This document shows, one piece after another, positions 1 through 64,000 of a stretch of DNA of 64,000 nt (its first letter is position 1; every line of letters begins with the position of its first letter). The translations under genes were made by a program, and so were the position numbers. The notes below the pieces were generated by a model. It saw nothing but the letters and a program-made list of their open reading frames with translations, ran no database searches and was not told the DNA's origin. The DNA lies in assembly GCA_963792585.1 (NCBI GenBank), contig CAWBWI010000003.1, positions 800,001 through 864,000 of the forward strand, read 5' to 3'. The stretch is from Candidatus Eiseniibacteriota bacterium (GTDB lineage Bacteria > Eisenbacteria > RBG-16-71-46 > CAIMUX01 > VGJL01).

Positions 1-987
1 GGAAGATCGGCGGCGGAGCGCGCGGCGTTCGCATTCGAGAAATACCTGCGCGGCCGCTTTCCCGCCGCGCCGTACGAGGATGCCGCGGCGCGGGAGGGGG
101 TCGTCCTGCTCCACGCGCACCAAGGATGGGAAGGGGCGCGGACCGTTCACCTACGCAAGGCGCTGGGCGTGCCGATCGTCACCTCCTTCTATGGCCGCGA
201 CGCGACCATGCTGCCGCGCAAGGCCTACTGGCGCGCGCTCTATGCGCGGCTGTTCCGTGAAGGAGACCGCTTCATCGCCGAGGGACCCTACATGGGCCGC
301 ACGCTCGAGGCGATCGGCTGCCCGCTGGAGAAGATCCGCGTCGTCCATCTCGGCGTCGATCTCGCGAGGATCCCCTTCGTCGAGCGCCGCCCCGATCCGA
401 GTGGACGGGTGACGGGCCTGATCGCGGCGAGCTTCCGCGAGAAGAAGGGGATCGCCTATGCGCTGGAGGCGCTCGCGCGCCTTGCCCCCCGGCGACCCGC
501 GCTGCGGCTACGGATCATCGGGGACGGACCGCTCCGGCCGGAGATCGAGCGGAGGGTCGCGCGTCCGGATCTCGCCGGCAGGGTCGATCTCCTGGGATAC
601 CGGGACTTCCCGCTCTACCTCGAGGAACTCCGCAGGGCGGACTTCCTCATGGCTCCGAGCGTGACGGCCGCTGACGGCGATTGCGAGGGAGGAGCCCCGG
701 TCTGCCTCCTGGACGCCCAGGCCTCCGGGCTGCCGATCCTCGCAACGACCCACTGCGATATCCCCGAGGTCACCGTGCCCGGCCGCTCTGCGTTCCTTGC
801 GCCGGAGCGGGACGCGGCGGCGCTCGCGGAGAACCTCGAGCGGCTCCTCGCCCATCCGGAGGAGTGGCCGGCGATGGGACGCGCGGGGCGCGCGCACGTC
901 GAGACGGAATTCGATGTCCGCCGGCAGGGGGAGCGGATGGCGGCGCTCTACGATGACGCGTTGAAGCGCCCGCGGGGCGGGGCGTAG
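1..987 (+). CDS. Glycosyltransferase family 4 (WcaL-like), 5'-partial
   Basis: Frame 1 is open from base 1 (LLHAHQG...VPIVTSFYGRD); GT-B motifs REKKG and DCEGGAPVCLLDAQASGLPILAT. Confidence 0.88.
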   Translation, partial: GRSAAERAAFAFEKYLRGRFPAAPYEDAAAREGVVLLHAHQGWEGARTVHLRKALGVPIVTSFYGRDATMLPRKAYWRALYARLFREGDRFIAEGPYMGRTLEAIGCPLEKIRVVHLGVDLARIPFVERRPDPSGRVTGLIAASFREKKGIAYALEALARLAPRRPALRLRIIGDGPLRPEIERRVARPDLAGRVDLLGYRDFPLYLEELRRADFLMAPSVTAADGDCEGGAPVCLLDAQASGLPILATTHCDIPEVTVPGRSAFLAPERDAAALAENLERLLAHPEEWPAMGRAGRAHVETEFDVRRQGERMAALYDDALKRPRGGA

Positions 988-1038
988 AGTCTCCCCGGGA
1001 CTCGGTGCTTTGGGGACGATGGAAGAAGGAGGGGTGTG

Positions 1039-2160
1039 GTGGATCCTCGGAACACGAAGCTTGCCAGACCTGCTGGTCGACTATTCCTGCGAGGTCAAGA
1101 AGGGCGAGAAGCTGCTCATCGAGTGCAACGGCTTCGATGCGCTCGATCTCGTCCACGAGATCACGCACGTCGCGGTCACGAAGGGCGCGCACGTCTATCA
1201 CAACTTCCGCCACGATCGGCTGAACCGCCGCTTCCTGCTCGACGCCGACGAGGAGCAGATCAAGGCGCACGCGAAGTACGACCTGTTCCGCATGAAGGAC
1301 ATGGACTGCTTCATCGGCATTCGCGGGAGCGGGAACACGATGGAGATGAGCGACGTTCCCTCGGGGCAGATGAAACTCTTCGGGAAGCACTACGCCACGC
1401 CGGTCCACTTCAAGGTGCGCGTGCCGAAGACCCGGTGGGTCGTTCTCCGCTATCCCAACGATTCGATGGCCCAGAATGCGCACAAGCCGCTCCAGGTCTT
1501 CGAGGACTTCTACTTCAACGTCTGCACGCTCGACTACGGGAAGATGTCGAAGGCGATGGATCCGCTGAAGGCGATGATGGATGCGACCGACAAGGTCGCC
1601 ATCAAGGCGCCGGGCACCGATCTGACCTTCTCGATCGCGGGCCTGAAGGCGATCAAGTGCGACGGCAAGCTGAACATCCCCGATGGCGAGTGCTACACGG
1701 CGCCGGTGAAGACGAGCATCAACGGCACGATCCGTTTCAATACGCCGGCCCTGAACGAAGGGGTCGTATTCGACGAGATCAAGCTGACGTTCAGGAACGG
1801 CAAGGTCGTCGAGGCGGACGCGGGCGGGCAAACGGGGAAGCTCGAGGAGGTCCTGAATCGGGATGCGGGATCGCGGTACGTCGGCGAGTTCGCCCTGGGG
1901 TTCAACCCCTACGTGACCGACGCGATGCTCGATGCCCTCTTCGATGAAAAGATCGCGGGCAGCCTCCACATGGCCCTCGGCAACTCGTACGACGATTGCT
2001 TCAACGGGAACCGCTCCTCGATCCACTGGGACCTCGTTCACATCCAGCGGCCCGAGCAAGGGCGGCGGCGAGATCTGGTTCGACGGCAAGCTCGTGCGCA
2101 AGGACGGGCTGCTTCGTCCCGAAGGAGTTGCAGGGACTGAATCCGAACAAGCTGAAGTAA
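1039..2160 (+). CDS. Aminopeptidase, M29 family; three apparent single-base frameshifts (~1066, ~2058, ~2112)
   Basis: AGGAGG RBS then GTG-DPRNTKLA; motifs NIPDGECYTAP, GEFALGFNP, LFDEKIAGSLHMALG, SSIHWDLV; conserved tail GGEIWFDGKLVRKDG..FVPKELQGLNP lies in shifted frames ending TAA at 2160. Confidence 0.88.
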
Positions 2161-2343
2161 CGCTTCGGAAACCGCCCTTCGCGGGCATGAGACAGACGCC
2201 GGCGCCGGGGGAAATGACCCGACGCCGGCGCGCAATTCAGGGTCGATCGCGGTGCGCAACCCCTGCCGGGATGGGGGGCAGGTGCGGTAGAATAGAGGAA
2301 GGCTGATCGAGAGAGCATCCCAGACGCGCTCACCGGAGGTCGG

Positions 2344-4887
2344 ATGTCCCGTCTTGCGAGATTCCCCCTTATCCCATTGGTATTGCTGCTCTTGTTGACA
2401 CCCGCGGTGGCGGGGGCACGCCATGGGTTGCCGCCGGCGGAGGGCGGAACCTCGATCGAACTCGACCGCCGTTCGCATCCGACACTGACCCAGGCCTGGG
2501 ACGCCGTGCAGAAGGGGGATTGGTCCGACCCGCGGCTAGACGGAATCGAGGGGCTCGAGGGGGCAAGGGTCCTCCACACCGAAGCCGATTGGGTGCTCCT
2601 CTGGGTGAGCGACGAACAGGTCGAGCAGCTGCGCGCCGAAGGCGTGCGCGTCAGTCAACCGAAGTCGCGTCCCGTCGAATCGCCGCGCGCGATCATCCGC
2701 CAGCAGGAGCAGGGCAATCGCAGCATCTCGCAGCTCCAGAGCCTCGCCGATGCCGTCAACGCCGATCGGATGATGGCCCACCTCGACCTGCTCTCGACCC
2801 AGCTGCAAACCCGCTACTACAACACGACCGGGATGCAGGCGGCCACGCAGTACGTCTACGATCGCTTCATCGAGTACGGGCTCACCGATGTTCACTTCGA
2901 CAACTTCACGTACAACGGCTACACGGTTCGCAACGTGATCGGCGTCAAGACCGGCGCGGTCTACCCGAGCCGCCGGTACATGATCTGCGGTCACCTCGAC
3001 TCGACCTCCCCCCAAGCCGCGACCCTCGCGCCCGGCGCGGAAGACAACGGCACCGGGTCGGCGGGCGTGCTCGAGGCGGCGCGCCTGCTCGGCAATGTGC
3101 AGACCGATGCGACGATCTACTTCGTCTGCTTCAGCGCCGAAGAGCAGGGACTCATCGGAAGCGAGCACCTCGCGACCATCGCCGATCAAGAGAACTGGGA
3201 CCTTCGAGGCGTATTGAACATGGACATGGTCGGTTACGATCGTCCGGGCGCGCCCGATCTGTGGATCGAGGGATTCCACGCGAACGCGGGCTCGATCGCC
3301 TTGATGGACGCGCTCGAGGGTGTGGCGAATGCGTACACCGACATGAGCGTCTACCGCTATCCGCAGGATGGTTGGGGAAGCGACCACGAATCGTTCAACG
3401 GCCACGGCTTCCCGGCGATCCTGGCCATCGACTACGACTGGGACAACTACTCCTGCTACCACCAGACGTGCGATGTCGTCGCCAACCTGGTGCCCACACA
3501 GCTCCGGCGGATGGTCGTCGCCGTCACGCTGACGGGCGCGCAGCTCGCCGGTGTGCAGACAACCCTCGGTTCGATTCAGGGGATCGCGGACAAGACGGAC
3601 ACCGGGGACGACTCCGGGGTCACGCTCGAACTCGCCGGAACCGGATACCCGCCGGCGACCTCGGGGGGAAGCGGAGCGTTCACCCTGGCCGATCTGATTC
3701 CAGGCAGCTACGAGCTGCGGGCGAGCGCGGCCGGCTACGTCACGACCACGCAATCCGTGACCGTCACGGCCGGGCATGTCTCGAGCGTCAATATCGCGCT
3801 CGATCCGATCGAGGCATCGGTGGTTCTCGGAAACGTCGCCCTTCAAGGGGGCGGGCTGTCGGTCGGGGCGCGGGTCTTCGCGGAAGGGCAACTGCCGGTT
3901 GCGATCGCGGGGATCGAGGGGAACTATGACCTGGAGCCGATCGTCCCGGGCGCCGTGGTCCTGAGCGCGAACTTCGCCGGCCGGATGCCCGCGTCGCGCG
4001 CGATCGACGTCCCTTCGGGACAGACGGTGACCGGAGTCGACTTCGTGTTGAAGACCGCGTGGACCTTCGAGGACTCGAACGAAGGACTGACCGCCAACGC
4101 GGGATGGGAGTGGGGGAGCGACGCGGTCGTCGGGGCCCACTCGGGCGCAAATGTGTGGGGGACGGTCCTCAACGCGAACTACGTCAACTGCGCCGACTAT
4201 CGACTCGATCTGCCTACGCTCGACTTGCGGTTCTACACGAACGCGCGTCTTCACTACTGGCAGTGGTACAAGACAGAAGCCACGTACGACGGCGGGAACA
4301 TCCAGGTCTCGACCGACCACGGAGCGACCTGGACGCGGGTCGTTCCGGTCGGCGGCTACAGCGACAACCTGCGCGGGAGCTGCAATCCGCTCGCGGGGCA
4401 ACCGGGCTTCGGCGGCAGCCGCGCCAGCTGGACTGAAGTGATCGTGGATCTGAACGCCTACCTGGGCCGCTCGATCCGCGTCCGTCTCTGGTTCGGCAGT
4501 GACGGCGGTTCGAGAGATCGAGGTTGGTACGTCGACGATTTCTCGCTCGAGGGAACCTTGCAACCGTCGGATGTCGCCGAGCACGGCGACGACGACAACG
4601 GTCCGCGAATCCTCGCGGGCCTGACAGTGCAGCCGAATCCGTTCCACGAGGCGGCCGGGATCCGGTTCAGCGCGGGCGCCTCCGGGCCGGCGTGGGTCAC
4701 GATCTTCGACGCCTCGGGGCGGCGGGTGCGCACCATTGCCCTGAGCACGCCGATCGAAGCGGGCGAGACATCCCTCGTCTGGGATGGCCGCGACGACGGC
4801 GGCCGGCGCGCGGCGGCGGGAGTCTACTGGGTGCGCGTATTCACAAGCGGTCGGACCCTCGTCCAACCGGTGACCTTGCTCAAATAG
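2344..4887 (+). CDS. Secreted M28 metallopeptidase with carboxypeptidase-regulatory-like domains, jelly-roll domain and C-terminal FlgD-Ig domain
   Basis: Signal peptide; GHLDS, PGAEDNGTG, AEEQGLIGS, NMDMVG, SDHESF, YHQTCD motifs; tail PNPF...WDGRDDGG...GVYWVR. Confidence 0.88.
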   Translation: MSRLARFPLIPLVLLLLLTPAVAGARHGLPPAEGGTSIELDRRSHPTLTQAWDAVQKGDWSDPRLDGIEGLEGARVLHTEADWVLLWVSDEQVEQLRAEGVRVSQPKSRPVESPRAIIRQQEQGNRSISQLQSLADAVNADRMMAHLDLLSTQLQTRYYNTTGMQAATQYVYDRFIEYGLTDVHFDNFTYNGYTVRNVIGVKTGAVYPSRRYMICGHLDSTSPQAATLAPGAEDNGTGSAGVLEAARLLGNVQTDATIYFVCFSAEEQGLIGSEHLATIADQENWDLRGVLNMDMVGYDRPGAPDLWIEGFHANAGSIALMDALEGVANAYTDMSVYRYPQDGWGSDHESFNGHGFPAILAIDYDWDNYSCYHQTCDVVANLVPTQLRRMVVAVTLTGAQLAGVQTTLGSIQGIADKTDTGDDSGVTLELAGTGYPPATSGGSGAFTLADLIPGSYELRASAAGYVTTTQSVTVTAGHVSSVNIALDPIEASVVLGNVALQGGGLSVGARVFAEGQLPVAIAGIEGNYDLEPIVPGAVVLSANFAGRMPASRAIDVPSGQTVTGVDFVLKTAWTFEDSNEGLTANAGWEWGSDAVVGAHSGANVWGTVLNANYVNCADYRLDLPTLDLRFYTNARLHYWQWYKTEATYDGGNIQVSTDHGATWTRVVPVGGYSDNLRGSCNPLAGQPGFGGSRASWTEVIVDLNAYLGRSIRVRLWFGSDGGSRDRGWYVDDFSLEGTLQPSDVAEHGDDDNGPRILAGLTVQPNPFHEAAGIRFSAGASGPAWVTIFDASGRRVRTIALSTPIEAGETSLVWDGRDDGGRRAAAGVYWVRVFTSGRTLVQPVTLLK

Positions 4888-4972
4888 CCGGCTGTATCAA
4901 GGGTCGCATCGCAGAGACTCCTTTAGAGTTATCAAACAGGGAACAGTTCGAACACTCGGAGGGGGCCGATCG

Positions 4973-6406
4973 ATGATGGCGCGCGCAATTGGATTCTGTT
5001 TTGTGACGCTGGTGACGATGGCATTCTGGGCCGGTTGCGGAAGCGACGGCGGCAAGAAGATCCTCCCCCCTGAAGACGAGTCCCCTCGAATCACCGCGGT
5101 GAATCCGGACAGCGCGGCGGTAGGCGACACGATCGAGGTTCTGGGGACGCGATTCGGTCCCGCGGTGGAGACGAGCCAGGTCCTTTTCGGGGCCTTTCCC
5201 GCGACGATTCCCACGTGGACCGATACCCGAATCCTCGCGGTCGTTCCGATCGGGGCGCAGAGCGGGAGCGTCAGGGTCGTCGCCGGCGGGTTGACCAGCA
5301 ATGCGGTTCCCTTCGAGGTCGGATCGGTGCTCCCTCCGCTGATCAGCGCGCTGAATCCGGATAGCGCGGCGGTAGGCGACACGATCGAGATCCTCGGACT
5401 TCGATTCGGGAGTGCGGGCGCGACGAGCCAGGTCCTCTTCGGGACGCTCGTCGCGAGCACGCCCACCTGGACCGATACGCGCATCCTGGCGGAAGTGCCG
5501 GTCGGGGCGCAGAGCGGAAGCGTTCAGGTCGTCGTCGACGGATTGGCCAGCAATGCCAAGTCCTTCCAGGTCGGATCGGTGCTCCCCCCTCTGATCGCCA
5601 CCCTGGATCCGGACAGCGGCAAGGTCGGCGACACGATCGAGATCCTCGGAGCACGATTCGGGGCTCTGGGCGTGGCGAGCCGCGTCCTCTTCGGTGCGCT
5701 CGCCGCGAGCACGCCCACATGGACGGATACGCGAATCCTCGCCGTGGTGCCCACGGGAGCTCAAACGGGGAACGTCCAGGTCGCCGTCGGAGACATGACC
5801 AGCAACTCCAAACCCTTCCGGGTGGTCGTGGAGCCTCCCCCTGTCATCACGATCGACCGCTTGATCCCCGCGCGCACGGTCGTAGCCGACACCGTGAACG
5901 TCGCTGGATCGGGCTTCGGCGCGACCCAAGAGACGGGCCAGGTCACCTTCGCGGGCCCCGGCGGCGCGCGCATCGAGGCCACCGTCCTCGCCTGGAGCGA
6001 GACGGAAATTCGCGTGCTGGTGCCCGGAGGCATTTCCGACGGTCTCGTTCTCGTCTCCATCGGCGGGACGCCGAGCAACGGCGCGAACTTCTCGCCCGCG
6101 CCGCGGTTGATCTCCTACACGGACGATCTGATTCCCTTGTTCCAGGCGAAGGGATGCATCTCTTGCCACGGGGGTCAGAACAATCTTCACCTCGAATCCG
6201 CCAAGGCGGCCTTGAGCGGCGAGAGCGACCACGGCCCTGTTATCCTGGTGCGCGACGGCGTGAACAGCATCCTCTATCGCAAGACGACCCCGACCCCTCC
6301 GTTCGGCGACCGCATGCCGTCCGGCTGCTCGGGCCAGGTCTGCGTCTCCGCTGCGGACGGTCTGTTGATCACCGATTGGATCGATCAGGGGGCGAGGGAC
6401 AACTAG
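4973..6406 (+). CDS. Lipoprotein with four IPT/TIG domains and a C-terminal monoheme cytochrome c domain
   Basis: Lipobox WAGC; repeats PxIxxxNPDSxxVGDTIExLGxRFG; CISCH heme motif and distal RMP. Confidence 0.8.
   Translation: MMARAIGFCFVTLVTMAFWAGCGSDGGKKILPPEDESPRITAVNPDSAAVGDTIEVLGTRFGPAVETSQVLFGAFPATIPTWTDTRILAVVPIGAQSGSVRVVAGGLTSNAVPFEVGSVLPPLISALNPDSAAVGDTIEILGLRFGSAGATSQVLFGTLVASTPTWTDTRILAEVPVGAQSGSVQVVVDGLASNAKSFQVGSVLPPLIATLDPDSGKVGDTIEILGARFGALGVASRVLFGALAASTPTWTDTRILAVVPTGAQTGNVQVAVGDMTSNSKPFRVVVEPPPVITIDRLIPARTVVADTVNVAGSGFGATQETGQVTFAGPGGARIEATVLAWSETEIRVLVPGGISDGLVLVSIGGTPSNGANFSPAPRLISYTDDLIPLFQAKGCISCHGGQNNLHLESAKAALSGESDHGPVILVRDGVNSILYRKTTPTPPFGDRMPSGCSGQVCVSAADGLLITDWIDQGARDN
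5084..5839 (+). repeat. Three intragenic 252-bp tandem repeats (IPT/TIG units); a fourth diverged unit follows
   Basis: Units start at 5084, 5336 and 5588 with similar DNA (e.g. ggcgacacgatcgag, tggacNgatacNcgNatcct). Confidence 0.85.
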
Positions 6407-7041
6407 TCTCCCGCCTCTTCCCGTGAACGCGCTCGGCCGAGCGGCGCATGCCGGCCGAGCGGCAGCACGAAAAAGAGAACCCACGCGATCGCCGCGACCA
6501 GGAGTCCTCCAAGGACATCGATGAGATAGTGCTGCTTCGTGGTGAGGGTCGAGACGGCGATCAACGCGGTCCACAGGAGCAGGAGCGGACCACGGCGGGC
6601 TTCGGCCTTCCGCCAGATGAGCCAGCAGCAGGTGGCCAATCCCACGTGCAGCGAGGGGAAGCAATTGTTCGGCGGGTCGATCGTGCGGACCCAGCGAAGG
6701 ACGGCGCCCGAGAAACCGCCTCCCGCGAAGGCAAGGCGCTCGATCATCGTCGGGTGGATCAGAAAGACGATCCCGCTGCAGGTGATGACGAACGCCGTCG
6801 CCCCGACCGCCCTCCAGATCCACGGTTGTTTCGCCATTCGCATCCCGGTCAGCGCCAGGAGCGGATAGTAGCTCAAGTAGACCCAAACGCTCGCCGGAAT
6901 GACCGGGATCCGACTCTCGATGGTGAAGAACGGCAACGAAGACGGGGCGCCGGTCGGGAAGTAGTTCGTGATTCCATAGAAGAGGAAGCAGTAGGCGGCG
7001 AGTCCGGCGAGGAGGATCGCTGCGCGGGGAACCGTCAACAT
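6403..7041 (-). CDS. PAP2-superfamily membrane phosphatase/phosphotransferase (Aur1/IPC-synthase-like)
   Basis: GGAGG RBS before ATG 7041; hydrophobic; motifs NNCFPSLH and STLTTKQHYLIDV. Confidence 0.8.
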   Translation of the reverse strand: MLTVPRAAILLAGLAAYCFLFYGITNYFPTGAPSSLPFFTIESRIPVIPASVWVYLSYYPLLALTGMRMAKQPWIWRAVGATAFVITCSGIVFLIHPTMIERLAFAGGGFSGAVLRWVRTIDPPNNCFPSLHVGLATCCWLIWRKAEARRGPLLLLWTALIAVSTLTTKQHYLIDVLGGLLVAAIAWVLFFVLPLGRHAPLGRARSREEAGD

Positions 7042-7158
7042 GCCTCCCTGATCCGAACCGGCAGCGGACCGCGCCGGGCAAGCTCCCATTAGATGTTGCG
7101 GATTTCCGGGACCGGCCCCTAGAGTCTCCCGGTGGTCAACTCTCGAGCACTCAAGGCG

Positions 7159-7794
7159 ATGTTTACTACCCGTGCGCTGATGGAAGCAAGGGGACCGATT
7201 CTGGTCCTGGCGTTCCTCGTCGTGGCGGGCGCCTTCTGGTGCTGGCCGGCTGCAGCGATTCCGGGGGTCCTGCTGGCGGCCGTCATCGCCTTCTTTCGCG
7301 ATCCTCATCGGTCGATTCCCGCCGATTTCAGGGCCATCGTCGCGCCGGCCGACGGGAAGGTGGTCGACGTCTCATACCAGCGTGAAGATCTCTTCTTCGA
7401 ATCGGAGACCACGCGGATCTCGATCTTTCTATCCGTGTTCGACGTGCATGTCCAGCGTGCGCCGATCGCCGGGGAGATCAGACTCATCCGTCGATCGACC
7501 GGCGGCTATCTCGACGCGCGGGATCCCCGATCCTCCGTGGCCAATGTGAGCCGGACGATCGGGATCGAGACACCCGACGGATTCCGGGTCGTGGTCCGCC
7601 AGGTGGCGGGGATGATCGCCCGGAGGATCGTCGGTTGGGAAGAGACGGGAGCGGTATTGGCAAAGGGACAGAGACTCGGCATGATCCGTTTCGGCTCCCG
7701 GGTCGAGCTCTACCTGCCCCCGGGAACCGAGGTCGTGGTGAAACCGGGCGAGACCGTGAGGGGAGGCGAGACCGTCCTTGCGCAAAGACGATAG
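7159..7794 (+). CDS. psd: Phosphatidylserine decarboxylase proenzyme
   Basis: FFRDP, APADGKV, SIFLSVFDVHVQRAP, QVAGMIARRI, and the GMIRFGSRV self-cleavage motif; start could be 7132 or 7159. Confidence 0.92.
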   Translation: MFTTRALMEARGPILVLAFLVVAGAFWCWPAAAIPGVLLAAVIAFFRDPHRSIPADFRAIVAPADGKVVDVSYQREDLFFESETTRISIFLSVFDVHVQRAPIAGEIRLIRRSTGGYLDARDPRSSVANVSRTIGIETPDGFRVVVRQVAGMIARRIVGWEETGAVLAKGQRLGMIRFGSRVELYLPPGTEVVVKPGETVRGGETVLAQRR

Positions 7795-8611
7795 GGCGTC
7801 CACGAACGGGAGCCCCGATCTCGGTTCCTCTGCGAACGGCGAGTCCAGGAAGGAGGACGGGAGGAAGTTTCCGATCATTCTCCTTCCGAACCTGCTGACG
7901 GCCGGCAACCTCACCTGCGGCTTCCTGGCGATGACCTGGATCTTCCGCTACCAGAGCGGCGACTTCGGCCCGATCCACATGGCGATCCGCTATATCCTGG
8001 CCGCATTCGTCTTCGATTTCTTCGACGGCCTGCTCGCGCGCGCGGTCGGCCACACGTCTCCGTTCGGCAGCGAATTCGATTCGCTCTCCGACATGGTGAG
8101 CTTCGGAGTGGTGCCCGCATTCCTGGTCTACCGGATCGTTCTGGAGGATTTCCAGCATCTCGGCATTCTGGTCGCCGCGGCATATCTCGCGTGCAGCGCC
8201 GTCCGCCTCGCGCGGTTCAACGTGCTCGCCCAGCGCAAGTGCGTCGACATCGAGGACGAGTTCGTCGGCTTCCCCATCCCCACGGCGGCCGGCCTCGTCG
8301 TGAGCATGACCCTCTTCATGATGTGGATGACCGGGCAGAACCACTCGTTCGGGAAGTGGCAGATCGTCCTCCCGATTCTGATGCTCGTGGTCGGGGTCCT
8401 GATGGTCAGCACGATCCGCTACCCGGCCTTCAAGCACGTCGAGTGGACGGCGACCCGCTCGGCGCTGGCCTTCTCCGTCGGCGTGACGGTGATCATCCTC
8501 CTTGCCATCCACTTCAACGTGACCCTCGCCGGAATCTTCCTTTCCTACATGCTCTTCGGTCTCGTGCGCCACGTGGTTCGACTCGCCCGCAAGCCGGGCA
8601 TGGCCGCCTAG
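7778..8611 (+). CDS. pssA: CDP-diacylglycerol--serine O-phosphatidyltransferase
   Basis: LPNLLTAGN, CDP-alcohol motif DFFDGLLAR...FGSEFDSLSDMVSFGVVP, RLARFN, FVGFPIP; overlaps psd. Confidence 0.92.
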   Translation: MRKDDRASTNGSPDLGSSANGESRKEDGRKFPIILLPNLLTAGNLTCGFLAMTWIFRYQSGDFGPIHMAIRYILAAFVFDFFDGLLARAVGHTSPFGSEFDSLSDMVSFGVVPAFLVYRIVLEDFQHLGILVAAAYLACSAVRLARFNVLAQRKCVDIEDEFVGFPIPTAAGLVVSMTLFMMWMTGQNHSFGKWQIVLPILMLVVGVLMVSTIRYPAFKHVEWTATRSALAFSVGVTVIILLAIHFNVTLAGIFLSYMLFGLVRHVVRLARKPGMAA

Positions 8612-8630
8612 GCGGGCAGCGGAGAGGCCG

Positions 8631-9272
8631 GTGTTCCTCGCCGCGAGCGTGCTCGCCGGGTTGGTCTTCGGCTTCGTCGCGTGCGTGCCGATCGGACCGG
8701 TGAACATCACCGTCGTTCATCAGGCGCTGCGGCGGGGAGTGCGGACCGGGTTCCTCACGGGCCTCGGGGCGATCTGCGGGGAGACGGTCTACGCGGGAAT
8801 CGCGCTCGCGGGCCATGCGCGTCTGCCGCAGAATCCCACGATCCTCCTGATCGTCCGGATCTTCGCGGTGGGCGTGGTGGTCACCCTCGGGATCCGGAAC
8901 CTGCGGCATCGTCCCGACGTGGAAGAGTCCGAGAGGATCGCCGAGAAACTCGACGTGCGCTACCACCATCCGCGCGCGCTGTTGCTCGGGTTCCTGATGA
9001 CCATCACGAACCCGGGTCTCTTCATTCTGTGGGCGACGCTCGCCGCCTTCCTCTTCGCGAACGGATGGGTCGATCCGAACTTGCCGAGCCGTGCGGCCTG
9101 CATCGGGGGCGTGTTCTCGGGCGGACTCCTGTGGTATCTCAGCCTCGCGACGGTGGTCGGTCGCGCTCACCGGAGCGTCCGGCCGGAGACGATCAACTTC
9201 CTCATCAGACTATGCGGTGTCGTCTATCTGCTGGTCGCCGTGGTGTTGATCTACAAGATCTTCAGACCATAG
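8631..9272 (+). CDS. LysE-family transporter
   Basis: PIGPVN motif, GFLMTITNP motif, about six hydrophobic segments. Confidence 0.8.
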   Translation: MFLAASVLAGLVFGFVACVPIGPVNITVVHQALRRGVRTGFLTGLGAICGETVYAGIALAGHARLPQNPTILLIVRIFAVGVVVTLGIRNLRHRPDVEESERIAEKLDVRYHHPRALLLGFLMTITNPGLFILWATLAAFLFANGWVDPNLPSRAACIGGVFSGGLLWYLSLATVVGRAHRSVRPETINFLIRLCGVVYLLVAVVLIYKIFRP

Positions 9273-9279
9273 CGGGTGG

Positions 9280-11286
9280 TCAGCGAAGGGTGGGGGGCAT
9301 CACGGCGCCGGGGAGAGCGCCCGACCGGCGAAGATCGTCCCGAACCCGGGGCGCCTCCGGGGCGTTCGGATCGATCTCGATGAAGCGCATCCAGGCGCGG
9401 CGGGCGTCGTCGATCCGGCCGGCGCGCGCATAGGCGTCGCCGAGGAAGAGGCGCGCCTCGCCGTCGTTCGGCGCGCGTCCCGCATAGTCGTTCAGCAGGC
9501 GAATCCCCTCGACGGGGTCGCCGACCTCGGTCTCGAGATAGCCGAGCGGCTTCTCACGATCCCATCGGGACGGTTCCGCGGCCAGAGCGCCGCGGTAGGC
9601 TTCCTTCGCGCCGACATAGTCGTCGGCCGCGACGCGCATCAGGGCGAGCTTTTCCCAGAGGAATGCGACCTCGCGGTCGTCGGCGTAGGTCTGTGGGGCG
9701 AGCCGCGCGAGGACGCGGGCGCGTTCCTGCATCTGCAGCGCGGGATCGGCGATGACACTCAAGTTCGAGCTGAGCCGGTAGTGGCTCCCTCCGTAGTAGG
9801 TGCGGTGGAGCCAGATCCCCATCTCCTCCACGCGATGATAGGCGCGCTCGCGGCTCGCGTTGACGCCGAAGATCGTCGCGGTCGCGAGCCCGAGGAAGAC
9901 GATCCCCGGGACGAGCGCGCGCGGCGGTTGCGGCGCCTTCGACACCATGAAGACGGCCGTGTAGAGGATCGGCGGGGAGATGACGCACATCAGGTCCCAG
10001 TCGAACGGAAACCCGATGGCCGGGTTCAGGATGAAATCGTGCAGGAGCGCAAAGCCTATCGATGGAAGGAGGATGATCGAGCCTGCGGTCCGCGAGATCC
10101 CGGCGGGCCGCGGTGGGGTCGCATCCGGCGGATCGATCGTGCCGCGTAGGATCGTCACGATGCGCGGGATCGTCGTGGCACACGCGGCGATGGCGAAGAT
10201 GGCCGCGGGCGAGGCGACGCTGAAGATGGCGCCGAAGCAGTCGAGGAGATGGGCGCCGGAGAATAGCGCATAGCGCAGGTAGGGAAGGCCGACGCAGGAC
10301 GTCGTCAGCGGGAGGAACACCTGGCGCGGCTCCGGACGTCCTCCGGAGTAGATGTAGTCGTAGCAGCGGGCGCCGATTGCCATGTAGACCACCGCGATCC
10401 CCGCGACCGCGGCGAGCATGCCGATCCACGCCATACGTTGCGGGAACCATGGACGCAGGCGCGGGCGGCTCGATGCGAGGTCGGTGCCGATCCAGAGCAG
10501 CAGCGTGGGGAGCAGCACGAGCGCCTGGCTGTGGAAGAAGACGGCGAGGGCGAACCAGACGATCGCGCGGGCGCGCCGGCCGCGCGAGGGGGTTGCGAGC
10601 AGGGCGCCGACGACCTCCATCAGGAAGAGGCACTCGAAGAGCCGGACGACGGTGTAATTCTCGACGTGTCCGAAGAAGAGCTGCGTCGCGCCGTCGGTCA
10701 CGCCGAGCCAGAGGATGGCGGCGCGCGCCCACGTACCCGCTGCGGGAAGCGTGGCGGCGAATCGGGAGTGGGCGGCGACGAAGATCCCGCCGCAGAGGAT
10801 CGAGACGAGCATGATGCTTCGTTCGAAGGAGGTCCCGAGGAGGCGCGTGACCAGCTCGTGGAGCACGAAGGAGGCGGAGCCGCGCGCTTCCAGGCTGAAG
10901 GTGAGCATGCGGCGGACGTGGATCGCGAGATTGGAGGCGCGATAGTCATCGAGGATGTAGCGGCTGTCGCCGTAGATCCGCGTCGCGATGGGGAAGGAGG
11001 CGAAGAGCGCCAGGGCCGCCGCGCCAAGGACGACGGCGGTCACGACCGGCCGTCGCGCCATGGCTCCGCCGATTCCTTCCGCGCCCCGTTCGAGTCCGGC
11101 TCGAAACCTGGGCAGCCAGGCCGCGACCCCGATCGCGATCACGAGCGTGGACCAGATCGGGCTCGTCCGACCGAGGTGATCCCATCCCCAGGACCAGCCG
11201 AACGATCGGAAGGCTCCCACGACGAACGGCGCGGCCAAGGCCAGGAAGACCAGGGGCGCGACCATCGAACGGCGCTGTGGCGGCAT
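9280..11286 (-). CDS. Multi-pass membrane protein with C-terminal TPR repeats
   Basis: Many TM segments, then TPR-like helices (AKEAYRGALAAEP; ARLFLGDAYARAGRIDDARRAWMRFIEIDP). Confidence 0.72.
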   Translation of the reverse strand: MPPQRRSMVAPLVFLALAAPFVVGAFRSFGWSWGWDHLGRTSPIWSTLVIAIGVAAWLPRFRAGLERGAEGIGGAMARRPVVTAVVLGAAALALFASFPIATRIYGDSRYILDDYRASNLAIHVRRMLTFSLEARGSASFVLHELVTRLLGTSFERSIMLVSILCGGIFVAAHSRFAATLPAAGTWARAAILWLGVTDGATQLFFGHVENYTVVRLFECLFLMEVVGALLATPSRGRRARAIVWFALAVFFHSQALVLLPTLLLWIGTDLASSRPRLRPWFPQRMAWIGMLAAVAGIAVVYMAIGARCYDYIYSGGRPEPRQVFLPLTTSCVGLPYLRYALFSGAHLLDCFGAIFSVASPAAIFAIAACATTIPRIVTILRGTIDPPDATPPRPAGISRTAGSIILLPSIGFALLHDFILNPAIGFPFDWDLMCVISPPILYTAVFMVSKAPQPPRALVPGIVFLGLATATIFGVNASRERAYHRVEEMGIWLHRTYYGGSHYRLSSNLSVIADPALQMQERARVLARLAPQTYADDREVAFLWEKLALMRVAADDYVGAKEAYRGALAAEPSRWDREKPLGYLETEVGDPVEGIRLLNDYAGRAPNDGEARLFLGDAYARAGRIDDARRAWMRFIEIDPNAPEAPRVRDDLRRSGALPGAVMPPTLR

Positions 11287-11372
11287 GCATCTTCTCTACC
11301 AGGCGGGGACGTTGGGGGCAAACACCTTCGCCGGCTTGACCATGCCTCCGGCCGGCGGCTAGGCTGTTTGGA

Positions 11373-11666
11373 ATGATTCGAAGCAAGCTATGGACGAGCC
11401 TGCCGGCGCTTCTTGTCTGCATTCTGCTGCTGTTGGCCGGGGGCCTGGAGACGCTCGAGCGGCACGACCACGCCTCGCTCGCGCCGGGCCACGACTGTCC
11501 CGCCTGCCGACTGGCCGGCGCGCCCGCCGACCTGCCCGTGCCGGACGGTGCGGGGGTCGGGGTCCGGCCTCCGGGGCATGGCTCCGTCCTGCCCGTCCTC
11601 GACCCATGCGCTCCCGAAGCGCCCTGCTGCGTCGTTCTCCATCTCAGAGGCCCTCCCCTCTCCTAG
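11373..11666 (+). CDS. DUF2946-like leader protein with His/CxxC motif and C-terminal RGPP arrest-like motif
   Basis: N-terminal hydrophobic helix, HDH...HDCPAC, Pro-rich linker, ends HLRGPPLS; directly upstream of metal-uptake genes. Confidence 0.72.
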   Translation: MIRSKLWTSLPALLVCILLLLAGGLETLERHDHASLAPGHDCPACRLAGAPADLPVPDGAGVGVRPPGHGSVLPVLDPCAPEAPCCVVLHLRGPPLS

Positions 11667-11780
11667 CCGGCGAACCCCGTTCTCATCACGCGATCGCCGA
11701 CGGCACCGCAAACCGTCGGGCGCATGGAAAGCTGGGAATGACTCGCATCGCGCCGTCGCGCGTCGCGAGGGAGGATTCTC

Positions 11781-12896
11781 GTGAACCTGAGGCCAATGCT
11801 AGGCGCCGCGGGGCTGCTGCTCGCGATCGCAGCGGGCGCCCCCCGCGCCGGCGTCGTCAATCCCGACATCTCGGTCATCGGGCAGCCCGTCTTCTCGCTC
11901 ACCGACGATTCCGCATCCCCGGACCGGAATCGACCACGGCTGGACATCGGGGAGACCGAGTTCGTATTCGATTCGTACCTGAATCCCTACGCGAAGGGTT
12001 CTTTCACGCTCTCGCTCGGAGAGGAAGGGATGTCCCTCGAGGAAGGTTACTTCACCCTCGTCCGCGGTCTGCCGATCGGCCTGAATCTGAAGGGCGGGAA
12101 GTACCGCGCAGGTTTCGGAAAGCTGAATCCCGCGCACCCGCACGTCTACCCGTTCGGGGAGCGGTTCGGCGTCCTCGCCGCCTACTTGCCGGGAGAGGAA
12201 GCGTTCAACGAGACAGGGATCTCCATCTCGAAGCAGATCCCGCTCATCGGCGACGCCTCGCTCACGGCCACGGTCGACTATCTGCAGGGCGATTCGTTCC
12301 GGATCGAGCGGGAGCCGAGCGAGAGCCCGGACGATCCGATCGCGACGGGCGTCGGGGACGGCGGCGACCAGACGCGGCCCGCCATGTTGGCGCGTCTGAG
12401 CGGGTTCACGATGCTCGGCGATCAATCGGCGCTCGAGCTCGGTCTCTCGGCTGTGCATGGAACGAACAACGTCGCGGCGCGCGCACGGACGATCGTGATC
12501 GGCGCCGATGCCAAGGCAAAGCTCTGGAGGTCCGCCAACGCATATCTCGTGATCCAGGGAGAGGTCCTGCGCCTGGATCGCGAGGAGGCCTCGTGGTCCC
12601 GGGAAGCCGGATACGCGAAGGACGCGGTGAGACCGATCGGCGGCTACGTCTTCGCCGACTACAACTGGGCGCGTCGCTACAACGCGGGGGTCTCGTACGA
12701 GCATTTCCAGGAGCCAACGCCGGCCGAGAGTGCGGATCAGGCCATCGCCGCGTTCGCGGGCTATGCGCTGATGGAGGAGACCCTCGTGCTGCGGCTCGTC
12801 CTCAACCGGTTCATCCCGGAGGTGGGGGATGCGACGAACGCACTTCGCCTCCATGTCGTTTATTCGATGGGCCCGCACAAGGCCCATCAGTTCTAG
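11781..12896 (+). CDS. Outer-membrane beta-barrel protein associated with metal (Zn/Mn) uptake
   Basis: Signal peptide, NPDISVI start, EEGYFT, FGKLNPAHPH, C-terminal GPHKAHQF with terminal Phe. Confidence 0.75.
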   Translation: MNLRPMLGAAGLLLAIAAGAPRAGVVNPDISVIGQPVFSLTDDSASPDRNRPRLDIGETEFVFDSYLNPYAKGSFTLSLGEEGMSLEEGYFTLVRGLPIGLNLKGGKYRAGFGKLNPAHPHVYPFGERFGVLAAYLPGEEAFNETGISISKQIPLIGDASLTATVDYLQGDSFRIEREPSESPDDPIATGVGDGGDQTRPAMLARLSGFTMLGDQSALELGLSAVHGTNNVAARARTIVIGADAKAKLWRSANAYLVIQGEVLRLDREEASWSREAGYAKDAVRPIGGYVFADYNWARRYNAGVSYEHFQEPTPAESADQAIAAFAGYALMEETLVLRLVLNRFIPEVGDATNALRLHVVYSMGPHKAHQF

Positions 12897-12905
12897 GAGG
12901 AAGCG

Positions 12906-13805
12906 ATGAAGAAGCTCCTGGCGAACGCAGCGCTCCTACTCTCGTCGCTCTCGATCTCATCGATTGCGCCGGCGCCCGCGTTCGCGAAGATCCACGTGGT
13001 CGCGTCGATCACGGATCTCGGGTCGATCGCAAGCGCCGTGGGCGGACCCGAGGTCGAGGTGCAGGCGATCGCACGCTCGACGGCGGACGTCCACCGCGTG
13101 GAGGTCTTGCCCTCGTACATGGTCCGTGTCGCAAGGGCCCAGCTCTACCTCAAGGTCGGGCTCGGGCTCGACGGATGGGCGAACGGATCATCGACGGCTC
13201 GCGCAACGACCAGCTCCGGATCCTCGATTGCTCCAGGGGTGTCGACGATCCTCGAGAGGCCGACCGGCAAGGTCGACGCTTCGATGGGCGACGTGCATCC
13301 CGAGGGGAATCCGCACTACTGGCTCGACCCGCGCAATGGGGCCATCGTCGCTCGGGCGATCGCGCAGGCGCTCGGGACGATCGACCCGGCGCACGCGGAG
13401 GACTTCGTCGCTCGCGCCGATGCGTTCGCAACGGCCGCGGAGGCCTCCTTCGTGCGGGGCCAGCAGGCGGTCGCCACGATGGCGCACCGCGAAATCGTCA
13501 CCTACCACGCCTCCTGGGTCTACTTCGCCAACGCCTTCGACCTCGATGTCGCGGCGACGATCGAGCCGATTCCGGGCATCCCGCCGACCGGCAGACATCT
13601 GCAGGAGCTGGTCGTCCTGATCAAGGAACACGGCATCTCGGTCATCTTCCAGGAGCCGTACTTCTCGGGAGACGCGAGCGACTTCCTGGCACGGGAGACC
13701 GGCGTTCGCGTCGCGCAGGTCTCTCCGTCTTGCGACTCGGTGGAGCCGGGAAGTTACCTCTCCCACTTCGATCGACTCTTCGACGCGCTCGAGAAGGGAG
13801 AGTGA
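12906..13805 (+). CDS. Metal ABC transporter substrate-binding protein (ZnuA/TroA family); compensating frameshift pair ~13186 and ~13244
   Basis: DVH, MGDVHPEGNPHYWLDP, TYHASWVYF, IEPIPGIPPT; the conserved-looking IIDGSRN..RILDCSRGV segment lies in another frame. Confidence 0.88.
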   Translation: MKKLLANAALLLSSLSISSIAPAPAFAKIHVVASITDLGSIASAVGGPEVEVQAIARSTADVHRVEVLPSYMVRVARAQLYLKVGLGLDGWANGSSTARATTSSGSSIAPGVSTILERPTGKVDASMGDVHPEGNPHYWLDPRNGAIVARAIAQALGTIDPAHAEDFVARADAFATAAEASFVRGQQAVATMAHREIVTYHASWVYFANAFDLDVAATIEPIPGIPPTGRHLQELVVLIKEHGISVIFQEPYFSGDASDFLARETGVRVAQVSPSCDSVEPGSYLSHFDRLFDALEKGE

Positions 13806-13811
13806 TCCGCC

Positions 13812-14649
13812 ATGCTCCAGGCAATGAGTCTGCCGTTCTTCCGGACCGCGCTCCTCGCGAGCCTCGTGCTCGCCGGCATCCACGCCTACCTCGGATTCCA
13901 CGTCGTGCGGCGCGGGGTGATCTTCGTCGATCTGGCGCTGGCGCAGATGGCCGCGCTGGGCGTGGCCGTCGGCGTGGTGGTGGGTCTCCATGAGGATCCG
14001 CTCGCCTCTTACCTGCTTGCGCTCGGGATGACGCTGGTCGGCGCGGCGAGTTTCGCCTGGCTGCGCCGGCAGGAGCGTCGCGTGCCGCTCGAGGCGTTCA
14101 TCGGGATCGTCTTCGCGACCGCGCAGGCGCTGGTGTTCCTCGTCCTCGAGAAGTCCCCGGCGGGCCCGGAGCACCTGAAGGAGACGCTGGTGGGAACCCT
14201 ATTCACGATCGCTCCCGACAAGGTGCTGAAGACCGCCATTCTCTACGCCGTGATCGGGGGGATGCACGTCCTGCTTCGCCGTCCCTTCTTCGAGATCACG
14301 AACGATCCGCTGGGCGCGCACGCGCGCGGGCGAAAGCTTTTCGCGTGGGACTTTCTCTTCTACGCCACCTTCGGGCTGGTCGTGACCTCCTCGGTCCAGA
14401 TCGCCGGCGTTCTACTCGTGTTCGGGCTCCTCGTGATCCCGGCGGTGGCGGGTCTCATGACCACGGGCAAGGCCGGCGGGCGCCCTGGCCGTCGGCTGGA
14501 TCTTCGGTTTTCTGGCGAGCTTCGTGGGCCTCCTGGCCTCGGTCCATCTCGACGCGCCGGCGGCCCCGACGATCTTGGTGTCCCTCACGGGTTTCCTCGT
14601 CCTCCTCGGGGTCGGACAGGCCATTCGCGGGAGGCTGCGAAACGCGTAG
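13812..14649 (+). CDS. Metal ABC transporter permease (ZnuB/MntB family); frameshift near 14480
   Basis: YLGFHVVRRGVIFVDLALAQ, EAFIGIVF, AGVLLVFGLLVIPAVAG; last TM helices (ALAVGWIFG...DAPAAPTILV) continue in a shifted frame to TAG at 14649. Confidence 0.85.
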
Positions 14650-14714
14650 GTTGTGATTTGACATTCAGTTCTCCCCCCATCGGGCCGATATCCGGGACGG
14701 GGGAGAAAACCAAA

Positions 14715-16649
14715 ATGAACGCACCGACCCAACGCAGTGCGCGCCTCGGCGAGCTCCTGCTCGAACTCGGCTGTCTGACCATCGAACAACTCGCCGCGAT
14801 CCGCGATCGGCAGGCCATGCAGCCGCCCGCGGAACGCGAATCGTTCGGAAGGCTGGCTGTCTCCATGGGGGTGATCTCGAATGAACGACTCGAGGTCATC
14901 CTCGACCGATGGGGGAAGCGGCTGCGCCTCGGCGAACTCCTGGTCAATCGCGGCCGCGTCACCGCCGCCCAGGTCGACGAAGCGCTCGCGCTGCAGCAGC
15001 AGAAGGGGGGCCGCTTCGGCGAGATCCTGCTCGAGATGGGGGTGATCGACGAGGAGACCCTCGCCGAGACGCTGGGGGAGCAGTTCGACCTGCCGTTCGT
15101 TCCCCTTTCCGGACTCGAGGCGAAGCCCGAACTCGCCCACTATGTGAACGATCTGTATGCGGCGCGCCATCAGGTGACGCCGATCGGGCGACTGGGGCGC
15201 CACCTCACGGTCGCGATCGCGGATCCGACCCACAGGGAAATCGCGCGCGATCTCGAGCGATCGACGGGACTCAAAGTGCGGCTCGTCATGACCACGCCAA
15301 GCGAGATCGCAGCATTCTCCCGCCAGCTGTACGAGTTCCGCGACGGCGTCTCCGTATCGACGAGGCCGACGCGATCGGCGCCGACGGCGGGCTCCGATCC
15401 GACCGTCGACGCCTCCGCACTGACCAGGGTGGTCACGAAGGCGGTCGCAGCCGGCGCACGCGACCTTCACATCGAGTCCGACGCCTACGGCGGCAAGATC
15501 CGTGTCCGCGTCGACGGCGCGCTACGGGAGCTCGAAGGCGTGGGCGCGCTCGACGGAAAGATCCCCGTCATGCTCCGTGCCCTGAAGTCTCTGGCGAGGC
15601 TGGACGCGAGCGAACACCGCAGGCCGCAGGAGGGGAGCTTCGTCATCCAGAGCGACGAGGGCGACTTCTCGCGCCCGATCAGCCTGCACGTGACCTTCCT
15701 ACCAGGCCCGCACGGAGAATCGGCGCACGTGCGCATCCTCGATCGGAAGAAGGCGAGACTGACCCTCGAAGAAGCGGGGTTGAGTCCCGCGCTCGCCATG
15801 CGTGTCGCGGCGACGCTGCGGCAGGCGCGCGGCGTCTTCCTGATCGCGGGCCCTCCCGGCAGCGGCAGACGGAGCACCCTGCGCGCGACCTTGAGCGTCC
15901 TGCGCACGCCCGAGGCCAAGATCCTCACGGCCGAGGACCCGATCGTCTTCATCCAGGATGGGGTCAGCCAGGCGAAGGTCGATCCGCGGATCGGCAACAC
16001 CTATGCCTCGTTCCTGAGAAGTTTCCTCAAGCAGGATCCCGACGCCGTCCTGCTCGACGCCCTCGAGACGCGCGACGTCTGCGAACTCGCCTTCGGCGCA
16101 GGCGGCCAGGGACCGTTGATCATCGGGACGATCCGAGCCAACAACGCGACCGACGTGGTGGCGAGGCTCGTGGAACTCGGCCTCGATGAATCGCTGATCG
16201 CGACGTCTCTCGCGGGCGTCCTCGCGCAGCGCCTGGTTCGAAGCAACTGCCCGTCCTGCACCGGCCCCTACGAGCCCCCGAGCCTCGTCCTCGATCAGTG
16301 GTTCCGCAACTCCCCGCCGTCCACGACCGCCCTGCGCGGGAACGGGTGCGAGTCATGCCGCGGATCGGGTTTTCAGGGTCGCGTCGCGGTCGCCGAGTTG
16401 TGGGTGCCCTCGGCGGAAGAGGTTCTCTGGATCCGCGGGGGGACCGAGCCGCCGATCCTGCGCGAGAGGGTTCTGGAGCGGATCCGTTGTCTCGGACAGG
16501 ATGCGTTGGAGCGGGCGATGGAAGGACGGACGACGCTGGAAGAGGCCCTCAAGGTCGTTCCCCACGGCGACGTCGTCCACACCCGCATGCGGGGACTCGA
16601 GCGGGAGAAGGAGACGCAGGCTGCCGCGCGCCTGATCCGCGCCGCGTAG
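14715..16649 (+). CDS. GspE/PilB-family protein with tandem MshEN motifs and degenerate ATPase motifs
   Basis: GGAG RBS and ATG 14715; RLGELL motifs; DLHIE, RVRVDGAL, RRPQEG, TAEDPI, QDPD, LAQRLVR, CPSC/CESC; Walker A reads GPPGSGRRST. Confidence 0.85.
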   Translation: MNAPTQRSARLGELLLELGCLTIEQLAAIRDRQAMQPPAERESFGRLAVSMGVISNERLEVILDRWGKRLRLGELLVNRGRVTAAQVDEALALQQQKGGRFGEILLEMGVIDEETLAETLGEQFDLPFVPLSGLEAKPELAHYVNDLYAARHQVTPIGRLGRHLTVAIADPTHREIARDLERSTGLKVRLVMTTPSEIAAFSRQLYEFRDGVSVSTRPTRSAPTAGSDPTVDASALTRVVTKAVAAGARDLHIESDAYGGKIRVRVDGALRELEGVGALDGKIPVMLRALKSLARLDASEHRRPQEGSFVIQSDEGDFSRPISLHVTFLPGPHGESAHVRILDRKKARLTLEEAGLSPALAMRVAATLRQARGVFLIAGPPGSGRRSTLRATLSVLRTPEAKILTAEDPIVFIQDGVSQAKVDPRIGNTYASFLRSFLKQDPDAVLLDALETRDVCELAFGAGGQGPLIIGTIRANNATDVVARLVELGLDESLIATSLAGVLAQRLVRSNCPSCTGPYEPPSLVLDQWFRNSPPSTTALRGNGCESCRGSGFQGRVAVAELWVPSAEEVLWIRGGTEPPILRERVLERIRCLGQDALERAMEGRTTLEEALKVVPHGDVVHTRMRGLEREKETQAAARLIRAA

Positions 16650-16720
16650 GTCGCGGGCCTTACATTCGCCTTCGCCACTCTGCTAACCTCGCCCCGGAAT
16701 TCGGGCAGAAGGGGGTAGAG

Positions 16721-18244
16721 ATGGCGGGCATCGATCATCCGCTTCACAGGCGGCGTTTCCTCGGAATCCTCGGGGGGGCCGCCGCGGCGACCTTCTCCGG
16801 GCCGCTCGACAGGCTCCTGTCGCCGGCCGAGGTGCGGGCACAGACCTTCCCGGGCATGTTCCCGATCGACGGTGGCATGGCCTCGCGGATCCTCGCGGAA
16901 GCGCGCGCGCGGGGCGCGGGCTTTTCGGAGATCTACCTCGAGACGCGGGCGGTCACCCGCCTGAACCTCTCCGAGCAGTCGATCGAATCGGTCGAGCAGG
17001 GGATCTACGCAGGCTGCGGCGTGCGCGCGATCGACGGCGACCGGATCGGCTACGCGTACGCGGATTCGTTCGAGGAACCGAAGCTGATCGAGGCGGCGCG
17101 CAACGCAGCCGCAATCGCGACCTCCACCTCAACGCCCGCCGCGCAGGCGCTGGCCTTCCAGCTCGAGAACCCGCAGCCGCGGATTCGATACCTGCGCCCC
17201 TTCGACGCGGTCTCCGATGACGAGCGGGTCGGTTGGCTCAAGCAGGCCGACGAGGCCGCACGCGCCTACGACCCGGCCGTGAAACAGGTCACGATCGAGT
17301 GCAACGATGAAATGCTGCGGTTCGCCGTGATCAATTCCGACGGAATCTGGCTCGAGGACGCACTTCCCTTGCTCTACCTCCGGGTGAACGTGAACGCGGA
17401 GAAGGGGGAGCGCCGAAGCATGGGATTGGAGCGCCTGAGCCACCGTCTCGGCGCGGAGCAGATGGACCAGGAGGGGCCGGCCAAGACGGCGCGCGAGGCG
17501 GCGCGTATGGCGATCGCCATGCTCGACGCGGGCCCGGCGCCGGCCGGAGAGATGCCGGTCGTACTCGCCGCCGGAGGGGGCGTGATGTTTCACGAGGCGG
17601 TGGGACACGGGCTCGAGGGCGACGCCGTGCGCAAGGGGACCTCGATGTTCGCCGGGAAGATCGGTCAGGTGGTCGCGGCCGACCGCGTGTCGATCGTCGA
17701 CTGGGGTGGGATCGCCGATCTGCGCGGCTCGTACAACGTGGACGATGAGGGAACCGTGCCCCAGCAGACCATCCTGATCGAGCGGGGCGTGCTCACCGGA
17801 TTCCTGACCGATCGGATCAGCGCCCAATCGCTCGACTCGGGGCGCACCGGAAACGGCCGGAGGCAGTCGTACCGCTTCCCGCCGCTCGTGCGCATGAGCA
17901 ACACCTTCCTCTATCAAGGGGAGGACGACGTCGACCAGATGATCCGCGACACGAAGAGCGGGCTCTTCGCGCGCAACCTCGGGGGAGGAGAGGTCGACAC
18001 GACGACCGGCAACTTCACTTTCGGCGTCCTCGAGGCGTACAGGATCGAAGATGGAAAGATCGGCGCGCCGGTGCGGGGCGCGGTCCTCGTCGGAAACGGT
18101 CCCGAGATCATGAAGCGGATCGACCGCGTCGGGCCCGACCTCAAATTCTGGCCCGGCACCTGCGGCAAAGGGCAGTGGGTCCCGGTCACGGCGGGAGCGC
18201 CCACGCTTCGGATCTCTTCGATGACCGTCGGCGGGTCGGAGTAG
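16721..18244 (+). CDS. tldD: TldD metalloprotease subunit with Tat signal peptide
   Basis: HRRRFLG twin-arginine leader; HEAVGHGLEGD, DDEG, TGNGRRQSY, RMSNT, CGKGQ. Confidence 0.9.
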   Translation: MAGIDHPLHRRRFLGILGGAAAATFSGPLDRLLSPAEVRAQTFPGMFPIDGGMASRILAEARARGAGFSEIYLETRAVTRLNLSEQSIESVEQGIYAGCGVRAIDGDRIGYAYADSFEEPKLIEAARNAAAIATSTSTPAAQALAFQLENPQPRIRYLRPFDAVSDDERVGWLKQADEAARAYDPAVKQVTIECNDEMLRFAVINSDGIWLEDALPLLYLRVNVNAEKGERRSMGLERLSHRLGAEQMDQEGPAKTAREAARMAIAMLDAGPAPAGEMPVVLAAGGGVMFHEAVGHGLEGDAVRKGTSMFAGKIGQVVAADRVSIVDWGGIADLRGSYNVDDEGTVPQQTILIERGVLTGFLTDRISAQSLDSGRTGNGRRQSYRFPPLVRMSNTFLYQGEDDVDQMIRDTKSGLFARNLGGGEVDTTTGNFTFGVLEAYRIEDGKIGAPVRGAVLVGNGPEIMKRIDRVGPDLKFWPGTCGKGQWVPVTAGAPTLRISSMTVGGSE

Positions 18245-18255
18245 GGGAGGGGAAG

Positions 18256-19614
18256 ATGGAAGAGAAGGCTCTGCTCGAATCCGCGCTCGACGTGCTTCGT
18301 TCCTCCGGTGCCGAAGGAGACGCCTTCCTCGAACACAGGCGCTCCCTGCGCTTGAACGTCCGGGAGGGGCGTCTCGAGGAGATCTCGCGGGCCGAAGTGA
18401 TCGGACTCGGACTTCGCGCCATCAAGAACGGTCGTCTCGGCTTCGCCCACACGACCACCCTCGATGCGGGCGGCGTCGCGAAGGCGGCGCAGAAGGCGCT
18501 CTCCCTTTCCGCGGCGGCGAGTCCGCGCGAGGACCTCTTGCTCGCCGATCCCGCGGGGCCTGGCGACGGAACCGACGAGGGGACGTTGCTGGGAATCTAC
18601 GATCCGGCAATCGAGACGAAACCGATTGGCGAGAAGGTCGAGTGGGCCCGGACGGCCGAGTCGATCGCGCGCGGCTACGAGGTGCGCATCAAGCGCACGG
18701 ATGGAGTGAACTACAACGAGGATCTGGCCAGTTACTGGATCGCGAACACGAAGGGGCTCTTCCGGCACTACCGGCGGAGCCATCTGGACGTGGGCGTGGT
18801 GGTGATTGCCGAGGATCAGGGGGAGATGCAACCGGGTGAGGCCGAGCTGCAATCGCTGAGCTGGGCAGGTCTTCACGACCCCGGAGAGCTGGGCCGGAAG
18901 GCCGGCGAGCGCGCCGTGAGTCTACTCGGAGGTCGTCCCGTGGCGACGGGAAAGTTCCCGGTGGTCTTCTCCCGCGAAGTCGGCTGGACTCTTCTCGTCT
19001 ACCTCTCCGCCGCGCTGAACGGCATGGCGCTCAGCCGCGGCCGCTCCTGGCTCGCGGGCCGCGCCGACGCGAAGATCGGCAGTCCTCTCGTCACGATCCA
19101 CGATGACGGCCGCAAGGCGGACGCGCCCGCCGCCGCACCATTCGACGGCGAGGGGGTCGACACGCGCGACACGGTCCTCATCGACAGCGGAAAGGTCGTG
19201 GGAAGTTTGCGCGATCTCGCATCGGGGAAGCGCTTGAGCCTTCCATCCACCGGTAACTCCCGACGCGACGGCTACGAGGCGTTGCCGGGAATCGGCGCGG
19301 GCAACATCTACCTCGCGCCCGGGACGACCGCGCCCGAGGAGATTCTTGCCAAGGTCGATCGGGGCTTCTGGATCCGGGGGCTGTCGGGATGGTGGGTGGG
19401 CATCGATCCGTCGAACCCTCAGTTCTCGAGCGCCGCATCGGGTCTCTGGATCGAGAAGGGAAAGCCGGTGCAGGCGGTCGCGCGCGTGACCGTGGCCGGG
19501 ACGATCGAGGAGATCCTGAGCGGCATCGAGGAGGTCGGGAACGATCTCCATTGGGATCAGCAGACGAAGACGCCGACCTTCCGTGTCGGCTCGATGACGA
19601 TCTCGGGTTCCTGA
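18256..19614 (+). CDS. pmbA: TldE/PmbA family protein
   Basis: Follows tldD; PFDGEGV, STGNS, FSSAASGLWIEKG, VTVAG; lacks HExxxH as expected for TldE. Confidence 0.85.
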   Translation: MEEKALLESALDVLRSSGAEGDAFLEHRRSLRLNVREGRLEEISRAEVIGLGLRAIKNGRLGFAHTTTLDAGGVAKAAQKALSLSAAASPREDLLLADPAGPGDGTDEGTLLGIYDPAIETKPIGEKVEWARTAESIARGYEVRIKRTDGVNYNEDLASYWIANTKGLFRHYRRSHLDVGVVVIAEDQGEMQPGEAELQSLSWAGLHDPGELGRKAGERAVSLLGGRPVATGKFPVVFSREVGWTLLVYLSAALNGMALSRGRSWLAGRADAKIGSPLVTIHDDGRKADAPAAAPFDGEGVDTRDTVLIDSGKVVGSLRDLASGKRLSLPSTGNSRRDGYEALPGIGAGNIYLAPGTTAPEEILAKVDRGFWIRGLSGWWVGIDPSNPQFSSAASGLWIEKGKPVQAVARVTVAGTIEEILSGIEEVGNDLHWDQQTKTPTFRVGSMTISGS

Positions 19615-19626
19615 TCGGGGGAGTGG

Positions 19627-21057
19627 ATGAAGCGCAAGGCCGCCCGTCTCTACGTGGACGGGCAGTGGATCGACGGCGATGACCTGATCGACATCCGAAG
19701 TCCGTACGATCACGCCCTCGTCGGCAGGCATCACCGTGCCGGCCCGAATCAGGTGGACAAGGCGCTCGCCGCCGCGGCCGTCGCGTTCGCGGCGCACAAG
19801 AACGACATCCCCGCGGAGCGAGCCGCCGTTCTCGATGCGATGGCCGGGATCCTCGCGCGTCGCTCCGAGGAGTTCGCCCAGACGATCTGTGCCGAGGCGG
19901 GCAAGCCGATCCGCTACGCTCGGCTCGAGGTCGAGCGAAGCCTCCACACGATCCGCTGGTCCGCGGAGGAGGCGAAGAGAATCGGGGGCGAGGTGATCCC
20001 GCTCGACGTGATCGCCGCCGGGCGCGGACACGTCGCGATGACGCGGAGGTTTCCGGTCGGCGTGATCCTCGCCATCACGCCGTTCAACTTCCCCTTGAAC
20101 CTCGTCGCCCACAAGGTCGGGCCCGGCCTCGCGGCCGGCTGCGCCGTTGTCCTGCGCCCCGCGTCGCAGACGCCGCTGACGTCGCTCCTGCTCGCGGAGG
20201 TCGCCGAGGAAGCCGGGCTTCCCGCGGGGCTCTTGAACGTCGTCCCGTGCCCGGTCCAACTCGCGGAGACGATGATCGACGACCCTCGCGTGGCGATGGT
20301 GACCTTCACCGGCAGCCCGCTGGTCGGATGGCCGCTCAAGAAGCGCGCGGCGCACCGAAAGGTGACGCTCGAGCTGGGCGGCAACGCGGCGGTCGTCTTC
20401 GATTCCGGCGTGGATCCGATGCCGCTCCTCGGGAGGCTCGCCTCGGCCGCCTATGCGTATGCGGGGCAGAGTTGCATCTCGGCGCAGAGAATCCTCGTTC
20501 CGCGGGAGATCGAGGCGATGTTCGCCGAAGCGTTCACCGTGCACGTGCGGGAGAAGGTTCCTTACGGCGACCCGTCGAACGAGGAGACGATCGCCGGGCC
20601 CCTCATCCGCAGCGAGGAGGCGGACCGGGTGATGGGCTGGATCGGCGAGGCGCGCGAGTCGGGCGCGGAGATCCTTATCGGCGGCCACCGTTCCGAGAAC
20701 GTGGTCGAGCCCACCCTCCTGCGCAAGGTCGACCCGACGCTCCGGATCTCATGTCAGGAAGTCTTCGGCCCGATCGCCGTGATCGACACCTTCACGGACT
20801 TCGAGGATGCCATCCGCAAGGTCAACAACTCCGACTTCGGTCTCCAGGCGGGGGTCTTCACGCACGACATCGATCACGCCTTCCGGGCCTTCCGCGATGT
20901 CGAGGCGGGCGGTGTGCTGATCAACGAGATGCCGACCTGGCGGATCGACCACATGCCATACGGAGGCGTCAAGCAATCCGGCTTCGGCCGCGAGGGCATC
21001 CGCTTCGCGATCGAGGAGATGACCGAACCGAAGCTGCTCGTTCTGAACCTCGCCTGA
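19627..21057 (+). CDS. NAD(P)-dependent aldehyde dehydrogenase
   Basis: ITPFNFPLN, FTGS, LELGGN, AGQSCIS, EVFGP, PYGGVKQSGFGREG. Confidence 0.93.
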   Translation: MKRKAARLYVDGQWIDGDDLIDIRSPYDHALVGRHHRAGPNQVDKALAAAAVAFAAHKNDIPAERAAVLDAMAGILARRSEEFAQTICAEAGKPIRYARLEVERSLHTIRWSAEEAKRIGGEVIPLDVIAAGRGHVAMTRRFPVGVILAITPFNFPLNLVAHKVGPGLAAGCAVVLRPASQTPLTSLLLAEVAEEAGLPAGLLNVVPCPVQLAETMIDDPRVAMVTFTGSPLVGWPLKKRAAHRKVTLELGGNAAVVFDSGVDPMPLLGRLASAAYAYAGQSCISAQRILVPREIEAMFAEAFTVHVREKVPYGDPSNEETIAGPLIRSEEADRVMGWIGEARESGAEILIGGHRSENVVEPTLLRKVDPTLRISCQEVFGPIAVIDTFTDFEDAIRKVNNSDFGLQAGVFTHDIDHAFRAFRDVEAGGVLINEMPTWRIDHMPYGGVKQSGFGREGIRFAIEEMTEPKLLVLNLA

Positions 21058-21150
21058 GGCGGGCGCCCGGCCCCGTCCGCGCTGGGGTGGCGACCGGCGG
21101 CGCCGCGCTGGGCGGACCGCGACGCCGCGGGCGCCCGTCCCTCGATTTCC

Positions 21151-21179
21151 TTGACCCCTCCGGTCGACGGGCCTATCAT
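21151..21179 (+). promoter_or_regulatory. Putative sigma70 promoter for the 21220 gene
   Basis: TTGACC-N17-TATCAT, 40 nt upstream of the ATG. Confidence 0.55.
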
Positions 21180-21219
21180 GATTACGCGCGAACAATGCGC
21201 ATAGCCCGGGAGGTTTCCC

Positions 21220-22071
21220 ATGAGATGGCCGCTGGTTTCCACAGTTCTCCTGCTCGTCGCCGTGTCGATCCTCTCGGTCCCCGTTGAATCGCGGGCGACC
21301 CAATGTTTCTACGGCGACTTCGACACCGACGATGATCCGTGGACGATTCGCACTTCATGCGCGGACGCTTTATGCGACCTCGACTTCATCGTCGAGGCGG
21401 GAGAGATCTCTCCCGCGGGCGAGAACTTCACGATCATTGTGACCGAGGGATGCTGCGACTACCTCTACGAAGGTGATTACGGCACCCTGGTCGAGATGAA
21501 CATGAATTCCGCCTACATCGACTCCTGGAGTGTCAGTTACACGACCTGCACATGTTGTTCGAGCTGGTACATCGACGGGCACTTCCGTTCCGACGCCGTC
21601 TTCGATCCCGGTCAACGCTACGTGATCGGGAGCGGGACCGCGCAACCGCTATGCAACGACACCCATTGGGATTGCATTCCTTCCCATACCTTCCACGCGG
21701 AATTCTGGGTCGAACACATGGGATACTGCGATGGAAATTCGATTGCCATGGAGCTCCAATGCCCAACCTCCGATGCGCCGGATGCCGTCATGGCGGCGGC
21801 CCGTCTGGGCATGCCGTCGCCCAACCCGGTGACGGACGCTCTTCGCTTCACCGTGAATCTGCCCGAGGCGGGCCCGGCGCGCGTGCGCGTCTACGACGCG
21901 AGCGGCGCGATCGTGGCGACACTCGTCGATGAGGAGTTCGCTGCGGGCACCCATCCACAGGCCTGGCGACCGGTGGACGCGCGCGGGTCGCGCCTGGCGA
22001 GCGGGATCTACTTCCTGCGCCTGGATGCGAGCGGCGTGCGCGCCTCGCGTCCGTTCGTGGTCGCTCGTTGA
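21220..22071 (+). CDS. Secreted Cys-rich protein with C-terminal FlgD-Ig domain
   Basis: GGAGG RBS; signal peptide; about 12 Cys in the N-terminal domain; tail PSPNP...VYDASG...ASGIYFLRL. Confidence 0.8.
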   Translation: MRWPLVSTVLLLVAVSILSVPVESRATQCFYGDFDTDDDPWTIRTSCADALCDLDFIVEAGEISPAGENFTIIVTEGCCDYLYEGDYGTLVEMNMNSAYIDSWSVSYTTCTCCSSWYIDGHFRSDAVFDPGQRYVIGSGTAQPLCNDTHWDCIPSHTFHAEFWVEHMGYCDGNSIAMELQCPTSDAPDAVMAAARLGMPSPNPVTDALRFTVNLPEAGPARVRVYDASGAIVATLVDEEFAAGTHPQAWRPVDARGSRLASGIYFLRLDASGVRASRPFVVAR

Positions 22072-22144
22072 TATGGAACGACCCTGAGTCAAGGCACTGA
22101 TTCAGTGGGGCGATCTTCTCTCTGCCGTGGGAGAAGGTCGCCCC
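22072..22144 (+). repeat. Stop-codon-anchored element, copy 1 (motif plus 38-nt hairpin at 22107-22144)
   Basis: TGA-N6-ACGACCCTGAGTCAAG; hairpin GGGGCGATCTTCTCTC-TGCCGT-GGGAGAAGGTCGCCCC starts 35 nt after the stop. Confidence 0.75.
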
Positions 22145-22663
22145 TCTGCTTCCTACCGGGCGTCATGATCGTGGTCCGACGGAGTCGGCGTCGGGGTGCG
22201 AGACGCCGGAGCCGGAGAACCCTTCGTAAGCCGCCCGCTCCGGATAGCCAGCTGTCGATCCACGGATTCGCGAGCTGAGCGCGCCATGGCGGGAGTGGCC
22301 ATGATCGGAAGTCTTTCACTCTGACGTGCTAGTCTGCGAGCCTGTGCCCCTGCAATCGTCGACCGGGACAGCTGATCTCTGATTCGACCTTCTTGGTCCG
22401 CGTCAGCGAAGGGACCGAGCTTCCTCCAATACACCTGCTCCTTACGTTCCTTGCGGGAGTATACTCATCCCGCCTTCAACTACGCGGAGCCGACCGGAAG
22501 GGCACTTACCGTGAGAGCCGCGCGCTTGATCCCATTGATTTCCGATGAGTACGAGCAGTGGAGTGGGTAACCGTCCGTTGACCCGAGATCACCAATCCGC
22601 TTGAACGCTTGGCGTCATGCTGCTGCTCGGAGCCGATTGGGACAAAGGGAAAGGGGCCGCCAG
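22106..22663 (+). repeat. ~560-bp non-coding direct repeat, copy 1, upstream of propeller gene A
   Basis: Colinear and highly similar to 28591-29147. Confidence 0.9.
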
Positions 22664-25600
22664 ATGAAGAACCAAGGGTCGTTGCGGACCGGATGCCTCT
22701 GTTTGGGTCTCTGTTTGATCTTCGTGATGCTCTGTCCGGCGGTTGGAATTGCTGGCTTGCCGACGCTTGGGACCACTCATCGCGGAAGCGGCCCCCCGGC
22801 GGTGCTGCTCGGGGACAGGGACGGATGGTGGGACGAGCCACCGGATTTCAACGGAGAGGTACTAGATTCAGAGATCATTGGTGTCTTTGGGCTCGAAACC
22901 GAGGTCGCAAACGACTTCTACTCCACGTCGCCGACGACCATCTTTGAAGCCGTGTGGTGGGGAGAGTACTACAACAACGATGGAACCGGGCCAAACGTCT
23001 CTGCATTCAACTTGCGATTCTACGATGACGCGGGTGGCGTTCCGAGCTCCATCGTGGCTGAGTATCTCGAGTCTGTCCCGATGGACACGTTCACCGTGGG
23101 TCAGGGCACCGAGGGACCCGTCTACGAGTACCATGCTGCCGTGTCGGCCAATATCGGAGCGGGAACATACTGGTTCTCGGTTCAAGCATGCGACCACGTG
23201 TTCCCGCCGCAATGGGGTCGCGTAGCAGCGGGGCAGGTAACCGGCCATCAAGCTACGTTTCGTTCCGAGTACTTCTCGTTCCCGGACTGGACTCGTAGTG
23301 TGGAAGTTTTTGGCGTCGCTCTGGATGCAAGTCAGCGATTCTATGCAGCCCCTCCCATTCCCGGAGCGTGCTGCTTCATAGATCTGCGTTGCGAGTCCCT
23401 CATGCCAGTGGACTGTCGCCGGCTCGGGGGGGCATACCAGGGGCCCGAAAGCTCCTGTGACCCGAATCCGTGCCCGTCGAGTCCGATGGCCTGCTGTTTT
23501 CCCGATGGGCACTGCGAGAGAAATGTCTCAGACTGCGTGCGCGGAAGGAGGGGGATCATCCGGCATCGACTTGAGCTGCGATCCCAATCCCTGTTCGCAG
23601 CCCTCGATGGCCTGCTGCTTCGCGGACTTGCACTGCGAGTTCGTCACGGAGAGCATTTGCTTCTCCGAAGGTGGACGTCCACAAGGCTACCCAAGCAACT
23701 GCGACGAGGCATCCTGTCCGCGGCTCGGCGCCTGCTGCAATCCAGCAACGGGAAGCTGTCTGCTCGTGGGTGAGGACCAGTGCATGGCCCCCAGCGTCTG
23801 GATGGGCGATGGAACGGTCTGCCTTCCGAATCCATGCCCTCTGCCGCCCGGCGGCGCGATCGTGGCGTGGGGGAAGAACTGGTCCGGCCAGTGCGAGGTC
23901 CCCGCGCCGAACGCCGACTTCGTGGCGATTGCGGGAGGCAGCGAACACAGCCTGGGTCTCAAGTCCGATAGCTCCATCGTGACCTGGGGGATCGGGCCGG
24001 GTGATCCGCCCGCGCCAAACACGGGTTTCGTGGCGATTGCTGCGGGCAGTCAGCACAGCCTGGGCCTGAAGTCCGACGGCTCCGTCGTGGCATGGGGGAA
24101 CGGCGCCAACGGCCAGTGCAACGTGCCTTTGCCGAACACAGGCTTCGTCGCTATCGCGGCAGGCGAAGCCCACAGCCTGGGCCTGAAGTCCGACGGCTCC
24201 GTCGTGGTATGGGGGTATGACCTGGGCAACGTCCCCGCGCCGAACAGCGGCTTCGTGGCGGTTGCGGCGGGGACTTACCACAGCCTGGGTCTCAAGGCCG
24301 ATGGGGCGATCGTGGCATGGGGGTGGAACTACGGCGGCGAGTGCGACGTCCCCGCACCGAACGCCGACTTCGTGGCGGTTGCGGGGGGCTCGAACCATAG
24401 TATGGGCGTGAAGTCCGACGGTAGGATCGTTGCCTGGGGGCCGAACAACGAGGGTCAGTGCAACGTCCCCTCGCCAAACAATGGCTTCGTGGCGGTTGCG
24501 GCAGGCGACAGGTTTAGTCTGGGTTTGAAGGCCGACGGGACGATCGTGGCCTGGGGGCGCAACAGTTTTGGCCAGTGCGATATCCCCACCCCGAACGCCG
24601 GTTTCGTTGCGGTCGCGGCGGGCTACCAACACAGTCTGGGGTTGGGCCCGCAGGCGCCGGTCGGAGCCTGCTGCAATCCGTCCACGGGCGACTGCACGGT
24701 GACGATCCAGGGGAACTGCAGCTACGACTGGCACGGCGAGTGGACGACCTGCGAGCCGAATCCATGTCCACAGCCTCAAGGCGCGTGCTGTGATCCCGCG
24801 ACCGGAGCCTGCACAGTCACTGCACCACTAGAGTGTGCCGCTCCAAACGTCTGGCACGGGGAGTGGACGACCTGCGCCCCGAATCCCTGTCCGCTGCTGG
24901 GCGCCTGCTGCATTCCAACGACGGGAAGCTGCCAGCAGGTGACCGAGGACCAATGCACCTCCCCCCGTACATGGTTGGGCCCGGGAACGGACTGTTTTCC
25001 GAATCCGTGCCCTCAGCCACCCAGCGGTTCGATCGTGGCCTGGGGATACAACGGCGACGGTCTGTCCAACGTGCCCGCACCCAACATCGACTTCGTGGCG
25101 GTTGCGGCGGGCGTGGTGCACAGCATGGGCCTGAAGACCGACGGGACGATCGCGGCCTGGGGGCAAAACGACAATGGCCAGTGCAACATCCCCGCGCCGA
25201 ACACCGGTTTCGTGGCGATATCAGCGGGTGGAGCTCACAGCTTGGGACTCAAGACGGATGGATCCATCGTCGCATGGGGGTCCAACTGGACAGGCCAGTG
25301 CAACGTCCCCGCACCAAACACAGGTTTCATTGCCATCGGAGGTGGAGGGGGACACAGCCTGGGTCTCAAGGCCGATGGGACGATCGTGGCCTGGGGGCAG
25401 AACGACTACGGCCAGTGCAACGTCCCCACCCCGAACGTCGGTTTCGTGGCGGTCGCGGCGCGGGACTTTCACAGCCTGGGCCAGAAATCCGACGGCACGA
25501 TCGTGGCCTGGGGGAGGAACGACTACGGTCAGTGCGATGTGCCCGCGCCGAACACCGGATTCGTGGGGCTCGGAGTGGGGTCCTACTTCAGCCTGGGCGT

Positions 25601-28556
25601 GAAGGCCGATGGGACGATCGTAGGCTGGGGCAGCAACTATGAGGGCCAGCTCGATGTGCCGGTGCCGAACACCGATTTCGTGGCGGTCGCGGCGGGCGGG
25701 ATGCACAGCATGGGCTTGAAGGCCGACGGGACGATCTTGGCCTGGGGGGGCAACGACTTTGGCCAATGCAACGTCCCCACGCAGAACGCAGGCTTCGCGG
25801 CGATTGCGGCGGGCTCGGCCCACAGCCTGAGTTTGGGCCCGGAGGTTGGCGCGTGCTGCCAATCGGATGGAACCTGCACGCTGACGACTGAAGCCAACTG
25901 CCTGCCCCCAGGGGGATGGCAGGGTGTTGGTTCCGTTTGCGTTCCCAATCCATGCTTCCAGCCGCCCGGCGCGTGCTGTAACCCGACGAACGGAGCCTGC
26001 ACAATCACAACGCCACCTGAGTGTGTCGCTCCCAACGTCTGGCACGGGGAGTGGACAACCTGTGCGCCGAATCCGTGTCCGCAGCCTGAAGCCTGTTGCT
26101 TTGCGGACGGGCACTGCACAATGGTTCTCCCATTGGACTGTCAGCAGTCGAGCGGCGAGCCGCAAGGGGCTGGAACAGACTGCGACCCGAACCCCTGTCC
26201 GCAACCTTCGATGGCTTGTTGTTTCCCGGATGGGAATTGTGAGTTCACCACGGAAAGCGTTTGCCGTTCCGAGGGCGGGAACCCGCAAGGGTACCCAAGC
26301 ACTTGCGACGAAGTGTCCTGTCTACTGCTGGGCGCATGCTGCAATCCGGCAACAGGAAACTGCCTGCTGGTGACCGAGGACCTGTGTACGTCCCCCAGAG
26401 TCTGGATGGGTGTGGGAACGGACTGCCTTCCGAATCCATGCCCTCAGCCGCCCGGTGGCTCGATCTTGGTATGGGGGGATTGCAGCAGTCACCGGTGCGA
26501 GGTCCCTGCACCCAACGGCGACTTTGTGGCGGTTGCCGGGGGTGAACTTCACAACCTGGGCCTGAAATCCGACGGGACGATCGTAGCCTGGGGGTCCAAT
26601 GGAGCCGGCCAGTGCAATGTTCCGGCGCCCAACGCCGACTTCGTTGCTGTCGCCGCAGGGTCCGCGTCCCGCTACAGCCTGGGCCTGAAGTCCGACGGCA
26701 GAATCGTGGCATGGGGGAGCAACAACTACGGCCAGTGCAACGTCCCAGCGTCGAACGCGGATTTCGTGGCGGTTGCGGCGGGTACCTATCACGCCCTGGG
26801 CCTGAAGTCCGGCGGGACAATCGTGGCTTGGGGGTGGAATGAGTACGGTCAGTGCGACGTCCCCACACCCAACGCAAACTTCGTAGCGGTCGCGGCGGGC
26901 GGGGGTCACAGCCTGGGCCTCAAGTCCAATGGGACGATCGTGGCGTGGGGAGCCAACTTCCACGGCCAGTGTAGTGTCCCCGCGCCGAATGCCGACTTCA
27001 TTGCGATCGCGGCGGGGGGCTACGACCACAGCCTGGGTCTGAAGTCCGGCGGCAGAATCGTGGTATGGGGGTGGAACGAGGTCGGTGAGTGCGACGTTCC
27101 CGCGCCAAACTCTGACTTCGTGATGGCAGCGGGGGGCGCACGACATTCCCTGGGCCTCAAATCCGATGGCTCCATCGTGGCCTGGGGGTATAACGGCCAG
27201 GGCCAGTGCAACATCCCTGCCCCGAACACCGGCTTCGTGGCGGTCGCGGGAGGCGGCCATCACAGCCTGGGTTTGGGACCGCAGGTCGGTGCCTGCTGCC
27301 AGTCGAATGGAACCTGCACGTTGACGACGGAAGCCGACTGCCTGCCTCCAGCGCAGTGGCAGGGCGCTGGTTCCGTCTGCGTTCCCAATCCCTGCCCGCT
27401 GCCCATCGGCGCCTGCTGCAATCCGACCACAGGGGGCTGTTCGGTGACGCAGCAGGCGAACTGCAGCTACAACTGGCACGGGGAGTGGACGACGTGTACA
27501 CCGAATCCGTGTCCGCAGCCTCAAGGCGCGTGCTGCAACCTCACGACTGGAGCCTGCACAATCACAACGCCACCGGAGTGTGTCGCTCCAAACGTCTGGC
27601 ACGGGGAGTGGACGACGTGTGAGCCGAACCCGTGTCCGCAGCCTATCGGCGCGTGCTGCAACCCGACGACCGGAGCGTGCAGCGTCACAACGCCACCCGA
27701 GTGTGTCGCTCCGAACGTCTGGCACGGGGAGTGGACGACCTGTACGCCGAATCCGTGCCCGCAGCCTCAGGGCGCATGCTGTAGCCCCGCGACCGGAGCC
27801 TGCACCGTCACAACTCCACCTGAGTGTGTCGCTCCCAATGTCTGGCACGGGGAGTGGACGACGTGCGAGCCGAATCCGTGCCCTCAGCCTCAAGGCGCGT
27901 GCTGTAACCCCACGACCGGAGCGTGCACCGTCACAACGCCACCTGAGTGTGTCGCTCCCAACGTCTGGCACGGCGAGTGGACGAGCTGCGAACCGAATCC
28001 TTGTCCACAACCTCAAGGCGCGTGCTGCAACCCGACAACCGGGGCCTGCGCAATCACGACGTCCCTTGAGTGCATCGCTCCAAACGTCTGGCACGGGGAG
28101 TGGACGACCTGTGAGCCGAACCCGTGCCCCCGTCCGGGAGCTTGCTGCCACGCCGACGGCACATGCACGCTCACATTCCAGGAAGACTGCCAGCCTCCGG
28201 ACAACTATCAAGGAGAAGGAACGCTCTGCCTGGGCAATCAGTGTCCGCCTTCCGCTATCGAGGGGACATCCCAGATTGCGGAGTCGCTGGTTCTCACTCT
28301 GGCCCCTAACCCAAGCTCCCGAGACGTCTCGATCCTGTTCGGCTTGCCCGCGGCAACGGCGATCAGCTTGGAGATCTTCAACGCGGCTGGAGCACTCGTG
28401 CGGCAGCTCGTGGAGGGCCAACTGCCGGCCGGTTCCTTCTCGACGCAATGGGACGGAAAGGATGACAACGGCCGGGAGGTGCCGACAGGGATCTATTTCG
28501 CCCGGATTGTGACGGCACACGGAACCAGGACGGGACGGGTGATTCTGGCCAGATGA
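22664..28556 (+). CDS. Giant secreted protein A: N-terminal domain, Cys-rich GACC repeats, three 7-bladed RCC1/BLIP-II-like propellers, FlgD-Ig tail; frameshift ~23521
   Basis: ORFs 22601-23773 and 23457-28556 join at HCE/MSQTAC, matching paralog B; 21 repeats of IVAWGxNxxGQCxVPxPNxxFVAVAAGxxHSLGLK; tail APNPS...WDGKDDNG...GIYFAR. Confidence 0.85.
27525..28139 (+). repeat. Five 123-bp tandem repeats encoding GACCNPTTGAC...WHGEWTTCEPNPC
   Basis: Units start at 27525, 27648, 27771, 27894 and 28017; an equivalent array lies at 33733-34347. Confidence 0.88.
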
Positions 28557-28629
28557 AATGAGGTAATCCTGGGCCAAGCTTCCGAGTCGCTGGGGCGATC
28601 CTCTCTCTGACATGGGAGAGGGTCGCCCC
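28557..28629 (+). repeat. Stop-codon-anchored element, copy 2 (hairpin 28592-28629)
   Basis: TGA-N6-GTAATCCTGGGCCAAG; hairpin GGGGCGATCCTCTCTC-TGACAT-GGGAGAGGGTCGCCCC starts 35 nt after the stop. Confidence 0.75.
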
Positions 28630-29147
28630 CCTGCTTCGTACCGGGCCTCATGATCATCTTCCGACGGAGTCTGCGTCGGGGTGCGAGATGCTGGAGCCGG
28701 AGAACCCTTCGTAAGCCGCCCGCTCCGGATAGCCAGCGATCGATCCACGGATTCGCGAGCTGAGCGCGCCTTGGCGGGAGTGGCCACGATCGGAAGTCCT
28801 TCACTCTGACGTACTAGTCCGCGAGGCTGTGCCCCTGCAATCGTCGACCGGGACGGCAGATCCTTGATTCGACCTTCTTGGTCGGCCTCTGCGAATAGAC
28901 CGAGCTTCCTCCAATAGACCTGCTCCTTACGTTCCTTGCGGGAGTATACTCATTCCGCCTTCAATTACGCGGAGCCGACCGGACAGGCACTGACCGTGAG
29001 AGCCGCGAACTTGATCCCATTGATTTCCGATGAGTACGAGCAGTGGAGCGGGTGACTGTCCGTTCGCCCGAGATCACCAATCCACTTGAACGCGTGGCGT
29101 CATGCTGCTGCTCGGAGCCGACTGGGACAAAGGGAAGGGGCCGCCAG
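28591..29147 (+). repeat. ~560-bp non-coding direct repeat, copy 2, upstream of propeller gene B
   Basis: Colinear with 22106-22663; offset about 6485 bp. Confidence 0.9.
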
Positions 29148-32100
29148 ATGAAAGACCATGGGTCGTTGCGGACCGGATGCCTCTGTTTGGGTCTCTGTTT
29201 GATCTTCGTGGTGCTCTGTCCGGCAGTTGGAATTGCCGGCTCGCCGACGCTTCGGCTCGCGCACCGCGCAAGCGGGCCGCCGGCGGTGCTGCTCGGGGAT
29301 AGGGACGGATGGTGGGACAAGCCCCCGGATCTCAACGGAGAGCCAATGAGTTCAGAAATCATTTCCGCCTTTGGGCTCGAGACCGAAATCGCAAACGACT
29401 TCTACTCTTCGGCGCCGACGACTATCTACGAAGTCGTGTGGTGGGGCGAGTACGTTCAAGAAGAAGGCGAACCAAACGTCTCTGCGTTCAACTTGCGGTT
29501 CTACGATGACGCTGGTGGCGTACCGGGTTCCCTCATGACGGAGTATCTCGAATCCACCCCGGCTGAGACGATCCCGCTGGGTCAAACCCTGTACGGACCG
29601 ATCTACGAGTACCACGGATATGTATCGGTCGATGTCGGAGTCGGGTCATACTGGTTCTCTGTCCAGGCGAGCGACCATGTGTACCCGCCGCAATGGGGTC
29701 GCCTCGCAGCGGGGCAGGTAACCGGCTATCAATCTACGTTTCGTTCCGATTACTTCGGGTTCCCGGACTGGACTCGTAGTGGGGAGATCTTTGGAATCCC
29801 CCTAGATGCGAGTCAGCGGTTCATCACAACTCCACCTGCCCCCGGAGCGTGCTGCTTCGCAGATCTGCATTGCGAGACCCTCATGCCGGGGGATTGCCGT
29901 CGACTTGGGGGGTTATACCAGGGACCCGGGAGCACCTGTGAGCCGAATCCTTGCCCGTCCATTCCGATGGCATGCTGCTTCCCTGATGGGCACTGCGAGC
30001 AGGTGCCCCAGGCTGCTTGTGAGGAAGGAGGGGGATCATCGGGCATCGGCGCGAGCTGTGACCCAAACCCCTGTTCGCAGCCCTCGATGGCGTGCTGCTT
30101 CCCGGACGGGCACTGTGAGTTCGTCACGGAGTACGTTTGCCTCTCTGAAGGTGGAACTCCACTCGGGTACCCGAACACTTGCGACGAAGTATCCTGCATG
30201 CAGCAAGGCGCGTGCTGCAGCATGGGGAATTGCGTGGTGGTGGCCGAGGACCAGTGCGTCTCGCCAGGCGTCTGGCTGGGCGTAGGAACGAACTGCCTTC
30301 CGAGTCCATGCTCTCGAACACCCAGCCCGATCGTCGCATGGGGAAGCAACATCCACGGTGAGTGTAACGTGCCCGCGCCAAACGAGAACTTCGTGGCGAT
30401 CGCTGGGGCGGGAAGCAACAGCCTGGGCCTCAAGGCCGATGGCTCCATCGTTGCCTGGGGGCGCAACGACTACGGCCAGTGCGACGTCCCCGAGCCGAAT
30501 GCCGACTTCGTAGCGATCGCTGGCCTCAGCACTGGCCTGAAGTCCGACGGGACAATCGTGGTGTGGGCGGGCGACTGGGATGTGCCTTTGCCAAACGCCG
30601 ACTTCGTGGCGATCGCGGCGGGTGGCGTGCACCGCTTGGGCCTCAAGACCGGCGGGTCCATCGTGGCATGGGGGCAGAACGACTTCGGCGTGCTCAACGT
30701 CCCCACTCCTAACGCCGGCTTCGTGGCGATCGCGGCGGGGCTTATTCACTGTCTGGGCCTGAGGGCCAACGGGACGATCGTGGCATGGGGATACAACGGC
30801 TATGGCCAGTGTGACGTCCCGGCACCGAATGCCGGTTTCGTGGCGATCGCGGCAGGTTGGTATCACAACCTCGGTCTGAAGGCTGATGGATCCGTTGTGG
30901 CATGGGGAAACAACGACGAGGGCGAGTGCAATGTCCCTGAGCCCAACAGCGGTTTTGTCGCGGTCGCTGCGGGCATCTTCCACAGCATGGGCCTCAAGAC
31001 CGACGGCTCCATCGTGGCCTGGGGGGCCAACGACCAAGGTCAATGCGACATCCCCGCGCCGAATGCCGGCTTCGTGGCGGTCGCGGGGTGCGACTCTCAC
31101 AGTCTGGGATTGGGCCCGCAGGTCGGTGCCTGCTGTCAGTCGGATGGAACCTGCACGGTGACGACGGAAGCGAACTGCCTGCCCCCAGGGGGATGGCAGG
31201 GTGTTGGTTCCGTTTGCGTTCCCAATCCATGCTTCCAGCCGCCCGGCGCGTGCTGTAACCCCACGAGCGGAGCCTGCACAGTCACAACGCAACCTGAGTG
31301 TGTCGCTCCCAACGTCTGGCACGGGGAGTGGACGACCTGTGCGCCGAATCCGTGTCCACAGCCTGGCGCCTGCTGCAATCCAGCAACGGGAAACTGCATG
31401 CTGGTCACCGAGGACCTGTGCACGTCCCCCAGAGTCTGGATGGGTGTGGGAACGGTGTGCCTTCCGAATCCATGTCCCCAGCCACCCGGCGGCGCGATCG
31501 TGGCATGGGGGAAGAACTGGTCTGGCCAGTGCAACGTCCCCGCGCCGGACGCCGACTTCGTGGCGGTTGCGGGGGGCGGCGAGCACAGTCTGGGTCTGAA
31601 GTCCGATGGGTCCATCGTGGCCTGGGGATCCAATGGAGCCGGCCAGTGCAACGTCCCCGCGCCGAACGCCGGTTTCGTGGCGGTTGCGGCAGGCAGTCAG
31701 CACAGCCTGGGCCTGAAAGCCAACGGTTCCATCGTGGCATGGGGGAATCACGCCAACGGCCAGTGCAACGTCCCCGCGCCAAACGCAGACTTCGTCGCAG
31801 TCGCGGCACGAGAAGCCCACAGCTTGGGCCTGAAGTCCGACGGCTCCGATCGTGGCCTGGGGGTATGACCAGGGCAACGTCCCCGCGCCGAACACCGGCT
31901 TCGTGGCGGTTGCGGCGGGGACTCACCACAGCCTGGGTCTCAAGGCCGATGGGGTGATCGTGGCATGGGGGTGGAACTACAGCGGCGAGTGCAACGTCCC
32001 CGCGCCGAACGCCGACTTCGTGGCGGTTGCGGGGGGCTCGAGCCACAGCTTGGGCGTGAAGGCCGACGGGACGATCGTTGCCTGGGGGCGGAACAACGAG

Positions 32101-34764
32101 GGTCAGTGCAACGTCCCCGCGCCGAACACCGGCTTCGTGGCGGTTGCGGCAGGCGAGATGTACAGCCTGGGCTTGAAGGCCGACGGGACGATCGTGGCCT
32201 GGGGGCTCAACGACTTCGGCCAGTGCAACATCCCCACCCCGAACGCCGGTTTCATTGCGATCGCGGCGGGCTACGATCACGGTCTGGGGTTGGGCCCGCA
32301 GGCGCCAGTCGGAGCCTGCTGCAATCCGTTCACGGGCGACTGCACGGTGACGATCGAGGGCAACTGCAGCTACGATTGGCACGGGGAGTCGACGACTTGT
32401 GCACCGAATCCGTGTCCACAGCCGCAAGGCGCGTGCTGTGATCCCGCGACCGGAGCGTGCGCAGTCACAACGCCACTCGAGTGTGTCGCTCCGAACGTCT
32501 GGCACGGAGAGTGGACGACCTGCACTCCCAATCCCTGTCCGCTGCTAGGCGCCTGCTGCATTTCAGAAACGGGGAACTGCCTGCAAGTGACCGAGGAGCA
32601 GTGCACGTCCCCCCGTGTCTGGTTGGGCCCGGGAACGGACTGCTTTCCGAATCCATGCACTCAGCCACCCAGCGGCTCGATCGTGGGGTGGGGACACAAC
32701 AACAGCGGCCAGTGCAACGTGCCCGCCCCCAATGCCGACTTCGTGGCGATCTCAGGTGGTGGCGGCCACAGCTTGGGTCTCAAATCCAACGGATCCATCG
32801 TGGCCTGGGGGCTCAACGACTTCGGCCAGTGCAACGTTCCGGCGCCAAATACTGGCTTCGTGGCGATATCAACGGGTGTATCTCACAGCCTGGGTCTCAA
32901 GACGGATGGGGCCATCGTCGCATGGGGGGCCAACTACTCTGATCAGTGCAGCGTTCCCGCACCGAACGCCGACTTCGTGGCGGTTGCAGGGGGGAATGGT
33001 CACAGTCTCGGCCTGAAGGCCAACGGTTCCGTTGTGGCCTGGGGGCAGAACAACTACGGCCAGTGCAACGTCCCCACGCCGAACGTCAGCTTCGTGGCGA
33101 TTGCGGGAGGACTCTTTCACAGCCTGGGCCTGAGGTCCGACGGAACGATAGTGGGCTGGGGCGAATGCAATGTGCCCGCGCCGAACACCGACTTCGTGGC
33201 GATCGCGGCAGGGAATTACTACAGCCTGGGTCTGAAGTCCAATGGGACAATCGTGGCTTGGGGGAGCAACACCGAAGGCCAGTGCAACGTCCCTGCACCC
33301 AATACCGACTTCGTGGCCATTGCGGCAGGCGGGTTCCACGGTCTGGGGATGAAGTCCGACAGGACGATTGCGGCGTGGGGGGCGAACCACGGTGGCGACA
33401 ATGGCCATGGGCAATGTGATGTCCCCGCGCCGAACGCCGGCTTTGTGGCGATCGCGGCGGGGTGGTGGTACAGCCTGGGTCTCGGCCCGCAGCTTGGTGC
33501 CTGCTGTCTATCGGATGGAACCTGCACGGTGACGACGGAAGCCAACTGCCAGCCTCCAGCGCAATGGCAGGGTGGTGGTTCCGTTTGCGTTCCCAATCCC
33601 TGCCCGCTGCCCATCGGCGCCTGCTGCAATCCGACCACAGGGGGCTGTTCGGTGACGCAGCAGGCGAACTGCAGCTACAACTGGCACGGGGAGTGGACGA
33701 CTTGCGAGCCGAATCCGTGTCCTCAGCCTCAGGGCGCATGCTGTAGCCCCGCGACCGGAACCTGCACAATCACAACGCCGCCGGAGTGCGTCGCTCCAAA
33801 CGTCTGGCATGGAGAGTGGACGACGTGTGAGCCGAACCCGTGTCCGCAGCCTATCGGCGCGTGCTGTAACCCGACAACCGGAGCCTGCGCAATCACGACG
33901 TCCCTTGAGTGTGTCGCTCCGAACGTCTGGCACGGGGAGTGGACGACCTGTACGCCGAATCCGTGCCCGCAGCCTCAAGGCGCATGCTGTAACCCCGCGA
34001 CCGGAGCGTGCACAGTTAGGACGCCACCTGAGTGTGTCGCTCCAAACGTTTGGCACGGGGAGTGGACGACGTGCGAGCCGAATCCGTGCCCTCAGCCTCA
34101 AGGCGCGTGCTGTAACCCCACGACCGGAGCGTGCACCGTCACAACGCCACCTGAGTGTGTCGCTCCCAACGTCTGGCACGGCGAGTGGACGAGCTGCGAA
34201 CCGAATCCTTGTCCACAACCTCAAGGCGCGTGCTGCAACCCGACAACCGGGGCCTGCGCAATCACGACGTCCCTTGAGTGCATCGCTCCAAACGTCTGGC
34301 ATGGGGAGTGGACGACCTGTGAGCCGAACCCGTGCCCCCGTCCGGGAGCTTGCTGCCACGCCGACGGCACATGCACGCTCACATTCCAGGAAGACTGCCA
34401 GCCTCCGGACAACTATCAAGGAGAAGGAACGCTCTGCCTGGGCAATCAGTGTCCGCCTTCCGCTATCGAGGGGACATCCCAGATTGCGGAGTCGCTGGTT
34501 CTCACTCTGGCCCCTAACCCAAGCTCCCGAGACGTCTCGATCCTGTTCGGCTTGCCTGCGGCAACGGCGATCACCCTGGAGGTCTTCAACGCGGCCGGAG
34601 CACTCGTGCGGCAGCTCGTGGAGGGCCAGCTGCCGGCCGGTTCCTTCTCGACCCAATGGGACGGACGGGATGACAGCGGCCGGGGGGTGCCGACAGGGAT
34701 CTATTTCGCCCGGATTGTGACGGCACACGGAACCAGGACGGGACGGGTGATTCTGGCAAGATAA
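29148..34764 (+). CDS. Giant secreted protein B, paralog of A: three 7-bladed RCC1/BLIP-II-like propellers, GACC repeats, FlgD-Ig tail; frameshift ~31848
   Basis: ORFs 29043-31868 and 31852-34764 join at DGS/IVAWG (one extra base); same signal peptide and N-domain as A; 3' ~1.2 kb nearly identical to A. Confidence 0.85.
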
Positions 34765-34809
34765 GGCCATTTGTCCTCCCACCCTGAATCGAGCCTCTGT
34801 CTGATCGGT

Positions 34810-34835
34810 CCCAGCGCCCCGATTGGGGCGCTGGG
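34810..34835 (+). terminator. GC-rich hairpin downstream of gene B
   Basis: CCCAGCGCCCC-GATT-GGGGCGCTGGG, perfect 11-bp stem; no U-tract. Confidence 0.4.
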
Positions 34836-35062
34836 CGCCGGGTGCACGGAGGCGCCGGCGCGGAGATCCACGTGGGGCCGCATCCGATTCGGCTTTCGAT
34901 GATCGGGGGGGGAGGCGCAACGATGGTGTGGACCGGTTGGATTAACAGAAGGCGGGGTTCGCGGAACCCCAACCACCTGTAGGGGTTCTCTGCAGCCACA
35001 GGAGACGCGATTGCCTGTGTCTTCCAGTCGAATTGAAATTCCCACGTCCACGGAGGTATTCG

Positions 35063-35362
35063 ATGCGCATGATGATGAAAGTCTCGATCCCTGTCGAGGC
35101 AGGCAATAAGGGGGTCAAGGAAGGCCTTCTTCCCAAGACCGTCATGGGATTCGTGGAACGGATGAAGCCGGAAGCTTGCTACTTTGGTCCCGAGGACGGC
35201 AGGCGAACGGCACGCTTCTACTTCGATCTCCAGGATCCGACATTGATTCCGTCAATTGCGGAATCGTTCTTCATGAACCTCAACGCGTCCATCGAGATGT
35301 CCCCCGTGATGAACCTCGACGAGATGAAGGCGGGGGTCGAAAAGGCGATGAAGCTCGCCTGA
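35063..35362 (+). CDS. Small conserved hypothetical protein (DUF3303/GYD-like)
   Basis: GGAGG RBS; MRMMMKVSIPVEAGN...KPEACYF...GRRT...PVMNLDE resembles a widespread ~100-aa family. Confidence 0.7.
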   Translation: MRMMMKVSIPVEAGNKGVKEGLLPKTVMGFVERMKPEACYFGPEDGRRTARFYFDLQDPTLIPSIAESFFMNLNASIEMSPVMNLDEMKAGVEKAMKLA

Positions 35363-35373
35363 GGGGTAGACTC

Positions 35374-35625
35374 TCAGCACCCGACGGATTGTCGTGATGG
35401 GAACTCCGCTGTGAGATAGCCGAGGTCCTTCGTCCACCTGAGAACCTCTTCTGTCTCGCTCAGGCGGATCTTCTTGTGGATGTACTCATCGAGGACGCGC
35501 TGTGATCCCGCCTCGATCCCCAGGTCGATGGAGTAGCACCCCGCGCGGCGCATCGTCTCGAGTGGCGGTGGATCGACCGTCCCCACGCAGATCTCGCACT
35601 CCCAAGAGGGTTGGATCCCGCTCAT
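35374..35625 (-). pseudogene. Fragment of a radical SAM protein
   Basis: LETMRRAGCYSIDLGIEAGSQRVLD..HKKI matches the GxESG core of B12-binding radical SAM enzymes; no CxxxCxxC motif and no N- or C-terminal domains. Confidence 0.62.
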
Positions 35626-35808
35626 TCGAGGGATCCGCGCAAAGGCTCCTACCTATACCCCTACTGTGACAGGAGGTGTATCATTGCAGGCGACGCAAAC
35701 CCTACGCCCCCGGGTTGCCGCTGCGCCCGCCAGGGAGTCGGTTGGCGTCAACCGAGGTACGGGCCCGTACCCATGCGGCGAACGCGCTGAATTCGAAAGG
35801 GGGTCGAC

Positions 35809-38217
35809 ATGAAATCGATGCGACGGTTCGCGGTCGTTCTCACCCTGCTCGCGGCCACCCAGTTCCTGCATTCCAGTTCCTCACAGGCGACTTCCCTGAA
35901 CGGACAGTGGATGGACGGGTTCGGATATCCGATACCCGGACTCAATGGATACGGTCGCTGCGCGATCGAATACGACGGCGCGTTGATCTGCGCGGGTCAC
36001 TTCGACCTCGCAGGAGACACGGTGGCCCAGCAGGTCGCTGCGTGGGACGGCGCGCAGTGGCATTCCATGAATGCAGGCACCATCTGGTGCTCGGTGACCG
36101 CATTCGCGATCTACCGGGGCGAACTGGTCGCCGCGGGGGAGTTCGGGTTCATCGAAGGAGGGCCGACGGCCGGGCTGGCGCGCTGGGATGGGGTCCGGTG
36201 GCAGCCGTTCAGCTCCTCTCCCACCCACGGCGCGAGCACCCTCTGCGCGTCCAGGGACTCCCTGGTCGTCGGAGGCCGCTTCGCCTCGATGGGAGGTGTC
36301 TCCGCTCTCAACGTCGCTCTGTGGGACGGTTCTTCCTGGAGTTCGCTGGGGGGTGGCCTGGACCCGTATCCCAATACGCTGGCGGTGTACAACGGCGCCA
36401 TCGTCGCCGGAGGCTGGTTCTCTGTGCGGCGCTGGAACGGCTCGGCCTGGACGGATGTCGCGCCCGGTATCAGCGGCGATGTCTGGTTCCTCGGCGTCCA
36501 TGGGGGTCGGCTCATCGCAGGGGGAAGCTTCTGGCGGGTCGGGATCCTCATCACGAACGGCATCGCAGCGTGGGACGGGACGGTATGGAGCTCGCTGGGG
36601 TCGGGATTCAATGGCTCTACGAGCGGCATGGTGACGCACGGGAGTGACCTCATCGTCGCGGGGATCTACGAGACCGCCGGAGGCGTGCCGGCAATGAACA
36701 TCGCACGTTGGGACGGCGCCCACTGGTACGCGTTGGGAGACGGATGCGACGGCGGGCTGAACGGCGTGGCGACGTTCAATGGCGACATCTTTGCCGTCGG
36801 AGATATCCAGTCGGCCGGCGGCACGCCCGTGGGTGGCATCGCCCGGTGGGATGGAGTCGAGTGGTCCGGCGTCGGCGTCGGTGGGAAGGGGATGGACCTC
36901 GACGTCAGGGCCCTTGCCGCCTACAACGGTGCGCTCATTGCCGGTGGGTCGTTCTCGAACGCGGGGGGGATGAGCCCGGCAAACCGGATCGCGCGCTGGG
37001 ACGGAACCGAATGGCGATCCCTGGGTGGCGGCATCCAGGGCAGTATGGGAGTCGTCCTCGGCATGACCGTCTTCGATGGACTCCTGTACGTGGTAGGACA
37101 CTTCGGTCAGGTGGGAAACGTGGCCGCCTCGAACATCGCCGCCTGGAACGGATCGGAGTGGTTCCCCGTTGCCGGCGGCACGGACGGAGCGATCTCTGCG
37201 ATTGCGGTCTACAACGCGCATCTCGTCATCGGCGGGTCCTTCGAGCACGCGGGCGGGAGCGCCGCCCGCTGCATCGCGATTCTGAACCCGGGTGGTTGGA
37301 GCCCGATGGGTGCGGGTATGTACGAGGGCGGCTATGAGGGGAACAACATCGCGTCCGTGGCGGCGCTCACCGTGCACGGCGGCGACCTGGTGGCCGGAGG
37401 GACCTTCGAGCAGGCCGGCGACGTGGACGCGATGAACATCGCGCGATGGAACGGAAACGCGTGGAGCGCGATCGGCCAGGGAATCGGCCAGTCGGATCCT
37501 TACGAGGGAGGCGAGGTATCCGCTCTGGCGTCCACCGGCGGGATCCTCTATGCGGGCGGGACGTTCACGAGCGCCGGGGGTGGCGCCGCAGCGAACTTCG
37601 CCTCCTGGGACGGCGCCGCGTGGAGCGAAGTCGGTGGCGGCATCGATGGCTACCTGCGCTGCCTTCTCCCGATGGACGGTGGAATCGTCGTCGGCGGGCG
37701 ATTCGATACCGCCGGGGAGACCCCCACACGCGACATCGCGTTCTGGGACGGACACGCATGGAGCACCTTCGCGTCCGGGCTCACGAGCCTCGCCCCGGGG
37801 CGATTCCATGCGACCTATGCATTGACTCAAGTCGGCGGCGACCTGTTTGCCGGCGGTCTGTTCACCTGCGCGGATCCGACCGCCTCGAGCAACATCGCTT
37901 CATGGCGGAGCATTCCCTCCGACGCCGGAGAAGACGTTTCCGGGGTCGCATCGCGCATCGGCCTTCCAAACCCCTACCGACCCGGCGCCTCGATCCGCCT
38001 GATGCCGCGTGGCGTCTGGAGCGTCGACGAGCTCCAGCTGGAGATCCTCGACGTGCAGGGACGGCGCGTGCGCGACCTCACGGTGGACGGCGCGAGCGGA
38101 ACGACCCGCTGGGATGGCCGGGCGGAGAACGGGCGGGACGTCCCGGAGGGGACGTACTTCGTCCGCGTGCGGCAGGGGCGCTCGTGGAGTGTGAGGAAGA
38201 TCATCCTGGATCGGTGA
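35809..38217 (+). CDS. Secreted beta-propeller repeat protein (IARWDGxxW repeats) with FlgD-Ig tail
   Basis: Signal peptide; about 13 repeats of LxxGGxF..AG....NIAxWDG..W..LGxG; tail PNP...LDVQGRRVR...WDGRAENG...GTYFVR. Confidence 0.83.
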   Translation: MKSMRRFAVVLTLLAATQFLHSSSSQATSLNGQWMDGFGYPIPGLNGYGRCAIEYDGALICAGHFDLAGDTVAQQVAAWDGAQWHSMNAGTIWCSVTAFAIYRGELVAAGEFGFIEGGPTAGLARWDGVRWQPFSSSPTHGASTLCASRDSLVVGGRFASMGGVSALNVALWDGSSWSSLGGGLDPYPNTLAVYNGAIVAGGWFSVRRWNGSAWTDVAPGISGDVWFLGVHGGRLIAGGSFWRVGILITNGIAAWDGTVWSSLGSGFNGSTSGMVTHGSDLIVAGIYETAGGVPAMNIARWDGAHWYALGDGCDGGLNGVATFNGDIFAVGDIQSAGGTPVGGIARWDGVEWSGVGVGGKGMDLDVRALAAYNGALIAGGSFSNAGGMSPANRIARWDGTEWRSLGGGIQGSMGVVLGMTVFDGLLYVVGHFGQVGNVAASNIAAWNGSEWFPVAGGTDGAISAIAVYNAHLVIGGSFEHAGGSAARCIAILNPGGWSPMGAGMYEGGYEGNNIASVAALTVHGGDLVAGGTFEQAGDVDAMNIARWNGNAWSAIGQGIGQSDPYEGGEVSALASTGGILYAGGTFTSAGGGAAANFASWDGAAWSEVGGGIDGYLRCLLPMDGGIVVGGRFDTAGETPTRDIAFWDGHAWSTFASGLTSLAPGRFHATYALTQVGGDLFAGGLFTCADPTASSNIASWRSIPSDAGEDVSGVASRIGLPNPYRPGASIRLMPRGVWSVDELQLEILDVQGRRVRDLTVDGASGTTRWDGRAENGRDVPEGTYFVRVRQGRSWSVRKIILDR

Positions 38218-38290
38218 CATAGAACGACCCGGGACCAAGCCGTGCGGTTCGTGGGGCAATCTTCTCTCTGCGATGAGAGAGGATCGCCCC
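38218..38290 (+). repeat. Stop-codon-anchored element, copy 3 (hairpin 38253-38290)
   Basis: TGA-N6-ACGACCCGGGACCAAG; hairpin GGGGCAATCTTCTCTC-TGCGAT-GAGAGAGGATCGCCCC starts 35 nt after the stop. Confidence 0.72.
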
Positions 38291-38420
38291 GTCTGCGTTG
38301 CCTGATTCGCAGCCGCCGCGAACTCCTGCGCCGCTTGCACCCCGCTTCCTCGCGGACAGAGGTATGCCCATCGAGTTGGGAAGCCTATGATGAGTGCGCC
38401 ACGGATCTCGGAGGATCGCG

Positions 38421-39980
38421 ATGAACTCGTTGCGCATCGTCGTCAAGGCTCTCATGACCATCGGCATGGCCGCGTGCGCCGTGGCGGTCGTAGCCGCCCC
38501 GGCGACAGCCGACTACACCACCCCCGGAACCGGAGTCGACTGGACGATGGACGACCTGGTGGTCAACTCCGGCGGGGCGGTCACCGGAGGTGACGGCGCG
38601 TACGGGGTGCACCAGACCGTGATCATCGCGGCGAACGATCGGCTGACGATCGCAGCCGGGGCGCACCTCACCTTCCTCGATACCGCCGGGACGATGGGAT
38701 TGACGGTCCGCGGCGCGCTCTCGGCGATCGGCACCGAGCAGGAGTCGATCGTGTTCGACTCTGCGATCGCCACCCCGGGCGCGTGGCGCGGTCTCCTCTA
38801 TAGCGACACGCAGGCCGGATCCGAGTTCCACCTGGCTGGGTGTGAGATCGCGCACGCGAACACGGCAATCGACATCGTTGGCGCTGACGTGTTGGTGGAG
38901 CGCTGTGATCTCCACGATACACTCGACAAGGTCGTCGACTTCTCGGCCGCGAGCGGCGTGGTGCGCGACTGCCGGATTCACGACAACCGCCGTCGCACGA
39001 TCGTCATGACGCTTTCCTCCTCGCCGCTGATCGAGAACTGCTGGATCGAGAACAACAACATCGACAACACTTCGCCGTACCCCTACATCAACATCGGGCT
39101 GCAGGGGGTGAACTCCCCGACGATCCGCGGCTGCACGATTCTCGGGAGCGGCCACCAGATGAGCGGCGGGATCGCGATCTGGAACGCCGGAAACGGCCTG
39201 ATCGAGGGGAATCGCATCGAGGGGTGTGGCTACGGGATCCTCTGCTACCAGACGGCGGCGAACCCCATGATCCGCAACAACACGCTCCTGGCGAACAACA
39301 TCCACCCCGACACGGTGAACTGGGGGTTCGGCATCGCCTGCAATGGGAACAACGCGCCGGTCGTGGTGGGAAACACGATTCGCGGGCACTGGTACGGAGT
39401 TGCAGCGATCAACGGAGGACGGCCGAATCTCGGCAACCTCGGCAACGCCTCGCCGGATGACGACGGTGGAAACCACATCACCGGGAACGGCCTGAACGGT
39501 CAGATCTACGGCCTCTACAACAACACGACGTTTTCGCAGTCGGCGCAGGGCAACTGGTGGGGCGGAGCCGCGGCCCAGGAGGTGGAGGACGCGATCTGGC
39601 ACCAGGTTGACGATCCCGCGCTCGGTCTCGTGGATTATTCGCAGTGGTTGATGGTCGATGCCGTTGACGAGTGGCGGGACGAGACGCCTGCCGGCGGTCG
39701 CCGCGTCCTCTCGTCGATCCGCGTGCATCCGAACCCCACAAGCGCGCGGAGCACGATCGCGTTCCGACTCCTACGGACGAGCACGGTGCGGGGGATCGTG
39801 ATGGATTTGACCGGGCGCGTCGTGCGCGAGATCCCTCTCGGCGCGCGATCCGTCGGGGCGCACCTGCTGGAGTGGGATGGCGTCGACGGAGCGGGGCGGG
39901 CGCTGCCGAGCGGAGTGTACTTCTGCCGGATCACGGCGGGGGAGGAGTCGATCACGGCGAGGTTCGTGTTGCTGCGCTGA
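38421..39980 (+). CDS. Secreted right-handed parallel beta-helix protein with FlgD-Ig tail
   Basis: GGAGG RBS; signal peptide; Asn/Ile-rich PbH1-type repeats (IEGNRIEG, IRNNTLLAN); AQGNWWG; tail HPNP...WDGVDGAG...SGVYFCR. Confidence 0.83.
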   Translation: MNSLRIVVKALMTIGMAACAVAVVAAPATADYTTPGTGVDWTMDDLVVNSGGAVTGGDGAYGVHQTVIIAANDRLTIAAGAHLTFLDTAGTMGLTVRGALSAIGTEQESIVFDSAIATPGAWRGLLYSDTQAGSEFHLAGCEIAHANTAIDIVGADVLVERCDLHDTLDKVVDFSAASGVVRDCRIHDNRRRTIVMTLSSSPLIENCWIENNNIDNTSPYPYINIGLQGVNSPTIRGCTILGSGHQMSGGIAIWNAGNGLIEGNRIEGCGYGILCYQTAANPMIRNNTLLANNIHPDTVNWGFGIACNGNNAPVVVGNTIRGHWYGVAAINGGRPNLGNLGNASPDDDGGNHITGNGLNGQIYGLYNNTTFSQSAQGNWWGGAAAQEVEDAIWHQVDDPALGLVDYSQWLMVDAVDEWRDETPAGGRRVLSSIRVHPNPTSARSTIAFRLLRTSTVRGIVMDLTGRVVREIPLGARSVGAHLLEWDGVDGAGRALPSGVYFCRITAGEESITARFVLLR

Positions 39981-40021
39981 TACGCAGGGATCGTCGAGCC
40001 CGCAGGAGCCGGCGCGCCGTT

Positions 40022-41440
40022 CTACTGATCCCCGCGACTGCGAATGATCTTGCCGTTCTGGACCACGAGAAAGGTCGACTCCAGCCGCGCGATATCGGCC
40101 AGTGGATCTCCATGGACTACCAGCAGGTCGGCCTGATGGCCGGGGGCGATGGAGCCCAATCGGTCGTCTACGCCGAGCCATTGGGCCGGGTAGATGGTGG
40201 CTCCCTTGATGATCTCTGCCTCGGAAACTCCCGCCTCCTTCATGAAGCGCATCTCGGCGAACGTCGCCGCGGGGTCGTCGCCGTCCTGGCCGACCAGCAT
40301 CGGCACCCCATAGTCCGCGAATTGGCGCACGAAGTGCCGGCTGACCGCGGCCATGCCGCCCACCAATGTCCGGATCATCTCCAGTGCGGGGGCAGGTAGC
40401 GAGTCCACGCCCATCTGTCTCCTCGACTCCTCGATGGCTTGCTCTTCCGCATTCACGAGGACGAACAGGGTCGGGCACAGGAAGGCGTGTTTCTCCTTCA
40501 TCGTCTCCGCCAGATGGCGCAGACGATCCTCCGAGATCGACTCCACGCCCAGGCCGGCCGCTTTCATGAGCACCCCCATGCCGGCCATCTCCCCGTGGCC
40601 GGGGCCGAGCAGCGCGTCATGCTCATGCCGGAGCTCATCCGTCAGGACGACCGGCCAAGGGGACTTCGCGTGCTCGATGCTGGTGACTCCGAGGTCGAGG
40701 GCCAGATCCATGGGTATGCTGTGGAACAGGGGTCCACCCGGATCGTGGGTGATGCGCAGGGAGAGCCGTTGCGCCGTCTCCACCATGTGGCGGTAAACAG
40801 CCGGATCCTGGTGGAAGAAAGTCTTGATCATGCACGCGCCCTGCCGCGACAGAGCCTGCAGGATCGAGTCCACATCGGCTGTCGAATCCACCGCCACCGT
40901 GAATCCAGGAAGATCCTCGTTGAATCGATCCCAGGTCAACGGACTGTGTTCGAGCATGGGGCCGGCGTAGAAGATCTCCGGGCCCAGGATCTCCCCCGAG
41001 GCTGTGCGTTCCTCGAGGCGGTGGAGCACGTCAATCGGACCGCCGACGTCGCGGACGTGGGTGACTCCACGGGCGACGAATCCCGCCAGGGTGGTCCGGA
41101 GGGTGTCGCCGCCCTTGTTCGTCAAGTGCGCCAGGTGGACGTGGCAATCGAACAGGCCGGGCACGGCGTACGTTCCCTCGCATTCGATCGTCTCCGTGTT
41201 CGGGTCCGGGCTGAGGTCGTCGCCGATTGAGGCGATGCGGCCGTTGGCGATCAGGATGTCCTGGGACGCATGCATCTCGCCTGAGGAGACGTCGAACACG
41301 CGGACATTCTTCAGCAGGATCGGGCGCTCGGGCGAGAAGGCCGCTCCGGGATTCTTGCCCGGGTCGTCTCGGGCCGCGACCGAACCCCCACCCAACGACA
41401 CCAACGCCAGCAGGATCGAATAGACACCGAGCTTCCTCAT
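40022..41440 (-). CDS. Secreted amidohydrolase-family protein
   Basis: Signal peptide; PGLFDCHVH, GVTHVRDVGG, SIEHA, LGSIAPGHQADLLVVHGDPL. Confidence 0.87.
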   Translation of the reverse strand: MRKLGVYSILLALVSLGGGSVAARDDPGKNPGAAFSPERPILLKNVRVFDVSSGEMHASQDILIANGRIASIGDDLSPDPNTETIECEGTYAVPGLFDCHVHLAHLTNKGGDTLRTTLAGFVARGVTHVRDVGGPIDVLHRLEERTASGEILGPEIFYAGPMLEHSPLTWDRFNEDLPGFTVAVDSTADVDSILQALSRQGACMIKTFFHQDPAVYRHMVETAQRLSLRITHDPGGPLFHSIPMDLALDLGVTSIEHAKSPWPVVLTDELRHEHDALLGPGHGEMAGMGVLMKAAGLGVESISEDRLRHLAETMKEKHAFLCPTLFVLVNAEEQAIEESRRQMGVDSLPAPALEMIRTLVGGMAAVSRHFVRQFADYGVPMLVGQDGDDPAATFAEMRFMKEAGVSEAEIIKGATIYPAQWLGVDDRLGSIAPGHQADLLVVHGDPLADIARLESTFLVVQNGKIIRSRGDQ

Positions 41441-41627
41441 GACCCCTCCCATGCCCCGCGACAATCCTAGAGGAGCGCGGACGACCCGGTCCATAGGAGG
41501 AAGCGGTTCGGAGCACCCTGGTCTCTCGGGAAATTCGGTGCTAGAATGGTCCGCGACGATTGGATGCCAACGACAAACCGGGGGGGGCACGGACGCCATG
41601 TCCCCACCTCCTCAGGTGGGAGACCAC

Positions 41628-43169
41628 GTGAAAATCGATTGTGAACCGCAGCCGCTGTGCGCGATCCGTCTCTTGGCCAGGCTATTCCTGCTCGCGCTCC
41701 TGCTCACACCATGGTCGGACATTGCCCGCGCTGGGGACGGTCCATTCGGGGAGACGCTGCGATCCCTTCCGCCTCCCGTGACGGATCCACACTCCACGGA
41801 GATCTGTCTCAATTCGAGGATCTCCTACCACGGCGGGTGGAACACGGCGGGCACCGAGCAGATGATGGCGGACGTGCTGTACGCGACGGCCCGCGCGCCC
41901 ATGACCGCCGGGCAGAGGCAGATCTATGTGGCCACCCCGCAGAATGTCTACCTGTACGACGCGGAGACCCACTCGTTGATTCTCCACAAGAGCGGTGACT
42001 CGCGGTCCGATGCCACCGCGGCATTCGAGATCGGCGTTGCGGCTTCGAGCAATCTGGATGCCGGGTTGGCGATGCACCTCTCGCAGCTCGAATCCATTGC
42101 GATCTGGACGGGGACGGTCGCGCAGCTCGCCAGCTGTCCTCGGGCAAGCGCAACCACCTATGCGAACAGCCACTGGGAGCCCACCGATCCGATCGACATC
42201 GTCGTCAGCTTCGGCGTCCGCAACGTGGCCGGGCTCACGACCACGCTGGTCGCCAACTCATCCGACGGATCCCTCCCGAATCCGTCGACGGACGGTCCGG
42301 TCTTCCTGGACGACGCCCTCGCGGACTTGGCGTACGACTCGACATTCGCCGGGGAGGATCTGACCCTTGCCCAGGACTCCCAGATCCTGTGGGCGTCCTA
42401 CGGCTGCAGCAACCACTTCGCATCCGGGAAGGCGGGACTGGTCTGCTCGTCGGCGGTGGCCAACTACTATCTCACCCGCCGCATCTATGCGATCACCGCG
42501 ACCGGTGTCTATCGATACCACGTACGCCGGCCGCCCGGGACGGACGCCGCAACGCGCGATCACCGGCTCGAGTTGGTGAGGGAGGGCGATGCAAGACCGG
42601 CGCTTTCATCGGTGATCCCGAGGCTCCCCGCGGCACCTGTTTACCTCGTTGTCTGTGTCGGCAGCACGGGGGCCTGGCCCGAACTCGAGGTCGGGTTTGC
42701 GGCCATGGGCGCGGTGCTCGAGGCATCGACGATGGATCTCCAGGGATACGTAACCGCCGGGTTCTCGGCCGCCGAGCAGGCAGGGATCCAGACGACGACG
42801 GACATCCCCACGACCGATCTCCCCATGGCGCTGGTGTCCCTCGGGCATCCCGGGCCGACCACGGGCGTTGGAGACGCGACGGAAACAGGAGTGGGATTGG
42901 ACCTCAGAGTCGGGGACCAGCCTGCAACCGGCGGACGCGCCCGAATCCACTATGTGCTTCCGGGCGGCGCATCGGTCGCGATGGCGATCTATGCCGCAGA
43001 CGGTCATTGCGTGAGGAACCTGGTTGCCGCCGCGCAGAGCAGGGGACCACATGCCGCAGACTGGGACTACCGCGATAATGACGGGCGTCCCGTTCCCTCG
43101 GGCGTCTACTTTTGTCGCCTGATGGTTGGACCCATGATAGAGACGGCGCAAGTGATCGTGGTCCGCTGA
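41628..43169 (+). CDS. Secreted protein with tandem nitroreductase (SagB-like) domains and FlgD-Ig tail
   Basis: Signal-like N-terminus; IYVATPQNVYLYD and LTLAQDSQILWASYG..SSAVANY..IYAITATGVYRY segments; tail WDYRDNDG...SGVYFCRL. Start uncertain. Confidence 0.68.
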   Translation: MKIDCEPQPLCAIRLLARLFLLALLLTPWSDIARAGDGPFGETLRSLPPPVTDPHSTEICLNSRISYHGGWNTAGTEQMMADVLYATARAPMTAGQRQIYVATPQNVYLYDAETHSLILHKSGDSRSDATAAFEIGVAASSNLDAGLAMHLSQLESIAIWTGTVAQLASCPRASATTYANSHWEPTDPIDIVVSFGVRNVAGLTTTLVANSSDGSLPNPSTDGPVFLDDALADLAYDSTFAGEDLTLAQDSQILWASYGCSNHFASGKAGLVCSSAVANYYLTRRIYAITATGVYRYHVRRPPGTDAATRDHRLELVREGDARPALSSVIPRLPAAPVYLVVCVGSTGAWPELEVGFAAMGAVLEASTMDLQGYVTAGFSAAEQAGIQTTTDIPTTDLPMALVSLGHPGPTTGVGDATETGVGLDLRVGDQPATGGRARIHYVLPGGASVAMAIYAADGHCVRNLVAAAQSRGPHAADWDYRDNDGRPVPSGVYFCRLMVGPMIETAQVIVVR

Positions 43170-43210
43170 GTTGCGACGAGCCTGAGCCAACTCCATGACG
43201 CACCGATGCG

Positions 43211-43254
43211 AAGAGGCCGGAAGGACCCCGTCGGGCGGGTCCTCCCGGCCTCTT
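43211..43254. terminator. Long hairpin between convergent genes
   Basis: AAGAGGCCGG-A-AGGACCC...GGGTCCT-C-CCGGCCTCTT. Confidence 0.55.
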
Positions 43255-43307
43255 GGCGATGTGTCTGGATGCGGGCGCGCTGCGGCAATCAAGTCCTGGA
43301 GTGGACG

Positions 43308-44105
43308 CTATCGATAGAGCATCTTGATCCTGCCCCAGCTCGCATCCTCGGTCGGCGTCTGATCGTCCGGTCCGCACAGGGGCGGTTCGCCTTGCAACAT
43401 CGTGACCTGACCGTCGGGGGTGACCTGAGCCCACCAGCCCGGGGCGAGGATGTTGAGCTGCTGGTTCGCCATCGTCTCGATGTAGACGGGAATCGGCGAC
43501 TCTCTGTGATTGTAGAAGACGGCCACTTGGATGTCGTCGTCGAGAAGCTGCAGGCAACCGCTGAAGACGGTCTCGGCACCCTCGGGGGTCGGGTCCATCG
43601 CCGCGACGGCGGCGAATCCCACGTTCAACCCGCAGTGGCCGTTGCCATAGCACTCGCTCGCCTCGTAGATGGTCGCATCGGATCCCGACACCCCCGGTCC
43701 TACCAGCAGATCGAAGAAGCCTGCCTGCAGCAGGTTCGTCATGGCGCCCCTGCCCGCGGGGAGGTCGGTACCGACGTGGTACTCCTTGATCTTGGAGAGA
43801 CCGGTCTCGACCCTTCCCTTGTTGCCGCAACCACCGATCCTCTCCCAGGTGAGCCAAGCGAAGTTCCCCGGCAGTCGGACCTTGTGGCAGGTGGAGAGAA
43901 CATCCCCGGTCTCGGCGTCCTCCCAGCCATTGCCGCGATCGACCTGGGCGCCGCCGTCTCCGGTGACGCGGACGTCGACAGCCTGCGCGATTCCTGCGGT
44001 GAGCGAGAGACCCGCGAGCCCGAAGAACAGAGCGATGACCGAAACAACGCCGGCCTGCCTGATCACGATCCCCTTCAGCGCCTTGTGATTCCTCGTGGTG
44101 AACAT
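43308..44105 (-). CDS. Secreted hypothetical protein (weak FecR-like N-terminus) with C-terminal SWGRIKMLYR tail
   Basis: AAGGAG RBS before ATG 44105; signal peptide ending AQA; ends TPTEDASWGRIKMLYR. Confidence 0.72.
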   Translation of the reverse strand: MFTTRNHKALKGIVIRQAGVVSVIALFFGLAGLSLTAGIAQAVDVRVTGDGGAQVDRGNGWEDAETGDVLSTCHKVRLPGNFAWLTWERIGGCGNKGRVETGLSKIKEYHVGTDLPAGRGAMTNLLQAGFFDLLVGPGVSGSDATIYEASECYGNGHCGLNVGFAAVAAMDPTPEGAETVFSGCLQLLDDDIQVAVFYNHRESPIPVYIETMANQQLNILAPGWWAQVTPDGQVTMLQGEPPLCGPDDQTPTEDASWGRIKMLYR

Positions 44106-44183
44106 GGCGAACTCCTTTCCCCTCGGTTTACATGTCGTGCCCTCGGCCGTCCCCCGACGGCTTCGGTTCCCGGTGCATGTCAA

Positions 44184-44200
44184 TGCAAGGGGAATGCCAA
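44184..44200 (-). promoter_or_regulatory. Sigma54 (-24/-12) promoter for the 44105 gene
   Basis: Minus strand reads TTGGCATTCCCCTTGCA, exact GG-N10-GC spacing, ~80 nt upstream of the ATG. Confidence 0.75.
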
Positions 44201-44215
44201 TCCGGTTCATCGTCG

Positions 44216-44240
44216 TAACGTGTTGTTATATAGTACTTTA
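44216..44240 (-). promoter_or_regulatory. Putative IHF-binding site
   Basis: Minus strand TAACAA-CACG-TTA (one mismatch to WATCAA-N4-TTR) preceded by an AT-rich tract, just upstream of the sigma54 site. Confidence 0.5.
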
Positions 44241-44445
44241 GACGACTGCCGTGATCGGGGATGAGATCGCGTGAAAGATCTGGACCACATCAACCTTGAC
44301 GACCCAGCTGAACTCGTTCGGACCAAAGAAGATAGGAGTTCGTCAAGCGTGACGAGGGGTTTGAGCCCGCCGAGGGGCGCACACGAAAGCGCCCCGCTCC
44401 GGGGCGAGCCGGAAGCGGGGCACTCGTCGGCGGCAAGGCCGCTCG

Positions 44446-45432
44446 TTAACGAAAGAGGCTTCGGACTCCGCCCCAGGTCGATCGCCGAACGGCAGTTCCC
44501 GGGCAGTTCAATTGCCCGAGGGTGCATGGAAGCAGGTAGAGGGTCGACTCGCCGCCGCTGGTCAGGTACTCGAACCCGTCCGCGGGCCCGGCTCCGTCCG
44601 GGCAGCGGGCGAGGCACATATCGTCTTCGGGCGGCCGCGAGCCCAAGAACCCGATCTGATCCACGCGCACGCCATCGGCATCGAACAGGTAGAGGAGCTG
44701 CGTCACCTCGATCTGCATGGGGACATTCAACAGTAGAACGCCGCCGCCCGGCACGATCCCCGCGAGAAAGACGGCCGTCGTGCCATCGGTGAGGAACCAC
44801 CCCGCGATGTCGATGTTCGTCGCCAGCGTTGAAGGGTTGTAAAGCTCGACGAGATCCGGTCCGGGCAGCGGTTTCAGCTCGTTGATCCGGATCGTCGATC
44901 CCAGGGAAGGAACTGGTGCATCGTTGGCCGCGCCGAGCGTCGCCGTCAGATCCAGAGTCCAGTTCCCCGCGTCCGAGTAGCCCGGCTCATTGTAGAAGGG
45001 CGGATCCAGCCCACCGTCGGGCGCCCGGCACAGGGACACGGTCGCCCCGGGATGCGGGAGCGGCGCCCCCCCGGCTTGTCCGTATCCAACCCGGTCGTAG
45101 GATTCATCACTGCTGGAGTCCACGAGCGAAGTCTCCCCGCCGAGGTTGTCGAGGTACCCGCCGCCGGTGAGGTCGATGACCCTGTACTCCCCGGGCGAGA
45201 GGATCCCCTGTCCGCTGATGATGAAGTCGGTGGTCCCGCGCACGAGCACCGAATCGAGGTCGATCGAACCGGGCCCGGGATTGTACACCTCCACCTTCTC
45301 GACAGGATCATCGACGACGACCTCGTTCAGATAGAGCGGCCCCTGGATCGTCGCCCCCCCAACCTGCGGGAGAAACCCAAGACAGGTCGCGACCCCGGTC
45401 AGGAACAGGATGCGTCGTGCCATCGACTTCAT
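44446..45432 (-). CDS. Secreted protein with two lamin-tail-like domains and C-terminal STWGGVRSLFR tail
   Basis: Signal peptide; LYLNEV..VEVYNPG and IRINEL..VELYNPS..IAGWFLTD; ATG overlaps the TGA of the upstream activator. Confidence 0.78.
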   Translation of the reverse strand: MKSMARRILFLTGVATCLGFLPQVGGATIQGPLYLNEVVVDDPVEKVEVYNPGPGSIDLDSVLVRGTTDFIISGQGILSPGEYRVIDLTGGGYLDNLGGETSLVDSSSDESYDRVGYGQAGGAPLPHPGATVSLCRAPDGGLDPPFYNEPGYSDAGNWTLDLTATLGAANDAPVPSLGSTIRINELKPLPGPDLVELYNPSTLATNIDIAGWFLTDGTTAVFLAGIVPGGGVLLLNVPMQIEVTQLLYLFDADGVRVDQIGFLGSRPPEDDMCLARCPDGAGPADGFEYLTSGGESTLYLLPCTLGQLNCPGTAVRRSTWGGVRSLFR

Positions 45433-48400
45433 TTGTGTTCTCCTCCCCTTGATTGGCGGCCCTCGAATTCCTCCACCGGCTTCCGGATGCCGAGACTGCG
45501 CATCCGGTTGCGGACCATCGTCTCCGTCACGCCCAACCTCCGCGCCGTCGCGGACTGGTTCCAGTTCTCTTCGGCGAGGGCCCAGCGATAGAGTCGAGCC
45601 TCCACCGCGAGCAGCCGATCCGCCACCGTCTCTCCCGGATGCAGCCCACTTCCCACCGGATCGACCGAATCGCCGGGTCGCGTCCTTGGGTCCGCCGTCG
45701 ATCGCGGAAGCGACGCGGGCAGGTGCTGGCAATCAAGGGTGTCGTCGTCCGCCATCGCGACCATGTGGGCGACGGTGTTCTTCAACTCCCGGACGTTTCC
45801 CGGCCATGAGTGCGCGGCCAATCTCTCGAGGGCCTGGCCGGTGATGGCGATCTTGCGATTCGAGTGCGATCCGATCTCGGACAGAAACGAGTGGACGAGA
45901 AGGGGGATGTCCCCGCGACGTTCGCGCAACGGAGGGATCGCAATCTGGACCACGTTCAGCCGGAAGTAGAGGTCCGGGCGAAAGGCCCCCTGCTCCATCG
46001 CGGCGTCGAGACCACGGCTCGTCGCCGCCAGAACGCGTACGTCCACGCGAATCGCCTGCCTGCCGCCGACGCGCTGGAACTCTCGCTCCTGCAAGAAGCG
46101 AAGAAGCTTGCTCTGGACGGCGAGGTCCATGTCCGCGACCTCGTCGAGGAACAAGATCCCCCGGTCCGCCAACTCCACCTTCCCGGGCCTTGCCGTCGCC
46201 GCGCCGGTGTAGGCGCCCTTCTCGTGGCCGAACAGTTCGGCCTCGATCAGTTCCCGTGGAATCGAAGGGCAATTGATCGCGGCGAACGGGCCGCGCGATC
46301 GGGCGCTCCGCGCGTGGATCGCTCTCGCGACCAGCTCCTTTCCCGTCCCGCTCTCGCCCAGGATCAACACGCTCACATCACTCTTCGCGACGCGATCGAT
46401 CATCATGTACAGGGACTGCATGATCGGCGAGATTCCGACCAGCCCCTCCCAATCCCTATCGCCGGCGGTGGTGAGGGCTTCCTCTCGCGCCGAGAGACCC
46501 CCGATTCGGGTCGCGCCGAGATGCAGCGCGAGCAACCTGAAGACGGAAAGCCCGGTGACGCTCGGCTGTCCCGAGGCGACAAGGGCGCAGGATCCCATCG
46601 TCCCCGGTATCTCCTCGCGAACCGAGGGAGTCTCCAGGTCTTCCTTCTGGCGCTCCGGATCTCTGTCCGATGAAACCCAAAGCACACGTTCGCGCTCCAG
46701 CGGCACGGCGGTCGTCCCTTTCCCGGGCCGTCCCACCGGCCCTGCGACGAGTCCGACGCATTCCACGCCCGTGGCGACGCGGAGGCGCGCGAGGCAGGGG
46801 CCGATTTCCGTGATGGAATCCACACCACGCAGAAACTCGAGGATTCCTATCACCGCGTCGAGTACCGGCGCCTCCATCTCCTCGGTTCGGGGTGCGAGTT
46901 CAGGAGAGCCTGCCGCCGGGATCAGATCCACGGGGATTCCCGACTCGCGGAGGCACGCTGCTATTTCCTCTGCGCGCGCGCGTGTACGGCCCGCATCCGG
47001 CAGGCCGAGGAGCGCCTCGCTGCGCGCAAGCAGCGCCAGCGCCGGAGCCTCCTCGCGTCGGTTTCCGACCTGGGCGAGCTCGCGTACGGCCCGGGACAGC
47101 CTCTCGACGGCCGTCTCCTGCGCGCCGACCAACCACGCGAGCACTCCCTGGTCGCGATGCACACGGGGCAATTCGGCGCCGTACATTCTACCCTTCAGAC
47201 ACCGTTCAGCGCGGGCGAGGAGCTCGCGAGCCTCCTTGGTTTCGCCCCGCACCGCCCGCTCGGAGGAGAGGATCCGAAGCGCGGATGCGATGAGGCGCGG
47301 ATCGCCCGTCCCTTCTCCCGCCGTGAGAGCCGCCTCCGCATGTTCCGCCGCACGTGTCGCATCGGATGCCGCCAGCGCGATCTCCGCCGCGAGGTGGTGC
47401 CCCTCGGCCAGGGACTCCGCCGAGCCGGACATCTTCGCGAGCCTTAGCACCTCCTCCACGATCCCGCATGCCTCTTCGATGCGTCCCAGGAGCTGAAGCG
47501 CACGTGCTTGATTGTACAAAGGCTTCGCGAGCGCCGCTTCGACCCCGGCCGTCCGGCGAAGCTCGATGGCCTTCTCGGCCCGTCGCATCCCCTCCTGCGC
47601 TTCGCCGCGCTCGATGGCGACACCGCTCAAGTTGTTCCAGCTGTTCGCCTGTCCCGAAAGATCCTGCAGTTCCTCCCGGATCTTCAGGGCCTGGCGGTGG
47701 TGCTCCTCGGCCTGCTCCATGCGCCCCTGATCAGCGCAGATGAGCCCGAGGTTGCTGTGTGCCGCCGCGACGCCCGTCTGGTGTCCGACGGCGAGGAACC
47801 CGGAGAGGGCTTCTCCCAGGAGCGATTCCGCCTCCTCCAGCTGGCCCTGGCTATAGTGGACCGTCGCAAGGTTGTTGGCGGTGGCGGCCGTGGCGCGGCG
47901 GTCAGGTAGGGATCTGCGGATCTCGTAGGCCCGGCGGAGCGCGGCGAACGCCTCCTCGGGCATCGAGAGTCGATGGTGGACCTTGCCGATGGCGTCGAAT
48001 GCGGCGGCCATCCGGACCTGATTACCCATGGCCTGGTGGATCGCGAAGCAGTCGGAGAAGAAACGGAGGGCCTCCTTCAGCTCCCCTCGGTCTAAATGCA
48101 CCCGACCCATCGACTCCAGGGTTTCCGCGCGGATGCGGCCGTCCGTATCGGCTGCCGTGAGCGCCAGCGAGCGGCAAAGCCCCTGGAGCGCCTGGTCGGA
48201 ATGTCCCAGTCGGAGGTCGCAGATCGCGATGTCGTTCAGACTGCGCGCCTGTCCGATCGCGTCTCCCGCCTCCGCTCGGAGCGCGAGTGCTCGTTCGAAG
48301 CTCGATCGGGCGTCGCGATAGTCGCCCTGCAGCACGGCGACGGAACCAAGACATCCATGGGCAACGGCGGTCTGTCCCGGCAGGTGGAGCCGGTCGGAGA

Positions 48401-48551
48401 GATCCAGACAATGGCGGAAGCAATCGCCGGCCTCGGGCAGCGATCCCCGGTCGCGGAGATCGAGTCCTCGCTGGAGCACGATACGGAGGGCCTCGTGCCA
48501 GGGCCCCTCGCCTGCGTCAGCAGGCGCGCGCCTCGGTTGAATCTGGTCCAT
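45429..48551 (-). CDS. Sigma54-dependent enhancer-binding protein with long N-terminal TPR array and Fis-type HTH
   Basis: Many TPRs; GESGTGKELVA, ELFGHEKGAYTGA, FLDEV, FRPDLYFRLNV, WPGNVREL; NQSATARRLG. Confidence 0.92.
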   Translation of the reverse strand: MDQIQPRRAPADAGEGPWHEALRIVLQRGLDLRDRGSLPEAGDCFRHCLDLSDRLHLPGQTAVAHGCLGSVAVLQGDYRDARSSFERALALRAEAGDAIGQARSLNDIAICDLRLGHSDQALQGLCRSLALTAADTDGRIRAETLESMGRVHLDRGELKEALRFFSDCFAIHQAMGNQVRMAAAFDAIGKVHHRLSMPEEAFAALRRAYEIRRSLPDRRATAATANNLATVHYSQGQLEEAESLLGEALSGFLAVGHQTGVAAAHSNLGLICADQGRMEQAEEHHRQALKIREELQDLSGQANSWNNLSGVAIERGEAQEGMRRAEKAIELRRTAGVEAALAKPLYNQARALQLLGRIEEACGIVEEVLRLAKMSGSAESLAEGHHLAAEIALAASDATRAAEHAEAALTAGEGTGDPRLIASALRILSSERAVRGETKEARELLARAERCLKGRMYGAELPRVHRDQGVLAWLVGAQETAVERLSRAVRELAQVGNRREEAPALALLARSEALLGLPDAGRTRARAEEIAACLRESGIPVDLIPAAGSPELAPRTEEMEAPVLDAVIGILEFLRGVDSITEIGPCLARLRVATGVECVGLVAGPVGRPGKGTTAVPLERERVLWVSSDRDPERQKEDLETPSVREEIPGTMGSCALVASGQPSVTGLSVFRLLALHLGATRIGGLSAREEALTTAGDRDWEGLVGISPIMQSLYMMIDRVAKSDVSVLILGESGTGKELVARAIHARSARSRGPFAAINCPSIPRELIEAELFGHEKGAYTGAATARPGKVELADRGILFLDEVADMDLAVQSKLLRFLQEREFQRVGGRQAIRVDVRVLAATSRGLDAAMEQGAFRPDLYFRLNVVQIAIPPLRERRGDIPLLVHSFLSEIGSHSNRKIAITGQALERLAAHSWPGNVRELKNTVAHMVAMADDDTLDCQHLPASLPRSTADPRTRPGDSVDPVGSGLHPGETVADRLLAVEARLYRWALAEENWNQSATARRLGVTETMVRNRMRSLGIRKPVEEFEGRQSRGGEHK

Positions 48552-48828
48552 CGCCTCCGAACCTGAAGTTCGTGGAAAACAGAGGATTGTAGCACGGTAG
48601 GGGGGGATCCTTCCGCAAACTCCGTCCGCCTTGCGTGGTTTGCGGTTAGCCTGGGCCCCGCGACCGGCTCGCCGTCATGCGGCTCGCAAAGCCCCGCCTG
48701 TGAACACCGACCTCGGGAGTGCCTCTGCGCCGAAGTGGCGCGTATCGAGTCCAAGTCCGTGGCGAGCATCATGGCGCACGACTTCGTGCTAACCAGCGTG
48801 ACCGATGCGCGAAGTTCTAACCGCACTC

Positions 48829-49638
48829 CTAGACGACCGACTTCAAGAACGCGCGCACGATCGTGTTGAAGGCGTCCGGCTGATCCAGGTTGGAAAGGTG
48901 CGCCGCGCCGGGGATCGACACGAGCCGCGCCCCGCGGATCGCCCCGCACATCGCCTCCGCTTCCGTCGGAGGGATCAGGGTGTCCTCGGCGCCGGTGATG
49001 ACCAGCGCCGGCGTGGTGATCTCCATGAGCGTGGGCGTCGAATCGGGACGATCGCGCATTGCTTCCAGCGCGGCGACCACGCCGGCGACCGATTGCCGCG
49101 CCATCATCACGCGCGCTGCGTTCGCGACGTCCGGTCGCTCGGCTGCGGTCTTCGGAGTCAGCATCTTGGGCAACATCTTGTCGCCGACCGCGCCTGTGCC
49201 TTCTGCGCGCGCGAGCGCGATGGAATCGTTCCGCCCCTTCTTCCCTTCCGGCGAATCGGGACCGGCCTTCGTATCGGCGAGGATCAGCCCGCGCACGAGC
49301 GCCGCATGCCTTCGATAGAACGCGAACGCGATGTAGCCGCCCATCGACAGCCCGCCGACGACCGTGCTCTTGACGCCGAGCACGTCGAGCAGGCCGCGGA
49401 GGTCATCGGCGTAGGCGTCGACCGTGACGGGGCCGGCAGGCATGCCGGATTCGCCAAAGCCCCGCAAGTCCGGCGCGATCACGCGCGTGATATCCGATAG
49501 CCCGTGCACCTGCGTCGCCCACAAGGTCCGGTCGAGCGGAAAGCCATGGATCAGCAACAGCGCCGGCGCGCTGGGCGAAGCCGGATCGCCACCGATGTCG
49601 TCGTACGCGATTTCGAAGCCGCGAACTGAGGTCTTCAT
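48829..49638 (-). CDS. Alpha/beta hydrolase
   Basis: HGFP, PDLRGFGES, GLSMGG nucleophile elbow, GAEDTL, AAHLSN. Confidence 0.9.
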   Translation of the reverse strand: MKTSVRGFEIAYDDIGGDPASPSAPALLLIHGFPLDRTLWATQVHGLSDITRVIAPDLRGFGESGMPAGPVTVDAYADDLRGLLDVLGVKSTVVGGLSMGGYIAFAFYRRHAALVRGLILADTKAGPDSPEGKKGRNDSIALARAEGTGAVGDKMLPKMLTPKTAAERPDVANAARVMMARQSVAGVVAALEAMRDRPDSTPTLMEITTPALVITGAEDTLIPPTEAEAMCGAIRGARLVSIPGAAHLSNLDQPDAFNTIVRAFLKSVV

Positions 49639-49699
49639 CGAATCCTCCTCGGCCGGATGAACTGCTACAGGATCTCCCGCGGCGCCTTCGTCGGGGCGT

Positions 49700-50950
49700 T
49701 CACGGCGAGGGGATTTCGGCGGATCGCTTGATCTTCTCGCGCAGCGTCTTGCGATCGATCCCGAGGATCTCCGCTGCGCGCGTGCGATTGCCCTTCACCG
49801 CGGCGAGCACCTCCTGGATGTGGGCCCCCTCCACGTCCGCGAGCGAGCGGAGAGCGGCCGCGGGACCCTGTGCGCTCGATCGCATCGGCGCCGGAAGGTC
49901 GGGAAGTTCCACGGTCTCTCCCTTCGCCCCGGCGACGAGCCGTCGAATCGTCCACCAAAGTTCAACGACGTTGCCGGGCCACGGATAGGCCTGGAGCGCC
50001 TCGAGCGTCCGATCGGCAAAGATGGGGCAGGGCAGCCCCAGTTCCCCGGCCGCCCGCTCGGCGAAGTGCCGGGCGAGCAGGAGCAGGTCGTCGCCGCGTT
50101 CGCGCAAGGGCGGCAACGGGATCTGGATGGCGCTCAGTTTGCCGTGGAGCCGACCGTCGAATACGCCCCGCTCGACCATTCCCGCGAGATCGATGCTCGT
50201 CGATGCGACGATGCGACCCGAAGAATTCCCGCTCATGACCTCGAGGAGACTCTGCTGGGATGCGCGATCGAGCGAGTCGACGTCGGCGAGGTAGAGGGTT
50301 CCGTCCACACGGGGTTCAAACACGCCGACCCGTGCCGCGCAGTCGATCTCGATGAACAGGGATTCCGTGCGCGAGCCGACGGCATGCAGCGCCCTCGCCA
50401 CGCTGCGCAACCCCGTGCCGTTCTCGCCTCGGACGAGCACGGGCAACACCCCTTCCGCATGTTCTCGGATTGCGCGGAACACGGGCAACATCGCTTCGGA
50501 AGCGCCGAGCATGCCCGGGACCCCTTCCCGGGGGATCTCCGCCGGTGGGGCCTGCATCGAGTGCCGGGCGCGGATCCGATCGACCGCCCGTTCGATCGCC
50601 GCGAGCAGCTCGGCCGAGGTGAACGGCTTGGGAAGATAGTCGGCGGCGCCGGTGCGCATCGCGGCGACGGCTCCTTCGACGGAGGGATAGCCCGTGATCA
50701 TCAGGACCTCGGTTTCCCTCAGGTTCTCCCGTACGTGGCGTACGAGCTCGATCCCCGATACCCCCGGCATCTTCAGGTCGGTGACGACGACGTCGACCGT
50801 TTCGCCGCCGAGCAACTGGACCGCCTGCGGGACTCCCGTCGCGCAGTGCACGCGGTAGCCGGCGGTTTCCAGGTTCCGACGCAGCACCTCCAGGGTGTCG
50901 AGTGAATCGTCCACCACGAGAATGGTCCTTCGAATGTCATGCTCGTTCAT
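49700..50950 (-). CDS. NtrC-like response regulator with degenerate AAA+ domain
   Basis: Receiver VVDD...TDLKMPG...LPKPF; Walker A GENGTGLRS; GAFTGA loop absent; WPGNVVEL; GNRTRAAEILGIDRKTL HTH. Confidence 0.85.
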   Translation of the reverse strand: MNEHDIRRTILVVDDSLDTLEVLRRNLETAGYRVHCATGVPQAVQLLGGETVDVVVTDLKMPGVSGIELVRHVRENLRETEVLMITGYPSVEGAVAAMRTGAADYLPKPFTSAELLAAIERAVDRIRARHSMQAPPAEIPREGVPGMLGASEAMLPVFRAIREHAEGVLPVLVRGENGTGLRSVARALHAVGSRTESLFIEIDCAARVGVFEPRVDGTLYLADVDSLDRASQQSLLEVMSGNSSGRIVASTSIDLAGMVERGVFDGRLHGKLSAIQIPLPPLRERGDDLLLLARHFAERAAGELGLPCPIFADRTLEALQAYPWPGNVVELWWTIRRLVAGAKGETVELPDLPAPMRSSAQGPAAALRSLADVEGAHIQEVLAAVKGNRTRAAEILGIDRKTLREKIKRSAEIPSP

Positions 50951-52643
50951 GGCTTGCTCCGGCGGCGGGAAGCCGCACCTCGAACTTGGATCCGATGCCC
51001 GGCAGGCTCGTGACCGAAATCGCGCCGCCGTGAGCGGTGACGATTCCGTGCACGACCGACAGGCCGAGACCCGTCCCTTGGCCTACTTCCTTCGTCGTGA
51101 AGAAGGGGACGAAGATCTGTTTCAGGGTCTCCTCGGACATGCCGATTCCCGTGTCTTCGACGGAAACGCAGACCGTGTCATCGCCGGCGCGCGTGGCAAG
51201 CGTCAATTCCCCTCCGTCCGGCATCGCCTGCGCCGCATTGACCATCAGGTTGACGATGACCTGAAGCATCTGCCCCGGATCGGCGATCACCTTGGGGAGC
51301 TCGGGATCCAGTCGATAGACGAGGCGGATCCGTTGCGAGGCGATCCTTGGTTCGATGAAGGAGAAACCCTCGTGGATCGTGTTGTTCAGATCGACCTCGA
51401 CCATGCCCGGCGGCGTCTGGCGGCCGAAGAACATCAGCTTCTTGATGATCTCCCGGACATGCAGCGCGGCCTTGACGATCTTGTCCAGATCCTTCGCGAC
51501 CTGCGCGGGCAATCCCTGCGCATCGCGCGCGAGTTGCGCGAATCCCAGGATCCCGCCCAACGGCTCGTTCAACTCGTGCGCCACCCCCGCGGTCAGCTTG
51601 CCAAGGGTGGCAAGCCGGTCCGCATGGTAGAGCTGTTCCTGGAGACGGGTCCGCTGCTCCTCCGCCTGCCGCCCCTCGACGACGAGGGCGACCTGACGAG
51701 CGATCTCGTTGATCAGGTTCCGCTCTTCGATCAGGAACGGTCCTTCGTGCATCTGCGGCTGCGGCTCCAGATAGACGACCTCGACCGCCCCACGCGTCCG
51801 ACCATCGATGACGATATCGGCGACCTGCCCCTGGTCCGACGCACGGAAGTCGGGCGTGGAGTACGAAGCGCCGTCGAGCCGAACGCAGGCCGCGCAACGA
51901 TCGGGGTACTGCCACCCGGGCGGAAGCAGACCCGCAATCTCCGTGAGAATCTCCGGCAGCGGACGCGCGTGCGCCCCGGCGACTTTCGCGATGCCGTAGA
52001 GGCAGGTCAACTCCTTCACACGTTCCTGGAACGCCCACTGGACCCGGTGGTGGGTCAGGGCAAGGCCGAGGGCTTCCGCGACATCCTCGAAGTAATGGAC
52101 GTCCTCCTCCTCGAAGCGCTCGGCGCGTTCGTGGATCATCTGGAGCAGCCCGTAGGGTCGTCCCTCGACACGAAAGGGCAGAAGCACGAGAGAACGGAAT
52201 CCTCCCGCGCGAGCCCAGCCGGCGATCTCGATCGTGCGATCGGGCAGGTGGATCGGCCCGCACTCTTGCGCATCGGCGCTCCAGAATCCGCCGCGGGGCG
52301 TGAAGCGAGGAGCGGACGTTCCCATCGTCCCGCGAAGCAACGCCCGGCAGAGCGCGCCCTGCGGGGTCTCCGGGAGGATGGTCGCGTCCTGCGCCGTGTC
52401 GACCCGCTCCGTCTCGAAGCGGAAACCGGCGGTGGGCCGGCGGATCGCGCGGGAGCGGGTTGCGGGGGTCCATTCCTCGAGTCGGACGACGATCGCGCCG
52501 CTGCGTGAGACATCGAGGAGGATCTGCGTGACCTCCTCGAGGAACGCAACGATCGGGGCGCCCCGGTCGGCCGAACGGAGCAACCGTGTCACCAGCTCGC
52601 GATAGTCTTCGGCCGCGCGGCCGGGCCCGCCCAGTGTGGCCAA
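50937..52643 (-). CDS. Cytoplasmic sensor histidine kinase with GAF-like domains
   Basis: GGAGG RBS before TTG; AHELNEPL H-box, NLMVNA, DTGIGM, PFFTTK, GTGLGL; ERVKELTCLY segment. Confidence 0.9.
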   Translation of the reverse strand: MATLGGPGRAAEDYRELVTRLLRSADRGAPIVAFLEEVTQILLDVSRSGAIVVRLEEWTPATRSRAIRRPTAGFRFETERVDTAQDATILPETPQGALCRALLRGTMGTSAPRFTPRGGFWSADAQECGPIHLPDRTIEIAGWARAGGFRSLVLLPFRVEGRPYGLLQMIHERAERFEEEDVHYFEDVAEALGLALTHHRVQWAFQERVKELTCLYGIAKVAGAHARPLPEILTEIAGLLPPGWQYPDRCAACVRLDGASYSTPDFRASDQGQVADIVIDGRTRGAVEVVYLEPQPQMHEGPFLIEERNLINEIARQVALVVEGRQAEEQRTRLQEQLYHADRLATLGKLTAGVAHELNEPLGGILGFAQLARDAQGLPAQVAKDLDKIVKAALHVREIIKKLMFFGRQTPPGMVEVDLNNTIHEGFSFIEPRIASQRIRLVYRLDPELPKVIADPGQMLQVIVNLMVNAAQAMPDGGELTLATRAGDDTVCVSVEDTGIGMSEETLKQIFVPFFTTKEVGQGTGLGLSVVHGIVTAHGGAISVTSLPGIGSKFEVRLPAAGASHERA

Positions 52644-52680
52644 GAAAGGAGCCTCCTCGATTCCAGCCCAGAGAATGGGC

Positions 52681-52714
52681 CATGCGGGCGGGCCGGTACA
52701 AGCCCGCCCGCATG
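52681..52714 (-). terminator. Perfect 13-bp hairpin between porin and kinase genes
   Basis: CATGCGGGCGGGC-N8-GCCCGCCCGCATG; no U-tract. Confidence 0.45.
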
Positions 52715-52723
52715 CGGGGAAGC

Positions 52724-53869
52724 TCAGAACGTGCAGAGGGCGTTGAGCGTGACCGTGTTCTGGCTCCGGCGGGTGGCCTTGCGCTCCTTGCGTTCGAACA
52801 CGCTCTGATCCGATCGATCGGTCCGAAGGTCGAGCCTGAGGAGGAATCCGGAGGGGAGTTTCAGTTCGGGAGTCAGACTGATCTCCTTGAGAGTCTGTGC
52901 CGTTCCCGTCCGGAAGCCGTCTCCGTCGTCGAAGACCTCCGCCCGAGCGGTGAGCGACCAGGGGCCCGAGACTGCCGCCCGCACGTAGAGCGCCCCACCC
53001 TTCCAGATCGCATCGTCCCCGGAAGCGAGCGCCTTGGCCTCCGTCCCGTAGTCGAGATTCGCGCCAAGGGAGAACCGTCCAGCGGGTTTGTATCCGGCGA
53101 CGATGTCCACGACGTGACGAAGATCCGACGAGCTGTCGCGCTCGGCGCCGCCGAGGTAGTTGACGAGCACGGTCGCGCCGTCGACCGGTGTGAGGGCGAG
53201 CTGCGCCCCCACCGACTTCGATCGGTTGTTGTCACGCACGTTGTCCCAGCCGTTCACGAGATAGGCGGAAGCGGCCACGCGGGGGCTGAATGCGTATCCC
53301 GCCTTGAGTCCCGTCTGCGTGAACGGAATCGCATAGCCGAAGAGGAAGGAACGCGTCGCCTGATCGTTGACCCCGTCGTAGCCGTCGATCACCTCGTACC
53401 CGAGGTGGGTGACGTGCTTGCCGAAGTCGAGTCGAAGGCCTTTGCCGACGGGAAGGATATAGCTCGCCAGGGCCTGATGGATATCGATGTCTTGCGCGCG
53501 GCCCTCATCGTCGCGGAACAACCCGGATGCCGCCGCGACGCGGGGAATCGATGATCCGGCGGTGAGGTGGATGCTGAATCCGGCCTGGCCCGCCGCTGCG
53601 GGGATCCTCTGAACCGCCAACTCGGCCACGTCGATCTGGAAGGTCCCCTCGTCCTGGTCGAACACGCGGAACTGGTTCGTCCGCGAGTCCGGACGGTTTG
53701 CATTGAATCCGTAGCTCGTCGAGACGAGTCCATTGACGGTCACCTGTTGGAACCAGGGCGCCGGCTCCTCTCCTCGCGCGCCGCCGCCCAGGAACAGGAG
53801 GGGGGCGGCGAGCAGAAGAGGCGGCAGGATTCCCCGGAACGCCCGGGTACGGTGCTTGTGCTTCATCAT
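52724..53869 (-). CDS. Outer-membrane beta-barrel porin (BBP2/DUF1597-like)
   Basis: Signal peptide; DFGKHVTHLGYEVID, SFLFGYAIPFTQTG, NGWD, terminal Phe; adjacent to amtB. Confidence 0.8.
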   Translation of the reverse strand: MMKHKHRTRAFRGILPPLLLAAPLLFLGGGARGEEPAPWFQQVTVNGLVSTSYGFNANRPDSRTNQFRVFDQDEGTFQIDVAELAVQRIPAAAGQAGFSIHLTAGSSIPRVAAASGLFRDDEGRAQDIDIHQALASYILPVGKGLRLDFGKHVTHLGYEVIDGYDGVNDQATRSFLFGYAIPFTQTGLKAGYAFSPRVAASAYLVNGWDNVRDNNRSKSVGAQLALTPVDGATVLVNYLGGAERDSSSDLRHVVDIVAGYKPAGRFSLGANLDYGTEAKALASGDDAIWKGGALYVRAAVSGPWSLTARAEVFDDGDGFRTGTAQTLKEISLTPELKLPSGFLLRLDLRTDRSDQSVFERKERKATRRSQNTVTLNALCTF

Positions 53870-53888
53870 CCGTCCTTTCGTATTGTCC

Positions 53889-55100
53889 CTAGATGTAGGC
53901 CTGCTCACCGTGCAGGGATTCATCGAGGCCGGAGGTTTCCTGCGCCTCCGAGACCCGAACCGGCGTGATCAGGTTGATCAGCCAGAGCATCGCGTACGTG
54001 AAGAGGAACGCGTAGACGGAGAAGCCGATGACCGCGGTGAGCTGCTTGCCCAGGAGAGCGCCGCCTCCTCCGTAGAAGAGGCCGTCGGCGCTCGTGGCGT
54101 TGACCGCCTTCGATGCGAAGAAGCCGAGCAGGATCGTGCCCAGGCAGCCGCCGACGCCGTGGACGCCCCAGACGTCCAGCGCGTCGTCCCAGTGCGCCCG
54201 GCCCTTCACCCAGATCGCGAAGTAGCAGACGACCCCCGCAAGGGTGCCGATGATGACCGCCGATCCGGTGGTGACATAGCCCGCCGTCGGCGTGACCGTC
54301 GCGAGTCCGGCGACGGCGCCCGTGAGCAGGCCGAGGAACTTCGGTTTCTTCTCGAAGATCACCGCCATGAGGAGCCAGGCGCAGGCGGCGAACGAGGCGG
54401 CGACGTCGGTGTTCAAGAAAGCCAAGCCGGTCACGCCGTCGACCTTCAACTGGCTCCCCGCATTGAATCCGTACCATCCGAACCAGAGGAGACCCGTCCC
54501 GAGTGCGACGAGCGGGATGCTGTGGGGGCCCTTGTCGGCGATCTTCCTCGGACCGACGAAGATGACCGAGGCAAGGGCCGCGAATCCCGCGACCGCATGG
54601 ACGACGATGCCGCCCGCGAAGTCCTGCACGCCCCAGTGTTGCAGAGCGCCTCCACCCCAGATCATGTGAACGGCGGGGAAGTAGACGAACAGCAGCCAGG
54701 CGACCAGAAAGACGATGTAGGCGCCGAAGCGGACCCGGTTCGCGAAGGCGCCGGTGATGAGCGCCGGGGTGATGATCGCGAACATCATCTGATAGGTGCA
54801 GAAGACGAAGACCGGGATCGTCTGGGATCCGCTGAATGCATCCATGGGGTGCATTCCCCGGAAGAAGGCATTGTCCAGGTTCCCGATGATGCCGCCGACA
54901 TCGCCCGAGAAGCAGAGGGAATAGCCGCAGATGAACCAGAGGACGGTCGTGACCCCCATCGACACGAAGCTCTGGATCATGATCGCCAGGACATTCTTCC
55001 GGCCCACCAGGCCCCCGTAGAAGAACGCAAGCCCTGGGGTCATGAGCATCACCAAGCTCGCCGCCAGGAGCATGAACGCGGTATTGCCGGTATCGAACAT
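53889..55100 (-). CDS. amtB: Ammonium transporter
   Basis: MTPGLAFFYGGLV, DFAGGIVVH, LWFGWYGFNAGS, DDALDVWGVHG (both pore histidines present). Confidence 0.95.
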   Translation of the reverse strand: MFDTGNTAFMLLAASLVMLMTPGLAFFYGGLVGRKNVLAIMIQSFVSMGVTTVLWFICGYSLCFSGDVGGIIGNLDNAFFRGMHPMDAFSGSQTIPVFVFCTYQMMFAIITPALITGAFANRVRFGAYIVFLVAWLLFVYFPAVHMIWGGGALQHWGVQDFAGGIVVHAVAGFAALASVIFVGPRKIADKGPHSIPLVALGTGLLWFGWYGFNAGSQLKVDGVTGLAFLNTDVAASFAACAWLLMAVIFEKKPKFLGLLTGAVAGLATVTPTAGYVTTGSAVIIGTLAGVVCYFAIWVKGRAHWDDALDVWGVHGVGGCLGTILLGFFASKAVNATSADGLFYGGGGALLGKQLTAVIGFSVYAFLFTYAMLWLINLITPVRVSEAQETSGLDESLHGEQAYI

Positions 55101-55349
55101 CTGTCATCCTCCTCGGATCCCATTGAATCACAATGAGTTGAGATGTGAGTAATAACACCCCATCTACAGGGGCAAAAAGTACCAGAGAACCGATCAGAAA
55201 GTCGAGCGATACAGCGTTGCCGGCTGGATTAGAAAATCTTGGGGCTCCCGCAGCGCGCCCGGGACTCCGCGGGTCAGGTCGAGGGGAGAGGGGTTTGCCC
55301 TGCGCCGATCGGACCCCTACAGTCTCTTGTCCAAACGGAGGGTGACTCA

Positions 55350-56741
<1,392 letters not shown>

Positions 56742-56786
56742 AAGAGCGCTCACGTCGCATTCGCGGACCAGGATGGGAGAGATCGG

Positions 56787-57326
56787 GTGGTTGCTCTCGA
56801 GAGGGTGTTGGCTTTGAGTTGCGCGGCAACGCGCCGACTCAGGTGCGCCATGTTCCTGGTGGCGCTCGGTGCTGGGGTCTCGGGATCCGTCTTCTCCGCC
56901 GGTCCCGCCGCGGGTGCTGAGAGGACGCCGGCCCGCAATCGTGTCTTCCTGGAGGCGCTCGGCTCCGGCCTCCTCTACTCCCTCAACTACGAGATCGCGC
57001 TCTCGGATCGTGCGGGCGTTCGCCTCGGCGTGAGCGGACTGCCTCTCTCCAGCGCCAGCTACATCGTCGGACTCGGAATGCCGACGATTTTGCTCGGTCG
57101 CGGAGTTCATACTGCGCTGATCGCCGCCGGCATCGGAATCGGGTGGATCGAGGAGGTTGCCATCTTCGAATCCCAGGAAACCGTCGTGGCATACGGTATC
57201 GGATCCATTGGATATCAGTTCCAGCCGCACTCACGGGGAATCTTCATCCGTGGATGCTTCACGCCGGTCTTCACGGATCATGAATTCTCACCTTGGGGGG
57301 GACTGAGCGTCGGGACTGCCTTCTGA
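56787..57326 (+). CDS. Small putative outer-membrane beta-barrel protein
   Basis: Signal-like N-terminus; FLEALGSGLLYSLNYE, IGYQFQP, PWGGLSVGTAF with terminal Phe. Start uncertain. Confidence 0.62.
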   Translation: MVALERVLALSCAATRRLRCAMFLVALGAGVSGSVFSAGPAAGAERTPARNRVFLEALGSGLLYSLNYEIALSDRAGVRLGVSGLPLSSASYIVGLGMPTILLGRGVHTALIAAGIGIGWIEEVAIFESQETVVAYGIGSIGYQFQPHSRGIFIRGCFTPVFTDHEFSPWGGLSVGTAF

Positions 57327-57587
57327 TGTTCTCACGGGAAATGTGACCGGGCCGATTGCGTGGCATCGACCTGACGTCCAGCTGAGGTCACGGCATGCTT
57401 GCCCAATGCCGCTCACCTTCCCTAGTATGCAACGTTCGGCCAAGTGACGAGCGTCCGTGCGTGGATCGCTCAGACCACCAGATCGAAGGAGCGGGCGGCT
57501 GGTCGCTCTTGCGGGCCCGGCCAGAGCCGTTTTCGGCCATCCCCCTCCTTCCGTTCTCAGGGCGCCGCAGAAGGGGTGGAATCCACC

Positions 57588-58799
57588 ATGGCCACGAAAA
57601 TCATGCTCGCCGTGCTCCTTGTGCTCGCATTCCGTTCACCGACATTCGCCCAGACTTGGAACCCGGCAGCAAGCATGCCCGGGCTCGGACGCCATCATCC
57701 CGTCAGTTTCAGTCTCGATGGCTTTGGATATGCGGCCACCGGTACGACCACCCAATCGGGCGTCTCGGATGACTTCTACCGATACGACCCGATCGCGGAT
57801 AGCTGGGACGTGCTGCCGGACTTTCCGGGACCCGACAGGAGCTACTCATACGGTGGCGTCTTCAATGGAAAGGGATATCTGGGTTTTGGGTTCGGCGGCA
57901 CCTACCTTGCCGACCTGTGGGAGTACGACCCCGTCTCCGAACAATGGACCCAGCTGGCTTCTCTTCCGGCATCCGGACGGATGCACCCCGCGTTCGTCAT
58001 CACCGACGAGGGAAAGATCTTCGTGGGGATGGGCAACGCGGGAGGCAATTTCAGGGATTGGTGGGAATACGAAATCGCCACCAATGTCTGGACGCAGAAG
58101 GCGAATCTGCCGGGGGGAGCAAGGCATCATCCCTTCTACTTCAATATTGGAAAGTACCCGTATGTCGGCTTCGGCCACGGGACGGTCGTCTACAAAGATC
58201 TCTATCGCTTCGACCCGGACAACAATACATGGACTCGGATGGCGGATTTCCCCGGCGAGGCCAGGGTCGCGGGCACCCAGTTCTCCTATGAAAGCAAGGG
58301 CTACATCCTCAGCGGTCAGGGACAGGACGAACTGAACCTCGATACGGGTGAGTTCTGGGAGTACATCCCCACGGAGGATCGTTGGGTCGCGCTGCCACCG
58401 CACCCCGGCTCGGGACGATGGGCGCCCGGCAATTTCATGATCGGGCACACGCTCTATCTCATGGCCGGAGAGAGCAACACTCAGTTGGAGCATGACATGT
58501 GGAGGTTTGACATGGCGACGACATCGGACGCTGTCGACCTCGCCCCGGAGAAGGATCTCTCGTTCACTCTATGCCCGAATCCCGTCACGGGCCGGCTGCT
58601 CCGCCTGAACGGGCTCCCTGCATCTCAGGACGTTGCGGCCATCCAAATCATCGGCGTCGACGGCAGGCGGATCTGTGAACTGGAGAGTTCCTCCGCCACG
58701 ATTCGGATTCCCGACCGGCTCGCGCCCGGACAGTATTTCCTCTCATTCTCCATGGGGAGTGGAGCGCGGCATGCCCGCCGGATCACCGTGGCGAAGTAG
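57588..58799 (+). CDS. Secreted Kelch-repeat protein with T9SS-CTD-like C-terminus
   Basis: Signal peptide; six Kelch units (YDP..D.W...DFPG..R); tail CPNPV...IGVDGR...APGQYFL. Confidence 0.83.
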   Translation: MATKIMLAVLLVLAFRSPTFAQTWNPAASMPGLGRHHPVSFSLDGFGYAATGTTTQSGVSDDFYRYDPIADSWDVLPDFPGPDRSYSYGGVFNGKGYLGFGFGGTYLADLWEYDPVSEQWTQLASLPASGRMHPAFVITDEGKIFVGMGNAGGNFRDWWEYEIATNVWTQKANLPGGARHHPFYFNIGKYPYVGFGHGTVVYKDLYRFDPDNNTWTRMADFPGEARVAGTQFSYESKGYILSGQGQDELNLDTGEFWEYIPTEDRWVALPPHPGSGRWAPGNFMIGHTLYLMAGESNTQLEHDMWRFDMATTSDAVDLAPEKDLSFTLCPNPVTGRLLRLNGLPASQDVAAIQIIGVDGRRICELESSSATIRIPDRLAPGQYFLSFSMGSGARHARRITVAK

Positions 58800-58935
58800 G
58801 CACGCGGCGCGGGCACGAATCGAGGAGGCTCCCCACTGCCGGATCCCGAGTTTGTCTCAAGATACCCGGCCGTCCGGGCATCCCATGGGTCAATGGCCTG
58901 CGCCCCGAATCGCCTTCGAGGGCTCCAAGAGAGGT

Positions 58936-61782
58936 CTATTTGTACCCGAAGACCACCGCGTAGATGATCAGCCCGATCAAGAGGAGCCCGATCGTCAGAG
59001 CGGTCAACCCGAAGATCCTCCAGAAGCGGAGCATCTGCGGCGACGGCGGCTCGACCATATGCTCCTGCAGGGTCCCCTTGGCGATCATCTCCTCGTACTC
59101 GCGCGGCCGGTCGATCTTGAACTCCTCGAGCGGGACGCGGCCCGTGAAGATCACCGTGTCCATCGGGAACTTCTCGGGCCGGAAGTGGGTGTTGAAGAAG
59201 TGGATCGTGAAGATGAAGCCCACCGCCAGCAGCGCCTCGTCGCTGTGGATGATCGTCGCCACGTTGAGGAACCAGCCCGGCAGGATCTTCGTGAAGAACT
59301 CCGGGCAACCAGAGCAGGAGCCCGGTCGCGCCGATCATCGCGACGCCCCAGAAGACCGCGAAGTAGTCGAACTTCTCCCAGTACGTCCAGCGTCCGTAGT
59401 CGGGCCGCGGTCCGCGGCCGATGAACCACTTCAGCGACGCGACGAACTCCTGCCCGTCGCGCTTGTTGAAGAGCATGCTGTCCGGGCCGATGACGAGATT
59501 CTTCAGTCCGCCCGCCTCGACCCGCTTGCGCTTCAGCAGATCCCAGATGTGGAGCCCGAAGTAGGTGAAGGTGATGATCGCGCAGACCCGGTGGACGACG
59601 CCGGCCGACTCGAACCCGCCGAAGATCCGCGCCACCAGGCGCGCCCAGCCGGTGTAGGAGAACTTGAGCGCTCATGCCGGTCAGCGCCAGTCCGAAGAAG
59701 CTCACGATCACCATCAGGTGGAGCTTGCTGTAGAAGGGCTTGAAGCGCGTCGGACGTACTGGCCCGAGGCGTGCGACGTGCGCTCCTGCATCATCTGCCT
59801 GCGGAACTGAAGCGAGCGGGGGAGCCAGGCGATCGTGTGGAGTCCCGCGAACGTGAGGGTCGACAGCAGCAGGAGGGTCATCGCCCAGAAAGTGTAGAAG
59901 AGGAACGGGTACTTCTTCGGATCGTGGTGGGTCGCGTGGGTCAGGTAGCCGGCGAAGCGGCGGTTCGACCCGGGATGGCACTGCGCGCAGGTCTTCACGA
60001 TGTTCTGCCGGCTCAGGTGGGACTTCGGATCCCAGTACGGGCAGGATGTCGTGCGCGCCATGGCAGTCGTAGCACTTCGCGGTCTTGACGTAGCCGAGCT
60101 TCGAGACCTTGCCGTGGTAGGTGTCGAAGTAGCTCTCCGTGATCTTCTCGTGGCAGTGGCCGCACTGGGCCATGATGCGCCAGCTTGAAATCGCTCGCGT
60201 CGGTCCGCTGGATCCCGTGGGCGGTGTGGCAGTCGCTGCAGTCCGGCAGCTTCTCCTTCGACTTCGAGACCGTCGGAGAGTGGATGCTGTTGGTGAACAG
60301 CTCGTAGATCCCCCGGTGGCACTGAGCGCATGTCTTCGCGACGTTCGCCCGGTTGACCGTCGATGCGGGGTCGCTTGCAGGAAGCTCTCCGTGGGCCGAG
60401 TGGCAGTTCGCGCAGGTGGCCGTGACGGTCAGGCCGCTCTCGAGGAGCCCTTTGCCGTGGATCGACTCGGAGTAGTGCTCGACCATCCCGGGCTCGGTGC
60501 CCGTGTACCGAACCGCGGCCTTCTCCCCCTTGCGATGGCAGGTTCCGCACAGGTTCGGAATGTTTCGGGGATAGGTCGGGGAGGTGGTCTCCGCTTTGCC
60601 CAGGACTCCGTGAGTCCCATGGCAGTCGCTGCACCTCGGCGCGTCCGGGCTCTCGAGCGCCGCGAGCTTGCCGTGCGTGCTCGTCTTGTACTGATCGACG
60701 ACCGCCGTGTGGCAGACCGAGCAGTCGACCCGCTCGGCGACGGTCGCGCAGGGGCGCTCCAGGGACGGCGTGCAGTTCTGGTGACACTGGACGCAGGCGA
60801 CGCGTGTGTGGCGCGAGTGCGCGAGCTCATCCTGGTTGACCCGGAGCTTCGAGCTCTCGATCCCGCCCGTCGACTTCAGGTCATCGCGCGCGTGGCAGCT
60901 CATGCAGTCCTGGTCGGCCATCCCCTGCGTGTAGTAGACCTTGCGGACCTTGTGCGGAGAGTGGCAGTCGACGCAGGCCGGGATCATGTGCGGCTGCTTC
61001 TCCCAGAGCTCACCGCGGATCACCTTGCGGTGGACGCGCTCGATCTGGCCGTGGCACTTCGTGCAGGTGCCGGCGATCTTCTCCTTGGATATCGATGAGC
61101 GCGGGTCCGTGTGGGGCAGGATGTCGTGAGCCATGTGGCAGCTCGTGCATACGGCCGTGACCACGAGCCCCTTCTTGTAGAGCCCGACTCCATGGATCGA
61201 CTCGGAGTAGTTCTCCAGGATCGAATCCTGGGGGATCGCGTGCGTGAGTTGGACCGGGGTTCCCTCGTGATGGCAGCTCCCGCACAGGGACGGGATGTTC
61301 ATCACCGAGGTCGGGGAGGTTGGGTCGGCGACGCGTTGGATCGCGTGGGTCCCGTGGCAGCTCTTGCAGGTCGGAGCGAGAGGGTCTCCCCGCTTCATCG
61401 CCCGCCCGTGCAGGCTCTCGTCGTACTTCGCCTGGATATCGTCATGGCACATCGCGCAGTCGACCGGCTGGAGCTTCTCCGGATGGGGGATGTCCCCGAT
61501 GTCGGTGTGACAGTCCTTGCAGTCGACCGAGGCGTGCGGGGAGGCGATCAGGGCCGCGGCGTCGATGTGGGGGGGAGTTCCCGCCTCGCGCCTCGTGACC
61601 GCGCCGACCTCGTGACAATCGATGCAGGTCTCGGCGCCTGGAGGGAGCGCGGGCTCGGGCGGGGCGGCCGGCGCGTCGCCGTCCGGGAAGAGAAGGATCG
61701 CGAGCAGGGCGAGCAGGCCGGAGGCGGCTGCGGTCCGCGCGCGGCCCCTTGCGATTGAACCTTGGAAACCCACGAACCTCAT
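58936..61782 (-). CDS. CbcL-like multiheme cytochrome c / cytochrome b fusion (19 CxxCH); about five apparent frameshifts
   Basis: 16 CxxCH in ORF 60013-61872 plus CGHCH, CYDCH and CAQCH in shifted frames; membrane part [49 protein letters not shown]; shifts near 60180, 60036, 59750, 59671 and 59305. Confidence 0.85.
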
Positions 61783-61975
61783 CCCCCATCCCCACAAGGC
61801 CCAATCGAAGGGGCCGCTTTCGGTATTAGTTAGAATCGCTTCTGTTTCCAGAAAGAGTAAGGATCGCTTCACCGGTCGTCAAGGCGGTACTTGCCGGGGA
61901 CGGGGGCCGCCCAGATGCCGGCAGTGCCGTAGAGGACGAACCCCCCGGGAGAATCTGCGCCATTCTCCGGTACCT

Positions 61976-63586
61976 CTATCCCAGATCGAAGGGACTCCCC
62001 TGCCCTGTCCTGCCGGTCGCGACGACCCGGATCGCCGCCGCCCCGTCCACCGGGCACCGGAACTCGCAGATGCCGCACCCAACGCAGCGATGCGGATCGA
62101 TGAGCGGCCGGCGGAGATGGCGGGTCGAGCCGTCGAGACCGCGCGCCTCCACGTCCTCGAGGACGATCGCCTTGGGCGAGGTCGGGCAATGCTCTTCGCA
62201 GACGATGCAGGGCGTCGCGTATGCATAGGGAAGACACCGTCCCGGATCGACGTAGGCAAGCCCGATGACCGTCGTCTCTTTCTCCCCGGCCTGGAGACGG
62301 AGGATCGCACCGGTGGGACAAACCTGTCCGCAGAGCGTGCAGTGGTACTCGCAGTACCCGTGGCGGGCGCGCAACACCGGTGTCCAGAGCCCCGCGGGAC
62401 CGGCTTCGAGGGCCGCGGGGTGGAGTCCGTTGCCGGGGCAGACCTTCATGCACTCGCCGCAGCGTACGCACCGATCGAGGAACTCCTCTTCGGTCCCGGC
62501 GCCGGGCGGACGGATCAAGGTATCGGGAGGGACAGCCCTCGCCGGTGAGATCCTTCCGATCGGCCCGGAGACGAGACCGAGCCCGAACGCGAGCAGAACG
62601 CGGCGCCGGCCGGGACTGAGCGGGGCACTCGCGTGCGCTTCCGACGGACGCGTCGTGGAAGCCCTTCGTGATCGACCCCACCGCCGCGCGATCCGCGGGA
62701 CGGTGAAGCCGAAGGAGAGTCCAACGCCCTTCTGCCGGCAGCTCGCCGTGCAATTGCCGCACACGAAGCACTCCGACGGTCTCCAGCCGTTCGTCATGTT
62801 GGGATCGGCTGCGCCCTGGCAGTGGAAGGTGCAGACCGCGCACCCGGTGCAGACCGACTCCTGCTGCTTGAGGGCGAGCGATCCGGCCTGCGCGACGGCG
62901 CCAAGCAGTCCGCCGAGCGGGCAGAGGACGCGGCACCAGAAGCGGCGCCGGACCCAGGAGAGCGCGAGCAATGCCAGAAGGACGGTTGCGAGCAGCGCGC
63001 CCTGCTCGAAGCGGGGGGCGCGCGGCGCGAAGAAGGCGTCGCGCAAAGCCCCGTAGACCGGTTCGGTGACGGGCGCGAGCGGGCCGCCCGCAGCCGCGGC
63101 GGCGCCGGCGCGCACGAGCGCCTCGATCGGCGGGCCGAATCCGACCGCGAGGGATCGGATCAAGAGCGAGATCGGATCCAGGATGCCCGTCCAGAGCGCC
63201 CCCGTCGCGGCCCCGCCGAGCACGAAGACGAGGATGAGGTACTTCCAGCGTTGCGAAGGCCTCCATCGATCGGCGGTCCGCTCGTCGCGGCGGTCGTGAT
63301 GGAGCCGCCCCGAGATCTGCGAGAGGGTTCCGAGCGGGCAGACCCAGCCGCAGAAGAACCGGCCGAGGACGAAGGTCGCTACAAGGGTGACGAGCGACAG
63401 TCCCATCAACCCGTGGAGGGCATGGGTGCGCAGCCAGGTCGTGATGCCGATCAGCGGGTCGATCTCGAGGAAGATGCGGACGGGGGAACCGAGTTGGTCC
63501 TGTCCGATGCCGACCGTGCGTCCGAGGAGATAGAAGAAGAGCGCGAGGCAAACGAGCTGGACGATGATCCTGGTTCTGCGGAGCAT
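61976..63586 (-). CDS. Membrane polyferredoxin (NapH/MauN-like plus NapG/MauM-like 4Fe-4S domains)
   Basis: GRFFCGWVCPLG, RFWCRVLCPLG, CxxCxxCxxxC motifs, IRPPGA..EEEFLDRCVRCGECMKVCP. Confidence 0.88.
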   Translation of the reverse strand: MLRRTRIIVQLVCLALFFYLLGRTVGIGQDQLGSPVRIFLEIDPLIGITTWLRTHALHGLMGLSLVTLVATFVLGRFFCGWVCPLGTLSQISGRLHHDRRDERTADRWRPSQRWKYLILVFVLGGAATGALWTGILDPISLLIRSLAVGFGPPIEALVRAGAAAAAGGPLAPVTEPVYGALRDAFFAPRAPRFEQGALLATVLLALLALSWVRRRFWCRVLCPLGGLLGAVAQAGSLALKQQESVCTGCAVCTFHCQGAADPNMTNGWRPSECFVCGNCTASCRQKGVGLSFGFTVPRIARRWGRSRRASTTRPSEAHASAPLSPGRRRVLLAFGLGLVSGPIGRISPARAVPPDTLIRPPGAGTEEEFLDRCVRCGECMKVCPGNGLHPAALEAGPAGLWTPVLRARHGYCEYHCTLCGQVCPTGAILRLQAGEKETTVIGLAYVDPGRCLPYAYATPCIVCEEHCPTSPKAIVLEDVEARGLDGSTRHLRRPLIDPHRCVGCGICEFRCPVDGAAAIRVVATGRTGQGSPFDLG

Positions 63587-63587
63587 C

Positions 63588-64000
63588 TCAGCTTCCCGGC
63601 ACCTCGACGCTTCGTTCCTCCATGGGCGTCCAGGTCGAGCGACCCAGACCCCGCTCCACCGCCATCGCGATGTGGGGAGCATCCTCCACCGAGCGTTCGA
63701 GGAATCTGATTGCCCTCGCCTCGGCGGCGACCATGTCGGCGGAAGCGACCACGGTGTCGAGGCGGAGCACGTCGTCGAGGCTCCCCCCTTGGGGTCCCCC
63801 CCTCGTCAGGACCCGGACCCCGTCGATGAGCGTCAGTTGAGGCTTGAAGAAGGCCGCGAGGTCCACGACCGAATTGCCGATCTCCTGATGCAGCCGATTC
63901 CGCGGTCCCCCGATCGCGCCGAGCCAGTTCTTCATGCCGAGCGTGATCCCGGAAAGGCCATGGTGCTTCGCGATCGGAACGTTGATCAACACATCCCGCT
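63588..64000 (-). CDS. DUF362 domain protein, 5'-partial
   Basis: LINVPIAKHH...TLGMKNWLG...LH, LTLIDG, GGPQGG, DMVA. Confidence 0.85.
   Translation of the reverse strand, partial: RDVLINVPIAKHHGLSGITLGMKNWLGAIGGPRNRLHQEIGNSVVDLAAFFKPQLTLIDGVRVLTRGGPQGGSLDDVLRLDTVVASADMVAAEARAIRFLERSVEDAPHIAMAVERGLGRSTWTPMEERSVEVPGS

Follow-up and report, generated by a model that had tools for sequence, protein, structure and literature searches.

What places the same short hairpin at a set distance behind the stop codons of genes with FlgD tails? We asked this of a window of 64,000 nt from the genome of a Candidatus Eiseniibacteriota bacterium (G000 below). A reading from the sequence alone had described there, behind three TGA stops (last bases at 22071, 28556, and 38217), a 38-nt hairpin set off from the stop by a spacer of 35 nt, and our analysis bears this out. 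The hairpins lie at 22107 to 22144, 28592 to 28629, and 38253 to 38290, with a variable 6-nt loop, a second motif at +7 in the spacer, and a change at stem position 10 (T-A, C-G, and T-G in copies 1, 2, and 3) as that reading gave them. FlgD_ig scored above the Pfam cutoff in all three upstream genes. Copies 1 and 2 belong to one duplication, of which copy 3 has only about 80 nt in common, and a terminator scan of 21900 to 22700 found no U-tract terminator. Other parts of the description hold only within the window: copies elsewhere in the genome have spacings of 28 to 36 nt, and TAG and TAA stops also carry the element. Although the hairpin does start at +35, the element itself begins at the stop codon. 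We annotated the region as follows.

21220 to 22071, + strand: target gene 1, a 283-aa protein with a C-terminal FlgD-Ig/T9SS-like tail (FlgD_ig match).
22070 to 22083, − strand: copy 1, putative IS1111 right end, with a 3-nt extension GAT (22070 to 22072) and an 11-bp subterminal inverted repeat (22073 to 22083) identical to that of intact elements.
22087 to 22092, − strand: copy 1, TTGAC-type −35-like box facing the element end (the second motif mentioned above).
22107 to 22144, + strand: copy 1, hairpin of 16 bp with a 6-nt loop.
22069 to 28556, + strand: duplication unit, with the right-end relic, a leader, and a split RCC1-repeat gene with a FlgD tail (ORFs 22601 to 23773 and 23457 to 28556).
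28554 to 28629, + strand: copy 2, with the stop codon, a decayed inverted repeat and −35 region, and the hairpin (28592 to 28629).
29043 to 34764, + strand: second RCC1-repeat FlgD-tail gene, behind copy 2, split into 29043 to 31868 and 31852 to 34764.
34762 to 34782, + strand: family B, a second, different stop-anchored motif.
35809 to 38217, + strand: target gene 3, an 802-aa beta-propeller protein with a FlgD tail.
38215 to 38290, + strand: copy 3, an independent relic with the stop codon, an inverted repeat with one change (38219 to 38229), and the hairpin (38253 to 38290).

The ends in the window run in the order 3-nt end, 11-bp inverted repeat, −35-like box, hairpin. The three hairpins fold better than expected by chance (z of −3.5, −3.3, and −2.8). 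In an alignment of 13 genome copies, 92.8% of cells were paired, a figure inflated by the relatedness of the sequences, compared with at most 64% when the pairing was slid as a control, and 4 of 16 pairs had changed on both sides. The family B motif also occurs directly behind FlgD-like stops elsewhere; a search for its parent element or transposase found none.

The identity of the motif became apparent in relatives among Ca. Eisenbacteria, where the same end belongs to a complete IS1111-type element of about 1.58 kb that is always antisense to the host gene. This element encodes a 372-aa IS110 recombinase, followed in most cases by a downstream noncoding region of about 300 to 340 nt, and its 11-bp inverted repeats lie at distances of 7 nt (left) and 3 nt (right) from the ends. 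The enzyme has the DEDD/RuvC and Transposase_20 architecture, and we located its acidic and SG motifs; the L065 recombinase scored 55.9 bits against PF01548 (cutoff passed), 85 bits against PF02371, and 238.5 bits against NF033542 (cutoff 140). Its best PLSDB matches are <50% identical. A search of viral contigs gave no matches. The linked enzyme, in relatives, is a DEDD IS110-family recombinase and not the tyrosine recombinase or HUH/RAYT protein that the sequence-only reading had in mind. Window-type ends with the hairpin continue into a full RNA domain at L017 and L259 and into recombinase-bearing elements at L097 (complete) and L288 (partial). At the position of the copy 1 hairpin, intact elements carry a terminator-like hairpin, and in many of them a U-rich tail follows in the direction of the host gene.

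Among 86 unique right ends, 80 were at FlgD-tail stops; in relatives, 18 of 20 loci had a stop offset of 0, with one 3 nt off and one 40 nt off, and 21 of 23 further matches, partly overlapping with the other counts, were also at FlgD stops. The element enters after the T of TGA, TAG, or TAA without target duplication, and its right end, GAT or AGT, rebuilds TGA or TAG, leaving the host protein unchanged. When we excised the element in silico, a stop codon resulted in all 27 FlgD insertions with both flanks. By this junction rule, which is taken from the intact elements, the stop of target gene 1 consists of a host T and an element GA.

How the element might recognize these sites is suggested by the downstream RNA. 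The region folds better on the recombinase strand (−61.2 versus −49.5; 138 G-U versus 34 A-C cells), with double changes in 22 of 51 pairs, although single-sequence folding z scores do not distinguish the strands (−2.36 versus −2.39). The predicted left guide matched its own target at 4.76 of 7 positions, compared with 3.06 ± 0.16 after shuffling (n = 42), and at 4.58 compared with 3.35 for FlgD sites alone (n = 31). Guide/target covariation exceeded all 5,000 shuffles, with the proviso for all of these guide statistics that related elements are not independent samples. The right guide matched in 34 of 35 cases at +1 (16.0 expected) and 31 of 35 at +2 (15.7 expected), and the donor loop equals T plus the element's own right end in 45 of 46. 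As in IS1111 guides, the stretches match both target strands with the top-strand complement first, and insertion has a specific site and orientation and makes no duplication. Translated, the guides read LR in 15, VR in 8, and another pair in 8 of 31 cases, followed by a stop; LR and VR are the two most common FlgD ends in G000. Over the six codon bases of these 31 targets, there were no mismatches in 6, one in 9, two in 11, and three or four in 5. The guide analysis yielded no assignment for a left donor guide. We found no second guide, with k-mer sharing between element and own flanks at shuffle level; 6-mers shared between the left end and upstream sequence exceeded the shuffle by about 2 standard deviations.

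In a sister clade, the guides instead read Tyr/Phe-Arg-stop (YR/FR), and 17 of 23 targets belong to a different tail family, SWGxxKxxYR. This shift from LR/VR-stop to YR/FR-stop constitutes natural guide reprogramming that tracks a protein family. It also points to the SWGxxKxxYR tail as another C-terminal tag, after the FlgD tail, that is abundant in these uncultured bacteria.

Given these relatives, the window motifs are very probably right-end relics of an IS1111-type (IS110 family) element, whose intact relatives sit antisense inside FlgD stops and were likely placed there by the DEDD recombinase with a predicted guide RNA. The sequence-only reading had listed an IS-end-like element targeting gene ends among its options, and that option fits. 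A predicted bridge/seek RNA would steer the recombinase, its target guide corresponding to the final two codons and the stop. The element would move via a circle, whose junction would join the −35-like box to a −10; a TTGAC box lies about 17 nt before the junction in all five left/right-end junctions examined, with a weak −10, and the copy 1 box may have a role in such a circle-junction promoter. The hairpin would block host read-through into the RNA region. In G000, the recombinase and most of the RNA would have been lost, leaving the end and hairpin, and these relics may persist as a terminator of the host gene or arise as right-end-only partial products.

The G000 assembly, which is 84% complete, yielded no IS110 recombinase by family or protein search. 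The window copies are not complete elements but relics. They are assigned to IS1111 right ends by homology over about 75 nt only, and behind their hairpins the RNA core is absent or aligns little or no better than shuffled sequence. We regard them as dead remnants of a known IS family and as relics of a new variant of it. A full-element HMM at E < 0.01 found four right ends and one left end genome-wide, and a junction between a left and a right end occurs in G000:C1 near 1907765. The motif has about 17 copies in all, nearly every one fixed to a stop, and 15 stand behind FlgD-tail genes, so further copies do exist and are not randomly positioned. Right ends outnumber left ends in G000 (15 versus 1 or 2); selective retention of right ends is not established, with phylum-wide patterns finding about 98 left ends and about 74 right ends.

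Could the motif instead have originated in the host, as a terminator or 3′ mRNA signal of FlgD-tail genes that was merely captured by the IS? Its fixed position, compensatory stem changes, and pyrimidine-rich tails would suit such a signal, as would the finding that end plus hairpin is the most common decayed state (24 of 34 non-full heads among 58 heads). However, only 15 of the 289 FlgD-tail genes in G000 carry the motif, the inverted repeat is the most conserved part and recurs at the left end, and intact elements swap the hairpin sequence freely. Carriers are also dispersed across the tail tree, with sister tails free of the element, a pattern that is weak evidence because the tree is poorly resolved (182 of 284 branches open) and the shuffle test ignored unlabelled rows. 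We rejected coinheritance of tail and 3′ UTR on the basis of this scatter. As an origin, the host signal that the sequence-only reading had proposed is largely refuted and in our judgment very improbable. Sequencing runs matched only small parts of the stretch, in every case as contigs, and so give no view of RNA ends. A REP/RAYT repeat, an integron attC site, a DGR homing hairpin, or a stop-codon recoding element is hardly credible, even though the hairpins lie near gene ends and in tandem, each of the three stops in the window is TGA, and G000 has ten tyrosine recombinase matches and one reverse transcriptase match. Integron attC cores follow the consensus GTTRRRY/RYYYAAC, and none was seen by eye in alignment A2. 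The REP option raised by the sequence-only reading is not supported in G000 (84% complete), which has no Y1/RAYT match (PF01797), with copies nearly all fixed at stops. The only reverse transcriptase match, at C6:91765, lies nowhere near any copy, the tails have no common variable repeat, and the gene ends show no homology to one another. Recoding is contradicted by the TAG and TAA stops and by an in-frame TGA in the copy 2 hairpin. Rfam gave no matches at E ≤ 1 in 21500 to 39000 of the window and one irrelevant match (E of 3.7) in six full-RNA loci, and direct continuity into IS110 elements accounts for every part. We dropped an IS91/ISCR origin and resemblances to group II intron and retron motifs once the IS110 ORF appeared; the PF04986 (IS91/ISCR) search was empty in all controls as well and hence uninformative.

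The idea that the motif marks a cassette boundary could hold as a side role. Here, a recombinase acting in trans would join a right end to a downstream FlgD stop, moving or copying secreted-protein genes as cassettes into tandem arrays. Homology between the RCC1 unit and its copy at G000:C1:219569 starts exactly at the stop codon, at the very end of the element, and related leaders stand behind other FlgD stops. Homology of public contigs to the window starts at 22069 behind other FlgD-like ends, one piece running into the RCC1 leader (two contigs at that loose end). In a relative (G004), L283 keeps its two ends and an intact RNA domain but has, between the ends, a 2,024-aa FlgD gene in place of the recombinase, and right-end-only partial circles that reintegrate are reported in the accessible text of 10.64898/2026.08.14.744561. 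The L283 cargo is oriented opposite to the RCC1 genes of the window, and it is a single example with no second copy. This counts against cassette movement, as does the recombinase missing from G000; the same boundary could arise by ordinary tandem duplication or by a deletion that stopped at a terminator, which was kept. We consider such movement unlikely.

The IS1111 reading leaves a gap in specificity. FlgD stops make up 0.8 to 4.4% of guide-matching sites in G000, 3 to 17% of those outside CDS, and 20 to 49% of those at stops. The 9-nt guide alone predicts 1 to 4% landing at FlgD stops, compared with about 93% observed. This gap points to a further specificity layer or strong selection. For this gap only, landing might follow the short guide everywhere, with near-exclusive FlgD occupancy produced purely by purging, which we think somewhat unlikely. 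Purging is consistent with the lower polarity costs expected at FlgD genes (a same-strand gene within 60 nt downstream in 13%, compared with 35% of others) and with 4 of 23 sister-clade matches at neither tail, two of them guide-like. However, intergenic and other-stop matches, which should often be neutral, outnumber FlgD stops about 5:1 even for exact guide matches; multicopy genomes with near-identical ends have them at FlgD stops only; and a short-tailed FlgD gene with three guide mismatches (L083) was still struck at its stop. The guess we favor is that more of the DNA is read, out to about −15 to −21, and that other insertions are purged. In a 15- to 21-nt profile, FlgD stops held 69 to 95% of weighted sites, which speaks to sufficiency only, as the profile was trained on FlgD ends. 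We rejected a target stem-loop: GC confounded the raw energy difference (P = 0.003), which disappeared against codon shuffles (P of 0.29 to 0.79). A bolder proposal, which we hold to be decidedly unlikely, is that an RNA-guided lineage reads secreted-protein gene ends as a class through a determinant beyond the 9-nt guide (an extended DNA readout, or a link to the termination of translation at the tail), that leftover right ends serve as att sites for integron-like shuffling, and that at least three lineages (the FlgD clade, the SWG clade, and family B) converged on tail stops.

The large FlgD gene family likely offers the element harmless landing sites. This would be a natural safe-harbor strategy for a programmable recombinase, with the guide aimed at the codons of a motif common to hundreds of genes and the stop cut and rebuilt, and the difference between 1 to 4% and about 93% is relevant to keeping bridge recombinases from acting off target. 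In the relics, an IS end may have been retained as a terminator for the host, or put to use in moving genes for secreted proteins. In the open papers searched, we found no match for an IS1111 target that regenerates a stop codon, for Eisenbacteria with FlgD, or for Eisenbacteria with an insertion sequence.

Compared with IS1111 elements with seekRNA as described in the accessible part of PMC11187229, the element shares the DEDD recombinase, 11-bp subterminal inverted repeats at 7 and 3 nt, a downstream noncoding region, two short guide stretches in IS1111 order, a single orientation, no target duplication, and natural guide redirection. Circle-junction promoters and the 7/3 inverted-repeat rule are attributed there to the IS1111 family, and the targets given for ISEc11, ISKpn4, ISPst6, and ISPa11 are a short linear site, attC sites, and REP sequences. 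Unlike in those elements, the guide here corresponds to the final codons and the stop in a protein-coding family, the stop is split and rebuilt, the guides of a sister clade are directed at another tail family, and the recombinase is longer (372 aa, compared with a stated 330 to 350 aa). As in the portion of PMC11208160 describing the IS621/ISCro4 bridge RNA, an internal target loop carries left and right guides around an apical hairpin, and the donor loop covaries with the donor end; unlike there, the RNA lies downstream of the gene, and only T, not the full CT core, is invariant at the target. Similarity to the IS621 and ISCro4 recombinases (PDB 8wt6 and 9t56) is weak (E of about 1e-9). As a group, ISPpu9/MITEPpu9 (PMC12288879), ISPpu10 (10.64898/2026.03.19.712850, which describes dual-match targeting), and cargo IS110s (10.64898/2026.08.14.744561) share with our element, in the accessible text of these sources, nonautonomous derivatives, cargo carried between the ends, partial products with a single end, and a layer of specificity on top of base pairing. 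Their described targets are REPs or intergenic sites, whereas the cargo here is a secreted FlgD-tail gene and we found no target stem-loop.

The three hairpin motifs that a sequence-only reading had reported in the window are present as it described them, all behind genes with FlgD_ig tails, and for each of them almost none of 200 shuffled sequences folds as well (z of -3.5, -3.3, and -2.8). No Rfam family matched them. They are a real feature: each is a right-end relic of an IS1111-type element. Their window positions are:

22069-22144: copy 1, right end anchored at a stop codon, with hairpin
28554-28629: copy 2, the same
38215-38290: copy 3, the same

Each copy retains ~75 nt of the element. 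The second motif that the reading placed at +7 is also real; it combines the inner part of an 11-bp repeat with a minus-strand TTGAC box. Behind the hairpin, the window copies resemble the RNA core at a level near noise, whereas a few further copies in the host genome (G000, where the window is C3:800001-864000) show a weak resemblance to it. Possible further decayed heads, hairpin-less and scoring only 1 to 3 bits, lie behind FlgD stops at window 43167-43195 and G000:C4:270451. The window also holds three 252-nt tandem repeats (5090-5845) that encode IPT/TIG domains within an ORF at 4973-6406.

A motif search of relatives matched 21 of 61 genomes, and of 206 genomes from the phylum, 39 gave hits to a 24-nt pattern, often with the hit directed off a contig end. 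Among 20 fetched loci, the motif's offset from the FlgD stop was 0 in 18, 3 nt in one, and 40 nt in one. Longer copies run on into a conserved domain of ~205 nt, found in titled records mostly from Ca. Eisenbacteria, and beyond this domain a 372-aa IS110 recombinase lies on the opposite strand. In intact elements, which span ~1.56 to 1.60 kb, the 11-bp repeat lies 7 nt in from the left terminus and 3 nt in from the right one. The window-type hairpin is continuous with the full RNA domain in loci L017/L259, and L097 shows a related form attached to a complete element. The hairpins that other intact elements have at this position differ, and many are followed by U-rich tails when read in the direction of the host gene. 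We also observed a mini-element of ~50 nt behind a FlgD stop (G047:C58:23610-23659), its right-end head fused straight to a left end, and two right ends facing each other ~4 kb apart (G004:C4:92969 and 96990).

Outside G000, 80 of 86 unique right ends lie in frame at FlgD-tail stops, given a search pattern that imposes the stop triplet and imposes neither frame nor gene family. Two others have too little flank, and the remaining four comprise two with a GCT end making no stop, one probable frameshift, and one short ORF. Recombinase-led searches gave the same landing picture. Rejoining the flanks yields a stop codon in all 27 FlgD insertions having both flanks: the insertion point follows the T of the stop, and the element end, GAT or AGT, remakes TGA or TAG. 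Both ends recur throughout the FlgD clade in a FastTree tree. Stop rebuilding looks like a pre-adaptation, because distant relatives (38 to 51% identity), which lie mostly away from gene ends, have the GAT end as well. Apart from the FlgD clade and its sister clade, a third, distant group (L190, L193), unscored by the profile, was judged by eye to sit at FlgD-like ends too. The insertions of a distant IS clade (~50% identity; L117, L120, L123, and L126) lie between repeated ACAACC motifs, which may be a further repeat target.

Collecting FlgD-tail genes in G000 with an iterated tail profile gave 289 ORFs; 15 of these have a TGA, TAG, or TAA stop at which the motif starts. Two more copies are not directly at a FlgD-type stop (C1 near 129290 and near 1907765), the latter coming after a left-end relic. 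Motif carriers are spread across the weakly resolved tail tree and have motif-free sister tails, a distribution that speaks against its having simply been inherited along with a single tail lineage. The linked RAYT gene that the earlier reading had proposed seeking did not materialize, with no Y1/RAYT matches in the 84%-complete G000 assembly; IS110 families likewise had none there. Family searches of G000 returned one RT far from the copies, ten tyrosine recombinase matches, and six serine recombinase matches. Left-end relics occur behind FlgD stops at C1 ~1907690-1907922 and C6 ~929277-929350 (both minus strand), and the former adjoins a second right end in a head-to-tail junction resembling a circle junction. 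Several relics cluster in islands rich in genes with FlgD tails and a second tail type, SWG (C1 195-230 kb and 1875-1945 kb; C4 240-305 kb). These islands seem to hold what we take, from their sequence, to be rve-type, IS256-like, and IS1380-like remnants.

Sufficient flank was available for 58 right ends. Of these, 24 consist of the end and hairpin only, six retain some of the RNA, four extend into recombinase sequence, and the other 24 are full, a class over-represented through the search design. The relics fit full insertion followed by deletion, with the hairpin retained as a terminator. They also fit reintegration of right-end-only partial products, which has been reported for other IS110s (10.64898/2026.08.14.744561; 10.1101/2025.10.25.684509).

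The sequence-only reading had also suggested a cassette boundary. A unit made up of a right end, a leader, and an RCC1 gene occurs repeatedly in G000, with homology to C1:219569 starting at the stop codon. In public contigs the window sequence is joined at 22069 to different FlgD-like ends, and one contig has the same gene end with TAG in place of TGA. At L283 in a relative (G004:C4:138734-145713), a 2,024-aa FlgD gene (beta-helix/fn3 with a FlgD tail) stands in the recombinase's place, enclosed by the two IS ends together with an intact RNA domain, and this nonautonomous element sits in another FlgD gene's stop. It is thus possible that the unit is moved as a whole. The window's RCC1-repeat genes (22601-28556 and 29043-34764), with 117-nt and 123-nt repeat arrays, are both split by apparent frameshifts and are either pseudogenes or the product of misassembled repeats.

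A second stop-anchored element, family B, has ~18 conserved bases, usually TTGA, and then a hairpin. It stood directly behind FlgD-like stops in all 11 loci read by eye, and two copies in G002 extend off contig ends. A search for its parent transposase found none. Its sites are:

Window 34762-34782: family B
G000:C3:488463: family B
G000:C1:1748702-1748722: family B
L195-L198, L200, L201, L204, L212: family B, fetched loci
L086: family B, after the left end of an IS1111 element

An alignment of 34 RNA regions gave a better fold on the recombinase strand. Our guide test covered 47 elements at ≥54% identity, of which 42 had a usable guide and flank and five were skipped. The left guide scored 4.76 matches out of 7 to its own target; 5,000 shuffles gave 3.06 ± 0.16, with a maximum of 3.6. 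The right guide predicts +1 in 34/35 and +2 in 31/35, with little or no signal at +3 to +5, and in 45/46 the donor loop spells a T followed by the end of that same element. Translated, FlgD-clade guides read LR (15), VR (8), LH, FR, IR, LK, LD, or PQ, then stop; in G000, FlgD tails end most often in LR and VR. Guides of a sister clade (55 to 59% identity) read YR/FR-stop, and its right-end pattern fell at S/T-W-G-x-x-K-x-x-Y/F-R tails at 17 of 23 sites, at FlgD tails at two, and elsewhere at four. This second abundant tail, S/T-W-G-x-[LVI]-K-x-x-[YF]-R-stop, was noted at L178, L180-L182, and L306-L325, with sister-clade elements occupying its stop codons, and ends 73 genes in G000. The FlgD tail resembles the T9SS sorting domain in Pfam/NCBIfam searches, which suggests a role in secretion; such a role for the SWG tail is a guess.

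The FlgD landing preference is not accounted for by guide matching. With G000 as a stand-in genome, FlgD stops make up 4.4% of exact guide matches, 1.6% with one mismatch, and 0.8% with two (17%, 7%, and 3% outside coding sequence), and real targets mostly have one or two mismatches. A 15- to 21-nt profile would in principle be enough for FlgD specificity, in a test that is circular, and part of the bias may come from smaller polarity costs at FlgD genes. The target rule is unusual and, judging by the literature searched, apparently unpublished. Searches of the elements against their own flanks found no second guide, and searches for a target stem-loop found none, a difference from ISPpu10 (10.64898/2026.03.19.712850). 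The target loop in the predicted RNA resembles that of IS621, and the intact elements share the 7-nt and 3-nt repeat placement that PMC11187229 gives as IS1111 geometry.
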